Shown here in pieces: positions 1 to 64,000 of a DNA stretch of 64,000 nt. The notes under the pieces are model-generated. The model saw only the letters and a program-made list of their open reading frames with translations. It was not told where the DNA came from and ran no database searches. The translations under genes were made by a program, and so were the position numbers. Numbering within the stretch: position 1 is the first letter of the stretch; every line of letters begins with the position of its first letter. The stretch is from a virus: the IMG/VR virus record IMGVR_UViG_3300035041_000007, positions 14,284-78,283 of that record, one strand, 5' to 3'.

Positions 1-3000
1 AAGTATTAGACACTCCCACTTTAAAGAAGTTTTTAATATCGCATACTATATCCCCTTGAGATATATCAATACTTTTAGGCATTAAAGCATCGTGCGACCC
101 TGTAAATGGAGAATAGTCAGATCCAGAACCTGCAGCGTAAAAATTGTGATCTGAGCCGTACGCTATAAAACCGTATCTAGCTGTGGACATAACTCCCACA
201 TATCCGTCCCCATAAGTGCTTGAGTTAGTTGTTGCTCTAATAGCAATAGCTTGACTTACATGAGAGTTATAATTTTGAACCTCTACAGTTGGGTATGCAT
301 CGTCATTACTAGACTCTACCCATAAAGACCTACCTCTAGTATACTCACTATAACCTATTCTAGCTGCAGTCCTCTCGCTCGGAGAAGACCCATCATTATT
401 AGTGTCTTCTAAACCTAAACTGGCTATTGGAACTACATCATTGTTTAAATTACTGTCTCCAGAATACCCATAAACTCTTATCTTCTGAGTTCTTTCATCA
501 ATTACTATATTAGGAGCTAAAGGAATGACAGCAGTTAACTTACTAAAAGGGCCAAATGTGTCAACGGAAGATATACCATATAAGTAGTTAGAGGAGCTAC
601 TTTTACCAGTCCATTCAAAAAATTTAGGAACATCATCGTCTATAACATAGCCATTACCACTAGTTGGGAAATCTTCTACACTATTTAGGTACATGATAGT
701 ATCCCCAGCCTCTACAGGAGTAGTTATATATCCACCTTTATTTAAATGAGTAGAAGCACTTACTTGAATACCTCGTAGTACCCCCGTATTTATATTATCT
801 GCCGTGATCAATGATGCGTTAATAAACCCGCCAGATATTAGGGTATTTCCATTCGCTTGTGCGTTATCTATACTTGCCCCTAAATTCAATTGTGTTTGTG
901 TAACATCAGCATTATCGTGAGGTTTAGTTCCAGTCTCATCTCCTATTGCAGCCCATTGAGTTGGGTTTTCTACACTAATCCACGAACTACCTGACCACCA
1001 ATAAGGCTTGTTCTCGTCATTAGTATCATACCATAGATCACCTTTACCTTCTGGAGTAGGAGCAGTATCTTGATAAAAACTAACTATTTTACCATCAGCA
1101 GTAGACTGAGCAGTTGAAGCAGCACTTAATGCACTTTGTATATCATCATCTTGAACTTCTAACCAACTAGACCCTGACCATCTGAATAACTTATTTCCGT
1201 TATCTGTATCTATCCACAAATCACCAACACCCTCAGCAGTAGGGGTATTAGCCTGATAAAATGTAGTAACTTTACCATCAGCAGTTGCTTGAGCATTATT
1301 AGCGGCTGTTTGAGCATTTGTTATATCTTGTAATACTGTAGCAGCAGGTGTCCCATCTATATTATAAACATCATTGGCGGTGTTTTCGCTAGTAACATCA
1401 GCTCCATTAGCTACATTTATATCACTTCGTACCTCAGAAGCATTGCCTACATATATATTTCCACGAACTATTGCATTATTAAGTTCTGCCGTACCATCGG
1501 CATTAATACTCCACCCCTTTGTACCGGCATTATATGTATAGGAACGAATTAATGAACTTGTATGAGAACTGTCTCCAACTGTAAGATAGCTTCCCACAGT
1601 AAGATTATTAGTTAAAGTATCATCAGCTACTAAAGAGTCAGCAGCTACAGTACCTTTTACTAATAAAGATCCATCAATAGTTTCTACTACTATAGATGAC
1701 CAGTCAGTACTATAAAAAGAGTCAGTGGATACCTTTGTGTCACCTTGATAAATTCTTTGCGCTATAATATCAGGATTAGTACTGCTCTGTACAGTTACTC
1801 TATCCCCAGGCACTATATTATTATCAGGATTTTCACTAGAATCTATAACTAATTGAGCTACGCTATTTGATGTAGTATCTGTTATACTATCACTGGCCCA
1901 ATCTGAAGCAACACTATCAGAAGCTTCTATAGAATAGCTAACTCCCCCTCTTCTCCCTATATAATTCTTTGCAAAGTAAAAGTAATAAGTAGCTGCATTA
2001 GTAGTACCTTCTAAGTATACTTTAATAGGCAAATACCCACTATCTGCACTAACTGATTCAATATACGCAGTATTATCATCTTTTAAAGCCCCAGTACAAC
2101 CTACACCAGTCAATACTTCGATACTAAACTCATCGAAACCCGGAGGGTAAGGTACGGCTAATAACTCTGCCCCTTCTTTTATAACAGAAACATCTGTAAA
2201 CGCTTTACCGTTTATTCCTAATTCATTAGCTACAGGTGTTCCTTTCCAATCACAAAATATTTGCTGTGTAGATTTGGAGAGAACTATAGTATACCCTGTA
2301 GGTCCATTTCTTACTGCCTTAACAACAACTGGAGAAGACTCTAATATAGATACTTCTGTAGTACCGTCTAATTTATACGCAGTTGATACAGCAGTAATAG
2401 GAAAAGTATCGTAATTACCTAATGTTTCTGTAACCTCAAATACTCCTGAGGATACATTAGTCATGTCGTAACTATTTATGTTCCCTAATGCATCTGTTAT
2501 TTCTATACTAACCCCTTCATGGGCCGGCATGTCTGTTACAGTAGCGGTGAACCTGATACTAGGAATTGAAGGGCTACTTTCATTTATATAAGGTACTATT
2601 AAGTCAGAACTCTCTAGTAATATACTTTTATTAGGAGTTAAACTATCTTCTGTAGGTATTTCCCAATAATCTTCTTCAGTATCGACATCAGGAGCTATAA
2701 TACTCGGGTTTGTAGAGTCAAAATCTAAAGGATCATTAATAAATTTACTAGCTTCTATATTTATAGATAAATCTTTATTATATGTGACAGAGCTAATCAG
2801 AACTTTTTTAGTGTTACCATACAATTCATCATTTAACTCTAAAAAATCCCCTACTTTTACATTTAGGAGATCGTTTCTTGGAACTAGTTGAAATGACACA
2901 CTACCTTCTATATCAAACTCTTTATTATAATAAATTATTCCTAGTTTTTGAGCTACTACTGAGTCTCTTAAATAAGTCAAATCTAGTACATTTGAGGATG

Positions 3001-4249
3001 GATTACTAACATCTGATGCACTACTCTGTGTACTTTTACTCCATACTAAAGCTTCTGAAGGTCTATCTTGAGGTATATCTTCATTTAAGCTAAACTTAAT
3101 GTACCCTCCATCAGATGCTTTTATCCATGAAGGTCTAGAGCTAAAAGAGTTTTTAACTATATCTGTCCTTGTTAAGGATTTTACTACATCAGTAGAGTAT
3201 GGGTATAACTCAACCTTATCTGTAATCCTAAGTGTAGCATTGCATTGTGTTAATAATGAAGATAATCTAGCTCTTCTGTCTATTTGATTATAAAAACCAC
3301 CGTTCCAGTAAATTCCTTGACTTTCAAAAGTAGTCTTACTTGTAGCAAAAGTTCCTGCTGTATCAATTAAGCTTTCAGGTACCCCACAATCTTTTAAGAA
3401 TTTAGTGATTACATCCACAGGAGAAGCTCCAGGTGAAGTAAAAGGAAGTTCTGTAGAAGTTACTCTAGTAGGCATATCTAAAAAGAAGTCACCGTCTTTC
3501 CAGAGACCATTAGCATCTACTTCATTATCCCCATCACTATCTGCAATAATAGCCTGAAATACTTTATACCCGTCAGATATAGATTGAGGGAAGTTATAAG
3601 TGCTGTCCCAGGTTGACTGATTAGGCCATTCCTTAGGAGAAGCCACTTTATCAATCGTATAGGTAAATGAACTATCTCCTAGAGCATAGTATCTTTTTCC
3701 ATCACTAAACACTGATCTAAGAGGTATAAATGCTTTACCAAAAATTTGAGGTATAACATAATCATCTGACCTCTCAGTCTCTACTTTCCACACTTCTCTT
3801 GGGTGTAAGGTATTTGGGTGATCTCCTTCAAGATAGGTAGTAAGTATATTTTCCAAGTAAAAAGTTCCAGTTTTATAATACTGCTCTACCTTTTTAACTT
3901 TAAACTTCCATGTAGTATGTAAAGACCTATCAATCAACAGTTTTATAGTGACAGGCACAAAAGAGAACTTACTCTCTATAAGACCGTTATGTTCATCTAA
4001 TAGATCCTCTTCAAGAGATAAGTTGTAAGAATCCTCACCCTTTACTATAGCATCAGTAAATAAAACTGTAAAATTAATATCGGCTGGATGTATAATAGCG
4101 TTGGAGTCTGAGGCAGCCTCATTTATTCCACTAAAAGAGGAGGGGTCTATAATACCTTCATAGTATGTACCTTGAAACTCTGTGTCTGCGGTACTCCAAT
4201 TATATAATGTATCTTGAGTTTCTACCTCAAACAACCATTCAACTAACAT
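1..4249 (-). CDS. Large baseplate hub / central tail fibre protein, runs off the window start (>1400 aa; absent from ORF track)
   Basis: GGAG RBS then ATG at 4249 (MLVEWLFEVETQDTLYNWST...); same frame is open at 1-60 (QGDIVCDIKNFFKVGVSNT); contains repeated fibre motif DGK(V/I)xxFYQ...GDLWxDT; lies downstream of tape measure/fibre genes. Confidence 0.85.
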   Translation of the reverse strand, partial: MLVEWLFEVETQDTLYNWSTADTEFQGTYYEGIIDPSSFSGINEAASDSNAIIHPADINFTVLFTDAIVKGEDSYNLSLEEDLLDEHNGLIESKFSFVPVTIKLLIDRSLHTTWKFKVKKVEQYYKTGTFYLENILTTYLEGDHPNTLHPREVWKVETERSDDYVIPQIFGKAFIPLRSVFSDGKRYYALGDSSFTYTIDKVASPKEWPNQSTWDSTYNFPQSISDGYKVFQAIIADSDGDNEVDANGLWKDGDFFLDMPTRVTSTELPFTSPGASPVDVITKFLKDCGVPESLIDTAGTFATSKTTFESQGIYWNGGFYNQIDRRARLSSLLTQCNATLRITDKVELYPYSTDVVKSLTRTDIVKNSFSSRPSWIKASDGGYIKFSLNEDIPQDRPSEALVWSKSTQSSASDVSNPSSNVLDLTYLRDSVVAQKLGIIYYNKEFDIEGSVSFQLVPRNDLLNVKVGDFLELNDELYGNTKKVLISSVTYNKDLSINIEASKFINDPLDFDSTNPSIIAPDVDTEEDYWEIPTEDSLTPNKSILLESSDLIVPYINESSPSIPSIRFTATVTDMPAHEGVSIEITDALGNINSYDMTNVSSGVFEVTETLGNYDTFPITAVSTAYKLDGTTEVSILESSPVVVKAVRNGPTGYTIVLSKSTQQIFCDWKGTPVANELGINGKAFTDVSVIKEGAELLAVPYPPGFDEFSIEVLTGVGCTGALKDDNTAYIESVSADSGYLPIKVYLEGTTNAATYYFYFAKNYIGRRGGVSYSIEASDSVASDWASDSITDTTSNSVAQLVIDSSENPDNNIVPGDRVTVQSSTNPDIIAQRIYQGDTKVSTDSFYSTDWSSIVVETIDGSLLVKGTVAADSLVADDTLTNNLTVGSYLTVGDSSHTSSLIRSYTYNAGTKGWSINADGTAELNNAIVRGNIYVGNASEVRSDINVANGADVTSENTANDVYNIDGTPAATVLQDITNAQTAANNAQATADGKVTTFYQANTPTAEGVGDLWIDTDNGNKLFRWSGSSWLEVQDDDIQSALSAASTAQSTADGKIVSFYQDTAPTPEGKGDLWYDTNDENKPYWWSGSSWISVENPTQWAAIGDETGTKPHDNADVTQTQLNLGASIDNAQANGNTLISGGFINASLITADNINTGVLRGIQVSASTHLNKGGYITTPVEAGDTIMYLNSVEDFPTSGNGYVIDDDVPKFFEWTGKSSSSNYLYGISSVDTFGPFSKLTAVIPLAPNIVIDERTQKIRVYGYSGDSNLNNDVVPIASLGLEDTNNDGSSPSERTAARIGYSEYTRGRSLWVESSNDDAYPTVEVQNYNSHVSQAIAIRATTNSSTYGDGYVGVMSTARYGFIAYGSDHNFYAAGSGSDYSPFTGSHDALMPKSIDISQGDIVCDIKNFFKVGVSNT

Positions 4250-4324
4250 TTATTATCTCCTTTAAATTAACCTTCTATTTTTCTAATACGCTGTTAGCAA
4301 TACGTAGTACAAGTAGTTAATAAA

Positions 4325-4375
4325 TTACCAACTCGTAATCGCCACACGTTCCCACGTATCAGCCGTTAAACACAG
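4325..4375 (-). pseudogene. Remnant 3' end of an ancestral tail protein (LCLTADTWERVAITSW*)
   Basis: Alternative frame overlapping the stop of 4359-4862; resembles the common phage tail C-terminal motif CxATDTWxRVAxxxW*; no start codon of its own. Confidence 0.55.
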
Positions 4376-4862
4376 GCAACTCCGCAATCAACTCATCCAC
4401 TGTATGTATTTCCCGTGTTCCTGCTTTCACGTCAGCCAGAATACCTCTTGCAGTTGTCCACACATCTTTATTCCATTCCCACACAGAAGAGCAGAAAGCG
4501 TAATGCTCATAAGTCTCATCGTCTGCATAGCTCTTGCAGTTGTGTACGTTGTCGAAAGCCACTTCGTTGGTCTCGTTATAATTGTCTACCTCTGCTTGTA
4601 TGTATGCCGATACTGCATCTACACACTTATTACGATATTCACGTTGCTGTTGTGCCTGTAGCTGCTCGTCTAACTGCCATGAACCGTTTATGAAAACATG
4701 CGCTTCAGAAGGCTGCTGTTCAATCAACGTGCCACCATTAGCAATAAACTCTTCGTAGTCCGCCCACTCGTTGCAGTTTGGGTTTATCGCGTGGCTAATC
4801 TCTCCATCTTCGACCAGTATAACTTTGTCTGGCTTGTTTGTTGCTATGTATGTTTTTGTCAT
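4359..4862 (-). CDS. Tail fibre assembly / accessory protein
   Basis: 167 aa, RBS, directly after the Mtd-like gene; NPNCNEWADYEEFIANGG resembles tail fibre assembly proteins. Confidence 0.6.
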   Translation of the reverse strand: MTKTYIATNKPDKVILVEDGEISHAINPNCNEWADYEEFIANGGTLIEQQPSEAHVFINGSWQLDEQLQAQQQREYRNKCVDAVSAYIQAEVDNYNETNEVAFDNVHNCKSYADDETYEHYAFCSSVWEWNKDVWTTARGILADVKAGTREIHTVDELIAELPVFNG

Positions 4863-4914
4863 ATATTTTACTCCTATTTATTGCTTACCAGGCGCTCAAC
4901 AGATTGCCAGGAAA

Positions 4915-6063
4915 TCAGATTACAAAAGCGGGGCGAAACCCGACATTGCTGTACCGAAGCGACCGATCGTAAAGCAAGTTGAGAAAGAACACCCCGGCAT
5001 ACGTGCTGTGGTTCCAGTAGCCGCCGCGGATCGGGAGACGCTCTCCCACGTTGCGCACAAGTATCCTGTCGCCTCCCAGCCCGGCACCTACGGGATAGAT
5101 GCCCAGCGCGATTAGGAGTGCAGGCACTGAAACGCCTGTTTCGGCGGACAAACTCTCAAAGTACGTAATTGAGTATTCAGTTCCCGTGGATTGTGAAGTC
5201 AGGGTGGTATTTAAGATCGGCGATCCTGCGCCATTTGCGTCGGTAGCGTCATATTTCAGGGTGTCGGCTGTACCTGGTGTAACCAGAGACCCATCCTGCA
5301 AAATCGCTTTCCATTCGCTGCTAGTCGCGCTCTGGTCTTTCGTGTGGTCGGCAGCATTGTTGTCGGCAAGAATCTGAATCTCGCCGTCGTTTATCCGCAT
5401 ACCCCCTTGCCACTCCCACACATTACCGTGCATGTCGTGCACGCCGTGCATGGTGTGGTCGTGCGCCCAGGTTGCAGGGCCGGTGCCGGTGGCGGTACGT
5501 GCTGTGCCACTATCGCCGAGAATGGCAGCGGGGTCAGTAAGCCTTCCTGTCTCGTATTTGTAGTCGGCATCGCGCCCGTAGTTGTTGTTGCCATGCGGCA
5601 TGGTGCCATTCTTCCACGCCCATAATGCCAGCGCAGACCATTCAGCATTCGTGGATAGGTGCCAGCCGTTACCTTTTGCAGCACACGCAGCCAGAGCTCC
5701 ATTGAAGTCTATAAGATTGGCCGGATCGGCATCCGGCACAGATACGTAGTTACTCCCCTTCACACTTGCAAGATATTGCCCGTAATAGATAGCGTCTTTT
5801 TCTACCCCGTTTACTACGAACGCGGGGTGAACGCCCGTGCCAAGCGAAGCATCAATATCCTCAAGACGGAACTTCGGGATACGCACCATGCAGTTAGCGT
5901 CACCGAAATCATCGTAAATTATGGGGTTTCTACGCATATCTTCCATCGAATCTATGTATTTTTTATTGTAGTAATTCTTCTTATCCTCCGTAGCCATCGT
6001 ACCCAGCATACCATTGGTTGGCACATGCTCAGGCTTGCGGCCTACCTTAACTACACTGCTCAT
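4915..6063 (-). CDS. Major tropism determinant (Mtd)-like C-type lectin/FGE-fold receptor-binding protein with a DGR-type variable region
   Basis: Motifs WHLSTNAEW, DMHGNVWEW, RGGYW...NVGFRPAF; GC-richer than flanks. Confidence 0.85.
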   Translation of the reverse strand: MSSVVKVGRKPEHVPTNGMLGTMATEDKKNYYNKKYIDSMEDMRRNPIIYDDFGDANCMVRIPKFRLEDIDASLGTGVHPAFVVNGVEKDAIYYGQYLASVKGSNYVSVPDADPANLIDFNGALAACAAKGNGWHLSTNAEWSALALWAWKNGTMPHGNNNYGRDADYKYETGRLTDPAAILGDSGTARTATGTGPATWAHDHTMHGVHDMHGNVWEWQGGMRINDGEIQILADNNAADHTKDQSATSSEWKAILQDGSLVTPGTADTLKYDATDANGAGSPILNTTLTSQSTGTEYSITYFESLSAETGVSVPALLIALGIYPVGAGLGGDRILVRNVGERLPIRGGYWNHSTYAGVFFLNLLYDRSLRYSNVGFRPAFVI

Positions 6064-6483
6064 TTACGCACCTCCTATTACGCCGAAGCGTTGCGGGGGA
6101 GTTACTTGTATTTGGTTGCCTTCTCCGTCATCTATCATGTAGGGAGCGGTTGAGTAGACGGATTCGTACTTGTCGTTAAGGGAGGTGTCGTTGAAGATAG
6201 TGGAGTAAAGAGTATCTGCTGTACCCTTGCCTGTGAACGGTGCTTCCGCTAATACCTCTACACCTTCCATGCTACGCCATTGAGTTGCTTCTTCGTCAGT
6301 TAATCTAAGATAAGCCAACATGGAGTTACCGTTTATTGCCGCTGGTGTGCGGGCTATTCCGGTAACTACTGGAGGTTGGGCAATAGTGCCGTCCTCGTTC
6401 TTTTTTAATAGGTCAGGGTAGTTTGTAGCTAAGTAATCTGTGAAAGTTGGGAAGTCCTGTATGTATATAATTGCGTCAATCAT
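6064..6483 (-). CDS. Hypothetical tail-associated protein
   Basis: 139 aa, RBS, abuts tail fibre and Mtd-like genes. Confidence 0.6.
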   Translation of the reverse strand: MIDAIIYIQDFPTFTDYLATNYPDLLKKNEDGTIAQPPVVTGIARTPAAINGNSMLAYLRLTDEEATQWRSMEGVEVLAEAPFTGKGTADTLYSTIFNDTSLNDKYESVYSTAPYMIDDGEGNQIQVTPPQRFGVIGGA

Positions 6484-9267
6484 TTATTCCTCCGTGGTTA
6501 GGGCGATAAGGTTGTTATCGGTTAGGGCTTTGGGATAGTAGGATAGGTGTCGGATGTGGCCGTTGAGTTGGTTACTTCCCACCTTACTACCAATTTCTAA
6601 AGCTGTTAATCCTTGAGGTATTCCAGTAGGGATATCGGTCTGCAAACCTTCAACATTCCCAACAACACTAAATAAATCATTTGTAACCTTAAAGGCAATA
6701 TTCCTCACCTGTCCTGCTGTTCCACTAGTTGATGTTATATACACATCGCCAGCATTATTATATTCAGAGCTTAGGTATCTTTTATACCCTCCACGAAGTT
6801 GTAACAAGATTGCGCTAGTTTGAACATTATGGTCACTCAGAACTACAAGATTTTGATAATTATCAGAATCAAAACTTGATGCCTCAACAACAACCGTCCC
6901 CTCTTGCTGATTATAAAAATCACTGAAGTCAGTGCCATCAATATAAGCCACATCCGCTGCACGAGTCGTAGCCGTTGATGTGCTGATGTCTGCTGCACGG
7001 GTTACTGGTGCTGAGGTTGTTGGGATGTAGGAAGTTGGGCGGTCGCCTTCTTCGAGTTGGGCTCCCCAGATGTATAAACCTGAAGTGCCGTCTCCGGCAT
7101 AGCCAGACAATGAATTTGAATTAAAAACATACGCGATAAATTCACCTGTATCTGTAGCATCGGCAGTTAATACAACAGCACAGCGATACCATCCATCAGA
7201 GACACTTTCTATCAGTACATCATCAACACTGTTTGTTATGCCTATTGTACCGTTTGTTAAATCGAAATAAGCATAATCTGGGTAAATAAATCCAGCACCG
7301 GCTCCAGAAATTCTTAAGTAGTCGTATTCTCCTTTTTTAGCAAAAATAGATAGAGAGTATTGTACACCAAGAGTTACAGATGAAACCGTTTGGAGAGTCT
7401 TATGTGTAGCATCTACTGTCGATGCTATCAGTTTATCGGCTGTAGTTGTACCGTCAGGTGCAGTAACAGCGTTGGGGGTGATAGTTGCGCTTGCTTTAGT
7501 CCAATCCGCATGATCGAACTGCTCAGAATAAGTAAGCAAATTAGTCGAACTATCCTCAAGCAACAATTTAGGAGGAGCGGTTAAGTCAGCGGGGTTGTAG
7601 TTATACCTCGGCTCGTCTATACCAGCTATTTGTATATACCCGTTGCTATCATAATATAGTGCTGTAGAAGCACGAGAGGTGAAGGATATGTCCGAAGGTA
7701 TATAGGGTGAAGGGGAGGAGCCTTCTTCTAGTTGGGCTCCCCAGATGTAGATGCCTGATGTTCCATCACCTGTGTAAACTCGATTGTCACCTGCAGAGCT
7801 TATTAAGTTAACTCTTGCTTTATGCTCTGTACATGCTGCTGTAGTTGTATAAGTAACCCAACATCTACGCCAACCATCAAGGAGTATGTCCATCCCTGCG
7901 TTTGTTATAAGTACATTAGTTGTTGCTAGTGGCCCAACATTTAAATCAAATGTGATAGCAGATGTTGCACTAATCTCCCCAATATGTACAGGTCGGATTT
8001 CCACATAATCACCAGAGTTACCCTTCTTAACGTATAACGACTTGGTAAATGTTCCCTCAGTTTGTGTCAGTATCTGCTCCATATAATGTTCTGCATTGTC
8101 AGTATTAGCAACCAGCTTATCTGCTGTCAACGTCCCATCTGGAGCAACTGCTGTGTTTGGTACTACAGCTGCTTCTTTTTTAGTCCAAGCCGCATTCCCA
8201 AAGTCCTCACTATAAGTAAGTAAATTAGTCCTGCTCTCCCAGATACTAAGTCCTTTACACTCGCCTGTCACAGGGTCGTGGTCGATAGTAGGTTCGTCTA
8301 CATCTGCGTAGCAGAGCCTACATTTGTGGTCGTAGTAAGACTTATTAGATGCACGACTAAAGGTGATACGTGGGTCTATCTCTTTGCTGTAGAAGTCGAG
8401 TAAGAGAGATGGGCGAATGCTAGGGTATTCGAGCATCCCGTACATAGCCAACCAATCACTAGATGATGTTGTGGGTTCGCTAGTTGTTATGTCGGTTAGG
8501 TTATTTAATAAAGTCCACATTATACCGTTATGGTAGACGGATGCTGGGATTGAGAGAGAGCCTGTTAGGTTACTCCAGATACCTGCGTAGTTAGCAGAAG
8601 AAGCTGCTGCCTGTTCTGATTGGCTTGCGGAAGTAGCAGAAGCAGCAGCATTAGACTCACTAATTGATGCGTTATTAGCGGAAGTTGCAGCATTAGATGC
8701 ACTGGTAGCGGCGCTAGAGGCACTAGAGGCTGCATTGGATTCACTTGTTGCTGCGTTACTAGCAGATGTTGCAGCGTTGGATTCGCTAGTCGATGCCGCG
8801 CTGGCTGAGTCTTCTGCTTTAGAGGCCCAATGATAGGAAGAATATTCATCTACTTCGTTACCTTCAGGCACTAGTTGGTCTTCAGGGTATTGTGCCCAAT
8901 TGTAGGATTCTGTAGCGCTTTCATAAGCTTCAGCATAGGGGTTAGCAAAAGGTATCCTTTCCCATACACTACCTGTAAATATTATTATATCTCGTGCTAC
9001 CCAAGTAGAGTTACCGTCTATAGTAGTAGTACCTTCAACTGATACAATATAGTACCTACCATTAGAACCTACTCCCGATGAGATAGTAGGTGTATTAGTA
9101 GAAGCATCCCAAGTACCTGCAAATTGTAATTCTCCGGAAACCTTCCCGGTAATATAAGCATAGGATACTTGCTTTATATTTTCTTCATCTTTATCAAATA
9201 ACAATAATGTATCTTCATTAGAAGGGTCAGTTGTTAATATAGGATAATAATTAAATTTCTTACTCAT
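6484..9267 (-). CDS. Mosaic tail fibre protein
   Basis: Stf-like ASxSExNAAxSA repeats; two tandem TNLLTYSE...YIWGAQLEEG...YIP carbohydrate-binding-like modules; LamG-like C-terminus. Confidence 0.85.
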   Translation of the reverse strand: MSKKFNYYPILTTDPSNEDTLLLFDKDEENIKQVSYAYITGKVSGELQFAGTWDASTNTPTISSGVGSNGRYYIVSVEGTTTIDGNSTWVARDIIIFTGSVWERIPFANPYAEAYESATESYNWAQYPEDQLVPEGNEVDEYSSYHWASKAEDSASAASTSESNAATSASNAATSESNAASSASSAATSASNAATSANNASISESNAAASATSASQSEQAAASSANYAGIWSNLTGSLSIPASVYHNGIMWTLLNNLTDITTSEPTTSSSDWLAMYGMLEYPSIRPSLLLDFYSKEIDPRITFSRASNKSYYDHKCRLCYADVDEPTIDHDPVTGECKGLSIWESRTNLLTYSEDFGNAAWTKKEAAVVPNTAVAPDGTLTADKLVANTDNAEHYMEQILTQTEGTFTKSLYVKKGNSGDYVEIRPVHIGEISATSAITFDLNVGPLATTNVLITNAGMDILLDGWRRCWVTYTTTAACTEHKARVNLISSAGDNRVYTGDGTSGIYIWGAQLEEGSSPSPYIPSDISFTSRASTALYYDSNGYIQIAGIDEPRYNYNPADLTAPPKLLLEDSSTNLLTYSEQFDHADWTKASATITPNAVTAPDGTTTADKLIASTVDATHKTLQTVSSVTLGVQYSLSIFAKKGEYDYLRISGAGAGFIYPDYAYFDLTNGTIGITNSVDDVLIESVSDGWYRCAVVLTADATDTGEFIAYVFNSNSLSGYAGDGTSGLYIWGAQLEEGDRPTSYIPTTSAPVTRAADISTSTATTRAADVAYIDGTDFSDFYNQQEGTVVVEASSFDSDNYQNLVVLSDHNVQTSAILLQLRGGYKRYLSSEYNNAGDVYITSTSGTAGQVRNIAFKVTNDLFSVVGNVEGLQTDIPTGIPQGLTALEIGSKVGSNQLNGHIRHLSYYPKALTDNNLIALTTEE

Positions 9268-9671
9268 GGTTTAATCCCTTCTACTCTCAAAGTTATTGAG
9301 CTTATAGTTCTATAATCACATATATTCCCCCGTTGAACTCTAGTTAAAGGAGTCATAAATCTAACAGTGTAGGTATACCCGTCGGATGGATGTACCCAAT
9401 AGAAAGTTTTTTCTCGTCCATTAGCTTTAGTATAAGACACCCATAAACTTTCTATAAAAGAAGTTTCGGTTAATGTTAAAATTTCCCACTCAAGTGAAAT
9501 ATCAAAGAAAATATTTTTTGAAAATGTGGTAACATTAACAGTGCCGTCGTCAGCTTCATATAAGTTTTGAATTCTATTAGCAGAGTCACTTAAAGTCCGC
9601 TGAGGAACTATATTAAGTTCCTCAGCGGTATAATCTGCTTCTATAATATTTAAATAGTCTCCCATTGCCAT
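9264..9671 (-). CDS. Minor/distal tail protein
   Basis: 135 aa immediately after tape measure; TFYWVHP...YTVRF resembles distal tail proteins. Confidence 0.55.
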   Translation of the reverse strand: MAMGDYLNIIEADYTAEELNIVPQRTLSDSANRIQNLYEADDGTVNVTTFSKNIFFDISLEWEILTLTETSFIESLWVSYTKANGREKTFYWVHPSDGYTYTVRFMTPLTRVQRGNICDYRTISSITLRVEGIKP

Positions 9672-9672
9672 A

Positions 9673-12600
9673 TTAACGTACCTCTTGTCTTACTGCTTTA
9701 TGAGTTTCATGGTCAGTTCTATGCCACTCTACATGGTAGTCTTTCATTTCTCTGGTCCCTAAGTATACTTTAACTTCCATATTAGAGCCACCTCCATTGT
9801 TAGCCGATAAAGCTTCGGCGATAGCATCTGCAATCATCTTAGTAGAGTCTGAGTTAGAGTAAATTCTGCTAGAACCAGTGTACTCTAGCTCCGGTCCTTG
9901 TTCCCCTACCAATCTCCAGCCGCCCGTATGGTAACCACCTGTGGCGTACCCAGGCAAATTAATCCCAAGGGAGTTCTTATAATTCTCATAAATATCAGAA
10001 CCAAACATGCTTTCTAAGTAGCTTTGCGTAGATGCCCTACGTAAGTCGCCACCTTCAAGGCTGTTGACAATTGCGCTAACTAGGGTGTTACCTTCTAGGT
10101 CAGAGTAAGCCCATTTTAATATTTGGTCTGAGGAAGGAGACTCCCCCAATATATCTGTTAGTACATTTTCTACATAGAAGTATCTGCTACCATCCACAGA
10201 GTCGGAAAACATGGATGCAGTTTCTTTTGCCTCTTTCAAAATTCCCATTGTGCTATCAAAAGCATCTCTATAGTTACCTCCATATGCAGCCATATAGTCT
10301 AAGTAATTTTCTGAGAATCTTGTGAAGCTATCTACCGCATCTGTGAGTTCCTGTGGAGTTCTAGCATTAGCTATGGCGTCCTGCAATTCTGAATAGGTGC
10401 TTTCATAATACTCCATTGACTGGACAGGAGATTTATCAGAACCTAATAATTTGTTTATTAAGTCATCAATTGACTTAGTTGAATTATCTCTAGCTTCCGC
10501 TAATTGATCTTCGGCGTTAGCTAAAGTTTCAGTTCTGTCAATATAATCTTCAATATTATATATCTGCATTTGAAGCTGTTTACCAACTTCAGTAAGTTGT
10601 CCAAGAGCTTCTTTGCGTTCCATTGCAGTAGCTTGTTCTTCTTTACCTAGTAGATTAAGAATCTCAATTTGTTGGTCTTGGTAGCCTTGTAAATCCTCAA
10701 GAGCCCACACCTGTTCTTGTACGGCACGTACCGATGGTGCGAGTGCTTCTAACTCTCGCTTTCGCTCTTCTGCTATAGCATTAACTCCATCTCCTGAAAG
10801 ATAAAGTATCTCTAACTCTAGGTCTCTGCGTTTTTCTAATTCTTGGAGAGCCCACACCTGTTCCTGTTGTGCAACTAGAGCAGGGTTTAATTCTCTAAGA
10901 GTTTCTAATTCTTTTTCTCGCTCTAATACTAGAGAAGCGTACTCTCCTTGTAAAATACGAACGGACTCGGCTTCAAACTCAAATTGCTTGTCAGATACTT
11001 TTTCCAGATAAGCATAGTATTCATCAAGCTTTTCTGTAGAAGTTAATAAACTAGTAAAAGTATCCCTACCTTTTTCTGTAGTTAAATCAAAAGTTCCCAT
11101 TAAATCTACAAAAGCATCTCTAGTTTTAGGTAGGGTAAGATTATACCCTTCAAATATTTTTTCTAGTTGAAAAGAAGACCTAGCAAAACGATGCGCTTCA
11201 CTTGTAAACGACTCAGAGAATGTTTCGGCAGCTTCCTGGAAATCTTTTAGACCTCCAGCTTGATCCGCTAAGTCCATTGATACTTCGACTTCTTGTGCTA
11301 AGTCTTTAAAACCGTAGTCTAAATAATCAAGAAACTCTTGTATTACTACATTTGTTGATGCTACTCTGAACCCTGTCTCTGCAAGCCCTTCCTCTAACTG
11401 TTGATAATCTTTCAACCAGTCACCTAGTATATCTTCAATTAACATATCCCCCATAGTAGAATATGCTTGCTGCAAATGTTTCTCAAGGTCTTCGGGGGAA
11501 ACCCAAGTGGAAGAATGTCCATTATCTGTTGCTCCTGAGATAATTTCTACTCCAATACCTTTCATAGTAAGAGCGTTAATCTCATCCGCACTTTTACCAA
11601 ACATCATTGCCAGATCAGTAGTAGAAGATGCCACTTCTGTGTACATATTTTCCCACAGTCTCTGAATATTAGCAGTTTGTTCAGAATAAGCTTCTCCTGC
11701 CCCTTCTATAAGGTCAAATTCATAATCTCTAATACTACTAGACTTTGTCTGCCTAGCTGTAGTCTCTAAATTAAGTGGGATTGGTTTTCCTGCTAATACA
11801 TCCTGTAAAGTAATATCCTCACTAGTTACATGAGCTCCGTAAGTGTACCACCCACTTCCCATACCAGCTTCAGAATAATATTCACTAAGAGTGCTACCTC
11901 TTTGTGATTCCCCCCACTCAGGTATATCTCTAACTAAACTGAGATTAAGGCCCTTGACTCCAGAGTTAAGATTATCAATACCGTCAGATATAGCTCTTAA
12001 CTGGTAATATTCTTTTGCATGAATTTCTTTAAGTAATTCATCAGTTTTTGCATATGATTCTGAAAAATCATCAGAACCTAATACTGTGCTTTGTACAGAC
12101 TTGCCACCCACGGAAAATCCCGCAGACATTGATCCAGTACTTGCTGAAACCTCACCAGAATCACCAAATTCAGTTGAGGAAATCTGGGCAATTTGTGCAG
12201 CACCAGTAGCTGCAGCGGCAGCAGCCATAACTAAACTCTGGGGGAAAGGCACTGTGGCAAGAGCATTCATTATTGCCCCCGCAGTATTAACTACAGTAGA
12301 GGCCAATTGCATTTTCTTTGTTAACTCAAACCCTTCCCTAGAAGTTTGATCTTGTGCTTCAGCCATGGAAGAAAGCATGCCCCCTACAGCAGAAACTGTC
12401 TGTCCATACATAGCTATCTTTGATTTAGCTGCATCTTTTTCTATTTGGGTTTCTTTCTCTTTTAAAGAAGCTAATAGACGAGTTTGTTCTTTACTTCCAT
12501 CTATAGTATTTTTTAGAACTTCTGCACGTTTCTCTTTTATAGCATCAAGGGCTTCTATCTCAGCTTCATGAGCCTTAGGAATTTGTTGTAATGCTTCAAC

Positions 12601-15600
12601 AATATTTAGAACCCCCTTAGCAGTATCAGAGTGATCCCCCAACCCTTCTAAGGCAGAAGATAAATCTGGTATATCAAAATCAAACTCTAAATCGCCAATT
12701 GACTCAGTTAATTCTTCAATAACACTTTTATATTCATTAATTTTATCCTGAATACCACTATCAATAGCTTTTAGAGCTAATTCTTGTTCTGCATCTATCG
12801 CCGCTAGTGCGGAAGATTTACCTTCCTGGAGCAGACTTTCGTATTTAGCAGCGAAATTTTCTGGCATTTCTTTATCTGCTAATGCGAAGCGTTGTTTTAA
12901 TATTTCAAACTCCATTTCTGCTAGAGTATATTCAGATTCAATAGTATTACGTCGAATCTGCGCTTCTTTTTCAGCAGCATCAATCTTATCTTGTTTCAAC
13001 TTTTTAGATATTTCAAGCTCTTCTTTAGCTGTTACTTCCCCATCTGCACCTGCAGTCATACGCAACTGCTCTTCTTTTAAGGAAAGTTCAGCTGCTAAAC
13101 GATCTTGTGTATTTTTCACAATATCACTAGAAAGTTTTTTCAGAATCTGGGTTCTCGATATTCTCGCTTCAAGAGAGGCAATATCTCTTTCGGCAGCAGA
13201 AGATAGTCTAGTCGCTAAATCAGCTATTTCTCTATCTATCTCAAGAATTTTGTCTTTAGCACCTGCTTGATCTTCAATTTGTTCTTTATACTTTTCTAAG
13301 GCTGTTATTTGTGCCTGTACACTTCTATCAAGTGCCTTATAATAATCATCTACTAATGAAGGGTCGAGATCAAGGAGTCCTTCTAAGTCCTTGGCTTCAT
13401 CCTTGAACTTTTTAGCATTTCTTTCTGCATTAGCAATATCAGTAGAAGCTTGTTCCCACTTAGAAATATAGCTCTCCAATCCTTGTAAATCAGGAGTAGT
13501 TCCCAATACTTCTATTATATCTGCTGGGAGTTCCTCCCAAACAGCCTTTAATCTATCACTATCTGAAGAAGCATTATTAAGAGCACTGGAAATTTGTACT
13601 AATGAACCAAGAACATTCTCAAAAGGTTTTTCATCTGCTTCTAGAAGTTTAGTAAATTCTATATTAAACTTTCTGGAAGTTTCAGATAACCCCTCTAATT
13701 CTACTATAGCTTGCTTTGTTGACCCAGCCATATCGTCAATGGCTTTTTTAACCTCTTGCACAATTTCAGGGTCATTAGCGAACTCTCTAAGTACATCTTG
13801 ATATTGTTTATAAAGACGCAATTCTTCTTGCATTGCTTCGGAAATAGTTTTATTAGACTCAATATTTATAATCGCATTCTCTAGGAGATTATCTGCTATG
13901 CTTGCAGCAGTATTTCTAGAAGCTTCTCCCAGATCGTTCATTTTTTCCTCTATGTTTTGGAGGGCAAAGTAATATTCAGTAGCTTTATTTCTACCAAACA
14001 TTTTGTTATTTGCATCCATTACCCTTTGGGCAGCTTCCCCTCCAGCCTGTAATTTTGCTACTTCTTCAGAAGTTAAATCACTCTCTAATTCTCTTAAATC
14101 TTCCCTAAGAGATTTTATAACTTCCATTTCTTTCTTTTTTTCTAAATCTAATACCTTTTCTATACCATCTGCAATTTGTCCATAAACACCTGCTTGAGCT
14201 TTAAGAGATGCAGTATAGAGCTCTGCATTTCTTTTAGATTCTGTCATAGAAGAACTCATTAGTTCTATATTAGCAATGGTATCATCTAAAGTATCGTTGA
14301 TTTCTGAAAAACTATCAAAGCTTTTTACAATTTCATCTACTTGCTTTTCTATATCTGATTTTCCAAAAAGCTTACTCCAAACAGCTTGTAGAGCACCAAA
14401 AGCGGTAATTGCTAAGCCAATGTAGGGCAAAAATCTTAATACTGCAGTTCCCAGTAACTTGAAGCTACTAGTTAAATTAAATACTGCAATTTTGGTTTTT
14501 GCTAATGCCTTACCAAAAGTTCCCTGAACTTTCATGTTTCTATGCATAGCTGTGGAATAGCCGTCCATAGCTAGACGTTGTAGATTTAATGCTTCTTTAA
14601 ATTCTCCCCTTGCTACAGCTGCTAAAGATGCAGATTGAGTATCTTTAACATTAGCTATATCATGAGCTATTATAGATTCGGTTAATTTTTTACGTGCTTC
14701 AGTAACTTGCTCAAGTTTTTCTGGATCAGTAGCATTAGTCATACCTGCTAATGATTTATTTAAACTAGTTATAGCCTTTCGTTGTTCTTCCAAAGTTATT
14801 GTGCCCGATTGGATAGAATCTGACAACTCCCTAAAGCCTTTTGGGAGGTTTGAGGTAATTTTTATTTGTTTTAACTGCTCTTTAGATAAATCACGAAAGT
14901 TTTCAGCCGATTTAGTGGCTGCATCTGCAGTCTCATATAAGGCAGGTAACATTTTAGATGCTACTGAAGTTCCGAAAATACCTATCACACCTATTAGAGC
15001 ACTAGTATTATTAGCAATTAAATCTAAAAATGGCCCTAGTCCTGTGTTGACTAACTCTAAAGAGCTTTTTGTAAGATCCCTAAATCTAGCAGCTAATTGA
15101 TTATAAGGATTTGGGTCAATTTTTTCAGCTATCTGCCCGAATTTATCAGTACCTTGGTCAATTATAGCATTAGTAAATGCCATTCTACGCTCAAAATTAG
15201 TAAGACTATCAGTTGTTTTGCCTAGATTTTCTGCGTATGCCCTAGTAACATCATCGAGGCGAACCATGATACCTAATTCGTCAAGGATTTCAGGCTCTAA
15301 TTTCGCAGCACCTCGTACAAGTCGAGACATTGCATCTTCCATATCACGACCCAACGCAAGTGAAGCACCTTTCGCCACGCGCGTTAACTCTTCCATTTGG
15401 GTTGTAGAGAAGCCTGCACTAGTGCCTAAAGCTACGGATTCCATAGCTGATTGGGTAGAAATAGCAGCTCCAGTAATTTCACGTAGCTGATCTGCAATAT
15501 ACGGAAGATTCTGGCCTGCGGCTGAGCCTACCGCAATCAAACCAGCCTCAAGTTGCTCAAGGCCAGCTGCCCTTTTTAAAGCACCAAAAGCCGCTGACAC

Positions 15601-15870
15601 GGCAAAGATGTTAGCGGCTAATGTTGCATAGGCGGGAACAAGCCCAGAGCCAATAGTCTGGGCTTGTTTTGCAAAAGATTTGGTTGTATTAGATGTGAGC
15701 TGAGCAGACCCTTTCTCTAGTTTGCTATATCTGTTTTTACTATTACTGGCTTGATCAGTAGCATGGCTAGAGTCTTTTACTACTTTACTTAATTTATTTG
15801 TATCTGATGTAACCTGCTTTAGGGTTCCTTTATCAGTTACTTCAAATTCTAATGTGATTTTATTTGCCAT
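9673..15870 (-). CDS. Tape measure protein (T5 pb2-like N-terminus)
   Basis: 2065 aa, helical, Ala/Leu/Glu-rich; LGRDMEDAMSRLVRGAAKLEPEILDELGI resembles T5 pb2; follows the chaperone genes. Confidence 0.92.
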   Translation of the reverse strand: MANKITLEFEVTDKGTLKQVTSDTNKLSKVVKDSSHATDQASNSKNRYSKLEKGSAQLTSNTTKSFAKQAQTIGSGLVPAYATLAANIFAVSAAFGALKRAAGLEQLEAGLIAVGSAAGQNLPYIADQLREITGAAISTQSAMESVALGTSAGFSTTQMEELTRVAKGASLALGRDMEDAMSRLVRGAAKLEPEILDELGIMVRLDDVTRAYAENLGKTTDSLTNFERRMAFTNAIIDQGTDKFGQIAEKIDPNPYNQLAARFRDLTKSSLELVNTGLGPFLDLIANNTSALIGVIGIFGTSVASKMLPALYETADAATKSAENFRDLSKEQLKQIKITSNLPKGFRELSDSIQSGTITLEEQRKAITSLNKSLAGMTNATDPEKLEQVTEARKKLTESIIAHDIANVKDTQSASLAAVARGEFKEALNLQRLAMDGYSTAMHRNMKVQGTFGKALAKTKIAVFNLTSSFKLLGTAVLRFLPYIGLAITAFGALQAVWSKLFGKSDIEKQVDEIVKSFDSFSEINDTLDDTIANIELMSSSMTESKRNAELYTASLKAQAGVYGQIADGIEKVLDLEKKKEMEVIKSLREDLRELESDLTSEEVAKLQAGGEAAQRVMDANNKMFGRNKATEYYFALQNIEEKMNDLGEASRNTAASIADNLLENAIINIESNKTISEAMQEELRLYKQYQDVLREFANDPEIVQEVKKAIDDMAGSTKQAIVELEGLSETSRKFNIEFTKLLEADEKPFENVLGSLVQISSALNNASSDSDRLKAVWEELPADIIEVLGTTPDLQGLESYISKWEQASTDIANAERNAKKFKDEAKDLEGLLDLDPSLVDDYYKALDRSVQAQITALEKYKEQIEDQAGAKDKILEIDREIADLATRLSSAAERDIASLEARISRTQILKKLSSDIVKNTQDRLAAELSLKEEQLRMTAGADGEVTAKEELEISKKLKQDKIDAAEKEAQIRRNTIESEYTLAEMEFEILKQRFALADKEMPENFAAKYESLLQEGKSSALAAIDAEQELALKAIDSGIQDKINEYKSVIEELTESIGDLEFDFDIPDLSSALEGLGDHSDTAKGVLNIVEALQQIPKAHEAEIEALDAIKEKRAEVLKNTIDGSKEQTRLLASLKEKETQIEKDAAKSKIAMYGQTVSAVGGMLSSMAEAQDQTSREGFELTKKMQLASTVVNTAGAIMNALATVPFPQSLVMAAAAAATGAAQIAQISSTEFGDSGEVSASTGSMSAGFSVGGKSVQSTVLGSDDFSESYAKTDELLKEIHAKEYYQLRAISDGIDNLNSGVKGLNLSLVRDIPEWGESQRGSTLSEYYSEAGMGSGWYTYGAHVTSEDITLQDVLAGKPIPLNLETTARQTKSSSIRDYEFDLIEGAGEAYSEQTANIQRLWENMYTEVASSTTDLAMMFGKSADEINALTMKGIGVEIISGATDNGHSSTWVSPEDLEKHLQQAYSTMGDMLIEDILGDWLKDYQQLEEGLAETGFRVASTNVVIQEFLDYLDYGFKDLAQEVEVSMDLADQAGGLKDFQEAAETFSESFTSEAHRFARSSFQLEKIFEGYNLTLPKTRDAFVDLMGTFDLTTEKGRDTFTSLLTSTEKLDEYYAYLEKVSDKQFEFEAESVRILQGEYASLVLEREKELETLRELNPALVAQQEQVWALQELEKRRDLELEILYLSGDGVNAIAEERKRELEALAPSVRAVQEQVWALEDLQGYQDQQIEILNLLGKEEQATAMERKEALGQLTEVGKQLQMQIYNIEDYIDRTETLANAEDQLAEARDNSTKSIDDLINKLLGSDKSPVQSMEYYESTYSELQDAIANARTPQELTDAVDSFTRFSENYLDYMAAYGGNYRDAFDSTMGILKEAKETASMFSDSVDGSRYFYVENVLTDILGESPSSDQILKWAYSDLEGNTLVSAIVNSLEGGDLRRASTQSYLESMFGSDIYENYKNSLGINLPGYATGGYHTGGWRLVGEQGPELEYTGSSRIYSNSDSTKMIADAIAEALSANNGGGSNMEVKVYLGTREMKDYHVEWHRTDHETHKAVRQEVR

Positions 15871-16255
15871 GAGACTTCCTCTTCATCTTTTCATGCGCTT
15901 TCTTCAACTCATCTGAAGATTTCTTTATTTGTCTACGATCCATCCATAGTAATATTTCTAACAAAAGTTCTTTATTTTCCACTTTATGAACTTCTATTAA
16001 AATATCTAAATTGGTATAGTCTTTACCAAGATAACCTATATCCGGGTAAACTCGATCACCTAGTGAGTTGAAGATTACTATGGCATCTTGAAAAATTGGA
16101 GGAAAATCCCCCAATTGAAGAGGGATTTTCTCTGGGTCTGGTTCTTGCCCTAACTCATCACAAATCTTGTAATACTTTTCTACATCTATCTTAGAGTCTG
16201 ACTGAGTAAAGAACTTTTCAATATACTTAAAAAGTTCCTCTCTTTGTTCAGTCAC
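15860..16255 (-). CDS. Tail assembly chaperone, second ORF (probable frameshift extension)
   Basis: Overlaps the upstream chaperone in the +1 frame, GTG start lacks an RBS, lies before tape measure. Confidence 0.7.
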   Translation of the reverse strand: MTEQREELFKYIEKFFTQSDSKIDVEKYYKICDELGQEPDPEKIPLQLGDFPPIFQDAIVIFNSLGDRVYPDIGYLGKDYTNLDILIEVHKVENKELLLEILLWMDRRQIKKSSDELKKAHEKMKRKSHGK

Positions 16256-16649
16256 GAAAATTGGAGATATCGAAAACTACCTCATTAAGCCACTGATCGA
16301 ATTCGCTTGAACTATTTACTAAGATTTCGGCGTTTTCGGCAGTGTAAGGAAGCTCCTCTTCCATATCCTTTCCTTCTGTATCAATAAGGATAAGATTCTG
16401 TAGATTATCTAGAGTTAGGCCTTTCCAATTACGTACAGTAGCTTTTGTAAATTCTTTAACAAACTTTTCATCATCAAGTTTGTCTTCAGCCGTATGAGTT
16501 TTGCGATTAAATTTCTGGTAAGTACATTTCTTACGGAGATTAATCAATTCCTTACGAGAAAGGTTAGCAACCTCTACCTCAAAGCCCGGAAGCCCAGGAA
16601 AGTTAACCCATGCGGTTTTCCAGTCTAATACAAGATTCTTCAGTTCCAT
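16248..16649 (-). CDS. Tail assembly chaperone
   Basis: 133 aa between major tail protein and tape measure; WKGL motif. Confidence 0.8.
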   Translation of the reverse strand: MELKNLVLDWKTAWVNFPGLPGFEVEVANLSRKELINLRKKCTYQKFNRKTHTAEDKLDDEKFVKEFTKATVRNWKGLTLDNLQNLILIDTEGKDMEEELPYTAENAEILVNSSSEFDQWLNEVVFDISNFRD

Positions 16650-16724
16650 GTTTTGTTACTCCTTTTTTTCATTTAAGATAATTTTTGCTATCTAAGTACC
16701 TATTACTCAGAAGCTATTATAAAT

Positions 16725-16753
16725 AGTATATCGAGAGACGGGGTATGAGTCAA
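16725..16753 (-). promoter_or_regulatory. Sigma70-like promoter for chaperone/tape measure operon
   Basis: TTGACT-17 nt-TATACT. Confidence 0.65.
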
Positions 16754-16774
16754 GATAAATTTTTCTGTTGGGTA

Positions 16775-16811
16775 ATAAAAAACCTCCTAACCGTAGCTAG
16801 GAGGTTTTATT
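16775..16811. terminator. Rho-independent terminator after major tail protein
   Basis: Stem AACCTCCTA/TAGGAGGTT with A/T tracts on both sides. Confidence 0.75.
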
Positions 16812-16830
16812 AATTATTACTTAGATACTA

Positions 16831-17976
16831 TTAATAGGTATCACCGGTGTAAACTATAGTAGCTTCGTCAGTCTGAGAAATATCAGAAGGAAGCGCATGG
16901 AAGTTTGTTTCTACAGCAATGACATCATCAATGCTGTGAGAAGGAACTTCCAGGTGGCACTGAGGGAAGTTAAACTCGATACGTGGAACGTTAGAGCCCC
17001 CCACTGAGAACTTAAGGGCAAAAGAGTTGGTAATTGTTTGTGTTGCCCCAATGATATCTTCGAAAAGATCCCCAGTGCTTCCAACTTCAGCATTAAGATA
17101 AGCTGTAAAAGACCCGCTAATTGAGCGAGTACCAGTGACAGCGCCAATGCTGTGGTTCACAGTACATAGTACTTCTGGAGTCAAGAAGGTTATGTTATTC
17201 TCAAAGTTAATACTTCCACCCGTAAGTACAACATTATAAACCCCATCGTTTGACTCACCAGGGAAAGTAGTGGTGTCTGCTGCTGTAACAGTTAGTGAAG
17301 TAAGACGGTTACGAATAAAGTTAGAAGTAGCCTGAGTAGCCTCTGTGATTGTAGGAGTAGGCTCAGTTGCTACTTCTTCAATAATAGTACCTTGTCCTGA
17401 CCATTCGATAGTAGCGATACCATCAATATCAAAACTAATAGACACAGATCCGACTACACAATTAGATACTTTGTAGTTAGTTTTAGTAAGGGCATTACTA
17501 CAAGCCCCAAGACAGAAATAGAGATCAAAAGTTCCCAACTCTGATTTATTAGATCCTGTGAAATCAATAGTCATTCCAGTTGGTGTAGAAGTTACACCCT
17601 CTGCCCAACTAGAGTCAGAAACTCCAGTAGTTCCAGGAGTGAAACTATTAAGCGCTACAAAGTTAGCCCAAAGAGCCTCTTCTACAGCGTGGTGCATTGC
17701 TGTGTCAGGTTCCCACCCGTCAGTTGCTCCAACTTGTGATACAAATGGGCGTACATAAGTAGTAAAACTCCACTCTGCAGGAGCATAACTATCAGTGAAC
17801 ATCTGGCGTCCCCGTCGGCTAGTGCCGTCAGATGCCGCCATTTCGTTGAGGGTTACCTCAGATGTATTAGTTGATTGTGAGAAACTGTACCCATTAAGAA
17901 TGGGAATTCCCCAAATGTTAGCATCCTGTTCTAGGTATACTTTAGTATCTCTGCTAAAATAAAGTTGATCTGCCAT
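16831..17976 (-). CDS. Major tail tube protein (T5 pb6-like, no Ig domain)
   Basis: 381 aa; RDTKVYLE, GYSFSQSTN, PAEWSFTTYVRP; position in module. Confidence 0.85.
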   Translation of the reverse strand: MADQLYFSRDTKVYLEQDANIWGIPILNGYSFSQSTNTSEVTLNEMAASDGTSRRGRQMFTDSYAPAEWSFTTYVRPFVSQVGATDGWEPDTAMHHAVEEALWANFVALNSFTPGTTGVSDSSWAEGVTSTPTGMTIDFTGSNKSELGTFDLYFCLGACSNALTKTNYKVSNCVVGSVSISFDIDGIATIEWSGQGTIIEEVATEPTPTITEATQATSNFIRNRLTSLTVTAADTTTFPGESNDGVYNVVLTGGSINFENNITFLTPEVLCTVNHSIGAVTGTRSISGSFTAYLNAEVGSTGDLFEDIIGATQTITNSFALKFSVGGSNVPRIEFNFPQCHLEVPSHSIDDVIAVETNFHALPSDISQTDEATIVYTGDTY

Positions 17977-18010
17977 TTTTCTTTTTCCTCTCTAATTACT
18001 GATTATTTAA

Positions 18011-18466
18011 TCAGTACCTAATCTCGCAGACTACTTCCCCAACCCCTAAAGGTTCGAGAACTCCTTCATCTGTTTCAATCGAGATTATTGATATTTGCTG
18101 TGTTGTTTGAGAGAGTCCTTGTCTATCTTTATAGACTAACCGACTTTTCTCTTCTAACACAGTCTCTACATCCTCTATTAGCCCTTCAAGAGCTAGTATT
18201 GCGTCTGTCTCATTAACATAACATCTAACAGTTACAGTAAGAAATCTATCCTTATATCCACCACCTTGGTATTGTCTGGTTTCAGGCCCAGCATTTAAAT
18301 GAATTGCAGGAAATACCTCTATTTCATCCCAAAATTTAAGCCTAGGCTCTACTCTACCCTCTACATCTGTATTAAAGTTTCCAGAACCGTCCAAAGCTTT
18401 GAGCTCCTCAGCCAAAGCTGTAACGATAGCCATTCGTCTACTTGTATAAACTCTTGTATCTGCCAT
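18011..18466 (-). CDS. Tail terminator protein
   Basis: 151 aa upstream of the major tail gene, T5 p142 position; IETDEGVLEPLG. Confidence 0.7.
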   Translation of the reverse strand: MADTRVYTSRRMAIVTALAEELKALDGSGNFNTDVEGRVEPRLKFWDEIEVFPAIHLNAGPETRQYQGGGYKDRFLTVTVRCYVNETDAILALEGLIEDVETVLEEKSRLVYKDRQGLSQTTQQISIISIETDEGVLEPLGVGEVVCEIRY

Positions 18467-19596
18467 TATAACCTCTTAGTATAGAATCTACCTTCTATTA
18501 GTTCAGAAGCTAGCTCTCTAATTGATGTGCCTATAATTTTTCGAGGGTCTCTCTGAGGAGTAGCTAATCTTGGGCTACCTCCTGGATATTCAAATAAAGA
18601 ATAGGGGTCTCGTTGGTATGTATAATGTATAGATGGGAACCCTTTAGGAGTTTGTTGTATATCTAATACATGAGCTGAGTGAGCAAATCTACCAGTTCTA
18701 TAATTTAGGGCCGGACTGCCCATATTACGCTTTATTTGATCGTGTAATTTCATATTTATCTGCGGTATTAATGCCTTTAGATTAATAGGAGATTCTTTTA
18801 CAGTAATATTTGCTCTAGCTCCTCTAGAGTCTCTAGTTTTAGTTTTTGTGCTTAATCTGCTAGAACTAGAGGAACTTTTAGGCTTTTTAGGAGCAAAGTT
18901 AGCTTTACTAAACTTTTTAACTTTAGACCAGATTTGGTACAGAATATTATTCTTAACCTTATCTAAAGGACTAGGGCTGGCCGATTCAGTAACAAATCTA
19001 CTAGAAACTTTAGAGTTCTTAGCTTTATTAACAAACTCTTTCTGAAATCTATTAAGTAACAAGTCTCTTTTCCTAGGACTTAGATGTGAGCTACTAGAGG
19101 TACCCTCAATTCGAATATTCTTTAAATAGCTACTTGAACTAATCTTTTCAGTACTATACCAGGCCCAGCTAATCTCTTCCAGAGTATTATAAACTCTATT
19201 TTTATATGCATCATTTGCAGTATTTTTATTATATGAAAAGGGAACTTGCTCTTCTGTACCAGTAGTATCTTCAGCTCTAATAGGTCTTCCTAGTATAGAT
19301 TCCGTTACGGCTCGCCTTAACTTATTATCTTCAGAAGCTAGAATAGTAACTGTAATACTACCAGATTTAATACTAATATTATCTTCGCTAAAGTCAGTAC
19401 TAATTCTAGTTATAATAGCTGCCCATACTTTATTTACATCTATGAATTTACTATAATTACTCAAATTTTTCTTATAAATAGTAACAACATTATCACCTAG
19501 TTTATCAAGTTCTGAACGTGATCTATCATAGATAGACTTAGTTCTAGTCTCTTCAACTATTTTTGCAACAATATTATTAACTACTTGTTTACTCAT
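18466..19596 (-). CDS. Tail completion/neck protein
   Basis: C-terminus LNYRTGRFAHS...YTYQRDPY...RDPRKII resembles T5 p143. Confidence 0.7.
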   Translation of the reverse strand: MSKQVVNNIVAKIVEETRTKSIYDRSRSELDKLGDNVVTIYKKNLSNYSKFIDVNKVWAAIITRISTDFSEDNISIKSGSITVTILASEDNKLRRAVTESILGRPIRAEDTTGTEEQVPFSYNKNTANDAYKNRVYNTLEEISWAWYSTEKISSSSYLKNIRIEGTSSSSHLSPRKRDLLLNRFQKEFVNKAKNSKVSSRFVTESASPSPLDKVKNNILYQIWSKVKKFSKANFAPKKPKSSSSSSRLSTKTKTRDSRGARANITVKESPINLKALIPQINMKLHDQIKRNMGSPALNYRTGRFAHSAHVLDIQQTPKGFPSIHYTYQRDPYSLFEYPGGSPRLATPQRDPRKIIGTSIRELASELIEGRFYTKRL

Positions 19597-20168
19597 GTTA
19601 TCTGCCTATATAAATCAAGAACTCTCTTAATATGATCAGGGAACCCTACATTTCCATCCAAGGTACTAGAGCTTTGGTTTCGGATAGAACCACCCCTTAA
19701 TGTACGCTGTAGTTTATATTCATCCTTTATATAATAAGATATTAAATCTACTATAGCTAACTGCAGGTCTACAGGCACTTCTGAATATCCAGCTTTATAA
19801 GTTACTTTTACTGAATTTAGCCCAGTAGGCCAATAACCTAGCTGTCGTATAACACTATCAGTTCTGGTATCGAGCTCGAATTGAGTAGGGTCTACTAAAC
19901 TATACGCGTAGTCAGCTCTACTACGCTCATAAATTTCTACAACTTCCAGTACTGGAATTTCTCCTAGCTGGATGACCTGCTGTGCATCATAATACACGGA
20001 AAAAGTCTCTGTATAAGGAGTATCAACATAGTCAACAAAGGAATTACCACAGTAGGTTTTGACAAGCTGACTTATGGATGGAATTAGCTGGTCTAAGCGC
20101 TCGTCTTCCTTCGTTCCAGTAATGGCTTTTGCTTGCTTATAGATATCTTTAGTTATTAAATCAGTCAT
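19593..20168 (-). CDS. Head completion / head-tail connector
   Basis: 191 aa after MCP; KTYCG, VKVTYKAGY, T5 p144 position. Confidence 0.8.
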   Translation of the reverse strand: MTDLITKDIYKQAKAITGTKEDERLDQLIPSISQLVKTYCGNSFVDYVDTPYTETFSVYYDAQQVIQLGEIPVLEVVEIYERSRADYAYSLVDPTQFELDTRTDSVIRQLGYWPTGLNSVKVTYKAGYSEVPVDLQLAIVDLISYYIKDEYKLQRTLRGGSIRNQSSSTLDGNVGFPDHIKRVLDLYRQIT

Positions 20169-20180
20169 AAGTCAACTTGT

Positions 20181-20215
20181 AAAAACCTAGGAACCCTCCG
20201 AAGAAGGTTCCTAGG
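20181..20215 (-). terminator. Terminator after capsid gene
   Basis: 10-bp stem CCTAGGAACC/GGTTCCTAGG followed by a T tract on the minus strand. Confidence 0.75.
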
Positions 20216-20225
20216 CTCCCTTTAT

Positions 20226-22223
20226 TTATGCTACACCCTTATACTGAAGTGCATATTTAGCGGCGGCACCGTCAATAATGTCGATGAAGCCCATACGCTG
20301 TGAAGCTACGAGAACGCGGCGCTGGTTAGAAACTTCGTAGTCGCTCTCTACAGTCATTCCACGAAGACGAGGAATAACAAAGTTACGAGTGTTAACTGCT
20401 ACAGCGTTGAACTTATCAGCTGCTTTAGCGGCGAACTCGTCACAAACTACAACGTTAGAACCAAATACACTACCTACCCGACCAGTTAGCTTAGTAGCCA
20501 TGTTCTGGCCAACAAGGTTAGCATCCTGGAACTCAGCGTCATCGATCAGGTTGTAGTAAGCTTCCTGAGAAACAATATAAACTACGTCTTCAGGACGCAG
20601 ACCATACTTACCCATATTCTTACGCAGGTTAAATAGGTCAGCAGTAGTAACTACGTCATCCATAGTAAAACCAGTAGCCGCAGGTTGGATAGTCTGCAAA
20701 TCATCAGTAGCCATTTTTACCAGGCCGTCGAAAGATGCCCCAGCAGTACCGAATGCACCATCTGCATGATTACCAAGAAGGATAGCATTCTCGATAGCGC
20801 GAGCATGTGAACGAATCATGGACTCGCGAATCAGAGGCAGAATAGGCAGAATTGCATCCTCTTCAGTCTCATTACCAAGGTAAGAAACGGACATAAGCTT
20901 CTTAGTAGAAACTGTGCGCTCTTGCAGGGTAATACCAGCATTGTCGCCATAAGCAGCAGAACGCTCGTCCAAGTTACCAGTAGGCGCAGTTGCTGAAGTA
21001 GTCTGTGTAGACACAAACTCGGCATAGCCAGCATCCGGCAGGATAGGCATAATCATGGTAGCTGAAGTCATCGACAGTTCGCGGAACATAGGAGCAAGAA
21101 TCAGCTCATTCTGAATGTCACGCTCGATCTTAGTAGATACGATCTGCTCAAAGTCTTCACTAGAAACCTGAACACCAGACATAGTATTTACCTTCTCTAC
21201 CATATCTTTAGCGTGCTTAGTATTCCAGCCTTTACCAGTAGCGAGACCAAGTACAAAAGTATCAGTCAGCTCTTCTTCGTGGTTTTTCTTCCAATCGCCG
21301 CCTTCGCTACGATCAGCGAAATGACGCTTAGACTCGCGCATTTTAGTAATCTCTTCAGACTTGCTAGAAAGCTCGTCTTGTAGCTCTGCAACAATACTCT
21401 CAAGCGCTTCGTTTTTCTCACTAAAACGCTTCTCAATATCTTCCATGAGTTTCTCAGCAGAGGTTTTAACCTTTACATCAAACTCTTTCTGAGCTTTTTC
21501 AGCCTCAGCAGCAGCTTTTGCATCTTCAGCAGCCTTAGCACTCTGTGCTTCAGTGATAGCAGAAGCAGTCTTAGCTGCTACGTCATCCATAAGTTTCTGT
21601 AGTTCTTTGGGATCCATTTCGTTTTTCTCCTTTGAATGTGACTTATTGTCACTGTCTGCCGAATCTACAGCTGAATCTTGAGCATTTACTGAATCTTCAG
21701 CTGGTTGCTCGGCTGTGTCGACAATGTCGTTAATAAATTTCTTGTACTCTTCACTAGAGTCAAAAGATTTAGATACTGAGAATACAGCATCCTGATTGCA
21801 CGGTACTGAGACTACTGATACTTCGTAAAGTTCAGCTTCTTTAATTACAAACAAGTCTGAAGCAGAATCGTAATCTGCATCTTTTACCATAAAGCCTACA
21901 GAAAAGGCTTTCAGTACATCATCTTCGATAAGGTCAGCTACATTATCAGCAGCCTTTCTAGAAATTTCACCTTCAATCTCTAGTCCCTTATCAGTGATTT
22001 CGATGCTAGTAGTGCGACCAATCGGCTTATCATAGTTATGGTTAAAAAGTAGAATTGGATTCTTTTGGTAATCCGCTATACCTTTGCTCCAAGCCTCTGG
22101 TAGTATTACGTCTCCAGCGCGGTCAGTATTATTAGTACTAGCATAACCTTTGATCTTTACTTTGTCCTTACCAACTTCTTTTTTAGTTAGCTGGGTTTTA
22201 ATAAAGAGCTTCTTATTCAGCAT
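20226..22223 (-). CDS. HK97-type prohead protease fused in frame to major capsid protein (internal start at 21617)
   Basis: N-terminal IKGYAST..DRAGD, LKAFSVGF, ELYEVSVVSVPCN; C-terminal HK97 capsid fold; internal AAGGAG + ATG. Confidence 0.92.
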   Translation of the reverse strand: MLNKKLFIKTQLTKKEVGKDKVKIKGYASTNNTDRAGDVILPEAWSKGIADYQKNPILLFNHNYDKPIGRTTSIEITDKGLEIEGEISRKAADNVADLIEDDVLKAFSVGFMVKDADYDSASDLFVIKEAELYEVSVVSVPCNQDAVFSVSKSFDSSEEYKKFINDIVDTAEQPAEDSVNAQDSAVDSADSDNKSHSKEKNEMDPKELQKLMDDVAAKTASAITEAQSAKAAEDAKAAAEAEKAQKEFDVKVKTSAEKLMEDIEKRFSEKNEALESIVAELQDELSSKSEEITKMRESKRHFADRSEGGDWKKNHEEELTDTFVLGLATGKGWNTKHAKDMVEKVNTMSGVQVSSEDFEQIVSTKIERDIQNELILAPMFRELSMTSATMIMPILPDAGYAEFVSTQTTSATAPTGNLDERSAAYGDNAGITLQERTVSTKKLMSVSYLGNETEEDAILPILPLIRESMIRSHARAIENAILLGNHADGAFGTAGASFDGLVKMATDDLQTIQPAATGFTMDDVVTTADLFNLRKNMGKYGLRPEDVVYIVSQEAYYNLIDDAEFQDANLVGQNMATKLTGRVGSVFGSNVVVCDEFAAKAADKFNAVAVNTRNFVIPRLRGMTVESDYEVSNQRRVLVASQRMGFIDIIDGAAAKYALQYKGVA

Positions 22224-22482
22224 TATCCTTCTCCTTTATAGCTGCAAAGTTAGGTTTAGGACGCTCAGTCTCTTTCGCTTGAACTTTACCGATTTTTTCA
22301 TATTTTTCGGGAAAGTTATAACTAATCAAACGATCGAGACGCGACCATGAACCAATAGTCCTAGTGACTACTGCAGCCCGTATCGGAGTGTCATCACGTT
22401 TTACATACTCACGTTTATCGAGAATTTCTCCAATCTCAATAAAGTAGTCTGTAAGTTGTTCCAATACACGTTTCCTTGTCAT
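22213..22482 (-). CDS. Hypothetical protein between portal and protease
   Basis: 89 aa, translationally coupled on both sides. Confidence 0.65.
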   Translation of the reverse strand: MTRKRVLEQLTDYFIEIGEILDKREYVKRDDTPIRAAVVTRTIGSWSRLDRLISYNFPEKYEKIGKVQAKETERPKPNFAAIKEKDNAE

Positions 22483-23702
22483 TCGTCATCTCCTTCGGCG
22501 GGTCTTCCGCCCTCGGCGGGTCTTCCACCCTCGGCGGGATTTGCCGCGCTGCCTGCTATATTTGCTGGAATCCTAATCTCATCGAGCCCATCAATTGGGT
22601 CTCTACCTAATTTCTCTCTTGCCTCATTAGGAGTAATTACACCACCGTTTACTAATGAAGTAAGGTACCCAGATTGATCGCTAAGAGTAGGCTGCAAGGC
22701 AGGAGTGTTTGTAGCATCCTCATGCACTTCGTAGCCAAAGAACCTTGACAGACCTTCATTAATCTTACGTACAATAGGAAGTACAGTTTCTAGATAGTAA
22801 AGTTTGTGGTTAGGTGCAATATTAGCATTATTTCCCCCATCAAACAAAATAGGTGGCACACCTAAAGCTTTAAGTATAGTCTTTTCACAATCTGAACAAG
22901 CACTTTGAAAATCTAACTCTTTAAAATTTACATTTGATACAGAGTCAATCTCTAATCCACCATCTAATATCATTGGAGAACGTCCACCACTTTCTGGACG
23001 ATAACGTAATCTCCAGCTTTGTAGCAAACGTTCTTTTATTTTCTCACTAAGAGAATCTGGGCTCTTTAGTACTAACCCTGGCACAGCTCCATTATTAAAG
23101 AAATTCTTCTGAAACTTGCGTAGCTTAAGTAACAAATCCATAGTATCCGAAGCGGCTTTAAGCCTAGAAGTTCCTCGATATATTGATCTAAAAGAATTTT
23201 CTTTAATGTGGATTATTTCGTCAGGAGCATAGTCAATAAGGCCAGAATAACTATAGTGGCTAACAAATGTTCGTTCATCAGTATGAATGGATATCTTATC
23301 CGCGGGGAGGTGGTACAAATGAGCCCCGTCCCAGTAGATAAACATATTACCGTCAACTAGTAAATCTACAATTAAATTTCTTTTAAAAGTACTAACATCC
23401 TGGAATGGGTTAGGTTCATACTTTAGTACTCGCTCTACAGTATTCTTTCTAACCCCCTTTACAACAGGGCTTACACCTTTTTGCTGATTGCCGATAGCAC
23501 AGGGTAAATCTGCAGAATCGTCAACAATCATATTAATCGCACGATTTACTATTTCAATAGATTCGTACTGATTACGATAATTAGTAGGAGAGGCATGAGA
23601 ATAAATCTCACTACCTTCTCGTTGTCCGATTAGAGTTTGAGCTGGATTTAACTTTTCTTCAACTTCTTCAGTTTTGTTTTTTCTCCAGTTAAACAAGCCC
23701 AT
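22479..23702 (-). CDS. Portal protein (HK97 family)
   Basis: FFNNGAVPG, ILDGGL, LGVPP, TPNEARE; C-terminal PAEGGR repeat from an 18-bp tandem. Confidence 0.93.
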   Translation of the reverse strand: MGLFNWRKNKTEEVEEKLNPAQTLIGQREGSEIYSHASPTNYRNQYESIEIVNRAINMIVDDSADLPCAIGNQQKGVSPVVKGVRKNTVERVLKYEPNPFQDVSTFKRNLIVDLLVDGNMFIYWDGAHLYHLPADKISIHTDERTFVSHYSYSGLIDYAPDEIIHIKENSFRSIYRGTSRLKAASDTMDLLLKLRKFQKNFFNNGAVPGLVLKSPDSLSEKIKERLLQSWRLRYRPESGGRSPMILDGGLEIDSVSNVNFKELDFQSACSDCEKTILKALGVPPILFDGGNNANIAPNHKLYYLETVLPIVRKINEGLSRFFGYEVHEDATNTPALQPTLSDQSGYLTSLVNGGVITPNEAREKLGRDPIDGLDEIRIPANIAGSAANPAEGGRPAEGGRPAEGDDE

Positions 23703-24063
23703 TTTTAATCCTTTGTTTTTCTACCCAGCGTTCCTGCTTTGTAGCAGTACCAAGCCCAGGCTTCTGCCCATATACTTTATGCAATCTACTGTGACAGCTT
23801 TTACACAAAGTAACAGTTTTATTATAGATTTGATCGTAATGCTCTTCAATAAAACGATCTCGATGTTCTACGATATCTGAAGGATTGATCTTCTCCTTAC
23901 GCAACCATCGGTCTAACATTGCAGTCATACTTGTATAGTGATGAAACTCTAATTCTTCAGTAGCTCCACACATTCTACAAACAGAATCTTTCGTGTAAGC
24001 TGACTTAGCTCGATCACGCACATACTTAACTGCATCTCTTTTTAGATTTGACATTTCAACCAC
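23689..24063 (-). CDS. HNH endonuclease (T5 nicking-endonuclease position)
   Basis: CRMCG...LEFHH...TLCKSCHSRLH; between terminase and portal as in T5. Confidence 0.8.
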   Translation of the reverse strand: MVEMSNLKRDAVKYVRDRAKSAYTKDSVCRMCGATEELEFHHYTSMTAMLDRWLRKEKINPSDIVEHRDRFIEEHYDQIYNKTVTLCKSCHSRLHKVYGQKPGLGTATKQERWVEKQRIKNGLV

Positions 24064-24110
24064 CTATAGAAATGATACCATCACTACCATATCAAGTCAA
24101 CAATAATTTT

Positions 24111-25829
24111 TTATTGGGATGTAAATTCTTTAACGAATACGTAATTTCCACAATCAAAGTATCTTAGATACCCATTATCTAGCATATTTTCTACTTCTGT
24201 CTTAGACTCGTCAAAGTTATCTAAAAGATTGGGGAGCTTGTGTTTTTGAAATTTATATCTGGGAAAAACTTTACCACTCTTATAATAGAAGTAATTGGGC
24301 TTAGATTTGTGAGACTCAGTAAAACCTAATTGCAAGTATAGGCCTCCTGAACCCCATCTGCGATCACAATAGCTTATTATAGAGGTTGGTTTATACTTTC
24401 TCTCAAAGTATTTTAAAAGTCTAGACGCCCCACCTACTATAGTAGTATTTAATTCACTACTATACCTGATAAGTTCCCATTGGTATTTACTGTTAAATCT
24501 AGGCTTTGCAAAAGACATTACCGCTACTATTTCTTCGTAGTACTCTAAGCCTATGAAAACTGAAGCATTACAAAAACCTTGAGTATGGGTTTCTTCTAGA
24601 AAGTTGTGTGCTTGTGCAGCAGATAACTCTACAATTTTGCAGTCTCTAGCATATAATCTCTCTGATTTACCTAAAGCATTTAGTATTCTAGACTTAACAA
24701 TGGGCTGTTTTGTTTTCCACTCATTTTCCATTACATGTATTAGAGAAATTCCTAACTTACTACAAGCATCGGTTTTTTCTAATAAGTTATATTTGGTTTT
24801 GTTTAACGATTCTGAGTGCCAACACTCACCGTTATACTCAATTGCTAAGGCTTTATCTGGGATATAGATATCTAATTCTTTAGGCTTTAAAATAGCCCTG
24901 TCAGAAGTTTTAATTTCTCCAGAATAATGCTCTTTTATAAATTCTAATACTTCTAGTTCACCAGAGGAAATAGAGTTTGATTCATACTCTAAACCTGCCG
25001 CTTCTAAAGCATTGGCCCAGCTCCCAAAATGCCTTTGATATGTAGAACCTCCAAATATTTTGTTATCTGGATTCTTTAAATTCCAGTCAATAATATCTTG
25101 CATAACTGGAGTTCGGGACAGACTATTAGCTAATTCTTTAAGCCTATCTAGTAGGTCTTGCTTACTTACTCGATACTCAAACCCAGCTAAGCTAAGAGCC
25201 TTTTTATAACTACCAAATTTCCTCATTAGCGTAGAAGGTGCTGGGGTAAGGGAGGATTTATTACACTCGGCAAATGTAGGTGCTCTTCCCAACTCTTTAC
25301 CTAAAGCTGCTAAGCCAGCTAGTGCATCCCCTTTAAAAATTTCCCTTCTACTAAATCCAGGGACCTCAGCCAGTTCTCTAGCTCTTTCTATAGAGCCGAA
25401 ACGCCTGGTATAAACAGTATAACTAGAAATAAATCCGCAAGACTGCATATCTTGAGCTGAAGGAGTTTTACCTAGTTGTGAGTATAGCCGTTTTAAATCA
25501 TCTAATAACTCTTCATCAGTCTTAGTATTAGTTAAGCTATTAAACCCAGCAGCTTCTTTAGCTTTTACCCATGTGCCAAATAACTTTCTACACGCCTTAG
25601 TATTTACCCCTAGCTTATGTGCCTCAGTTTCACTAACATTTCCAATTTCTTTAATTTTAGATAGATGATATTCTTTTAAGATATCGTCTAAAGGGACTTT
25701 ATTAACCGCTTTAGTCCAGTTTCCGTATTCTTTTCTTGCAGCTTTAATTAGCTCTTTACTGGCATCCTTCTGCGTGGGGCGTTTACCTAGCACTACAACT
25801 AAATCTGAAATCTCTTTAATTACGTTCAT
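24111..25829 (-). CDS. Free-standing Hef-like homing endonuclease with homing-endonuclease-associated repeats
   Basis: Several ..LGxTP...Y.R.FGSW..A...AG repeats; ELDIYIP..ALAIEYNGExWH nuclease motif; ELIRY..GGASRL..SYCDRRW C-terminus. Confidence 0.8.
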   Translation of the reverse strand: MNVIKEISDLVVVLGKRPTQKDASKELIKAARKEYGNWTKAVNKVPLDDILKEYHLSKIKEIGNVSETEAHKLGVNTKACRKLFGTWVKAKEAAGFNSLTNTKTDEELLDDLKRLYSQLGKTPSAQDMQSCGFISSYTVYTRRFGSIERARELAEVPGFSRREIFKGDALAGLAALGKELGRAPTFAECNKSSLTPAPSTLMRKFGSYKKALSLAGFEYRVSKQDLLDRLKELANSLSRTPVMQDIIDWNLKNPDNKIFGGSTYQRHFGSWANALEAAGLEYESNSISSGELEVLEFIKEHYSGEIKTSDRAILKPKELDIYIPDKALAIEYNGECWHSESLNKTKYNLLEKTDACSKLGISLIHVMENEWKTKQPIVKSRILNALGKSERLYARDCKIVELSAAQAHNFLEETHTQGFCNASVFIGLEYYEEIVAVMSFAKPRFNSKYQWELIRYSSELNTTIVGGASRLLKYFERKYKPTSIISYCDRRWGSGGLYLQLGFTESHKSKPNYFYYKSGKVFPRYKFQKHKLPNLLDNFDESKTEVENMLDNGYLRYFDCGNYVFVKEFTSQ

Positions 25830-25852
25830 TTATTATCTCCTTTTTGACTACC

Positions 25853-25881
25853 ATTATATAATAACTCAGTCAAAAAGTCAA
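25853..25881 (-). promoter_or_regulatory. Dedicated promoter of the homing endonuclease, overlapping a 10-bp inverted repeat
   Basis: TTGACT-17 nt-TATAAT; arms at 25840-25849 and 25868-25877. Confidence 0.8.
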
Positions 25882-25903
25882 GTCTTATTTTTCAGTCTCT
25901 AAA

Positions 25904-25954
25904 CTGTAATTATCAGAACACTGTAATTATCAGAACACTGTAATTATCAGAACA
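25904..25954. repeat. 3 x 17-bp tandem repeat (CTGTAATTATCAGAACA) overlapping the terL stop codon
   Basis: Copies at 25904, 25921 and 25938. Confidence 0.95.
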
Positions 25955-27251
25955 CGCCTACGCCCGAAGTGGCGTAACTGTAGAGTGCGTATCTAATGGC
26001 ATCAGCCATATGTGATGCGTCGTTATGTACAGGTTTTTCTTTAGTTAGTCCAGGTCTAGCATCCCACACATATTGGTCAATTGATTCTAAGCTATGTAAA
26101 CAATCTGCATTAACTAATAATCTACCAGTGTCAATAATACTACCAACATGAGCAATACCATCTAATATCGATTTCTTTGCATTAGTACAGCTAATATCAT
26201 AAAGTTGCGCAAGGTCAAACTTCGTTTGAGCTGCCGCAGAGTCTATGTAGACAAAGTCAACATCCCATTTGTTTAATCGCTCTTTAATACAAGCAGCATG
26301 TGCCGCTGTTGTCTTCTCAGCATCTTTATATTCATCTACCAGGTAATAGATATCATTAATATCATCATAAGCAAATACAGCTAAAGCTGTTGAATCCTTA
26401 AACCCAATATCTAAGCCAGCGATCTTATCCATCTTAGAAAAGTCAACATCAGGAAATTCAGTTACAATGTTATCCTGAGGTAATTGCCATATCTGGCCTT
26501 CAAAAGTAGTAAAACTAGCAAGGTACTCTTGCTCGAATTCCTGTTTAGACATTGTAGCGCGTGCTTCAGCTATATCTTCCTCTGATACTCGCGGATTTTC
26601 GCGATAATCGGAATGTATAGAAGCCCAAGCAGGATAATCTGAACTGAAGCCACGTTGGAAGAACTTACTAAACCAGTTATTTTTACCACGAGGAGTAGAA
26701 ATAAAAATAGCTTTTGAGTTCTCTTTATCTAAAGTTGGGCGCAATGCGATGTTGAAGGCATCTTCACCGGCATTAGTTAACGCAGCCTCGTCGAAGAGTA
26801 TGAGGTCATACGACCTACCAACACAACTATCAACCTGTGAAATGGAACCCATTCTAATAGAAGAACCGTTTGATAAAGTAATGACCCTATCCTTAACGTT
26901 ATTCTTAGCTACCTCTAAATCAAATTGATTTATCAACGATCGTTGTAATTCAAAAGAAATTTGAGATAAGCTATAGTTAGGAGACATAATTAAAACAGAT
27001 GCATTTGGTATCAATGCTACACACTGTGCTATTACATTTGCTATAAATGTCTTTCCTGTTCGTCGTGATAATGCTGCACAAACAAAACGGTACTTAGGAT
27101 TATTAATTGCATTGATAACAGCAATCTGGGGAGGGATAGGATCAATTCCCATTAATTCTAAGTATCCATCGATAGGAACTCGCATATAGCTACGAGCCCC
27201 ATAATCTACAATCCTATCTGTTATTACATCTTCTCTACTTACTGAAAGCAT
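25947..27251 (-). CDS. terL: Terminase large subunit
   Basis: Walker A SRRTGKT, Walker B LILFDEA, ISTPRG, nuclease GLDIG...DAIRYA. Confidence 0.95.
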   Translation of the reverse strand: MLSVSREDVITDRIVDYGARSYMRVPIDGYLELMGIDPIPPQIAVINAINNPKYRFVCAALSRRTGKTFIANVIAQCVALIPNASVLIMSPNYSLSQISFELQRSLINQFDLEVAKNNVKDRVITLSNGSSIRMGSISQVDSCVGRSYDLILFDEAALTNAGEDAFNIALRPTLDKENSKAIFISTPRGKNNWFSKFFQRGFSSDYPAWASIHSDYRENPRVSEEDIAEARATMSKQEFEQEYLASFTTFEGQIWQLPQDNIVTEFPDVDFSKMDKIAGLDIGFKDSTALAVFAYDDINDIYYLVDEYKDAEKTTAAHAACIKERLNKWDVDFVYIDSAAAQTKFDLAQLYDISCTNAKKSILDGIAHVGSIIDTGRLLVNADCLHSLESIDQYVWDARPGLTKEKPVHNDASHMADAIRYALYSYATSGVGVF

Positions 27252-27530
27252 TTACTTAGCTCCTAAGAAGTAAACTACAACACTACCAACTACAGCAGAT
27301 ACTACAATCCAGAATAGTTTAATAAACCCACTAATTTTTAAAAAATTATCATTTGATTGTTTTTCAACCGCAGCTAAGCGTGCTAATACCTCTTTACAGT
27401 GATTTTCTAAAAATAAAACACGCTCGTCTAATCTAGCAACATTATGCAAGTATTCAGCTAAAACATCAAGTTTATTTTCTATTCTATCCAGGCGTCCGGA
27501 ATCTCCTCCTCGTCGTAAGTCATCTGACAT
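27252..27530 (-). CDS. Small coiled-coil protein with C-terminal TM helix (holin/hemolysin-like)
   Basis: RLDRIENKLD coiled coil, one hydrophobic C-terminal helix. Confidence 0.5.
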   Translation of the reverse strand: MSDDLRRGGDSGRLDRIENKLDVLAEYLHNVARLDERVLFLENHCKEVLARLAAVEKQSNDNFLKISGFIKLFWIVVSAVVGSVVVYFLGAK

Positions 27531-27639
27531 TCTTCCTCCTCTACTCCGACGTATTCTTCAGCCTCAGCTAGAGAATTAAATTTAATCCAACGTCCATTTT
27601 CATATATGCAGTAGCGTCCACGCTTTTCTAAAATTTCTG

Positions 27640-28077
27640 TCATTCTTTATTTCCTCCTAGTAGCTTATCCATCAGCTTTCCGTAATTACCACCATTAATC
27701 TGCACGTTGGTTTGATTTGCGATGGAGTGATTCTGTGCCTTCTGTTGCGCTGCAATTTCCTCCATTCTCATTTTATGTGCGAGGGTAATGACGGCGAGTA
27801 AATCTTTGCTAGTGTAAACTTCACTTTCACGACATTCCTCTAATTTACTCTCAATTATTTCGTCTACTAGAGCTCCAAGTTTAAACCTATTACGGTATCC
27901 ACGATCTAAGTAAACGGAATTAATATAGTTCTTTACCTCAGCTTTGTCTAGTAGCGCAGCGGCTTTCTCTACTGGCACACCCATTTCGTAAGCTGCGGCA
28001 TCAATTGAACCTAGGCTTAAATAGGCATTTGCCAGCTCCAGTCCCTCCGGGGATATTTTAAGTGCATTAGTGTCCAT
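27640..28077 (-). CDS. terS: Terminase small subunit (T5-like)
   Basis: ISPEGLELANAYL..., YLDRGYRNR, KDLL; directly upstream of terL operon. Confidence 0.8.
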   Translation of the reverse strand: MDTNALKISPEGLELANAYLSLGSIDAAAYEMGVPVEKAAALLDKAEVKNYINSVYLDRGYRNRFKLGALVDEIIESKLEECRESEVYTSKDLLAVITLAHKMRMEEIAAQQKAQNHSIANQTNVQINGGNYGKLMDKLLGGNKE

Positions 28078-28200
28078 ATGTTATATGTTACTATCATGGG
28101 GGCGATGTGTCAAGGATAAAAAATTTCATAGGTATTTGAAATTTTTCAAAAATTTTTTCGAAGCGTGGGTAGACTCGCCTAATTTGTAGGCAACATTCAG

Positions 28201-28470
28201 CCAAACATTAGCCATATGATAATTACTTCCAAACATTAGCCATATGATAATTACTGCCAAACATTAGCCATATGATAATTACTGCCAAACATTAGCCATA
28301 TGATAATTACTGCCAAACATTAGCCATATGATAATTACTGCCAAACATTAGCCATATGATAATTACTGCCAAACATTAGCCATATGATAATTACTGCCAA
28401 ACATTAGCCATATGATAATTACTGCCAAACATTAGCCATATGATAATTACTGCCAAACATTAGCCATATG
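28201..28470. repeat. Tandem array of 28-bp unit CCAAACATTAGCCATATGATAATTACTG (9 full + 1 partial copy)
   Basis: Unit starts every 28 nt from 28201 to 28453; one G>T variant in copy 1; no spacers. Confidence 0.97.
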
Positions 28471-28662
28471 CCGCGAAGCGGCGTATCTGCTGCATTTTGG
28501 CGCTTAATTAGACTTGAAAATACCTTGTGGGCCGCGTGCTGGAGTGTGCATGGGCGGGAACATTAGAAACGTCTAATAACCGCCCTACATTAGTCTGTTT
28601 TAATCTTGGTTCAGTCAACATTAGAATCCTTTAAGGTTTATAAACAACATTAAAATTTATTT

Positions 28663-28699
28663 AAAAAGCCCACGCCTGGATTATCGTGGGCTTAATTTT
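28663..28699. terminator. Terminator at the end of the leftward pre-early operon
   Basis: Stem AAGCCCACG/CGTGGGCTT with A/T tracts. Confidence 0.7.
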
Positions 28700-28709
28700 G
28701 GTTGCTAGA

Positions 28710-28928
28710 TTAAGATTGATTTACTATTTGGCTTGTTGCCTTGCGATTAAATAAACGACGCCAAATATAAGAACGTATTATGCTAACAACGGTATAAATA
28801 AGCGTTATGGTAACAGGTGAAAGGATGTTAAGAACGGGATATAAAGCCTTTGTTACCGTTAACGATACGATAAATCCGGAACCTGTATTTAGTAAAACTT
28901 CATTTATACTCGATTTTTTAGATTGCAT
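28710..28928 (-). CDS. Small membrane protein (common phage family)
   Basis: MQSKKSSINE..N..SG...SIIRSYIWRRLFN. Confidence 0.7.
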   Translation of the reverse strand: MQSKKSSINEVLLNTGSGFIVSLTVTKALYPVLNILSPVTITLIYTVVSIIRSYIWRRLFNRKATSQIVNQS

Positions 28929-28939
28929 TTTTTAATCCC

Positions 28940-29170
28940 CTAATAATCAATACCATAATAGTTATAATTTATCTCACACATTATGAAGTTTTTAATGTGA
29001 TAATTGCGTGCAAGTTTAGCATAATTCCATCCTAATTTTTTAACTTGCGATGTCTGCAACATTAGATAAATAAAATATCCTGCATAGGGCTTGTTATCGT
29101 CTAAACATTTGCGCCATGTTTTGAGCATAGTGCGCTCAGATATTTTAATATATTTATCATCGTCATTCAT
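28940..29170 (-). CDS. Hypothetical pre-early protein (start revised to ATG 29170)
   Basis: MNDDDKYIKISER..., in frame with the track ORF. Confidence 0.55.
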   Translation of the reverse strand: MNDDDKYIKISERTMLKTWRKCLDDNKPYAGYFIYLMLQTSQVKKLGWNYAKLARNYHIKNFIMCEINYNYYGIDY

Positions 29171-29237
29171 TTTCTTAACCTTTCCCTTGCCCTTGCAACG
29201 GTAACTACACATTGCAAGGGCAAGGTTAAAAACTCGT

Positions 29238-30584
29238 TTAATAGTTGCTTACATCTGATAAAACAATCCTGCCAGATTTACAGATTAAAGCATTGTGATG
29301 TGTCCATGTAGAACCGCCACCTTGGTTATAACCTTGTTTCAAATTTGCCAGAGTTCCCACGGTAATAAAGTCATCTAAGCGTTGCCCGCTATGTGAATGC
29401 CCCACCACCATAGGACGGTTTAGTTTTTGCAATCCAGAACGTGCTCCATTTACGCCCTTATGCCCGTGATTATTTACACAAACACCATGCAAGTTAAGAC
29501 TATCGCCAAGGGCTAAAAACTTAACTCCATGCAATGCAGAAAAATAATGTTCTAGGGCAAATTCTAACATGTTTGGCTGTTCCGTACCGTTGTCTATCAA
29601 ATCCAATTGTGCCGCTTTTAACTCGTGGTACAGTTTAGCATTTACAGGGTCTAGGTGCGGCTGATAAGCGGTATCCGATAGCCAACGTTCAAGCATGTCA
29701 TCATGGTTAGAACGTACAATATATACATTTTTAACCGTATCGGTCAAAACTTTAAAAACCTTGTGTACCTCCGCTATATCATCCAGTACACTGCGCTTTT
29801 GTTGTCTGTATAGGTGCAGCGGATTATTTCTCTCATGTCCGTTCCGGTTTTGAAAATCCAATACATCATGTAGAACCACGGTTTTAATACTATGAAAACT
29901 CAACATATCCAGCGTCTTAGTAAAAGCTGCATTGTCCATACTTTCACAATGCAAATCCCCTAAAACAGCCGTTTTGAACTCATAATCCCAGCCTAGCTGG
30001 TCGGAGTATTCAAGCGGGTATACCTTCCCGTCTTGAATATATAACGCTGCAATTTTATGTTGTTTTTGTGCAACCGCTCCAGCCCTTGCATTTATATAGT
30101 TTGGCAGAGTAATGCATCCCGTTGTGTATACTGTACTTCGGTCTTGACCTTCACCCCTTGGCATTTCTTTTTGTTGCATTTTAGGGCTAGACACTATCGT
30201 TATCCGTTCCCCTTCGTTCAAATCTATCCCCGCATTTACAGGATATTTCGCAGTCGGTAGAATTGAACACCCAGCGTATATAAATATATCATTGATACAT
30301 ATATTATCTTTTACAAGATACGGGTTTATATCGTGGTGGTAGTTTTCGTGCTCATCCTCGACTTGCTTAGAAAATGCGGATTTATTGTATTTTATAGGCA
30401 TAATTAGCAATTCAGCCCCTACCTTGCCCGCGTACATTTCAAGGCTTGCCAAGGCTTGTTTATGTGGTTCTGTATTATTCTGTGCTGCGGTTATTATAAC
30501 ATCGCCCGTTTTACCTTCAAACTTACGAAGATTTGAACTTTTAAACTCAACAATTGGCTGTTCTATGTTTTCTATGCTTTCCAT
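29238..30584 (-). CDS. A1: T5 A1-like protein (metallophosphoesterase-fold DNase, DNA transfer)
   Basis: TAAQNNTEPH, GDLHCE, HDVLDF, SNHDDML.RWL, DPVNAKLYH, HGHKGVNG, GHSH match my recollection of T5 A1. Confidence 0.9.
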   Translation of the reverse strand: MESIENIEQPIVEFKSSNLRKFEGKTGDVIITAAQNNTEPHKQALASLEMYAGKVGAELLIMPIKYNKSAFSKQVEDEHENYHHDINPYLVKDNICINDIFIYAGCSILPTAKYPVNAGIDLNEGERITIVSSPKMQQKEMPRGEGQDRSTVYTTGCITLPNYINARAGAVAQKQHKIAALYIQDGKVYPLEYSDQLGWDYEFKTAVLGDLHCESMDNAAFTKTLDMLSFHSIKTVVLHDVLDFQNRNGHERNNPLHLYRQQKRSVLDDIAEVHKVFKVLTDTVKNVYIVRSNHDDMLERWLSDTAYQPHLDPVNAKLYHELKAAQLDLIDNGTEQPNMLEFALEHYFSALHGVKFLALGDSLNLHGVCVNNHGHKGVNGARSGLQKLNRPMVVGHSHSGQRLDDFITVGTLANLKQGYNQGGGSTWTHHNALICKSGRIVLSDVSNY

Positions 30585-30593
30585 ACTAACTCC

Positions 30594-30686
30594 CTACGTT
30601 AAAAAATAACCAATAAAAATAAGCGGTATTGATAGCATAAATAATGTTATCAGTTCACACAATGCCGTTTTTATATACTTTAACAT
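30594..30686 (-). CDS. 30-aa hydrophobic peptide between A2 and A1 (not in track)
   Basis: MLKYIKTALCELITLFMLSIPLIFIGYFLT*, AGGA RBS. Confidence 0.55.
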   Translation of the reverse strand: MLKYIKTALCELITLFMLSIPLIFIGYFLT

Positions 30687-30740
30687 TTAATTTCCTAACT
30701 ACCGACCTGCTAACATTAGCAGGTCGGTATATTTACAGGT

Positions 30741-31046
30741 TTACTCGACAGCTTGAGCCAAACGCTCAAGGGCAATCTTAGACGCTTTCTCCAATCCGTC
30801 AAGACTACCAGCGTCAAACGCTAATCCTACCTCGATACGTGCCACCAAATCCGGCTTGCGTACAACCGGAGCGCCAGACTTGCTGACCCGCTGTTTTTTC
30901 TGGTACGGGATGCCGTTGCGGGTAGCACTAGCCACGATTGCACGTGGTTTCAAGCTGAATTTTTCAGCAATTTCTTGCGCTTTATTCCAATCCAAAGGTG
31001 CCACATTTTTCATTTCTGCAATTACTACATCAGTAATTCCCGCCAT
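30741..31046 (-). CDS. A2: T5 A2-like DNA-binding protein
   Basis: YQKK..VRKPDLV..I...LDGLEKASK; adjacent to A1. Confidence 0.75.
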   Translation of the reverse strand: MAGITDVVIAEMKNVAPLDWNKAQEIAEKFSLKPRAIVASATRNGIPYQKKQRVSKSGAPVVRKPDLVARIEVGLAFDAGSLDGLEKASKIALERLAQAVE

Positions 31047-31047
31047 G

Positions 31048-31259
31048 ATATAAACTCCCTGCGGATAAATCCGCTTTAATAATTACGCTATAACGATATG
31101 TTATAGCGTTCTGTGCTCATCCCTTGGCTTTATCCGATTCACTACCATTCGGCTTTCAGACCGGAGCGTGAAGGATGAACTATTCAGTTTTAAAAGAGCG
31201 TTTCGTTTATCTTGACTATTATCTTAATCCATTTCGTTTTGCTTGTCAAGGTCTTTTTT
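31048..31259 (-). repeat. 212-bp direct repeat copy 1: promoter + structured leader + RBS for A2
   Basis: Identical to 31456-31667; TTGACA-17 nt-TAAGAT at 31221-31249. Confidence 0.95.
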
Positions 31260-31262
31260 CTA

Positions 31263-31457
31263 TTAAATAACATTGTGGTCTTGGAAGGTTTTAAAAGCGT
31301 TTAATATTTCAATTATCTCATTATTGGTTTTGTCAATAGTATCTGTCTCAAAATTTTCAAATCGAATGAAATTGACAGTATTATTCTTGGTATCAAATAC
31401 TAACTCTGCATCCAGTTTATTATTCATTGCAAATTCTAATACATCTAATCCGGTCAT
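31263..31457 (-). CDS. Hypothetical pre-early protein
   Basis: 64 aa, GGGAG RBS from repeat copy 2. Confidence 0.65.
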   Translation of the reverse strand: MTGLDVLEFAMNNKLDAELVFDTKNNTVNFIRFENFETDTIDKTNNEIIEILNAFKTFQDHNVI

Positions 31458-31667
31458 ATAAACTCCCTGCGGATAAATCCGCTTTAATAATTACGCTATA
31501 ACGATATGTTATAGCGTTCTGTGCTCATCCCTTGGCTTTATCCGATTCACTACCATTCGGCTTTCAGACCGGAGCGTGAAGGATGAACTATTCAGTTTTA
31601 AAAGAGCGTTTCGTTTATCTTGACTATTATCTTAATCCATTTCGTTTTGCTTGTCAAGGTCTTTTTT
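31456..31667 (-). repeat. 212-bp direct repeat copy 2
   Basis: Offset 408 bp from copy 1. Confidence 0.95.
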
Positions 31668-31759
31668 ACTCAAGCCATTTGCCCCGAAGGGCGGCGACCT
31701 TTCAAATCAACCTTTATCTTGACTACAGACTAACAAAACGCCTTGAACCTGTCAAAAAT

Positions 31760-32460
31760 ACAAAACTCAATAATATCAGGTACTTAGAAAAACCACCCTC
31801 AATGATTTCAGGTACTTACAAGAAAAAAGCATGAAAAAATATTTTTTGCATTTTTTCTTTTATCCCGAAAAACTCAATAAAAACAGGTACTTACAAGCGA
31901 CGCCCTGAGATGCGTTCTAAGACCCTTTTATTCACTAAGGTATGCAATGGTATAGGCAAAAATAAATATTCAAGGATTCCAGGCACTTATAAATGTTGGC
32001 ACGGAAATTGTCGTGACTTACAGCTAAAAATAGAACGTTGGTATAATTTAATAAAGCGATTTTAACATTAGAAAATTTTTATAAGCCAGGTGTAACATTA
32101 AAATAAATTTATTTTCCTGGGCTAACATTAGAAAATTTTTATAAGCCAGGTGTAACAGTATTAAAACTATTTAATGAGCCAGGTGCAACAGTATTAAAAC
32201 TATTTAATGTTTGCTCAGCGCCTAAGTAGTAAAGTGATAAAATTATAATGTCCCGCGCCAGTACTAAAACTAGCTAACTCACGGATGTACCTAGCGCCAG
32301 TACCAAAACTATAAGTGCAAAATATATACCTCGCGCCGAGCCCCACATTAGAAAGTTCTAATGTTGCCTATCTGCAAGTCAATAAGTATTAAAATGTTTT
32401 AATTTCTTCAGATAAGATTAAATATCTTTAATTAAGTACAACTAAGATTAAATTTCACCA
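31760..32460. other. ORF-free, repeat-rich region; candidate injection-stop signal / right boundary of terminal repeat
   Basis: Direct repeats (AACATTAGAAAATTTTTATAAGCCAGGTGTAACA x2, CAGTATTAAAACTATTTAATG x2), GCGCC motifs and IHF-like sites between divergent pre-early and early genes. Confidence 0.55.
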
Positions 32461-32476
32461 AAGAAGCCGATTTTCC

Positions 32477-32653
32477 TTGACTTTTCAATTCCATCGCGGT
32501 ATAATATATTTATAAACGATGGGGATAACGGAAATCCTCGACAATTAAATGCGGGAGAAGCAAATACTGTGCTTCTTAATTAGAGGACAGACCCCATCGT
32601 TTATAAAATAACCGAAAAAAGTTCTTGACTTTTCGACTCCATCGCGGTATAAT
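32477..32653 (+). promoter_or_regulatory. Tandem strong early promoters
   Basis: TTGACT-17-TATAAT at 32477-32505 and 32625-32653. Confidence 0.9.
32509..32607 (+). ncRNA. Putative ~100-nt rod-like small RNA 1
   Basis: Perfect 16-bp terminal inverted repeat with nested stems; own promoter; no ORF. Confidence 0.55.
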
Positions 32654-32698
32654 ATATTTATAAACGATGGGGAAAGCCCACAAACAGGAGGTTCCATT

Positions 32699-33043
32699 AT
32701 GGAAACATACCAAGCAAAATGTATGAATGAAGCACAAAAAGGAAATTCTATGACCGAACTAGAGTACTACAAAACACGTGAGAAAATACTTGAAAAAGAA
32801 CTTAGCGAAGCTAATGATGAAATCAATAGACTTAATTTTCTCGTTGCTCAGGAGCTGATGGGCGCCCCAGTGCGCAACAAGCAGATGGAAGCGGAGCTGC
32901 GCACTTTGTTCGAGCTGATCGATGATGAGGATTTCAACCAGGCCCGTGAAAAAATTGCCGCACTGGAAAAACAGTTGGGTGAACACGAACCGGAGCTGAC
33001 CCGTGCCCGGTCGCTGATCACCTTTCTGGAGGGCTCGGAGTAA
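32699..33043 (+). CDS. Chimeric protein: phage coiled-coil N-terminus + C-terminal domain of a PtuA-like AAA ATPase
   Basis: GC jumps from 32% (32761-32850) to 57% (32851-33060); ELMG..R...LFELID...A...L...GEHEPELTRARSLITFLE. Confidence 0.75.
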   Translation: METYQAKCMNEAQKGNSMTELEYYKTREKILEKELSEANDEINRLNFLVAQELMGAPVRNKQMEAELRTLFELIDDEDFNQAREKIAALEKQLGEHEPELTRARSLITFLEGSE

Positions 33044-33129
33044 TGCGCACCATCCAGAAGAACGGAGAACACCGCTCCAACTGCGAAATTGACGACGAAA
33101 TGAAAGAAATTGAAAAGGAGGTTCTCTAA
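33043..33129 (+). CDS. 28-aa chimeric peptide starting with a PtuB/TIGR02646-like N-terminus (MRTIQKNG)
   Basis: TAATG coupling to the upstream ORF; not in track. Confidence 0.5.
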   Translation: MRTIQKNGEHRSNCEIDDEMKEIEKEVL

Positions 33130-33344
33130 TGGCTACTTTCTGGTATGATATTTGTAATGACTACACCCTGCAAATTCGCATGGACCAAAATGACCCAGCT
33201 GATCTTCATGAGTACACTACTGAAGAGCGTGCAACTCTTGAGGATGACTATTCCCTAACTGTCTTTGTTGATGATGATGAGGAAGAAGTGTACCTGCTCT
33301 CAAGTTCCCCCGACCTGCATGGAGATAATTTGTTTAGCGTGTAG
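33129..33344 (+). CDS. Acidic hypothetical protein
   Basis: 71 aa, AAGGAGG RBS, TAATG coupling. Confidence 0.65.
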   Translation: MATFWYDICNDYTLQIRMDQNDPADLHEYTTEERATLEDDYSLTVFVDDDEEEVYLLSSSPDLHGDNLFSV

Positions 33345-33384
33345 ATGTTTCCTCAAAAAAATGAGGATGGAAGGAGGTGAAAAC

Positions 33385-33900
33385 ATGTTAAAAGAATTCT
33401 ACAATAAACTCGGGCGTTCCCCAAAGAACTTCCAGCGATGGGCAAAAAAGCTGCTAATGGAGTTTGTACCAGGTATAGACTATGAAATAGTGAATGGAGA
33501 CTACTCCTTTGAAGCTACTGCAGAGCTAGTAGTAATCTTACGGCTAAAAGAAAAATACCCTAACCATGTAACATATGATGATGTGCATACAGCATTTGCT
33601 AAGGCTGGTATTAGAGTTCACCCGTACGATATGCTAGAAAAGGAACACCTATGGCCAAAAGTGGTGCACGAAGTGCACTCAACTTGGCGCTCCCGTAGAG
33701 CCAATAAGTTTGCTAAACTTGAGGATTACGAAGTGCCCGATGAATTCCATGATGTTGTGTTAGATGATGATACAATAGAATTAATCGCTCCCAAATCAAT
33801 GCTACCAGGGCAAGACTTTGAAGTTGAGGAATCTTCTTCTCCAGTAGATAGAAAAACTGAACGTATAAAATTGGTATTAGAGCTCACCCATACGATATAA
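33385..33900 (+). CDS. AntA/AntB antirepressor-like protein (start revised)
   Basis: MLKEFYNKLG..KNFQRW...FVPGIDY; AAGGAGG RBS. Confidence 0.55.
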   Translation: MLKEFYNKLGRSPKNFQRWAKKLLMEFVPGIDYEIVNGDYSFEATAELVVILRLKEKYPNHVTYDDVHTAFAKAGIRVHPYDMLEKEHLWPKVVHEVHSTWRSRRANKFAKLEDYEVPDEFHDVVLDDDTIELIAPKSMLPGQDFEVEESSSPVDRKTERIKLVLELTHTI

Positions 33901-33902
33901 CC

Positions 33903-33950
33903 TAAACAAATAGCCCATTACCTAATCAAAGGTAGTGGGCTATTTGTTTA
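33903..33950. terminator. Bidirectional terminator between convergent AntA-like genes
   Basis: AAACAAATAGCCCA...TGGGCTATTTGTTT inverted repeat. Confidence 0.8.
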
Positions 33951-34080
33951 TTATCAACCAGCTCGCGCCGACTACAGTATTAAAACTATTTAATGTTTGC
34001 TCAGCGCCGGTTAGCAAGTGCTAATCCTATGAAATTTGCTGTCTGCTTGCGCCCGAGACAGTATTAAAACTATCTAATGT

Positions 34081-34704
34081 TTACAAGTCGTAAATATCAT
34101 ATTCTTTTGGTGGTTCAGTGTCCCTCTTCTCTTCCTCAATTAGCAAACGTTTATTATATTCGCCTAATGCTCTAACTTCATTAGCTTTTGACTCGGTTAA
34201 AATTACATGAATTCGACAACCTCTACTAGATACAATAACTCGTGGTAGTATACCAGCCTCTAACTTTTGTAGCTTGTATGAATTATCTACAATTCCCGCA
34301 AATATTAAATGTTCTAAGCTGACTCCTATCTCTGAAGGCATATAATATCCTTCAGGTATATCTTTTGAAGCTCTGTGGTATCTATTAATATTCCTCATGA
34401 ATTGTGTGTAATATTCCTCGCTAGTAAAACCTTCTATGGAACATTCTACTGGTACAAGGTGTGAAATTATTTCATCCTCGGTATTTTGCGCAACAGCTAG
34501 AATGTGTTCTTTATCTATACTATATTTATCTAACATGATTATAGTTGCTAGAGTTGATAACTTATAGCTTTTTCGTTTAGTACCATGCAGGTTTTGTACT
34601 TCATAATCTACACCCTCTTCCATTGCTGCAAGGGTTTCTTTTGCCCATCGTGCATAATTTGAATCTCGTAGCTCTAAAAACTTGTACAGCTCGTGTAAAT
34701 ACAT
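34081..34704 (-). CDS. AntA/AntB antirepressor-like protein (start revised)
   Basis: MYLHELYKFLEL..SNYARW...EGVDY; AGGAG RBS. Confidence 0.6.
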   Translation of the reverse strand: MYLHELYKFLELRDSNYARWAKETLAAMEEGVDYEVQNLHGTKRKSYKLSTLATIIMLDKYSIDKEHILAVAQNTEDEIISHLVPVECSIEGFTSEEYYTQFMRNINRYHRASKDIPEGYYMPSEIGVSLEHLIFAGIVDNSYKLQKLEAGILPRVIVSSRGCRIHVILTESKANEVRALGEYNKRLLIEEEKRDTEPPKEYDIYDL

Positions 34705-34975
34705 AAATTCTCCTTTTGTAGTTGTATTCATCATCCACGTGATGAATAGTACTGTAGTTGTATTCATCCTCCACGTGATGAATAGTACTGCGATTAAAAT
34801 ATACTTATATTATACTAAAGTTTCAGCTCCTTGTCAAGTAAATTCAGATGGCCGAAAAAATTACTTGACATTTTTCTCAGGGTGCGATATAATATAAGTA
34901 CAAAAATAATGGGAATCCAACAAATAATGCAATCGCCCAAATAGCGCAATCTCGCGGCGAAGCCGCATATCTGCG

Positions 34976-35089
34976 CGTTTTTGGCAGATACATTCGTTTT
35001 TGGCAGATACATTCGTTTTTGGCAGATACATTCGTTTTTGGCAGATACATTCGTTTTTGGCAGATACATTCGTTTTTGGCAGATACATT
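34976..35089. repeat. 6 x 19-bp tandem (CGTTTTTGGCAGATACATT)
   Basis: Copies at 34976, 34995, 35014, 35033, 35052, 35071. Confidence 0.97.
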
Positions 35090-35125
35090 CGATACATTCA
35101 ACCCTAACAGAAAGGAGCTCAGCTA

Positions 35126-35557
35126 TTGCGTATTCGATACATTATTAGCGAAAAGTGGGAATCTAAGTACATAACTGAATTTGTGAACGCTATCGAGTTT
35201 GCAGTGAAATATCTAAAACTCGAGGAACCTAGGAGTATGCTAACAGTTAAGTTAATTAATGGAGATAATGATGAAATTGAGGAGGCTACTGCCGAACATA
35301 TCAAATCAAAGCGATATGAGATCCGTATAGCGCGAAGTCGCTTATGTGATCAACCTCTGAGAGCTGTATTTCATGAGATGGTACATGTGAAGCAATACGT
35401 GAGGGATGGGTTAAAGGTTTTTCCAGATGGGACGACTCTGTACAAGGGAGCTAAGTACACAATCGATGATGTTGAGAGCTATTTGCTAGCACCTTGGGAA
35501 ATGGAAGCGAGAGCTATGGAAGAAGCGTTGATGGTACTTTTTGAGGATGGTGAGTAG
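35126..35557 (+). CDS. Zincin-like metallopeptidase
   Basis: HEMVH motif, YLLAPWEMEA. Confidence 0.75.
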   Translation: MRIRYIISEKWESKYITEFVNAIEFAVKYLKLEEPRSMLTVKLINGDNDEIEEATAEHIKSKRYEIRIARSRLCDQPLRAVFHEMVHVKQYVRDGLKVFPDGTTLYKGAKYTIDDVESYLLAPWEMEARAMEEALMVLFEDGE

Positions 35558-35810
35558 TTGACCTATTCACCAAATGGCGCAGGTTAGCCCGCGCAGCGGG
35601 CAGTTTGCGCTATCTGTGTGATACTCAAATTTTTGAGGAATGATACTCAAATTTTTGAGGAATGATGTGAAATCTCAAGAGTATGATATGTCATTCGAAA
35701 ATCTGAGTAATATCTATTTTACCAAACAGCGCAGTCTGGTCGCTGCGCGACCTAATTAGCGCAAACCAGTAAATAACTAGTAATAACAGGATGCAACGTA
35801 GCAAAATGGA

Positions 35811-36155
35811 GTGATTATGAAATATTCTGAGAGTGAAGAAAAATTGATGACTGAAACCTACACAGCTGCTGAAGATAAGCAAGAGGCTGTAATGGAATTA
35901 GTAGAACAACTAGGGCGTAGTAAGACTAGTGTGATAGCTAAGCTTACTAGTATGGGGATTTATCAGAAGAAAAAGGTTTATCAGCCGAAAAGTGGAATAA
36001 CTAAGAAAGAAATGATACACAGGATAGCAATGGCAGTAGATGCTGAGCCTGAGTATTTGCAAGGAATTGAAAAATCTGCTAAACCTGCATTAGAATATTT
36101 AATGAAACGAACTGAAGCAGAAATTGAATTGTTAAAATCTGAGATAGAAGATTAA
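35811..36155 (+). CDS. A2/D3-like DNA-binding protein paralog
   Basis: SVIAKL..MGIYQKK...LQGIEKSAK shares its pattern with 30741-31046. Confidence 0.6.
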   Translation: MIMKYSESEEKLMTETYTAAEDKQEAVMELVEQLGRSKTSVIAKLTSMGIYQKKKVYQPKSGITKKEMIHRIAMAVDAEPEYLQGIEKSAKPALEYLMKRTEAEIELLKSEIED

Positions 36156-36488
36156 AATAGAATAGATACAAGGGATACAACCATTACCCCAATGCAGCAA
36201 ACTGCTCGCTACGCGAGCTAATTGCTGTAATTGGGGTAATTTTGTTTCTAATACTAGAGAAACGAGAAAAATTTAAGAGAAATCTAGAGAAAAGAGAAGA
36301 ACGAGTAAAATTTAAGAGAAATCTAGAGAGAAGGCGGAACTTTCAATTAAATCGGTTCAATTTAAGGAAAGAGAGAAGGATGTAAAAAACGAAAAAATTT
36401 ACAGTTTTACAATAGATACAGCTTTCCTCTTAACGGATTTTATTAGTTATTTAAATTAACTCTTAAAAATTAATATAACTTTTTATTC

Positions 36489-36589
36489 CCATGCATTATA
36501 CGGAACCGTCATCGTCTTGAGCATCGTTCCTAAACCTCTCGCGGGAGGTCACTTATGCTCTAGCGATCACGATTCCGTATAACGCATGG
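36489..36589 (-). ncRNA. Putative ~100-nt rod-like small RNA 2
   Basis: 17-bp outer stem, nested stems; promoter TTGAAT-17-TAAAAT at 36610-36638 on the minus strand; no ORF. Confidence 0.55.
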
Positions 36590-36762
36590 TTCATTTTGTT
36601 ATACTATATATTTTATCACATTTCAACAAAAAATTCAAGAACAATTTTTAATTTGGGATGTTAGAACTGAAAGATTTATGGTTTTTATTAGAAATTTTTA
36701 TTCTCAGATATCCCAGATGCACAGAATGGCACTAATATGCGACTTCGTCGCGAGATTAGTGC

Positions 36763-36842
36763 TATTTGGTGGAAATGTGGCTATTTGGTGGAAATGTGGG
36801 TATTTGGTGGAAATGTGGGTATTTGGTGGAAATGTGGGTATT
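36763..36842. repeat. 4 x 19-bp tandem (TATTTGGTGGAAATGTGGS)
   Basis: Copies at 36763, 36782, 36801, 36820. Confidence 0.95.
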
Positions 36843-36989
36843 ATTTTATTAGTATAACTAATTTTAGAGAATGCGTCAAGTATGTAATTTAGCAATGCTT
36901 AAAATAGTACTTGACTTTTATATTAGAGTACGTTATAATACTATTATAAATATTTGGGAATCTTTATATAAAAAGGAGAGAGTTAAAAA

Positions 36990-38480
36990 ATGGGTGAATT
37001 TAAATCGTCGTACATTATTAAGTTTAAGGAAGAAGATTGCTACAAAATTGGATATGCTAATAAAGCAGAATCCGAACTAGAATCTCATCTAGCAAAAAAT
37101 TTACCAGATTTTGAAATTCTAGATAGTTGGGATGGGTACCAGAGAGACTTTGAACAGAGAATTTTGAACTTAGTTGATAATAACTATGAGCCTAGTAATT
37201 TAGTAAATCCTTTTTCCAAAAAGAAATTGACTAAAGGTGTAAAGCTGTTTAAGTTGAAACCTGGAACTACTTATGAGCAGGTATGGAATCAAGCAGTACA
37301 GAAAAAAGCTGACGTAGGAACTTACAAAGCCGTCATACTAGAGGACGGACAATCTCTTAAAGTAGTAAAGGGTGACGAAGATGTAGAAGATGTAGTTCTA
37401 GAATCTGAGGTATTTACTAAAGATGATATGCACGCAGTAATAAAACAGTTCAAGAGTAAGACCTCTAATGCTAGAACTGGGGGTAAAGTTGGGGATGGTG
37501 TATACCGCTTCGATTTCAAAGCCCCTTACTCAGACTTGGCTAGTCTTCAGTTTATTCTGCGACCTAGTGACAAAAATGTTATTGTAGAAAGGACACATGA
37601 TGGATTCTTTTTAGCAAGGTACACAAAATATTCAGTAGCCCCCTCTGTAGCTGGGTTCAAAGTAGTAAACCATTGGATTTCTACGGAAAAGGAGGCAATC
37701 CTCTTTAAGAAACGCCTTGCCAGACTAGCTGGAGGCACTTTCATTAGAAAATATAAATCAATGAACAAAGATATTGAATTACCAGTAATGGATATTCCTA
37801 ATAATGAAATTCAGCTATTTATTGAGAGAGCTGGTGACCCTAAATATGATGAGTTAAAAAATAATAGAGTTAAAAAGTTATACCTATTGTATGAACCTCT
37901 CGAGAAATTTTATATTCTTAAGTGCTCTGCTAGCTCAGTATGGTTAGATAGGTTAAAAACCCAGTACCCGCAACTTAAGACAATATTTGTAATACGTGAA
38001 TCAAAAGAGTTTGAAAAGTTAATAAAAGCAAACTCCACTAGATACACCCCTGCTAGGCGGTCCCGTGAAGCTAGTATTTACCTGTCCGAGATAGATTTAG
38101 ATATTGATAAGTGTAGGGAAGAGTACGAAGTAGAGGGAGCGCAGGCTTTTCTAGTATATTACCCAGACCTTAACCTTTACCGATATCGTTCATATAAAAA
38201 TTCTAGTATTGAACTAGATGATGAGAAAGATACTTTAGGCACGTGTAAAGTGTTAAGTGTTAAAGATGTTATTAAAGAAGATGTAGATTATGACTTGTTA
38301 AGAATAGAAGAGCTATTTGGTTTTGAGAAAGTAGAAGCTAAGGGGAAATACTTTAAAATACCTAAAGCATTAACTCAAGAAGAACTCATCTCTAGTTTTG
38401 AAAGGGGTTGCATAAAAACTATTAACCCTAGAAGTAAAACTATTAAAGAAGATGATTGCCCTTTTGACACTGAAGTATAA
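36990..38480 (+). CDS. Multi-domain protein with degenerate T5orf172/GIY-YIG-like repeats
   Basis: N-terminal YIIKF...YKIGYA...E.RIL; similar YLL/FLVY patterns recur; own promoter. Confidence 0.45.
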   Translation: MGEFKSSYIIKFKEEDCYKIGYANKAESELESHLAKNLPDFEILDSWDGYQRDFEQRILNLVDNNYEPSNLVNPFSKKKLTKGVKLFKLKPGTTYEQVWNQAVQKKADVGTYKAVILEDGQSLKVVKGDEDVEDVVLESEVFTKDDMHAVIKQFKSKTSNARTGGKVGDGVYRFDFKAPYSDLASLQFILRPSDKNVIVERTHDGFFLARYTKYSVAPSVAGFKVVNHWISTEKEAILFKKRLARLAGGTFIRKYKSMNKDIELPVMDIPNNEIQLFIERAGDPKYDELKNNRVKKLYLLYEPLEKFYILKCSASSVWLDRLKTQYPQLKTIFVIRESKEFEKLIKANSTRYTPARRSREASIYLSEIDLDIDKCREEYEVEGAQAFLVYYPDLNLYRYRSYKNSSIELDDEKDTLGTCKVLSVKDVIKEDVDYDLLRIEELFGFEKVEAKGKYFKIPKALTQEELISSFERGCIKTINPRSKTIKEDDCPFDTEV

Positions 38481-38491
38481 GGAGTAGTAAA

Positions 38492-40611
38492 ATGGGAAAA
38501 GTTTTTTGTAGTGATTGTAAATATTGTATGGCAGAACATGAAAATGATGTAGATTCTAAGTGCCAGCACCCTGAAAATGGAATTTATAGTTGGTATGGTG
38601 TAGTTTTTAATCTGACGTGTTCAGAGAAAAACAAAGATAATGATTGTATTTGGTTTGAGCATTGGAAGGGTATTGAGTGACCAGGAGTAGGAAAGGATAG
38701 AGATATGTGTGATTGTTGTGATGGTTATGCCGCTGCTGCTGAGTCTTTAGACATGGATAACCAAAACCTTTTAGAAAAAATTGAAGAACTCCGCGTGCAA
38801 CTGGCAAGTTACGAAGAGGTAATGAGATGTGCTAAAAATCTCGTTAGTGTAAAAGGCACGCTTCATAACTTTATGAGTATTGGTCTTCATGCAGATAATA
38901 CTCCTGCTTTTAAGGCATTAGAAAAAGCTGTCCGTGCAGCGAAGGAGACATCTAGTGGAATATCTTAATTATAAAATCAAAAGAGAGAAATTCCTATGTG
39001 AAGCAATGGGCATTTGTTGGCACGAAAACTTTCCCGTGTGTGATAAATGTGGTGAAGAATATGATGTAGTTGATTTCCACAATAGTCTACCCGATTTTTC
39101 GACCTGGGAAGGATTTGGAAAACTATTCGAGTGGGTAAAGGATCAGCGTTGGTATGCAAAACTGTGTTTTACGGTTGTAAGGACAGGGTACTCAGCATAC
39201 CCAGGTAGTGTAATGAGTATTCCAGACAAGTACATTGAACCTGATGTTTTTGCTGATGCAGTTTATAAATTCTTGAATAGTACAGCAAAGGAGATATGAT
39301 GGAAGATACAGTTAAGAATATAGACAATAAATTCAAAAGTGGAAACTCTATAGAAGTAGAGCGTACGCAAATAACTAAAACAGAATGGGAGGCAATTAAA
39401 AATTATCTTGTAGAACAAGACCTAGAAATCGAAGACCTAAAAGCAGAAATTAGAAACTTAGAAAGGTCGTTAGACTTGGCAAATGAGGCATTCATGTTGC
39501 AAACTTGGAAACTAAATTGCTTAGTGCGGGATTAGATATAGGTGATTAAATGGGTGAATATATTTTAGGTATAAAAGTTGGATTGATGTTAGGTTTTATG
39601 ATATTCTTATTTACTTCTTCAAGTAGGTCTATGAATGTCGGTTATCAACAAGGACAAATTGATTATGCTAATGGTAAGGTACTAATCCACAAAGTTGAGA
39701 ACGAAGATAACGAAGTAGTCTGGGAATGGGTTGGTGAACCCAAGTATGACTAAATAGGAGAAAATTATGACTACCGAAGAAATTAAAGATTATGTTGAGT
39801 TTATAAAGTTCTGTAACCATCCTATAGATGATTTTATTATCGAAATTATGGAACAACTAATAGAGGGGTAATTATGGTACCAGTTGATAAATTCCACTAC
39901 TATGAAGTTATAGTCCGCCTGCTTTTAATTCAAAAACATTTTTATGAGGATATTATTGAGCATCCAGTAGTATATAACACAGAAAGCCTAACAGAGCAAG
40001 CAGAAAAAGTGTTGAAAGATATGAGTGTCTTAGTTACGGAATTAAGCTTGGACGAAGTAAAGACCTTCAAAGATTAGCAAAAATAGTATTTGACATTTTT
40101 CTCGGTATGCGTTATAATAGTATTATACACAATGGCGGAAGGCTAAAAAATGGAGGAGTAACAGAATGACTAATTTTGTAGATAAAATATATAATAAACT
40201 GGTGAAGAAAAAAGAAGAGAGTCCCGAGTTAAGTGAGGAGGATTACCATAGAATTTATAGTAAATTAGAGGAATTCTGTCAATTTTATGATGAAATCCTA
40301 AACGATCCTGTCATAAACAATAGGAAAGAAACCTATAATCTAGCTGCAGAGATTTTTTCTGGTCTTAACAGATTGGATTCAATTCTTAGAATAGAGCACA
40401 CTTTGAAAAGATTGAATAAATGAAAAATAAATATAGAATTGTAGAGATTAAAAAAGGTAAAAATGTCGAATACTATATTCAAATTAAAAGGTGGTGGTTA
40501 CCATTTTGGTATACTGTTCTTCTTGGAGAACATGATTCTTTAGACCGTGCTAAAGATAGACTAGAATATTTTAAATCCCCTACTGTAAAAAAGATAATAG
40601 AAGACGATTAA
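38492..40611 (+). other. Cluster of short hypothetical early ORFs (38492, 38705, 38955, 39296, 39550, 39874, 40166, 40420)
   Basis: Tightly packed 60-120 aa ORFs with RBS; no recognisable family. Confidence 0.7.
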
Positions 40612-40901
40612 CTATGAAACTCGTAACAATGCTGTCAGCATTTATGATTAGCCATATGATTAATCTGGAAGTGTATAATGAGTATATGAATGGAAGTGAC
40701 ACTAGGGTTATAACATTGCTTACTACCCTTATAGTTGCAGATGAACTAGAGTTCATCTTATAATGAACAGAAAATAGTATTTGACAATTTCCTTGGCTTC
40801 CGTTATAATAGTATTATAAACAATGGCGGAAGGCTAAAAAATGGACGATTTGAAAGCGTACCGATGGATAAAGTACGTAAAGCCATAGAAAGGATGCGGA
40901 A

Positions 40902-41570
40902 ATGAGCCCACATAGATCTGAAAATGCAAAGATGTACGACAATAGTAGGATGTACGATAATAGTGTGATGTACGATAATAGCGAGATACATGGCTATAGC
41001 AGACTGTATGGTTATAGTAGGATGTACGGTAACAGCGAAATGCATAGTTATAGCAGGGTGTGCGGTACCGACCAGATGTACGATAATAGCAAAATGTATG
41101 GCCATAGTAGGATGTACGATAATAGTAGGATGTACGATAATAGCGAGATACATGGCTATAGCAGACTGTATGGTAACAGCGAAATGCGTGGTTGTAGCAG
41201 GATGCACGGTAACAGCGAGATGCATGGTGATGGGATAGCAACACATCCATCACACATAGTATGCGCTGATATGGTTGGTGATGAATGCAGCTGTTTAACA
41301 GTACACCCTGATACTGAGATAGGTATAAGGGTAAACAGAGGATGCTTTTCCGGGACTGTGGAAGAATTTTTGGATACTGTAGCAGAAAAGCCAAAGAACA
41401 ATCCATGGCGAAAACTGTATCCACAAATTTTATGTGGTCTGGTGAGCACAGTTGCAAAAATGTTAAAATTATATCCAATTAGTGAAGTGCCAATGTATAA
41501 AGTTGAAGAATCTATTAAAATATTAGAACAAGCCGCAGAAAGGATAACCGATGCAATGCCCTCAATGTGA
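40902..41570 (+). CDS. Hexapeptide-repeat (left-handed beta-helix-like) protein
   Basis: ~17 MYDNSR/MYGNSE-type repeats followed by ..RVNRGCFSGTVEEF. Confidence 0.75.
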   Translation: MSPHRSENAKMYDNSRMYDNSVMYDNSEIHGYSRLYGYSRMYGNSEMHSYSRVCGTDQMYDNSKMYGHSRMYDNSRMYDNSEIHGYSRLYGNSEMRGCSRMHGNSEMHGDGIATHPSHIVCADMVGDECSCLTVHPDTEIGIRVNRGCFSGTVEEFLDTVAEKPKNNPWRKLYPQILCGLVSTVAKMLKLYPISEVPMYKVEESIKILEQAAERITDAMPSM

Positions 41571-42924
41571 AAAAGAGACAGAGCATAGACACGTACACGA
41601 CTGCATACATGGTCTACCCTACTGTCACATGGCGGATAGCGAGCGGTATGAGTGTCTTGTATGTGGTTATGCAGTTTATAAACACGTGGGAGAGCAGCAA
41701 GGATTAAAATACATCTTGGATTAACTGGAAAATACATTTGGAGGCTGCTAAGTTTTGTGGATATTGAAATGAAGAACTAGAAAAATTGGTTGTTGGATTA
41801 GATTATCAAAAGTCACCTATTATAAAAAGAATAATAGAGGGTTAATTATGTCACATTATTGCAAACATTGTGGTAAATCATTTTATGAAGAGTGTAATTG
41901 TGATCTTCCTAATAAAGAGTATGAAGAATACTACACAAAGAAAAATAAGTTTTTAAATAAAGGCCGATATATAAACTACAAGAAAGTCGATGAACAACTC
42001 GAAGAACTGTTCATTGCACTTTATGGTGAGCCTCCAGAAAAAACATACCCTTATCGATGAATATTATTACTATACTTCAGCAGTCCTCTGCTAACAAGTG
42101 AGTTAGATATGAATAGAATAAATGATATTAAAACAAGTGTTCACAAAAGCAACAAATAGTGATATAGTAAACCTAGATGATATCTTTTAGTTAGAGGCAA
42201 CGAAATGAAAAAAATGCTCATAGTAGGAAATGTTTCAAATGCAGTCATAAAAGATTTAAAGAATATGGGGTATGAAATAATTCGTTATAATTATGATCCT
42301 AAAGAGATTCTTGGTAAAGAGTTCAACTTAGTTTGGATTCGTGAACACATAACAAGCAAAAATAGAAAGGAAAACAACAATGAAACTATACGAAATGCCA
42401 AACACCGTAGTATACCTTAAAACACAAGAAGAATATATGAAAATGTGTGAAGAACCTGATTATGTGTATATGGTGATTTTTGGTATTTCAAAGAAGTAAA
42501 AAACACTAATTTATTTGATAGGTGTAAATAGGGAAAATACTATAGGAGTGTTATATGAGAAAACCACTATCAAAACGTAAAGAATACAAATATATTAAGA
42601 AAGTAATTGATAGTTGTCAAAATCATTTACATCTACAATCAGTTACTAAGATGATTACTAATTTTCAGCGTGTACATGATAGGCAAGAATTTACTTTGTT
42701 GGATGAGACTAGTGAACTGCTGCAATATATGATGTGGCGCAAAGAGAAAGTCGAATATATGAATAAGACAAAACTGAAAGGTTAATATATTGGAGTATCA
42801 TGAATCGTCAATCGACGCGGCTACAGCTAATGCAGAACGTTATATTCCGGTAACTACATCAGATAGTTACGAAGCAGAGCAATAAATATGATAAATGATG
42901 TCCGCGCAGCGAAGGATAAAAAAT

Positions 42925-43782
42925 ATGGAAAATCTTGAGTATAAAATTAAACGAGACAAATTTTTAACTAAAGCTATAGATAAATTTAAGTATGGTTCTT
43001 ACGATTTCTCTTCATGGGGGAGTTTTGGTTCATTATGGGTGTGGGCAAAAGCACAAGATTGGTATACAAAATTTTGTTTTAATAAACTAAATGGAGGGTA
43101 TGCTGCATATCCATCTAGCAAAATGATTATCCCAGATAAATATATTAATCCTGATCTTTTTGCTAATGCGGTTTATGAATTTTTAAAAGAAATGAATGAA
43201 AAGAAATGTATACCTGAGAAGTGGGATAAAGATGCTATAGCAGCTCTTTTACGTTTCGGCAGAAAAAATAGTGGACCATGGGATGACACTGCAGGAGTTG
43301 ATAAAAATGGTCATGAATTGAGTATGCCAGATGAAGATGATACTGATTTGATTGCTGCAGCACCTGAGTTGTATAAAGCTTTAGAGGATCTTTTAACAAG
43401 ATTGACATATGATAAAGATATAAAAAAGTGTTTTCAAAAGGAACAAGAAAGAGCAGGTATAGCTTTAGCCAAAGCCAGAGGTAAAACAATGAGTGATATA
43501 ACAAAAAGACTACACGAACTCTCACGCGCACAGCATGACGATTCTAGCACAGCAAATGAACCTGCTAATGAGATAGGGCGGTTAACTAAAGAAATAGAAA
43601 AGCTACAAACATACTACACAGATAAAATACAACGAATGACTGATGAAATAGAAAATTGGAAATCTTTGGCGAAACAAATAAACACAGACTGGATTCCTGC
43701 AAATAAGAAGTTAATTGATAGAATAGAAAAACTTGAGTCTACGCTGAGTGAATATGCAAAAAAAAAATTAACGAGGATTTAA
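42925..43782 (+). CDS. Composite hypothetical protein (apparent fusion of three small phage genes)
   Basis: N-terminus paralogous to 38955-39299; LIAAAPEL...LAKARG; MSDI..RL...ANEI.RL. Confidence 0.6.
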   Translation: MENLEYKIKRDKFLTKAIDKFKYGSYDFSSWGSFGSLWVWAKAQDWYTKFCFNKLNGGYAAYPSSKMIIPDKYINPDLFANAVYEFLKEMNEKKCIPEKWDKDAIAALLRFGRKNSGPWDDTAGVDKNGHELSMPDEDDTDLIAAAPELYKALEDLLTRLTYDKDIKKCFQKEQERAGIALAKARGKTMSDITKRLHELSRAQHDDSSTANEPANEIGRLTKEIEKLQTYYTDKIQRMTDEIENWKSLAKQINTDWIPANKKLIDRIEKLESTLSEYAKKKLTRI

Positions 43783-43884
43783 TGCAGGTTATAATACTAG
43801 ACTATTTAATCCTGCCGGACAAGACGATATTGGTGGTGGTTGTGGACAGCTCTGATATGTTCAGAATTGGATGAAAGGGGGATA
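43776..43884 (+). pseudogene. Remnant of an RlmN-like radical SAM gene C-terminus
   Basis: AGYNTRLFNPAGQDDIGGGCGQL*YVQNWMK; no start, internal TGA. Confidence 0.5.
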
Positions 43885-43885
43885 A

Positions 43886-44374
43886 ATGATTTACTTCACC
43901 GCAGATACCCACTTCGGCCATACTAACGTACTAAAGTACGAAAATAGGCCATTTATGGACTGTCAGGAGATGGATGCGTATCTTATCGCGCAGTGGAATC
44001 AATATGTAGAGCCGGGGGATACTATCTATCATCTTGGAGATTTTGCATTTTGCGGAGTTGATAGGATGCGAGAAATCTTTTCACAATTGAATGGGAATAA
44101 GCATCTAATTCTAGGCAACCATGATGATAATAGAACTAGAAAGCTAGGATGGGTTTCTGTAGATTGGTACAGAGAAATAAAGTATGCTGGTACTAAGGTA
44201 TGTCTATTCCATTTCCCAATAGAGAATTGGAATGGTAGGCATCACGGCTTCTACCACTTTCATGGGCACTGTCACTCTAATCAAGTTGATTCTTGCAACG
44301 GTCTTAGACTAAATGTAGGCGTAGACGTATGTGGTTTTGCCCCAATATCAATAGGAGAATTACTAGATGGATGA
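43886..44374 (+). CDS. Calcineurin-like metallophosphoesterase
   Basis: ADTHFGH, HLGDF, GNHD, HGHCH. Confidence 0.9.
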   Translation: MIYFTADTHFGHTNVLKYENRPFMDCQEMDAYLIAQWNQYVEPGDTIYHLGDFAFCGVDRMREIFSQLNGNKHLILGNHDDNRTRKLGWVSVDWYREIKYAGTKVCLFHFPIENWNGRHHGFYHFHGHCHSNQVDSCNGLRLNVGVDVCGFAPISIGELLDG

Positions 44375-45728
44375 ATTAGAAGAGTTAGAGGAGGAAAATG
44401 AAGTATTAACCGCAGAATTGAGGAGAATAGAGCTAAGAAAAAACGATGCAATTAGGGCTTTATTCAATATTTTAGCAGAAGTACAGGCTCCAGATGATAC
44501 GAGCGATATAGAAGAGTATAAACGTATGCAAAGTTTTATAATTGATATTATTTGTGAATTTTTGCAGGAGGATAATTAAATGGTTGAATGCCCCAAATGC
44601 GGCAATTCATACGCCCCAGGCGTAAAAGAGTGCCCTAATGATGGGGCTACTGTTAATGATTTTTGGATTAGTATAGTCACTTCTACTTTGGAGGGTACTC
44701 TAATAGACAGAATAGATGTTTCTACTGAAAAAGATTTTGACGAACTCTACAATAGGTATAATAAAGATACAAAACCAACAAAAGTTTTAACTGTAAGATT
44801 TATAGAGGAGTAGCATGGACAACGAGTATATAGCAGGAATAATTCTAGGACTATCAATACTAATTGCTGTAACTATAGTGTACTACTAAAATATTCTAAG
44901 TTTTATAGACTTATGAAAGGTCAAATATGGGCGCTAGTAAAATAACTCTAAAATTAGTACGTCACTTCGGTTTTGGGTTTATTATATTTTCTCCAAAATT
45001 AAATGGTTTAGCCTTTGAAATTAACATAGCATGCTTTACTCTGAGAGTTTGGAGCAAGCCTGATAAATGGTTTGGTTTTAACAATTTCTTGGGATTCTAA
45101 GTATATAATCTTAAAATATCACTTGACTTTTTCCTCAATGTTCGCTATAATATAATTATAAACAATGACGAAAGGAGAAAATTATGAAAAAGTATATTTG
45201 TGATGAATGCGGGTCTTCTGACGTAACTTTTGACGCTACCATTTCTTGGGATTATAAAACTCAATCTTTTATCACTGAATCAACAGAAGGTGGTTGCTAC
45301 TGCAATGACTGCGAAGATATTCAACCTGTAAAAATTATTGAAGAAGTTTTTCAATGGAAAATTACAGACAAAGCGGGTGTTAGCTTTACACCCGATAAGC
45401 ATTATGGCACTTTGGAAGACGTACAAAAAGACTTCAATATTAAAGATATTGAAAATTTTCAGAGATTGGATTTGACTAAAAAAGTTAATATCATTGGTTA
45501 GGAGAAGCTATGGCACGTACAAAACTAATGTGGCTTATTCAATCAGACGATGGCGTCGATATGCGAGAGCCTCGTCCCACTAGAAAAAGCGTTGATAGAA
45601 AGGCTCAAGAATTAGCTAATGCCTTTGGGCAGACTATGTGGTACTACACAAACCGTGATAGAGCCAGGTGGTGGCGTACTGGAAAATCTATTAAGATGTA
45701 TGAAGTGGAGCCTAATAATGATTGCTAG
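44367..45728 (+). other. Short hypothetical ORFs incl. zinc-ribbon proteins (44367, 44580, 45184, 45510)
   Basis: CPKCG..CPNDG and CDECG..CNDC motifs; RBS present. Confidence 0.65.
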
Positions 45729-46143
45729 TGTAGAAGCTATGGGAATGAAGCGAATTAAAGAAGAAATTCGCAAAGGAAATATTCCTAGGGAAGAGTTTGA
45801 AGTAATCTCTATTCTCAACGCAGATGAAGAAGATGTTCTCAATGACAAGTTTTACACGTTTTTCTTTGATGACATCGGTCCTAAATCCTCTGCTATGTAT
45901 TGTAAAGAATCCAGCGCAATGCGCATCTGCGATGCAATCGCGCTATACGAAACAATTCTTCAACTAGAGAACAAGACTGAGGCAATTGATTTGATTGTTC
46001 ATTGCGGAGCAGGTATTTGCAGGTCAGGAGCAGTAGTACAGTTTATATCTGATAAATTTAATGTTCCGATTGAGGGTAGTTCTCAAATTCAGCCTAATGA
46101 GTGGGTAGAGAATCTTTTGTGGTGTGTAAGTGAGGAGGTATAA
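45718..46143 (+). CDS. Protein-tyrosine/dual-specificity phosphatase-like protein (start revised)
   Basis: CX5R motif VHCGAGICRSGA. Confidence 0.8.
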   Translation: MIASVEAMGMKRIKEEIRKGNIPREEFEVISILNADEEDVLNDKFYTFFFDDIGPKSSAMYCKESSAMRICDAIALYETILQLENKTEAIDLIVHCGAGICRSGAVVQFISDKFNVPIEGSSQIQPNEWVENLLWCVSEEV

Positions 46144-47023
46144 TGGGACTTATTGATGCAGTAAAATGTGATGGGTGTGGTAAAGTTATGGATTTTGAAA
46201 GCAAAGATTTCTTCCGAGTAGACGGAAATATTTTCATAGGATATACGGGGGGAATTATTGGAGGTGCTGAGCCAGAATCTGGGTCTGAAATTCATAGTAC
46301 CTTTCTCTGTGTCTCTTGCTTCATGCAGTGCGTAGAGCAGGCAGCCGGAATACCTAAGCATAGAGACCTTAACTCTTTACTCTAAAGGAGGCACAGATGT
46401 ATACTCCAGACGAATGGGTATTAGTAAAAGTGAATGGAACCGACCCACATTATAGGGTATTTGGGTCTTGGTTAGGAGGCTACCTTAATGGAGATTCCTG
46501 GAGATTGAATTCTGGAATCGTAAGAGCGGAGCAAGACGGAGATAGTTACATATTTTATGGCGCAAGTGGCTCAGTGTACATATGTCACAAAGACTCTTAT
46601 GGTGTTAAATCAATGTATAATAGCGGAGTGTTAGAAAATCTGTGCGATAATAATATGGACATTCTTTCTAAATGCCCTGATGTACCAAACTTTAACTGGA
46701 TTATATTATAGGAGAGAAGTAAAGTGAAAAAGATTTTTGTATGTGTGGCAATCGTATTCGCAGTAACAGTATCAAACGCTAAAGCTAATGAACTTTGTGA
46801 AGCCCAGAGTAATCTAGCTAGCACAATTATGGACGCTAGGCAAAATGGGATGCCTATGCTTGATATGATGAAAGCAGTAGGACCTGATGCTCCTTTGGCT
46901 AAAATTCTTGTAAGAGCTGCATATGATTCTCCTCGTTACCATTCTGAGGAAATGCGTACTTATGCTACTACAGAATTCAGTAACGAAGTATACCTTATGT
47001 GTGTAGAGGCTACAGAGGATTAA
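46143..47023 (+). other. Three hypothetical ORFs (46143, 46397, 46724; the last has a signal peptide)
   Basis: RBS, coupling; 46397 has the common phage motif GGYLxGDSWRLNSGI. Confidence 0.65.
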
Positions 47024-47094
47024 AAATAGTACTTGACTTTTTCCTCAATGTTCGCTATAATATATTTATAAACAATGAGGGAGGGAAGAAAATT

Positions 47095-48132
47095 ATGATT
47101 TATGCAGAAGTATTGGAAGACGAAGCTTTAAAGCAATATAATGAAGCATTAGCGCAGCCCTTTACACTACAAGGGGCTCTTATGGCGGATGCTCATACCG
47201 GGTATTCTCTTCCTATAGGTGGAGTAATACTGACTCAAGAAATGCTAGTACCTGCCTGGGTAGGTTATGATATTGGTTGTGGTATGTTAGCTATTCCCCA
47301 CAACTACTGTATCCATAAGTATAAAGATTTAATATTTAAAGATATCTATAATAATATTCCAGTAGGTTTTAAGCACAGTCCTTCTCCTAGTCACTTTGAT
47401 GAATTTCCTAATTTTAGTGGTATAGCTATGGAAATTTATAAAGAAAAGGGTGGAGCCTTCCAACTTGGCAGTCTAGGTAGTGGTAATCATTTTATTGAGA
47501 TCTCTGATAACTGGATTATTATTCATTGCGGTTCTCGTGGAGTAGGTCATGGAATTGCCTCTCACTACATGAAAAACTGTGATTTTGCTCTTTCTATATT
47601 TTCAGAAGAAGGAAAAAATTATCTTAAAGATATGGAAACCTGTGAAGAGTGGGCATTGTTAAACCGTGAGATTATTGCAAAATCTGTAATTAAGATACTA
47701 CATCAGTATTCCCAAGGAAAAGCTGATTGGAGTAAGTTAGTAAATACAACCCATAATCATGTTCGCAGGTTAAGCCATACGGATGCTTTTGTTCATCGTA
47801 AAGGGGCTACTCAAGCCAATAAAGGGCAACTTGGTATAATTGCAGGAAATATGCGTGATGGCTCATTTCTAGTGCGAGGTAAAGGAAATGAAGAATCCAT
47901 GTGTTCAGCTTCACATGGTGCTGGGCGAGTTCTTGGGCGTCGAGCTGCTAAAAAGAAGTTGGATTTTGATGAGTTTGAAAAATCGATGAGTGGGATTTTA
48001 GCCAACGTTTCTACCTCTACCTTAGATGAAGCACCATTAGCTTACAAGAACATTTATGAAGTAATGGAGCTCCAAAAGGACTTAGTAGAAGTAGTAGAAC
48101 ATATTAAACCAGTAATTAATATAAAAGGCTAG
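47095..48132 (+). CDS. rtcB: RtcB RNA ligase (start revised)
   Basis: MADAH.GY.LPIGG, VGYDIGCGM, LGSGNHFIE, HNH, HRKGAT, SHGAGR, DEAP.AYK; own promoter. Confidence 0.95.
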   Translation: MIYAEVLEDEALKQYNEALAQPFTLQGALMADAHTGYSLPIGGVILTQEMLVPAWVGYDIGCGMLAIPHNYCIHKYKDLIFKDIYNNIPVGFKHSPSPSHFDEFPNFSGIAMEIYKEKGGAFQLGSLGSGNHFIEISDNWIIIHCGSRGVGHGIASHYMKNCDFALSIFSEEGKNYLKDMETCEEWALLNREIIAKSVIKILHQYSQGKADWSKLVNTTHNHVRRLSHTDAFVHRKGATQANKGQLGIIAGNMRDGSFLVRGKGNEESMCSASHGAGRVLGRRAAKKKLDFDEFEKSMSGILANVSTSTLDEAPLAYKNIYEVMELQKDLVEVVEHIKPVINIKG

Positions 48133-48206
48133 TATAAAATAGTACTTGACTTTTTCCTCAATGTTCGCTATAATATATTTATAAACAATGGCGAAAGGAG
48201 AAAATT

Positions 48207-49842
48207 ATGAGAGCCTGCGACGAGATGGTAATTGAAATTGGGGTATTTGAAGTAGACGCTGAAGATGGGTCTTTCTCAGTCATTATGAAAGAAGTAGAGG
48301 TAGTAATAGACGGTACTCAAAATGAGGAGGATAGAGACGCTCTAGGTGGAGGTTTTATTGATATTTGGGATATTAAATGCTCAGATATTATAGTAAACTA
48401 TACACAAGTCTCCGATGATGAAGAGGTGGAGTACAAATATTACAGTTACGATGGCTGCCCAGTAAACATCCAAGAGTTTATTTTCGATGAAATAGAAAAC
48501 TTTCTCAGCGGTTATGATGAGACTATTGAAATCAAATCAGATAGGAGAGTTCGAATTGGGCACTAGATTTGAACCAATTCTACTAGCAGAGTATGAATTG
48601 ATGCCTGGGCTTAGATATCGTTGTGTTGAAGGTGAGGACTGCCTTGACTGTCTTTGCTGTAACGCTCAGATATTATGTGAAGGCTTAGAGTGTAGAGATA
48701 ATTATAGAACTGATGGTAAAAGTATAATTTTGGAGGTTATTGAAAATGACGGATAAGACTTTTAACAGATGCATGTCTATTAAGAATCATGACATACTTT
48801 TTGAAAGACAGGTATCACTCACAGAATCTGACCCAGGGTTCGTAGAAATTATGATTGATGACCTTGCTGCTCTAGTATCTGTTAAAGAGCTACAAGAAGC
48901 ACTTAATTACTGTAACCATAGCAGTAATACTTCGAGTAGCAGTAATACTTCAAATAGAAAAGATGACGTCATAGCTAAAGAACTGTGGAAAGTTAAAAGA
49001 AGAAGTAGTATATCTAAAGATAATATTGGCTCGGTAGTCAGACCTTATACTTATAGGGTTCCTAAAGAGCCAGTTTTAAGTGCCAGCTTTGTTGAAGGCG
49101 TAGACCCAGAAATCTTAGAAATTCCTTATGATTTATATATTGATTTAATAATTAATGTCAGAGAATTTAGAGATTTTAAGGCACTTTACGAAATTTCTGT
49201 TACCTTGGCTAGCAATCAGTATACGGATGCTTATAAAGATACTCTTTATCACAAATCTCTAGTAGAGAAAGAATTTTTCAAGATTCTTTCTACCCCTATA
49301 GAAGATTTGATTGTATCTTTGATAGGTGAATGTGAAATTGAAAAAGAGAGTGGATTTGATTACATAGGAGAAAATTAATGATTAAACATTTTTGTGATTA
49401 TTGCGGTGAAGAAATAGAGAGTAACAGTTGCTATGTCTATTATTATATTTTGTGTACTAATCTACCCTCTAGTTACGGGTTTTATTAATCCAGAATATCT
49501 AACAATCAAAGAACTTTTAGGAGCTTTATGATGAACGCTAAAAAAGAACTGTTAAAGGATATTGAGAATATTGACTCTCCGATTATTTGTGCCCTCATAA
49601 CTTTTGGAGACAGACAAATCAAGTTACCTAGACAAATCAAGTTACCAATGTTTTATACCAATGAGCAGTGGGAAAAGTTCCTCGAAGAATTAGACTTTGA
49701 GTATGAAGAAGGTTATGGTGGTCAGGAACTTTTTGGTACTGTATGGTTTCTAAATGGAACTTGGATGGAACGTGGAGAGTACGACGGCTCTGAATGGTGG
49801 GAATATAAAACTTGCCCTAAAATTCCAGGGGATTTACAATAA
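48207..49842 (+). other. Hypothetical ORFs (48207, 48514, 48740, 49528)
   Basis: RBS; 49528 has the common phage motif Y..GYG.QEL.G..W...GTW.ER.EYDGSEWW. Confidence 0.6.
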
Positions 49843-49870
49843 CTGTTCTTGGTTTAAAAAAGGAGTAATC

Positions 49871-50581
49871 ATGTCTGTTTACGTATGTGGGGATACCCAT
49901 AATAGTATAGATATTTCAAAGTTATCAAGTTCTAACTGGCCTCTAGGCAAAGAATTATCAGAAAAAGATGTATTGGTAGTGCTTGGAGATTTTGGGTTAC
50001 TGTGGGGCTACCCAGGTACTAGAGTTGCCAAAAAAGACCAATATTGGTTGAATTGGCTCGGGGATAAACCATTTACTACCGCTTTTGTAGATGGAAACCA
50101 CGAGAATTTCCATGTAATAAATGATCTGCCTACAGAAGAAAAGTGGGGTAATAAAGTAGGGGTGGTAAAAACTTCCAGTAAGTCTATTTACCATCTACGC
50201 AGGGGGCACAAATATACCGTAAACGGTAAGTCGGTGCTTGCGCTAGGAGGAGCTGAGAGCCACGATAAAAGTCGTCGTATAGAAGGTATTAGCTGGTGGC
50301 GGGGAGAGGTGTGGTCAAGCGAAGATTGTGAAAGAATAGCTAAACAATTACCAATTTCTGTAGACTTTGTATTAGCTCATACTTGCCCTCAATATGTATC
50401 AAATCTAATGTTTGATTTATATCCTCGTAACTGCTCGGTTGCTTCTGCGATGAATAACTTGGTGGGGGGGATTGACTGCAAAGAATGGCATTTTGGACAC
50501 TGGCATCGAGAGGAAGAAATGATTATTGATGGTAAGAAGTATATTTGCCACTATAATGGAGAGCCTTGGAGGTTAGTTTAG
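49871..50581 (+). CDS. Calcineurin-like metallophosphoesterase (start revised)
   Basis: CGDTH, LGDFG, DGNHENF, HTCP, FGHWH. Confidence 0.9.
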   Translation: MSVYVCGDTHNSIDISKLSSSNWPLGKELSEKDVLVVLGDFGLLWGYPGTRVAKKDQYWLNWLGDKPFTTAFVDGNHENFHVINDLPTEEKWGNKVGVVKTSSKSIYHLRRGHKYTVNGKSVLALGGAESHDKSRRIEGISWWRGEVWSSEDCERIAKQLPISVDFVLAHTCPQYVSNLMFDLYPRNCSVASAMNNLVGGIDCKEWHFGHWHREEEMIIDGKKYICHYNGEPWRLV

Positions 50582-50590
50582 GAGATTAAT

Positions 50591-51214
50591 ATGTTTATTA
50601 TAAAAACAGGCTGGGCGAGGAGAGTAACAACTCCAGAGGTTGGGTGGATTCCTGATAATGTGGATGATAAGTTACAATGGTTCCTAGATGTAACTATTAA
50701 CTCTTTTCTACATATATTTGATAGGCGTAGTATTATTAAATTTAATCGTTCTGACTTTTTATGTATTGATAGTACTTTGTCAGATATTATTTTACCTCTA
50801 GTAAAAGAGGTAAAACGAGAAAAACAAGGTGTACCTTGTATAGATAATGAAGATGTACCAGAAGAATTACGTACTGAAGAAGACTTATTTAGTAAATGTA
50901 ACCATTCAGATAAAGAAATGGAACTACTCACAGCTAAGTGGGACTATGTTTTAGATGAAATTATTTTTGCTTTTGAAAAGTTGAAAGAAGGCGGATGGGA
51001 AGATGAATTCCACTCAGGTCATATAGATTTCAAATTCGTCCCAGTAGATAAAGAAGGAAATGAAGTTCCGGAGGAAGAAGCAGAACTATTTAGAATGGAT
51101 AGAGGCCCAAATGATACCTCTAAGCTAGATATAGAGGGGCTAAAAGCAATGGACGCTCGTATTCAAAATGGAACTATGCTTTTTGGTAAGTACTATAGAG
51201 CTTTGTGGATTTAG
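50591..51214 (+). CDS. Conserved phage hypothetical protein
   Basis: W.YVLDEIIFAF...RIQNG..LFGKYY..LW. Confidence 0.6.
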   Translation: MFIIKTGWARRVTTPEVGWIPDNVDDKLQWFLDVTINSFLHIFDRRSIIKFNRSDFLCIDSTLSDIILPLVKEVKREKQGVPCIDNEDVPEELRTEEDLFSKCNHSDKEMELLTAKWDYVLDEIIFAFEKLKEGGWEDEFHSGHIDFKFVPVDKEGNEVPEEEAELFRMDRGPNDTSKLDIEGLKAMDARIQNGTMLFGKYYRALWI

Positions 51215-51297
51215 AGGTGCCTAAAATTCCACTTGACAATTTCCTCAATATTCGCTATAATAGTACTATAACGAATATTGAGGAGGGCATAAATTTG

Positions 51298-51798
51298 ATG
51301 GAAAAAGCAGAAGCTAAACAAATTGCAAACGAGCGTATTAACCACTTTTTAGGGGATTCTTGGACTTTCGAGTTTATGACTAAGAAGCGTGTATTTGGAA
51401 CCTGTTGCTATAAGACTAAAACAATATCTCTGTCAGTCTTTTATATCAAACTAGCTGAATTTGCAGATATAGAAGAAACCATAATGCACGAGATAGCGCA
51501 TGCACTAGTTGGCCCAGGACACGGACATGATGAGCACTGGAAAGCGCAGATGCGTGCATTAGGTTATCCAAATGCTAAGGCAACTAGAAGAATTGAACAC
51601 ACTAGCATTGATTCTTATATCGAATCCGGTGCTAAGTGGCTTCTAATTGAACCTAATGGTAAAATTGTTAGAGAATGGTATCGCAAACCCGCTGATAAAA
51701 CCTTTGCAACTATTAAAAACAAGTTTATCCCTGGGAGAAAAGAAGAGACATTAGGTAAGCTGAAAATAGTCCGAATTGAGGAGTATGGCAATGTGTAA
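51298..51798 (+). CDS. SprT-like zinc metalloprotease (start revised)
   Basis: HEIAH...GHGHD..WK; own promoter. Confidence 0.85.
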   Translation: MEKAEAKQIANERINHFLGDSWTFEFMTKKRVFGTCCYKTKTISLSVFYIKLAEFADIEETIMHEIAHALVGPGHGHDEHWKAQMRALGYPNAKATRRIEHTSIDSYIESGAKWLLIEPNGKIVREWYRKPADKTFATIKNKFIPGRKEETLGKLKIVRIEEYGNV

Positions 51799-52545
51799 GA
51801 TTGAGGAATCTCTGACTAGGAATCTATGTGTATTCCACCAAGATGAGCTGTTTGGTGGAAATATTGAAATAACTGCCAATGATTGGAGTAATGGTGAAGG
51901 AGTAGACCTCGAAATCAGTATTGTAGAAAAAGACCAAAACGCTTCGTTTAGTAAGCGAACTGTTTATCTAGGACTTACATATTCCGAGTTGGAAATCCTA
52001 GGCAAAGTAATCAATAAGCTTAATGAGGAGTAAAAATGCCAAAAATTGAATTTTATACTATTGACGAGTACAAAACAAAACGCTCCTTTACTAGTATTGA
52101 CCTTCCTCAAATAGAAATCGATTATTTATTCAGTGGAGCAGCTAAACCAGTACAACAATATGTTTCATTTTTAAATGCTTACGAGCCAGAGATTGTTTAC
52201 TTTGAAGAGGATGACCCAATTTGCGGTATGAAAGAATTTGGTAAGTATAATATTTATGAAAAAGCTAAGATAGACTTTCTAAAGTGGGTTAATGACCAAG
52301 ATAGTTTAATCTATGTGCGAGAGGCAGAAAATGGCTAAATTTGCAGAAATCGGAACTAAGACTCTATATCTAGTCAAAGCAGAAACTTTTAAAGAGTGGT
52401 TTACCCTTCTTAAATATCGTTGGGATGGAAAAATCATCGGCTCACTACTAGTACGCTTTGATAACGGTAAGTTTTATAAAATGAATGTTGTATCTCCTAA
52501 AGACATGAGGGAGTTCAAAAAAGTTTACGCATTTAAGTATCAAAA

Positions 52546-53067
52546 ATGAAATGGTTGATTTGTATTTTATTGTTGCTCCCTTGCAATTCTTTAGCATTAG
52601 AGGATTCGCAGAGGGAGCTTATTGTGTATGCACATAGCTACGCCTCTGAATATGGATGGGGCGAAACCGTAGCCTCAATACTTTATCAAGAAAGTAAAGC
52701 AGGATTTTCTGGATATAGAAAATATGGAGTAGTAGTCGGAGACAGAAGTAAGAGTGGGGGTTATAAGTCTCTAGGAGTTATGCAAATCCAGCTAGAAACT
52801 GCAAAAGATATACTAAGGTGGTTTCCTCATCTGTGCCCAGAACCTATCTCAGACACGGAACTTAGTTACAGACTTCTAGCTGATGATAAGTTTAGTATTA
52901 GACTTGGAACTTGGTATTTTATAAAGTTATACGAATTAAAAGGTTCTTGGAGAGAGGCAATATTAGCTTATAATATTGGGCCATCTGGAACTTTAGATAT
53001 CAATGATTATGTTAGTAAAGTATTAAAATGGAGAAAATGGCTACTAAAGGAGGTAATAAATGATTAA
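52546..53067 (+). CDS. Lytic transglycosylase (SLT-like), signal peptide
   Basis: QESKAG, GVMQI, AYNIG. Confidence 0.8.
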   Translation: MKWLICILLLLPCNSLALEDSQRELIVYAHSYASEYGWGETVASILYQESKAGFSGYRKYGVVVGDRSKSGGYKSLGVMQIQLETAKDILRWFPHLCPEPISDTELSYRLLADDKFSIRLGTWYFIKLYELKGSWREAILAYNIGPSGTLDINDYVSKVLKWRKWLLKEVIND

Positions 53068-53647
53068 ATCGTCCTGCATCTGTGGTGCAAGTTTAGAGTT
53101 AGATTTAGAAGGAAGAGACAAAGAATGTGAATTATACCAAGAATGGCTTGAGGTGCATAAAAGATGTACTGAATTATATCAGCAGGAAAAATTCTTTGCT
53201 ATTTCACTAGCTGTAAATAAAAATAACCCTAAGCCTAAGCCTAGCGGTTCTAGGCTAAATTAAAGGAGTAATATGTGCTCAGATATTGAACTCTTATTCA
53301 TAGACTTAATAAACCCTAGTAAAACTAAGTTTGTTAGAAAGGATTTAGATATAGCAGAGTTTTTAGAAGACCATTATTTTGGTAACCATTACGCCTCTAT
53401 TCCTTTTAATGAGTATATCGTAGAATATACTAAGCTTCTAATGATAGATGAGGATAATAATGTTAAAGAAGTTAGTTACATCGTTTAAGAAGCCAAAAAG
53501 TCCTCCTACAGGAAACCCAAAAGATGTAGATATTTATTGCCCTTTTTGTGGGTTTACTGTGAAGAGAATTGTTCAAGAACAGTTAAGGCTTCCTATTGAA
53601 TGCCCTAAATGTGGAAAATATACTGTTCAAGAGTTTAAGGAGAAAGT

Positions 53648-54244
53648 ATGACTAGACAATTTGATCTTATATTTGAAAAAATTATGAAACATGAGGGTTT
53701 TTATTCTAACCATGCTAATGATAGGGGAGGACAGACTTATCGAGGAATAGCTAGGAAGTTTCATCCGGATTGGGAGGGGTGGACTATTATAGACAAGATT
53801 ATGGACGAAAATGGTAACTTTTCAGAGGCATCCCTACCACTTTCCACAACTATCGACCTCGATACTAAGGTTAGAGAATTTTATAAACAAAACTACTACG
53901 ACGACTTTTGTGGTGATTTTCTCCCGTTCGCTGTAGCTCAGGAGATGTTCGATATTTCCATAAATATGGGTCTGCGCCGAGCAGTACTTTTTCTACAGAA
54001 CTCTATTAACGCGCTCAATAGGTCGGGTGTGCAACCTGATTTAGTTGCAGACGGAATTTTTGGAAATAAAACCTTAGCTGGAGTAAATGAATTTCTAGAT
54101 AAGGGCGATTATATGTGGCTAGTAAAATTGCTTAATATAATGCAGGGGTATCAATATGCAGAAATAGCCATGAATAATGCAGACCAAAGAGTTTTTCTAC
54201 GTGGTTGGCTAAAACGAGTGGAGATTAATACAGATGATTTCTAA
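53648..54244 (+). CDS. Glycoside hydrolase family 108 muramidase with peptidoglycan-binding domain
   Basis: EGFYSNH..DRGGQT.RGI, DGIFG..T, FLRGWLKR. Confidence 0.9.
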   Translation: MTRQFDLIFEKIMKHEGFYSNHANDRGGQTYRGIARKFHPDWEGWTIIDKIMDENGNFSEASLPLSTTIDLDTKVREFYKQNYYDDFCGDFLPFAVAQEMFDISINMGLRRAVLFLQNSINALNRSGVQPDLVADGIFGNKTLAGVNEFLDKGDYMWLVKLLNIMQGYQYAEIAMNNADQRVFLRGWLKRVEINTDDF

Positions 54245-54788
54245 GCTTATACAGAAGTTCAAAAGCTATACGACTGATTCTATTAATAAAGAATTAGCTA
54301 CTGATTATGAGTTTGTTGAGAAATGGTTATGGGTTCTACGAGATAAAAATACGGCAAGAGAATATCGATCTAAGTTCTATTACCGAGATTTGGAAGATTT
54401 GGAGCAACATGGTATTGAGCTCATTGATGTAGTATATAAATTACCAGAAACAAGAATAATTGTATCTGCTAGTAAACGGGTATAGGAGGTAAAAATGGAA
54501 ATTATAGGCACTAGATGTCCAACTTGTAAAAGTACAGATGTTATAGAAGTATCAGATATTCAATCCTATCAATTTCATGAGGAGATTAAAAAGTGTGCTT
54601 CATGTGACACACTATTTGCAGTAACTAGAGAAGTATCAATCCTAATCCAAGATAGCGCAGAAGGGTCGTTCCTCGACCACTCTAGCGCAACTACGGACGG
54701 AAGCAGTGATCTATACTCATAATTTTACTTGACAATTTTCTCAATATTCGCTATAATATATTTATACACGATAGTGAAAGGGGTAAAT

Positions 54789-55004
54789 ATGAGTAAGTGC
54801 CCTATATGTGGGAGCAAAGAACTTTATACACAGCCTAAGCCCCAAACTCTAAAGTATAAAGGATTCTCTCATCCAATATACTACGAAATTCTAGTATGTA
54901 TGAACTGCTATGGTGAAGTAGTGCCTCGTAAAGCTGTAGAATATTATAAGTATGAGCTAGACAACTTCAGAGCTGAGATTGACTCAATAAAAAATTATTC
55001 TTGA
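54789..55004 (+). CDS. Stand-alone MqsA/YgiT-type zinc-finger domain (start revised)
   Basis: CPICG..YKG..CMNC.E...FRAEI; own promoter. Confidence 0.65.
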   Translation: MSKCPICGSKELYTQPKPQTLKYKGFSHPIYYEILVCMNCYGEVVPRKAVEYYKYELDNFRAEIDSIKNYS

Positions 55005-55053
55005 CAATTTACTCGAATTTTAGTATAATGTACTATAAATAATTGGAGAATTT

Positions 55054-55569
55054 ATGAATATTTTTTATACAAATCACAATCCTCAGTTCTGTGCTAGAGA
55101 GCATTGCACAGTGCATACTAGAAAAATGATAATTGAGTATGCTCAAATGTTATCTACAGCCCATAGAGTATGTGATGGAGATGAGTTTGCTGATGAAGAT
55201 AGTTTATATAGGCGTACACATGAAAACCATCCATGTACTAAGTGGGTAAGAGCAAACTCAGGTAATTATAGGTGGTTGTATGCTTGCCTTAAAGAATTAT
55301 GTAAAATCTACTGGAAAAGTTCCGGTAAAAAGCATGCCACCCATAGATTACTGGAATATCTACAGTATTGCCCTGTGTATATACCAAACTACTTATGTAC
55401 GTGGGAACCTCCTCCACAAGCAATGCCAGATGAATTTAAGCATAAAGATATTAGAGAGGCTTATAAACAATACATCAATTCTAAGTACTTAGACTGGCTG
55501 AGTAGAGAAAAGCCTATTAAAGTTGATTGGTACTTTGAAAAACCAGAATGGGCTGAGTATGGGGGATAG
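55054..55569 (+). CDS. Pyrimidine-dimer DNA glycosylase (DenV-like family)
   Basis: MNIFY...H..KMIIEYAQMLSTAH, HPCTKW; own promoter. Confidence 0.8.
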   Translation: MNIFYTNHNPQFCAREHCTVHTRKMIIEYAQMLSTAHRVCDGDEFADEDSLYRRTHENHPCTKWVRANSGNYRWLYACLKELCKIYWKSSGKKHATHRLLEYLQYCPVYIPNYLCTWEPPPQAMPDEFKHKDIREAYKQYINSKYLDWLSREKPIKVDWYFEKPEWAEYGG

Positions 55570-56829
55570 CTGTGCGAATAGAGCGTGAAAATAGATACGT
55601 AGTATTAAAACTAAAGGATATAAATAACTGCTTTTCTAGTACAGAATGGGAAATTTTAAGAGCACTTTGTGAAAAAGTAGACTATTACAGAGAGTGCGTT
55701 GATAAAGAGAAATTAGAGTGTTTAGTTATTGAAAGTGACTGGCCTGAGTATGAAACAGCCTGGCTATCTATAGTGAACAGGATGAGAAACTCATAGTGCA
55801 GAAACTATTAAATACTTTAAAAGATAAATTCCCTGAAATAGAAATGATTGAAGAAAAAAGAGAGTTCATATACTCTAGTTGGATTCTTGACTTCAAAAAT
55901 GGTAATTCAATGATTATTATGAAACAGCCACCACCATACATAGGAGACGTGGAACTCTATACTATTGCAACCTATAACTCTGAGGAGGAATATGACGATT
56001 CGTTGACTTATCAAGGGGAAGAGGCTTACCTAACAGATAAATGTATTATTAAAAGTGTAGACTTTATAAGGAGTTTATAATGGATATTAAAAAAATGGCT
56101 CAAGCTATTGAGCAAGCAAATGAAGCAGGGCTGATACCTTTCATAACTAAATTCTATGAAGAAGGCGAAGATTATTCAGTTGAGTCACTGGAAGAGTATC
56201 TCCAACAAAATATACATTTTGGAAAAGCCTCCGCAGCAATAGATAGTGTAGCACAAGATCTCTACTATGAGAAAAGTAATAATGCTACCAAAAGCTTGGT
56301 AATGGACTCCGGTATTGCTATTACAATAGATATCGAAGAGTATCTGCTAGTAGCGCTATACTCAAAGTCTGAAGATGACCCGGGATATTTTGCTAAGTTA
56401 GAAGTAGTGTTTGATAAGGAGGAGTCTATTCAAACATTTGTGGATGCTATGTATGATATGGATACTGCAATTATGGCTCTTATGGAGTCAATAGGTTTTG
56501 ATAACCTAGGTTATATCCAGCTTAGAATGGAGAAATAAAGTATATACTAAGGAGGTACGTATGGAATTTAGTTGGAAAGTAATCATTGCTACCCCTGTAC
56601 TCTTCCTAATAGCTATAATAATTGAATCAGCAATAAAGGAATATTTATATGATAGACGATGACATACTTTGTAAGATGTATAAAGTAGCAAAATCATGCA
56701 CTACAAAAGAGCAAGCAGCTTCTGCAAAGAAGTATATTGAATTAGCAAGCAAGCAATATCCATGTATATTAAATATACTATCTCATCTATTTATGATTAC
56801 GGATTTATCCGTTGCTAGGAGTAAGAAGC

Positions 56830-57465
56830 ATGTCCGATTATAAAGAATTGGAAAATAGTAGTAAATGGGAGTCTGAAAACTCTCGTTTGAAGTATGTACT
56901 AGGAAATAATCATAAAAAAGTACGCATAAAAAATAGAGAGGAGTTACTACTGACCCCAGGGGTTTCCTATACTGCAGATAATAGAATAATTGGACCAGGT
57001 AATATTATATTCTTCAATACTATGGCAGAATTTGCAGGGATGGAATTCAGAATAGGAGACCTTCCAAAAGGATATCCTTGGAAAAGTTGGATGTATGAAG
57101 AAGTACGAGGGTGTACTAAAGAGGAGAGGCTTGTAACAGAGGAAGATCCTAACGGAATTAACCAACATGACCCAGGCGCAAAGCTGGACAAAGGTAAAAA
57201 CAGGGTAGCTTTAGTACTAAGTGGATTTTCTAACGCTATTGAAGAAGTAACCAAAGTAGGAACATATGGGGCTGAAAAGTACTCACCTAATGGATGGAAG
57301 AAGGTAGAAAATGGGCTAGAGCGCTATGATGATGCTATGTTTAGGCATTGGTTAGCTGAAAAACAAGGAAAAGACTTCGACCCTGACTCTGGTCTATTAC
57401 ACGCAGCGCACACAGCTTGGAATGCTTTAGCGTATCTTGAACTTACTTTACGGGAGAGAAGATGA
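56830..57465 (+). CDS. dATP/dGTP diphosphohydrolase (DUF5664) domain protein (start revised)
   Basis: GAKLD.GK, V.TYGA.KY...W, RH, DPDSGLLHAAH.AWNAL. Confidence 0.85.
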   Translation: MSDYKELENSSKWESENSRLKYVLGNNHKKVRIKNREELLLTPGVSYTADNRIIGPGNIIFFNTMAEFAGMEFRIGDLPKGYPWKSWMYEEVRGCTKEERLVTEEDPNGINQHDPGAKLDKGKNRVALVLSGFSNAIEEVTKVGTYGAEKYSPNGWKKVENGLERYDDAMFRHWLAEKQGKDFDPDSGLLHAAHTAWNALAYLELTLRERR

Positions 57466-57676
57466 ATATAGTAGCTGAAGTTAAAGATTATATTATTGAG
57501 TTTGCTGAAAGAAAAGGGCATCAACCTAAACATATCATTCTGGGTAGGGATGAAAAAGCCAGACTTAGAAACCTCCCTAACTTAATGCTAGTAGAAGCTC
57601 CAGAAGAGTGGCCGGACAAACTATTTACTCTTCAGATATTTTATTCTAGTGATAACAGCTGTCTAAAGGTGGGATA

Positions 57677-57841
57677 ATGCCTATTTATGAGTATAGGTGC
57701 AAAAGCTGTGGTAAAGAATACACCATAATAAAGAATATATTAGAGTATAAAGACTCGGTAAGTTGTGACTGCGGCAACTGGGCTGGAAAGATACCCTCTA
57801 TACCTGGGTACAGGAGAGATCATACACGGCTTGAGAGGTGA
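57677..57841 (+). CDS. FmdB-type zinc-ribbon protein (54 aa, not in track)
   Basis: MPIYEYRCKSCG...CDCG; TAATG coupling. Confidence 0.75.
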   Translation: MPIYEYRCKSCGKEYTIIKNILEYKDSVSCDCGNWAGKIPSIPGYRRDHTRLER

Positions 57842-58143
57842 TTGATGCCTATTGACTACGAATTTTTCTATGATATAATAAAAGGGATAAAATATACGGT
57901 CGACTTTATAGAAGACTCCAAAGTACTGCTTGGGGAAGGTGGAAAGCTGCAAAAAATACTAAAGCATAGAATTGAGGCTGAAACCGATATGCTAGGAATT
58001 TTATGCAAAGATAATAATGACTTAATAAGTTACTTCATTAATACTTTAGATTTTGGGCGTTCACAAGCTCCTCAGGGAGATATTGAAATATTGACTATTG
58101 GTAAACTTTTTGACCTTTTAGATGATAACTACGTGGAGTAAAG

Positions 58144-58860
58144 ATGAATATAGAGTTAGTAAGTTTTACACATGAACCAATTAAAACCTGTGCAAAAGCA
58201 GCTTATAACTGTACCAATATTGGAGCAATGCCTGAAGATGTAGACGCCTACGGATTAGTAGAAAGAGTACTAGCACTAGGGCACGAAAGTATTGCTGAGT
58301 TTGCTGATTTTGTATTTAAGGTGGACGGTCTAAGTAGGGTAGCTAGTCACCAGCTAGTTCGACATAGGGTAGCTAGTTATGCTCAGCAAAGCCAAAGATA
58401 TAATACATACGAACATCTAAATATAGTTATTCCAAATGAGTTAAATGAAGAGCAGGCAGAAAAACTTAAACAAGCTGCTTCTTTTTGCCACCAAGTATAC
58501 CTAGAACTGGTAAATGAAGGAGTATCTGGGGAATCCGCGAGATATATCCTACCTAATTCGGCTGTATCTAGTATATTTGTAAAGATGAATGCTAGAGAGC
58601 TGAGGCATTTCTTTAGAATGAGATTGTGCCTAACTACCCAAGCAGAAATTCGCAGTATGGCTCAGGCAATGTATGAAGTACTAAGAACTAATTTTCCAGC
58701 TCTTTTTGTAGGCCAATTTCCTCCTTGCGGTACAAAAGGAGAATGTAAAAAATGTCCGGGGGTGAATAAAAATGACAATACAGCAAAAGTTAGGTTTGAG
58801 AAATCTGAGCAAGCCAAACCAAATAATGAAGTCCAAAAAGACTTATTCGAGGAAGTTTAA
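58144..58860 (+). CDS. thyX: Flavin-dependent thymidylate synthase
   Basis: GHESIAE, SHQLVRHRVASYAQQSQRY, ARYILP, QAEIR. Confidence 0.95.
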   Translation: MNIELVSFTHEPIKTCAKAAYNCTNIGAMPEDVDAYGLVERVLALGHESIAEFADFVFKVDGLSRVASHQLVRHRVASYAQQSQRYNTYEHLNIVIPNELNEEQAEKLKQAASFCHQVYLELVNEGVSGESARYILPNSAVSSIFVKMNARELRHFFRMRLCLTTQAEIRSMAQAMYEVLRTNFPALFVGQFPPCGTKGECKKCPGVNKNDNTAKVRFEKSEQAKPNNEVQKDLFEEV

Positions 58861-59222
58861 ACACCATAATCGTAAAGGTTGGTAATATATGGTAGGAAAC
58901 TTAGATGATACTTTTGCCTTCAATAAAGCCATAGAGTCCTTAGAAGAGATAATTGAATTGCAAGAAGGGGCTGCTTTTCCATACGAGGAAAGAACCCAAG
59001 AAGCTTTTAAAGAGGCCCTAAAAGCTTTTGAAACAGCCAGTACCTACGCTACTAGAATTTCCCGGTTGCTTAAAAAGGAAGACTACGAAACTACGTTTCA
59101 TACGCTTCTAGAAAGAGACTTAGCTGAAATAGAAGAACTATTTAATGGCTAAAAATAGTTCTTGACAATTTTCTCAATATTCGCTATAATAGTATTATAA
59201 ACAATAGCGAAAGGAGAAAATT

Positions 59223-59453
59223 ATGACTAGGGAAAATATTATTAACATTCTTCGTAATTCTGAAGCAACAGTAACATTTCTTAAAAAAGACGGGTCAAAA
59301 CGTGTTATGAAATGTACACTTCGCCCAGATGTACTGCCCGCTCTAAAAGGCTCAAATCATAAGAAGAATGAAGATGTACTTCCAGTATGGGACTTAGAGA
59401 AAAATGCTTGGAGGTCTTTCCGCCTAGATAGTATTATAAAAATAGGAGATTAG
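59223..59453 (+). CDS. WYL_2 / SH3-like phage protein
   Basis: VTFLKKDG..R.M.CTL...VWDLEK.AWRSFR; own promoter. Confidence 0.75.
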   Translation: MTRENIINILRNSEATVTFLKKDGSKRVMKCTLRPDVLPALKGSNHKKNEDVLPVWDLEKNAWRSFRLDSIIKIGD

Positions 59454-59670
59454 ATTGATTGATAATGTTAACAAAATTGAGGAATATCTAAGAGATTCTC
59501 TAATTGCACTGGAAACAATACGAGCAATTACTAAAAAAGATGAACATAGTGAAATAATTAATGTATTTCTCCAAAAGATGGAGAATTCATTAGTTAAAGT
59601 AGCGGAATGTAACTTAGAGATTACCGATTCTTGCGGTAAACCAAAATCACGATGTATTTCCTTTAACTAA

Positions 59671-59746
59671 GCGAGTGTAGTCCAACGGCAGAGACAATGG
59701 ACTTAAAATCCATAAAGTGAGGATTCGAATTCCTCCACTCGCACCA
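59671..59746 (+). tRNA. trnL: tRNA-Leu (anticodon TAA), short variable loop, encoded CCA
   Basis: Acceptor GCGAGTG/CACTCGC, anticodon arm ATGGA-CTTAAAA-TCCAT, T arm GAGGA-TTCGAAT-TCCTC, ACCA end. Confidence 0.95.
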
Positions 59747-59842
59747 ATTTTGTCCGTTCAATGTAGGACGGACACACTAGACTCCGTGACGCCTTCGAAG
59801 TCTAGCGCACAACAAAAGGCCGAGATAACAAAGGAGGCCATT

Positions 59843-60058
59843 ATGAAATTCTTTTATTCAGTTCTTTTCACTCTGATGCTAACCAGCCAAGCTTTTGCAT
59901 CAACTGCAGGACGTACAGACCACTCTGGGATTCTAGTGTGGGCGTTCCTAGGTTTTTGTGCTCTTATAGTAATGGCACAGATTGTACCTGCAATAATGAT
60001 GATGGTTGGTGTTGGAAAAGCACTGCACAAAGATTCTACTGCTATTAGTGAGCAGTAA
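59843..60058 (+). CDS. Small signal-peptide + TM protein, probably host-derived (start revised)
   Basis: AGGAGG RBS; AFA..GRTDHSGILVWAFLGFCALIVMAQIVPA. Confidence 0.7.
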   Translation: MKFFYSVLFTLMLTSQAFASTAGRTDHSGILVWAFLGFCALIVMAQIVPAIMMMVGVGKALHKDSTAISEQ

Positions 60059-60065
60059 CTACATT

Positions 60066-60094
60066 GGGGAGGGGGTTAACCCCCCCCATTTTTA
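60066..60094 (+). terminator. Terminator
   Basis: GGGGGG-TTAA-CCCCCC stem + T tract. Confidence 0.7.
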
Positions 60095-60186
60095 TATAGC
60101 ATTAAAAATTTTGCTCTTGACGCGAGGGTGGATTTTTAGTATTATATAAGAATAATAAATAAAGCTATCGACTAGGGGGATCCTTA

Positions 60187-60816
60187 ATGGAAAAGAATAT
60201 AGTTGTGAGTTTGTTTGATTTCACTGGAGGAATGGTAGAGCCTTGGATGGATGCAGGGTATGAATGTTGGATAGTTGATATACAACATCCGGAAGGTATC
60301 ACTAATCATAAAAATCTTAATAAAGTTAATTTCGATTTATCCGAGCCTTGGAATCCCCCTTTTGACAAAGAAAAAATAGCATTTATTTCAGCATTCCCCC
60401 CATGTGATCATTTGGCTGTTAGTGGGGCAAGATGGTTTAAAGGGAAGGGGTTAAGAAAACTTGCTTATAGTATAAACTTATTTGCAACCGCTGCTGAGTT
60501 TTGTGAACAAAGTGAAGCTCCTTATATAATAGAAAACCCAGTAAGTACTATATCTACTTACTGGAGAAAACCTGACTACATATTTCACCCCCACGAGTAT
60601 ACAAAATATTTCCCTGAGGATAATTATACTAAAAAGACATGTCTTTGGACAGGGAATGGTTTTAATATGCCTGAGCAGCTTAAAGATGAGACATTACCTG
60701 CACCAGATACTAAAAAGATACACCACGCTTCACCTAAAGATAGATCAAATATGCGAAGTATAACACCTGCCGGTTTTGCATGGGCAGTATTTGAAAGCAA
60801 TAAAGCTACCGAATAA
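60187..60816 (+). CDS. C5 cytosine methyltransferase-like protein (short phage form)
   Basis: SLFD.TG, FPPC, IENP, KKTCLW. Confidence 0.75.
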   Translation: MEKNIVVSLFDFTGGMVEPWMDAGYECWIVDIQHPEGITNHKNLNKVNFDLSEPWNPPFDKEKIAFISAFPPCDHLAVSGARWFKGKGLRKLAYSINLFATAAEFCEQSEAPYIIENPVSTISTYWRKPDYIFHPHEYTKYFPEDNYTKKTCLWTGNGFNMPEQLKDETLPAPDTKKIHHASPKDRSNMRSITPAGFAWAVFESNKATE

Positions 60817-60851
60817 TCGGGGCAAGTTTTCTACCGAAAGGAGAAAAACAG

Positions 60852-61247
60852 ATGAATCATTCACGAAGCACCATCAACCAAATGGACAGACTCTTTGAGG
60901 TACTGTTAAAGACCTCTCAAGCTACTAAAACTAACTACCCTAGGTATAGTCTATGGACTACCGAGGGGTGGGAAAACAAAAAGTATATCCTAGATATATT
61001 AGTAGCAGGATTTTCTAGGGACGAACTAAAAGTATCATGTTCAGATGGAGTGCTATCTGTAGCTGCTAAGCAAGCAGACTATGGGCACAGAAACTACTTG
61101 GAAAAAGGGTTCAGTACAAAAGACTTTGAAGTAGAATTTCCAATAGCTAATTCATGGCGAGTATCTTCTGTCACATTAAATAATGGCATACTAAGTATTC
61201 AAATTGAAAAAGAAATAAAAGACGAGCAAATTCTAGAGATTGGATAA
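60852..61247 (+). CDS. Hsp20 small heat-shock protein
   Basis: YPRY, VAGFSRDEL, YLEKG, L.NGILSI. Confidence 0.85.
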   Translation: MNHSRSTINQMDRLFEVLLKTSQATKTNYPRYSLWTTEGWENKKYILDILVAGFSRDELKVSCSDGVLSVAAKQADYGHRNYLEKGFSTKDFEVEFPIANSWRVSSVTLNNGILSIQIEKEIKDEQILEIG

Positions 61248-61249
61248 GT

Positions 61250-61699
61250 ATGAATGTAGAACGATTAATAAAACAACTAGAAAAAGATGTAGGGAAGTCT
61301 AATAGGTTATATCAAGACACAGACGGAAATAAACTTATTGGTATTGGACACTTGATAACTGATGACGACCCTGAAGCTCTTAGAGACATCCGACCGGGGC
61401 AGAAGATATCTGAGTCGAAATGCACGGAGCTTCTAACATCTGATTTAACTGCTGTAATAACAGACTGTGTAAAGATATTCGGAACAGAATGGGAGTCTTT
61501 CCCAGAAGAATTTCAAGAATCTTTTGCTAATATTTTATTCTCCACAGACAGGAATAATATTAGTGATCTAAAGGATATTATCTATAATGCTGTGGACAGA
61601 AATTGGACTCAAGTAGTAGTAGCACTAAAAGAGACTGCTGTCTATCAATCGAATCCTCAACGAATAGCAAGGATGCAATCACGACTATCTATTCTGTAA
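61250..61699 (+). CDS. GH24 lysozyme homolog, probably catalytically dead
   Basis: DVG (for DEG) ..YQDTDG.KLIGIGHL (for TIG.GHL). Confidence 0.75.
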   Translation: MNVERLIKQLEKDVGKSNRLYQDTDGNKLIGIGHLITDDDPEALRDIRPGQKISESKCTELLTSDLTAVITDCVKIFGTEWESFPEEFQESFANILFSTDRNNISDLKDIIYNAVDRNWTQVVVALKETAVYQSNPQRIARMQSRLSIL

Positions 61700-61740
61700 A
61701 TAAAAAGCACTGACTATCTATTAGTCAGTGCTTTTTATTT
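61699..61740. terminator. Terminator
   Basis: AAAAAGCACTGACTA/TAGTCAGTGCTTTTT. Confidence 0.85.
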
Positions 61741-61865
61741 CTTCTATCTCAGCGCCGAGTTGCGTACATTTTAAGTGATAGTATTACGTGCGTATAAAAA
61801 AGTTCTTGACAATTTTCTCAATATTCGCTATAATAGTATTATAAACAATGGCGAAAGGAGTAAAA

Positions 61866-62543
61866 ATGGCTAGAGTTAAAAAGAAAGAACACGAAAATTT
61901 ATCAGATTCTAATATTAAAAAAGTAATAGAACTGCTAGAAGCTAAGCAACCTATTACTAAAAAGCACGCTTGTGAGATTCTCAACATCTCTTATAATACC
62001 ACTAGATTAAATAATATTATAGAGGGATACAAGCACAAAAAAGAGATAGAAGCTAAGAATAGAAAAGCTAAACGCGGGAAACCTGCTACAAAAGATGAAA
62101 TTTCAGATATAATTAGAGAGTATCTAAATGGTACTTCTATATCAGAAATTTCCAAAGATATTTTTAGGTCTTCTAGTTTTGTATCTAATATTATAGATAG
62201 AGTAGGAGTACCTCGCAAATTAACCAAAGAAGAAATGAAAGAAAACCATCTGCTCCCAGACCAGTGTATGGCTTATGAATTTAAATACGGTCAAATTGCA
62301 TGGTCAGCAAAGTACAATGCCCCTTGTGAAGTCAGGGAAGAACTACAAAATACTGACACAGTGAATTATGAAGAAAAATACGGGTGTAAATGCTATAAAA
62401 TCTACGTCGTTAGTAGAGTTGAAGAGCCTGTACCAGGCTTCTCTGCAGTAGAAATCGGAGGGTATAATGCAATATCGCCTGCCAGTGAACTAGGGGATTT
62501 AACACATCTTATAGAGTTTTGTCCTAGTGTAGGAAAAATATAA
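61866..62543 (+). CDS. D2: T5 D2-like protein (start revised)
   Basis: KKVIELLE...TKK.ACE.L; YLNG.SI.EI; AWSAKY. Confidence 0.8.
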   Translation: MARVKKKEHENLSDSNIKKVIELLEAKQPITKKHACEILNISYNTTRLNNIIEGYKHKKEIEAKNRKAKRGKPATKDEISDIIREYLNGTSISEISKDIFRSSSFVSNIIDRVGVPRKLTKEEMKENHLLPDQCMAYEFKYGQIAWSAKYNAPCEVREELQNTDTVNYEEKYGCKCYKIYVVSRVEEPVPGFSAVEIGGYNAISPASELGDLTHLIEFCPSVGKI

Positions 62544-62797
62544 TGGAATATTATTTTATTGGAAGTTTATCTGTAGGAATCGTTTCATATCTGTCTATTC
62601 ATAGACCAATATTAAAAGAGCTAAAAGCTACCGGAGAATTAGAGCAAGATGAATTTAGACATCCTATGCTAACAGCTACAATTCTTATAACATTATTTAC
62701 AGTTTTAGCTCCTTTTATGGTACTTGCTGGCGTCTTTACTAGTAATGCTCAATTTCAGGAATATTATAAAGAAAGGCTCTTAGATAAAGAAAAATAG
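62543..62797 (+). CDS. Small membrane protein in the T5 D2-D3 interval
   Basis: Two hydrophobic stretches, coupled to D2. Confidence 0.65.
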   Translation: MEYYFIGSLSVGIVSYLSIHRPILKELKATGELEQDEFRHPMLTATILITLFTVLAPFMVLAGVFTSNAQFQEYYKERLLDKEK

Positions 62798-62964
62798 TTC
62801 TTGACAATTTTCTCAATATTCGCTATAATATATTTATAAACAATGGGAAAGGGAGAAAGAAAAGGGAAGATTGGATTAGTACTTTGGTAAATGGTAAATT
62901 TTACTTACATGAGTACGCCAAGGAAGCAGAAATAACTAACCACACTAGCGAAGAAGGAGAAAGT

Positions 62965-63327
62965 ATGAACACATTGTACAAAGTAATTGAGACTGAAGAG
63001 TACGGAACTTTTCTTACTAAAGATTCACAGGGTAAGTTGGTTTTAGAACTGAAAGGTTCTAACAAAGTAGCGTCTTTTTCAAGCGATGAACTTGAGGAAG
63101 TAGTACCTTATACTATTGATATTCAATTTCAGACTGGTGGGGATATCTATACTTTTACCAGTGAAAAGGGCACTCTTGAGTTGGGTGACCTAGTAGTACC
63201 ATATGGGCGCGTATACGAAGGCCCATATGGGCGCGACATCGCGCAGGTCACGGGCGTGGATACTAAGAATAAAAAAGCTACTAAGCCTTTTAAGGGATGG
63301 AAATTACAAACTCAACGAATCGCATAA
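62965..63327 (+). CDS. Hypothetical protein (start revised)
   Basis: AAGGAG RBS; MNTLYKV...LEEVVPYT. Confidence 0.65.
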   Translation: MNTLYKVIETEEYGTFLTKDSQGKLVLELKGSNKVASFSSDELEEVVPYTIDIQFQTGGDIYTFTSEKGTLELGDLVVPYGRVYEGPYGRDIAQVTGVDTKNKKATKPFKGWKLQTQRIA

Positions 63328-63398
63328 AAAATAGTTCTTGACAATTTTCTCAATATTCGCTATAATATATTTATAAACAATGGGAAAGGGAGAAAATT

Positions 63399-63572
63399 AT
63401 GGAAAAGTCAAGAGCAGAGTTTCTTATTGATCAACTTAATAACTCGAAAACTCCTTATACTTGGAAGTATTTGTATGATTCAGAATTATTTGAATTGGCT
63501 GTAGCAGGAGATAAAATAGCGGAAAAATATCTGCTTGGAGGCTGTGGTAATATTGAAGTATCTAAAAAATAG
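63399..63572 (+). CDS. 57-aa hypothetical protein (not in track)
   Basis: Promoter + GGAG RBS, MEKSRAEFLIDQ... Confidence 0.6.
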   Translation: MEKSRAEFLIDQLNNSKTPYTWKYLYDSELFELAVAGDKIAEKYLLGGCGNIEVSKK

Positions 63573-63637
63573 TTCTTGACAAAAAGCTCGATTTTCGGTA
63601 TAATATATTTATAAACAATGGCGGAAGGAGCACTTTC

Positions 63638-64000
63638 ATGGGTGATAGATTTTATGAACAACAATTAAAGGCTACCGGAGATTGCCCAGGTGCTTCAAAA
63701 TCACAAAAACGAAAGGGAAGAAAAATGGCGTGGACTGACGAGAAAAAAGCTGAGGCAATCAAACTGTACGAAGATGCTGAACCTACTCCTGAAAATTCAA
63801 TGGAAATTGTAAAGGAAGTAGCAGACCAGCTCGACGAAACTCCTAATGGGGTGCGAATGATTCTCAGCAAAGCTGGAGTATATGTAAAGAAAGCAGCTGC
63901 TGCAAAAGCTTCAGGTGGAGAATCCAAGAAAGGTGGCTCTAAGCGAGTTAGCAAAGAGGATGCTCAAAATGCACTTCGCGAAGCTATCCAAGGTCTTGGA
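63638..64000 (+). CDS. D3: T5 D3-like DNA-binding protein, runs off the window end (not in track)
   Basis: In-frame ATGs at 63638 and 63725; SMEIVKEVA...TPNGVRMILSKAGVYVKK...RVSK. Confidence 0.8.
   Translation, partial: MGDRFYEQQLKATGDCPGASKSQKRKGRKMAWTDEKKAEAIKLYEDAEPTPENSMEIVKEVADQLDETPNGVRMILSKAGVYVKKAAAAKASGGESKKGGSKRVSKEDAQNALREAIQGLG

Follow-up and report, generated by a model that had tools for sequence, protein, structure and literature searches.

The DGR of phage BPP-1 consists of the variable region of mtd (mtd-VR), the IMH, a GRNA hairpin, avd, the template repeat (TR) and the reverse transcriptase (RT) gene brt, and its relatives are found in VHML, VP585, FP_Lagaffe and Pseudomonas phage Bise. 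In BPP-1, the hairpin is GC-rich, has a 4-nt GRNA loop, lies 4-34 bp downstream of the variable region and is needed for efficient homing (PMC3240598). Loss of the stem-loop impairs homing severely, but not completely (PMC12875486). The relatives keep the order target, hairpin, avd, TR and RT, and their hairpins match the GRNA consensus (PMC3240598). The avd-TR-RT core is also established to act in trans, and the remote DGR targets of Treponema denticola and Legionella have their variable regions away from any RT, while they share a genome with the core and keep the cis elements (PMC5758913). A cellular DGR with its own RT and template is known from Thermus aquaticus, where the variable protein TaqVP has a C-type-lectin/FGE-type fold (PDB 5VF4; PMC6328139).

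The locus described here lies in the window, the whole 64,000-nucleotide stretch that was analysed (bases 14284-78283 of the 87,919-bp virus record G000), and it resembles these systems in part. As in BPP-1, its tail receptor-binding gene ends in an adenine-specific variable region that is closed by a GC-rich IMH-like segment, and like TaqVP the locus encodes a protein of the same fold family with the variable region in the same C-terminal position. Unlike BPP-1 and its relatives, it has no avd, TR or RT, and its hairpin is cut in the 3' arm. While TaqVP belongs to a cellular DGR, the protein of the window is a phage tail tip encoded in a genome without a DGR. It also differs from the remote targets, since there is no core in the genome and the hairpin is destroyed, and from the BPP-1-type DGR phages, which are temperate or Mu/P2-like, since its carrier is a T5-like phage with no integrase. 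The locus is not a DGR, because RT, template repeat and avd are all absent, and it is not a fully competent target by the BPP-1 criteria, because the hairpin is absent. To our knowledge, T5-like phages of this kind are not known to carry DGRs, and a limited set of literature that was searched contained no paper on orphan DGR variable regions in T5-like phages. The coordinates of all features are collected in Table 1.

Table 1. Features of the tail-tip locus, in window coordinates.
Feature	Position	Strand	Details
Putative tail-fibre assembly chaperone	4359..4862	(-)	167 aa
Conserved block	4784..4933	(-)	97-100% identical in all orphan loci (sliding identity profile)
Deletion-joined sequence	4863..4883	(-)	ribosome-binding site of the next gene, AGGAG, at 4871-4875; common to all orphan loci
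Remnant of hairpin 3' arm	4884-4885		two bases left; deletion junction between 4884 and 4883
Spacer with remnant of DGR target hairpin	4884..4914	(-)	5' arm 4890-4895; former loop 4886-4889 (now GGTA)
IMH-like GC-rich 3' end of variable region, with stop codon	4915..4941	(-)	invariant among alleles (for one base in L002, see text)
DGR-type variable region	4942..5061	(-)	core 4942-5019 = residues 349-374, 26 codons; further adenine-type variable codons are scattered as far back as residue ~335
Predicted tail-tip receptor-binding protein	4915..6063	(-)	382 aa; TaqVP/Mtd-like C-type-lectin (FGE-sulfatase) domain, residues ~48-382
139-aa protein	6064-6483		between tip gene and 927-aa fibre gene
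Tail fibre or tail protein, 927 aa	6484..9267	(-)	phrog_5939 'tail protein', 9.6e-128, and several tail-fibre PHROGs

The protein that carries the variable region matched the Pfam FGE-sulfatase family above the cut-off in a profile search (PF03781, 2e-07) and phrog_2889 among the PHROGs (1.9e-128), and residues 48-382 are homologous to TaqVP (PDB 5VF4, E 5.4e-75). By the matches to PDB 5VF4 and PF03781, its C-terminal domain has the CLec/FGE fold of DGR target proteins, and we classify it from its sequence as a member of the CLec DGR-target family. Its homologues in cultured phages, at 34-52% identity, are the target proteins of the DGR-carrying phages Bise, FP_Lagaffe, VHML and VP585, and in Pseudomonas phage Bise and FP_Lagaffe the order target, Avd, RT is annotated. 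A nucleotide search of the region against cultured phages gave no match. The gene sits in the tail module, downstream of the gene for the 927-aa tail-fibre protein and with the 167-aa gene next to it. Its product is predicted to be a receptor-binding tail tip, built on the C-type-lectin fold that DGRs diversify. The 927-aa protein probably carries this tip, perhaps via the 139-aa protein, which would then have a docking role.

The sequence-only reading had assigned the phage to the T5-like group, and this is borne out by its T5-type structural and first-step-transfer genes and by their order, albeit as a distant relationship. The A1-like DNA transfer protein (phrog_1745) and the major tail protein are respectively 37 and 33% identical to those of ~114-kb Vibrio T5-like phages, and across the A1-like transfer protein, major tail protein and tape measure, the identity to Vibrio, Salmonella and E. 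coli T5-likes is 33-37%. The replication genes of G000 are in T5-like order, and the record contains no tyrosine integrase. A 572-aa HNH/homing-endonuclease gene (window 24111-25829, minus strand; phrog_3339, 9.5e-109) lies between the portal and large terminase genes. No Mtd-like gene is present in the close relative G005, whose tail-tip and tape-measure region does not align with that of the window (G000 13258-29422, window ~1-15100). From this comparison, the whole distal tail module appears to have been exchanged between near-identical T5-like phages.

The ORF, its C-terminal residues and the pyrimidine-ending codons from which a DGR-type variable region had been proposed are all present as claimed. 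For a comparison of alleles, relatives of the C-terminal module of the tip (80-100% amino acid identity) were taken from IMG/VR, JGI, ENA and Logan contigs. Among seven nucleotide alleles, the 26 codons of the core have 16, 14 and 0 variable sites at codon positions 1, 2 and 3, against 40, 27 and 118 in 290 codons of the gene body; given the body rate, the absence of variable third positions has a chance of ~1e-6. None of the 48 invariant core sites of the window's allele is an adenine, therefore every adenine position varies and nothing else does. In a five-allele comparison, an A is found in some allele at 26 of the 30 variable sites, and three or more bases at 19 of them. Differences between alleles are confined to template-adenine sites, that is to positions 1 and 2 of AAY-type codons. 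The 80-100% cluster contains at least 11 alleles at the protein level, and the orphan loci, which have the variable region and no core, at least six at the nucleotide level. The variable region of the tip also aligns with that of TaqVP. Variation of this kind is the signature of adenine-specific mutagenic retrohoming from a single template. The alternative is ordinary diversifying selection on the ligand-contact residues of a lectin fold, with no DGR involved. The variable residues are indeed the ligand-binding ones, and positive selection would act at the same positions. However, ordinary mutation would not spare every third position and every non-adenine site while the flanking synonymous sites diverge by ~40%, and homologues with the same scaffold adjoin avd, template and RT, which leaves this alternative with a negligible likelihood. 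With the allele pattern and the homology to TaqVP, the proposal of a DGR-type variable region in a receptor-binding protein has held up. Its accompanying premise has fared less well: the trace itself stands, but to find one in a lytic phage is less remarkable than was assumed, as complete DGRs have been published for lytic phages of Bacteroides (PMC8143477).

The IMH-like 3' end that a competent target has in the BPP-1 model is present. The segment is conserved, homologous to the ends found in canonical relatives, and the same in all close alleles but for one base in L002. In the variable-region 3' end at L002:11035-11062 (in G001), this base is C, as in the templates of relatives (GCTCTT), and all other variable regions have T (GCTTTT). 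The C may be the footprint of a homing event with its 3' crossover one marker further downstream.

The sequence-only reading had noted no RT, Avd or template repeat, and this holds for the window as well as for the entire 87,919-bp record. A profile search of the record gave no RVT_1 match, and tblastn with three DGR RTs and three Avds found nothing in G000, G001, G002 and G003; in the positive control L042, the same search returned the RT at 1e-39 to 1e-53 and the Avd at 1e-6 to 1e-10. Used as a BLAST query on the whole record, the variable region matched only itself. An adenine-aware scan, which accepts a mismatch only opposite an A of the candidate template and which recovered the true template in the control L050, was negative in the whole G000 record, in L002-L004 and in the whole of G001. 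None of the three components of a complete (autonomous) DGR cassette, RT, template repeat and avd, is found in G000, and the gene downstream of the tip encodes a chaperone-like protein, not a four-helix-bundle Avd. The same holds for G001, a complete carrier of the same cassette (52,637 bp, direct terminal repeats), in which there is no RT, Avd or template.

One of the options left by the sequence-only reading was that the core lies elsewhere in the phage's own genome, with the tip as a non-adjacent target and the core in an unassembled part. The completeness of the record as estimated by CheckV is 79%, a 114,484-bp contig encodes a protein of the 90% cluster of the window's tip, and phage DGRs with non-adjacent targets within 50 kb are known (PMC5758913). 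Against this stands the gene order in G005, whose portal protein is 98% identical: the polA (right) and PhoH/helicase (left) ends of G000 are ~1.7 kb apart there. The stretch between them codes for the C-terminal part of polA, a small ORF and a PIN domain, and an RT is found neither in it nor elsewhere in G005. Since the ends of G000 are neighbours in G005, the record ends abut and nothing large is missing. Judged by this gene order, the CheckV figure appears to be misleading, and a core in the missing 21% of the genome was rejected. As RT, Avd and template are also absent from all 87.9 kb and from the complete G001, a core elsewhere in the genome is very improbable, and we consider this option essentially excluded. 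The PhoH, helicase and polA genes of G000 (L220:3-4072, L221:6618-9545) contain LAGLIDADG, intein or homing-endonuclease inserts that G005 does not have, and these probably broke the G000 assembly at its ends.

The search for a template and an RT in the phage and in other genomes, as had been proposed, found neither in the phage record. When the scaffold pattern was used as a template query, the viral collection (IMG/VR) returned three known relatives only, and in the species-genome collection there were a chance match and a variable region that belongs to another family, and no template. Metagenome contigs returned L042, which is a canonical cassette from a different family, together with L041 and L043 from the family of L042, as well as L044, and no cognate template. 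Templates were also sought beside 160 RTs that are related to the RT of the closest canonical DGR; none was cognate, the highest identity being 84%. The 'variable region' of L048 (the P0008 contig) is identical at its 3' end to the L050 template, IMH*-type end included, and the contig breaks off 50 bp further on; most likely, L048 is an assembly jump from variable region to template.

In the ten canonical relatives that were checked, a GC-rich stem with a GATA, GAGA or GACA loop follows the target stop codon after 18-28 nt, and avd comes next. In the window, a stem search found no hairpin 3' of the tip gene, and the fold z values were -0.13 and -0.31, so the GC-rich GRNA-loop hairpin of the BPP-1 model is absent. 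We also considered whether the conserved block of 150 bp forms a new cis structure, and rejected this, since no fold exceeded that of shuffled controls. How the hairpin was lost can be read from a sister contig, L309, which encodes a tip 84% identical to that of the window at the amino acid level and has an identical variable-region scaffold. Here the 6-bp hairpin is intact (GCGCCT-GACA-AGGCGC, fold z -2.2) and next to it lies the N-terminal part of an Avd, with 76% identity to the Avd N-terminus of L050, in which the contig ends. L309 is 93.9% identical over 3.5 kb, up to the hairpin, to the orphan L051, which has the same siphovirus backbone. A search with the exact L309 hairpin sequence gave no match in the viral or genome collections.

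Seven orphan loci (window, L002, L003, L004, L047, L059 and L305) share one common junction. All of them keep the spacer and the 5' arm, have two bases left of the 3' arm, and then continue with the ribosome-binding site and start of the 167-aa gene; the loop has drifted from GACA to GGTA in five of the seven. In the DGR-carrying L142, the homologue of the 167-aa gene has its start 4 nt before the RT gene ends. This adjacency of RT and chaperone indicates that the ancestral order was tip, hairpin, avd, TR, RT, chaperone. A single deletion accounts for the orphan arrangement; its direction and the number of deletion events we infer. The family has other scars as well: a hairpin followed by a 45-aa Avd stump in L308, a hairpin followed by a short avd remnant in L049, and loss of the whole spacer in L307. 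With at least four different junctions, at least three of them besides that of the window, these sequences argue for a recurrent loss of the core in the tip family. The 31-nt spacer has three small differences, which are combined in four ways among L309, L003, L002 and the window; this points to recombination, or repeated formation of the junction, within ~20 nt.

The first ~60 residues of the 167-aa protein form a conserved module, which is fused to different C-terminal parts across phages. The protein is 59% identical over its first 94 residues to an L051 protein (DUF4376) and 47% identical to an L049 protein (Phage_tail_APC), and is a putative assembly chaperone of the tip. Its first ~25 codons belong to the conserved block, together with the junction and the 3' end of the variable region. 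Outside this block, the tip body is mosaic and ~88% identical on average, and the rest of the chaperone gene is 30-68% identical. The cassette is found in T5-like (window, L047), podovirus-like with SU10-type adaptors (G001, L054, L059) and siphovirus (L051) backbones, and the tip proteins, which differ in their N-terminal fibre parts, are 382, 416, 501, 559, 598 and 735 aa long. G001 encodes a 385-aa tyrosine recombinase (C1:33801-34223; L310, L311), and its backbone may be temperate, unlike the T5-like one. In the podovirus-like carrier L054, an IS605-type OrfB/TnpB gene (L054:539-1717) adjoins the capsid module. Mosaic cassettes of a tail-fibre tip and its chaperone occur in P2/Mu/lambda-type phages. 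As in those, the C-terminus of the fibre moves between unrelated phages as a unit with the N-terminal portion of the gene that follows; unlike those, the cassette of the window has a DGR-written patch and the scar of a deleted retroelement.

We consider that the window locus is probably a frozen orphan cassette which was spread by recombination. The last ~40 codons of the tip would have been written by a DGR, by means of cDNA from a template repeat with randomised adenines, at a locus that consisted of the tip gene with its variable region, the GRNA-loop hairpin, avd, the template repeat, RT and the chaperone gene, in this order. A deletion from inside the hairpin 3' arm to just upstream of the chaperone gene would have removed avd, TR and RT. 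It would have left a compact cassette of the tip C-terminal domain, variable region, junction and chaperone N-terminal module, and recombination would then have carried this cassette, within one habitat, to at least three or four phage backbones that are unrelated to each other, among them that of the T5-like phage without an integrase. In that phage, the variable region would no longer be rewritten, and a fixed allele would be inherited like any other sequence. As the retroelement would have been deleted before or during the spread of the cassette between phages, the patch seen here is most likely a frozen fossil, and the window's allele is presumably inactive as a homing target. Among the origins offered by the sequence-only reading, a frozen import is the best supported one, given the truncation of the hairpin at the deletion junction and the presence of the same allele in three contigs. 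These encode P0001 (window), P0121 (on the 114,484-bp contig) and P0122 (L047), and L047 is 99% identical to the window over 5.9 kb, with ~6% difference in the tip body. In two other orphan lineages, the exact proteins P0124 and P0006 are found on 5 and 7 contigs, respectively, from several samples. L305 has 10 changes at non-adenine sites, as is expected from ordinary drift after freezing.

Not all of the data fit a simple, single freeze. Orphan loci with one junction have at least six nucleotide alleles, in genes whose bodies differ by 8-14% while the non-adenine sites of the variable region are identical, and a single old deletion followed by freezing is insufficient on its own to explain this diversity. 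L044 and L059 differ at 0.65% of gene-body sites, but within the variable region at 15 of 81, in every case at codon position 1 or 2 (the L044 contig ends inside the variable region, short of the junction), which indicates that alleles were changed or swapped recently in one lineage. The allele diversity could be explained by recurrent deletion at the same spot in a DGR-carrying population, by recombination via the conserved flanks, or by low-level homing in trans. The last of these is mechanistically possible, because loss of the stem-loop does not fully abolish homing (PMC12875486; PMC5758913). A competing explanation, which takes in the diversification in trans offered by the sequence-only reading, is that the orphan cassette is still fed with new alleles by sibling phages or prophages that carry a DGR and share its host cells, either by short-patch homologous recombination via the conserved flanks or by residual retrohoming in trans, with the IMH kept and the hairpin lost. 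It would account for the many alleles behind one common junction with perfectly identical non-adenine sites, and for the contrast between L044 and L059, near-identical outside the variable region. A DGR-carrying sister with the same scaffold is known in L309, the four spacer haplotypes suggest that recombination operates at this very short range, and the avd-TR-RT core works from a separate replicon, with low-level homing in the absence of the stem-loop (PMC5758913; PMC3240598; PMC12875486). On the other hand, the T5-like lineage itself has one allele only, exact orphan proteins recur across samples, the loop in most of the orphan loci is no longer GACA, and a cognate template was not found in viral, genome or metagenome collections. 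We therefore hold a continuing supply of alleles to be unlikely, though worth keeping in view. A more far-reaching version of it is that phages without a DGR, including integrase-less T5-like ones, keep the stripped variable-region cassette as a landing pad for alleles, which strikes us as rather improbable. The same degree of doubt applies to the associated claim that these alleles come from DGR phages sharing the host, through short-patch recombination or low-efficiency retrohoming in trans. If this were true, one retroelement would supply hypervariation to a guild of unrelated phages, and the ecological question is raised whether phages that lack a DGR benefit from the diversity which DGR-carrying neighbours generate.

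If the window locus is a frozen orphan cassette, it illustrates how the product of targeted hypermutation can part from its retroelement: the DGR core between tip gene and chaperone gene would have been deleted repeatedly, and the compact cassette then passed among unrelated phages. Orphan variable regions as such were already known, and so were DGRs in lytic phages (PMC8143477) and remote targets with action in trans (PMC5758913). New here are the exact scar in the hairpin, the apparently recurrent loss of the core between tip and chaperone genes, and the proposed arrival of the stripped cassette in a T5-like phage. In annotation, an active DGR should not be deduced from a DGR-type patch, and the state of the downstream hairpin offers a quick test.

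Outside the tip family, a 24-nt scaffold motif of the tip variable region is also present in L042, L041, L043 and L039, which represent a different CLec target family on Dehalococcoidia-type contigs. RT or Avd was not found within the 14 kb of L043 that were examined, and L042 has a textbook target-Avd-TR-RT cassette.
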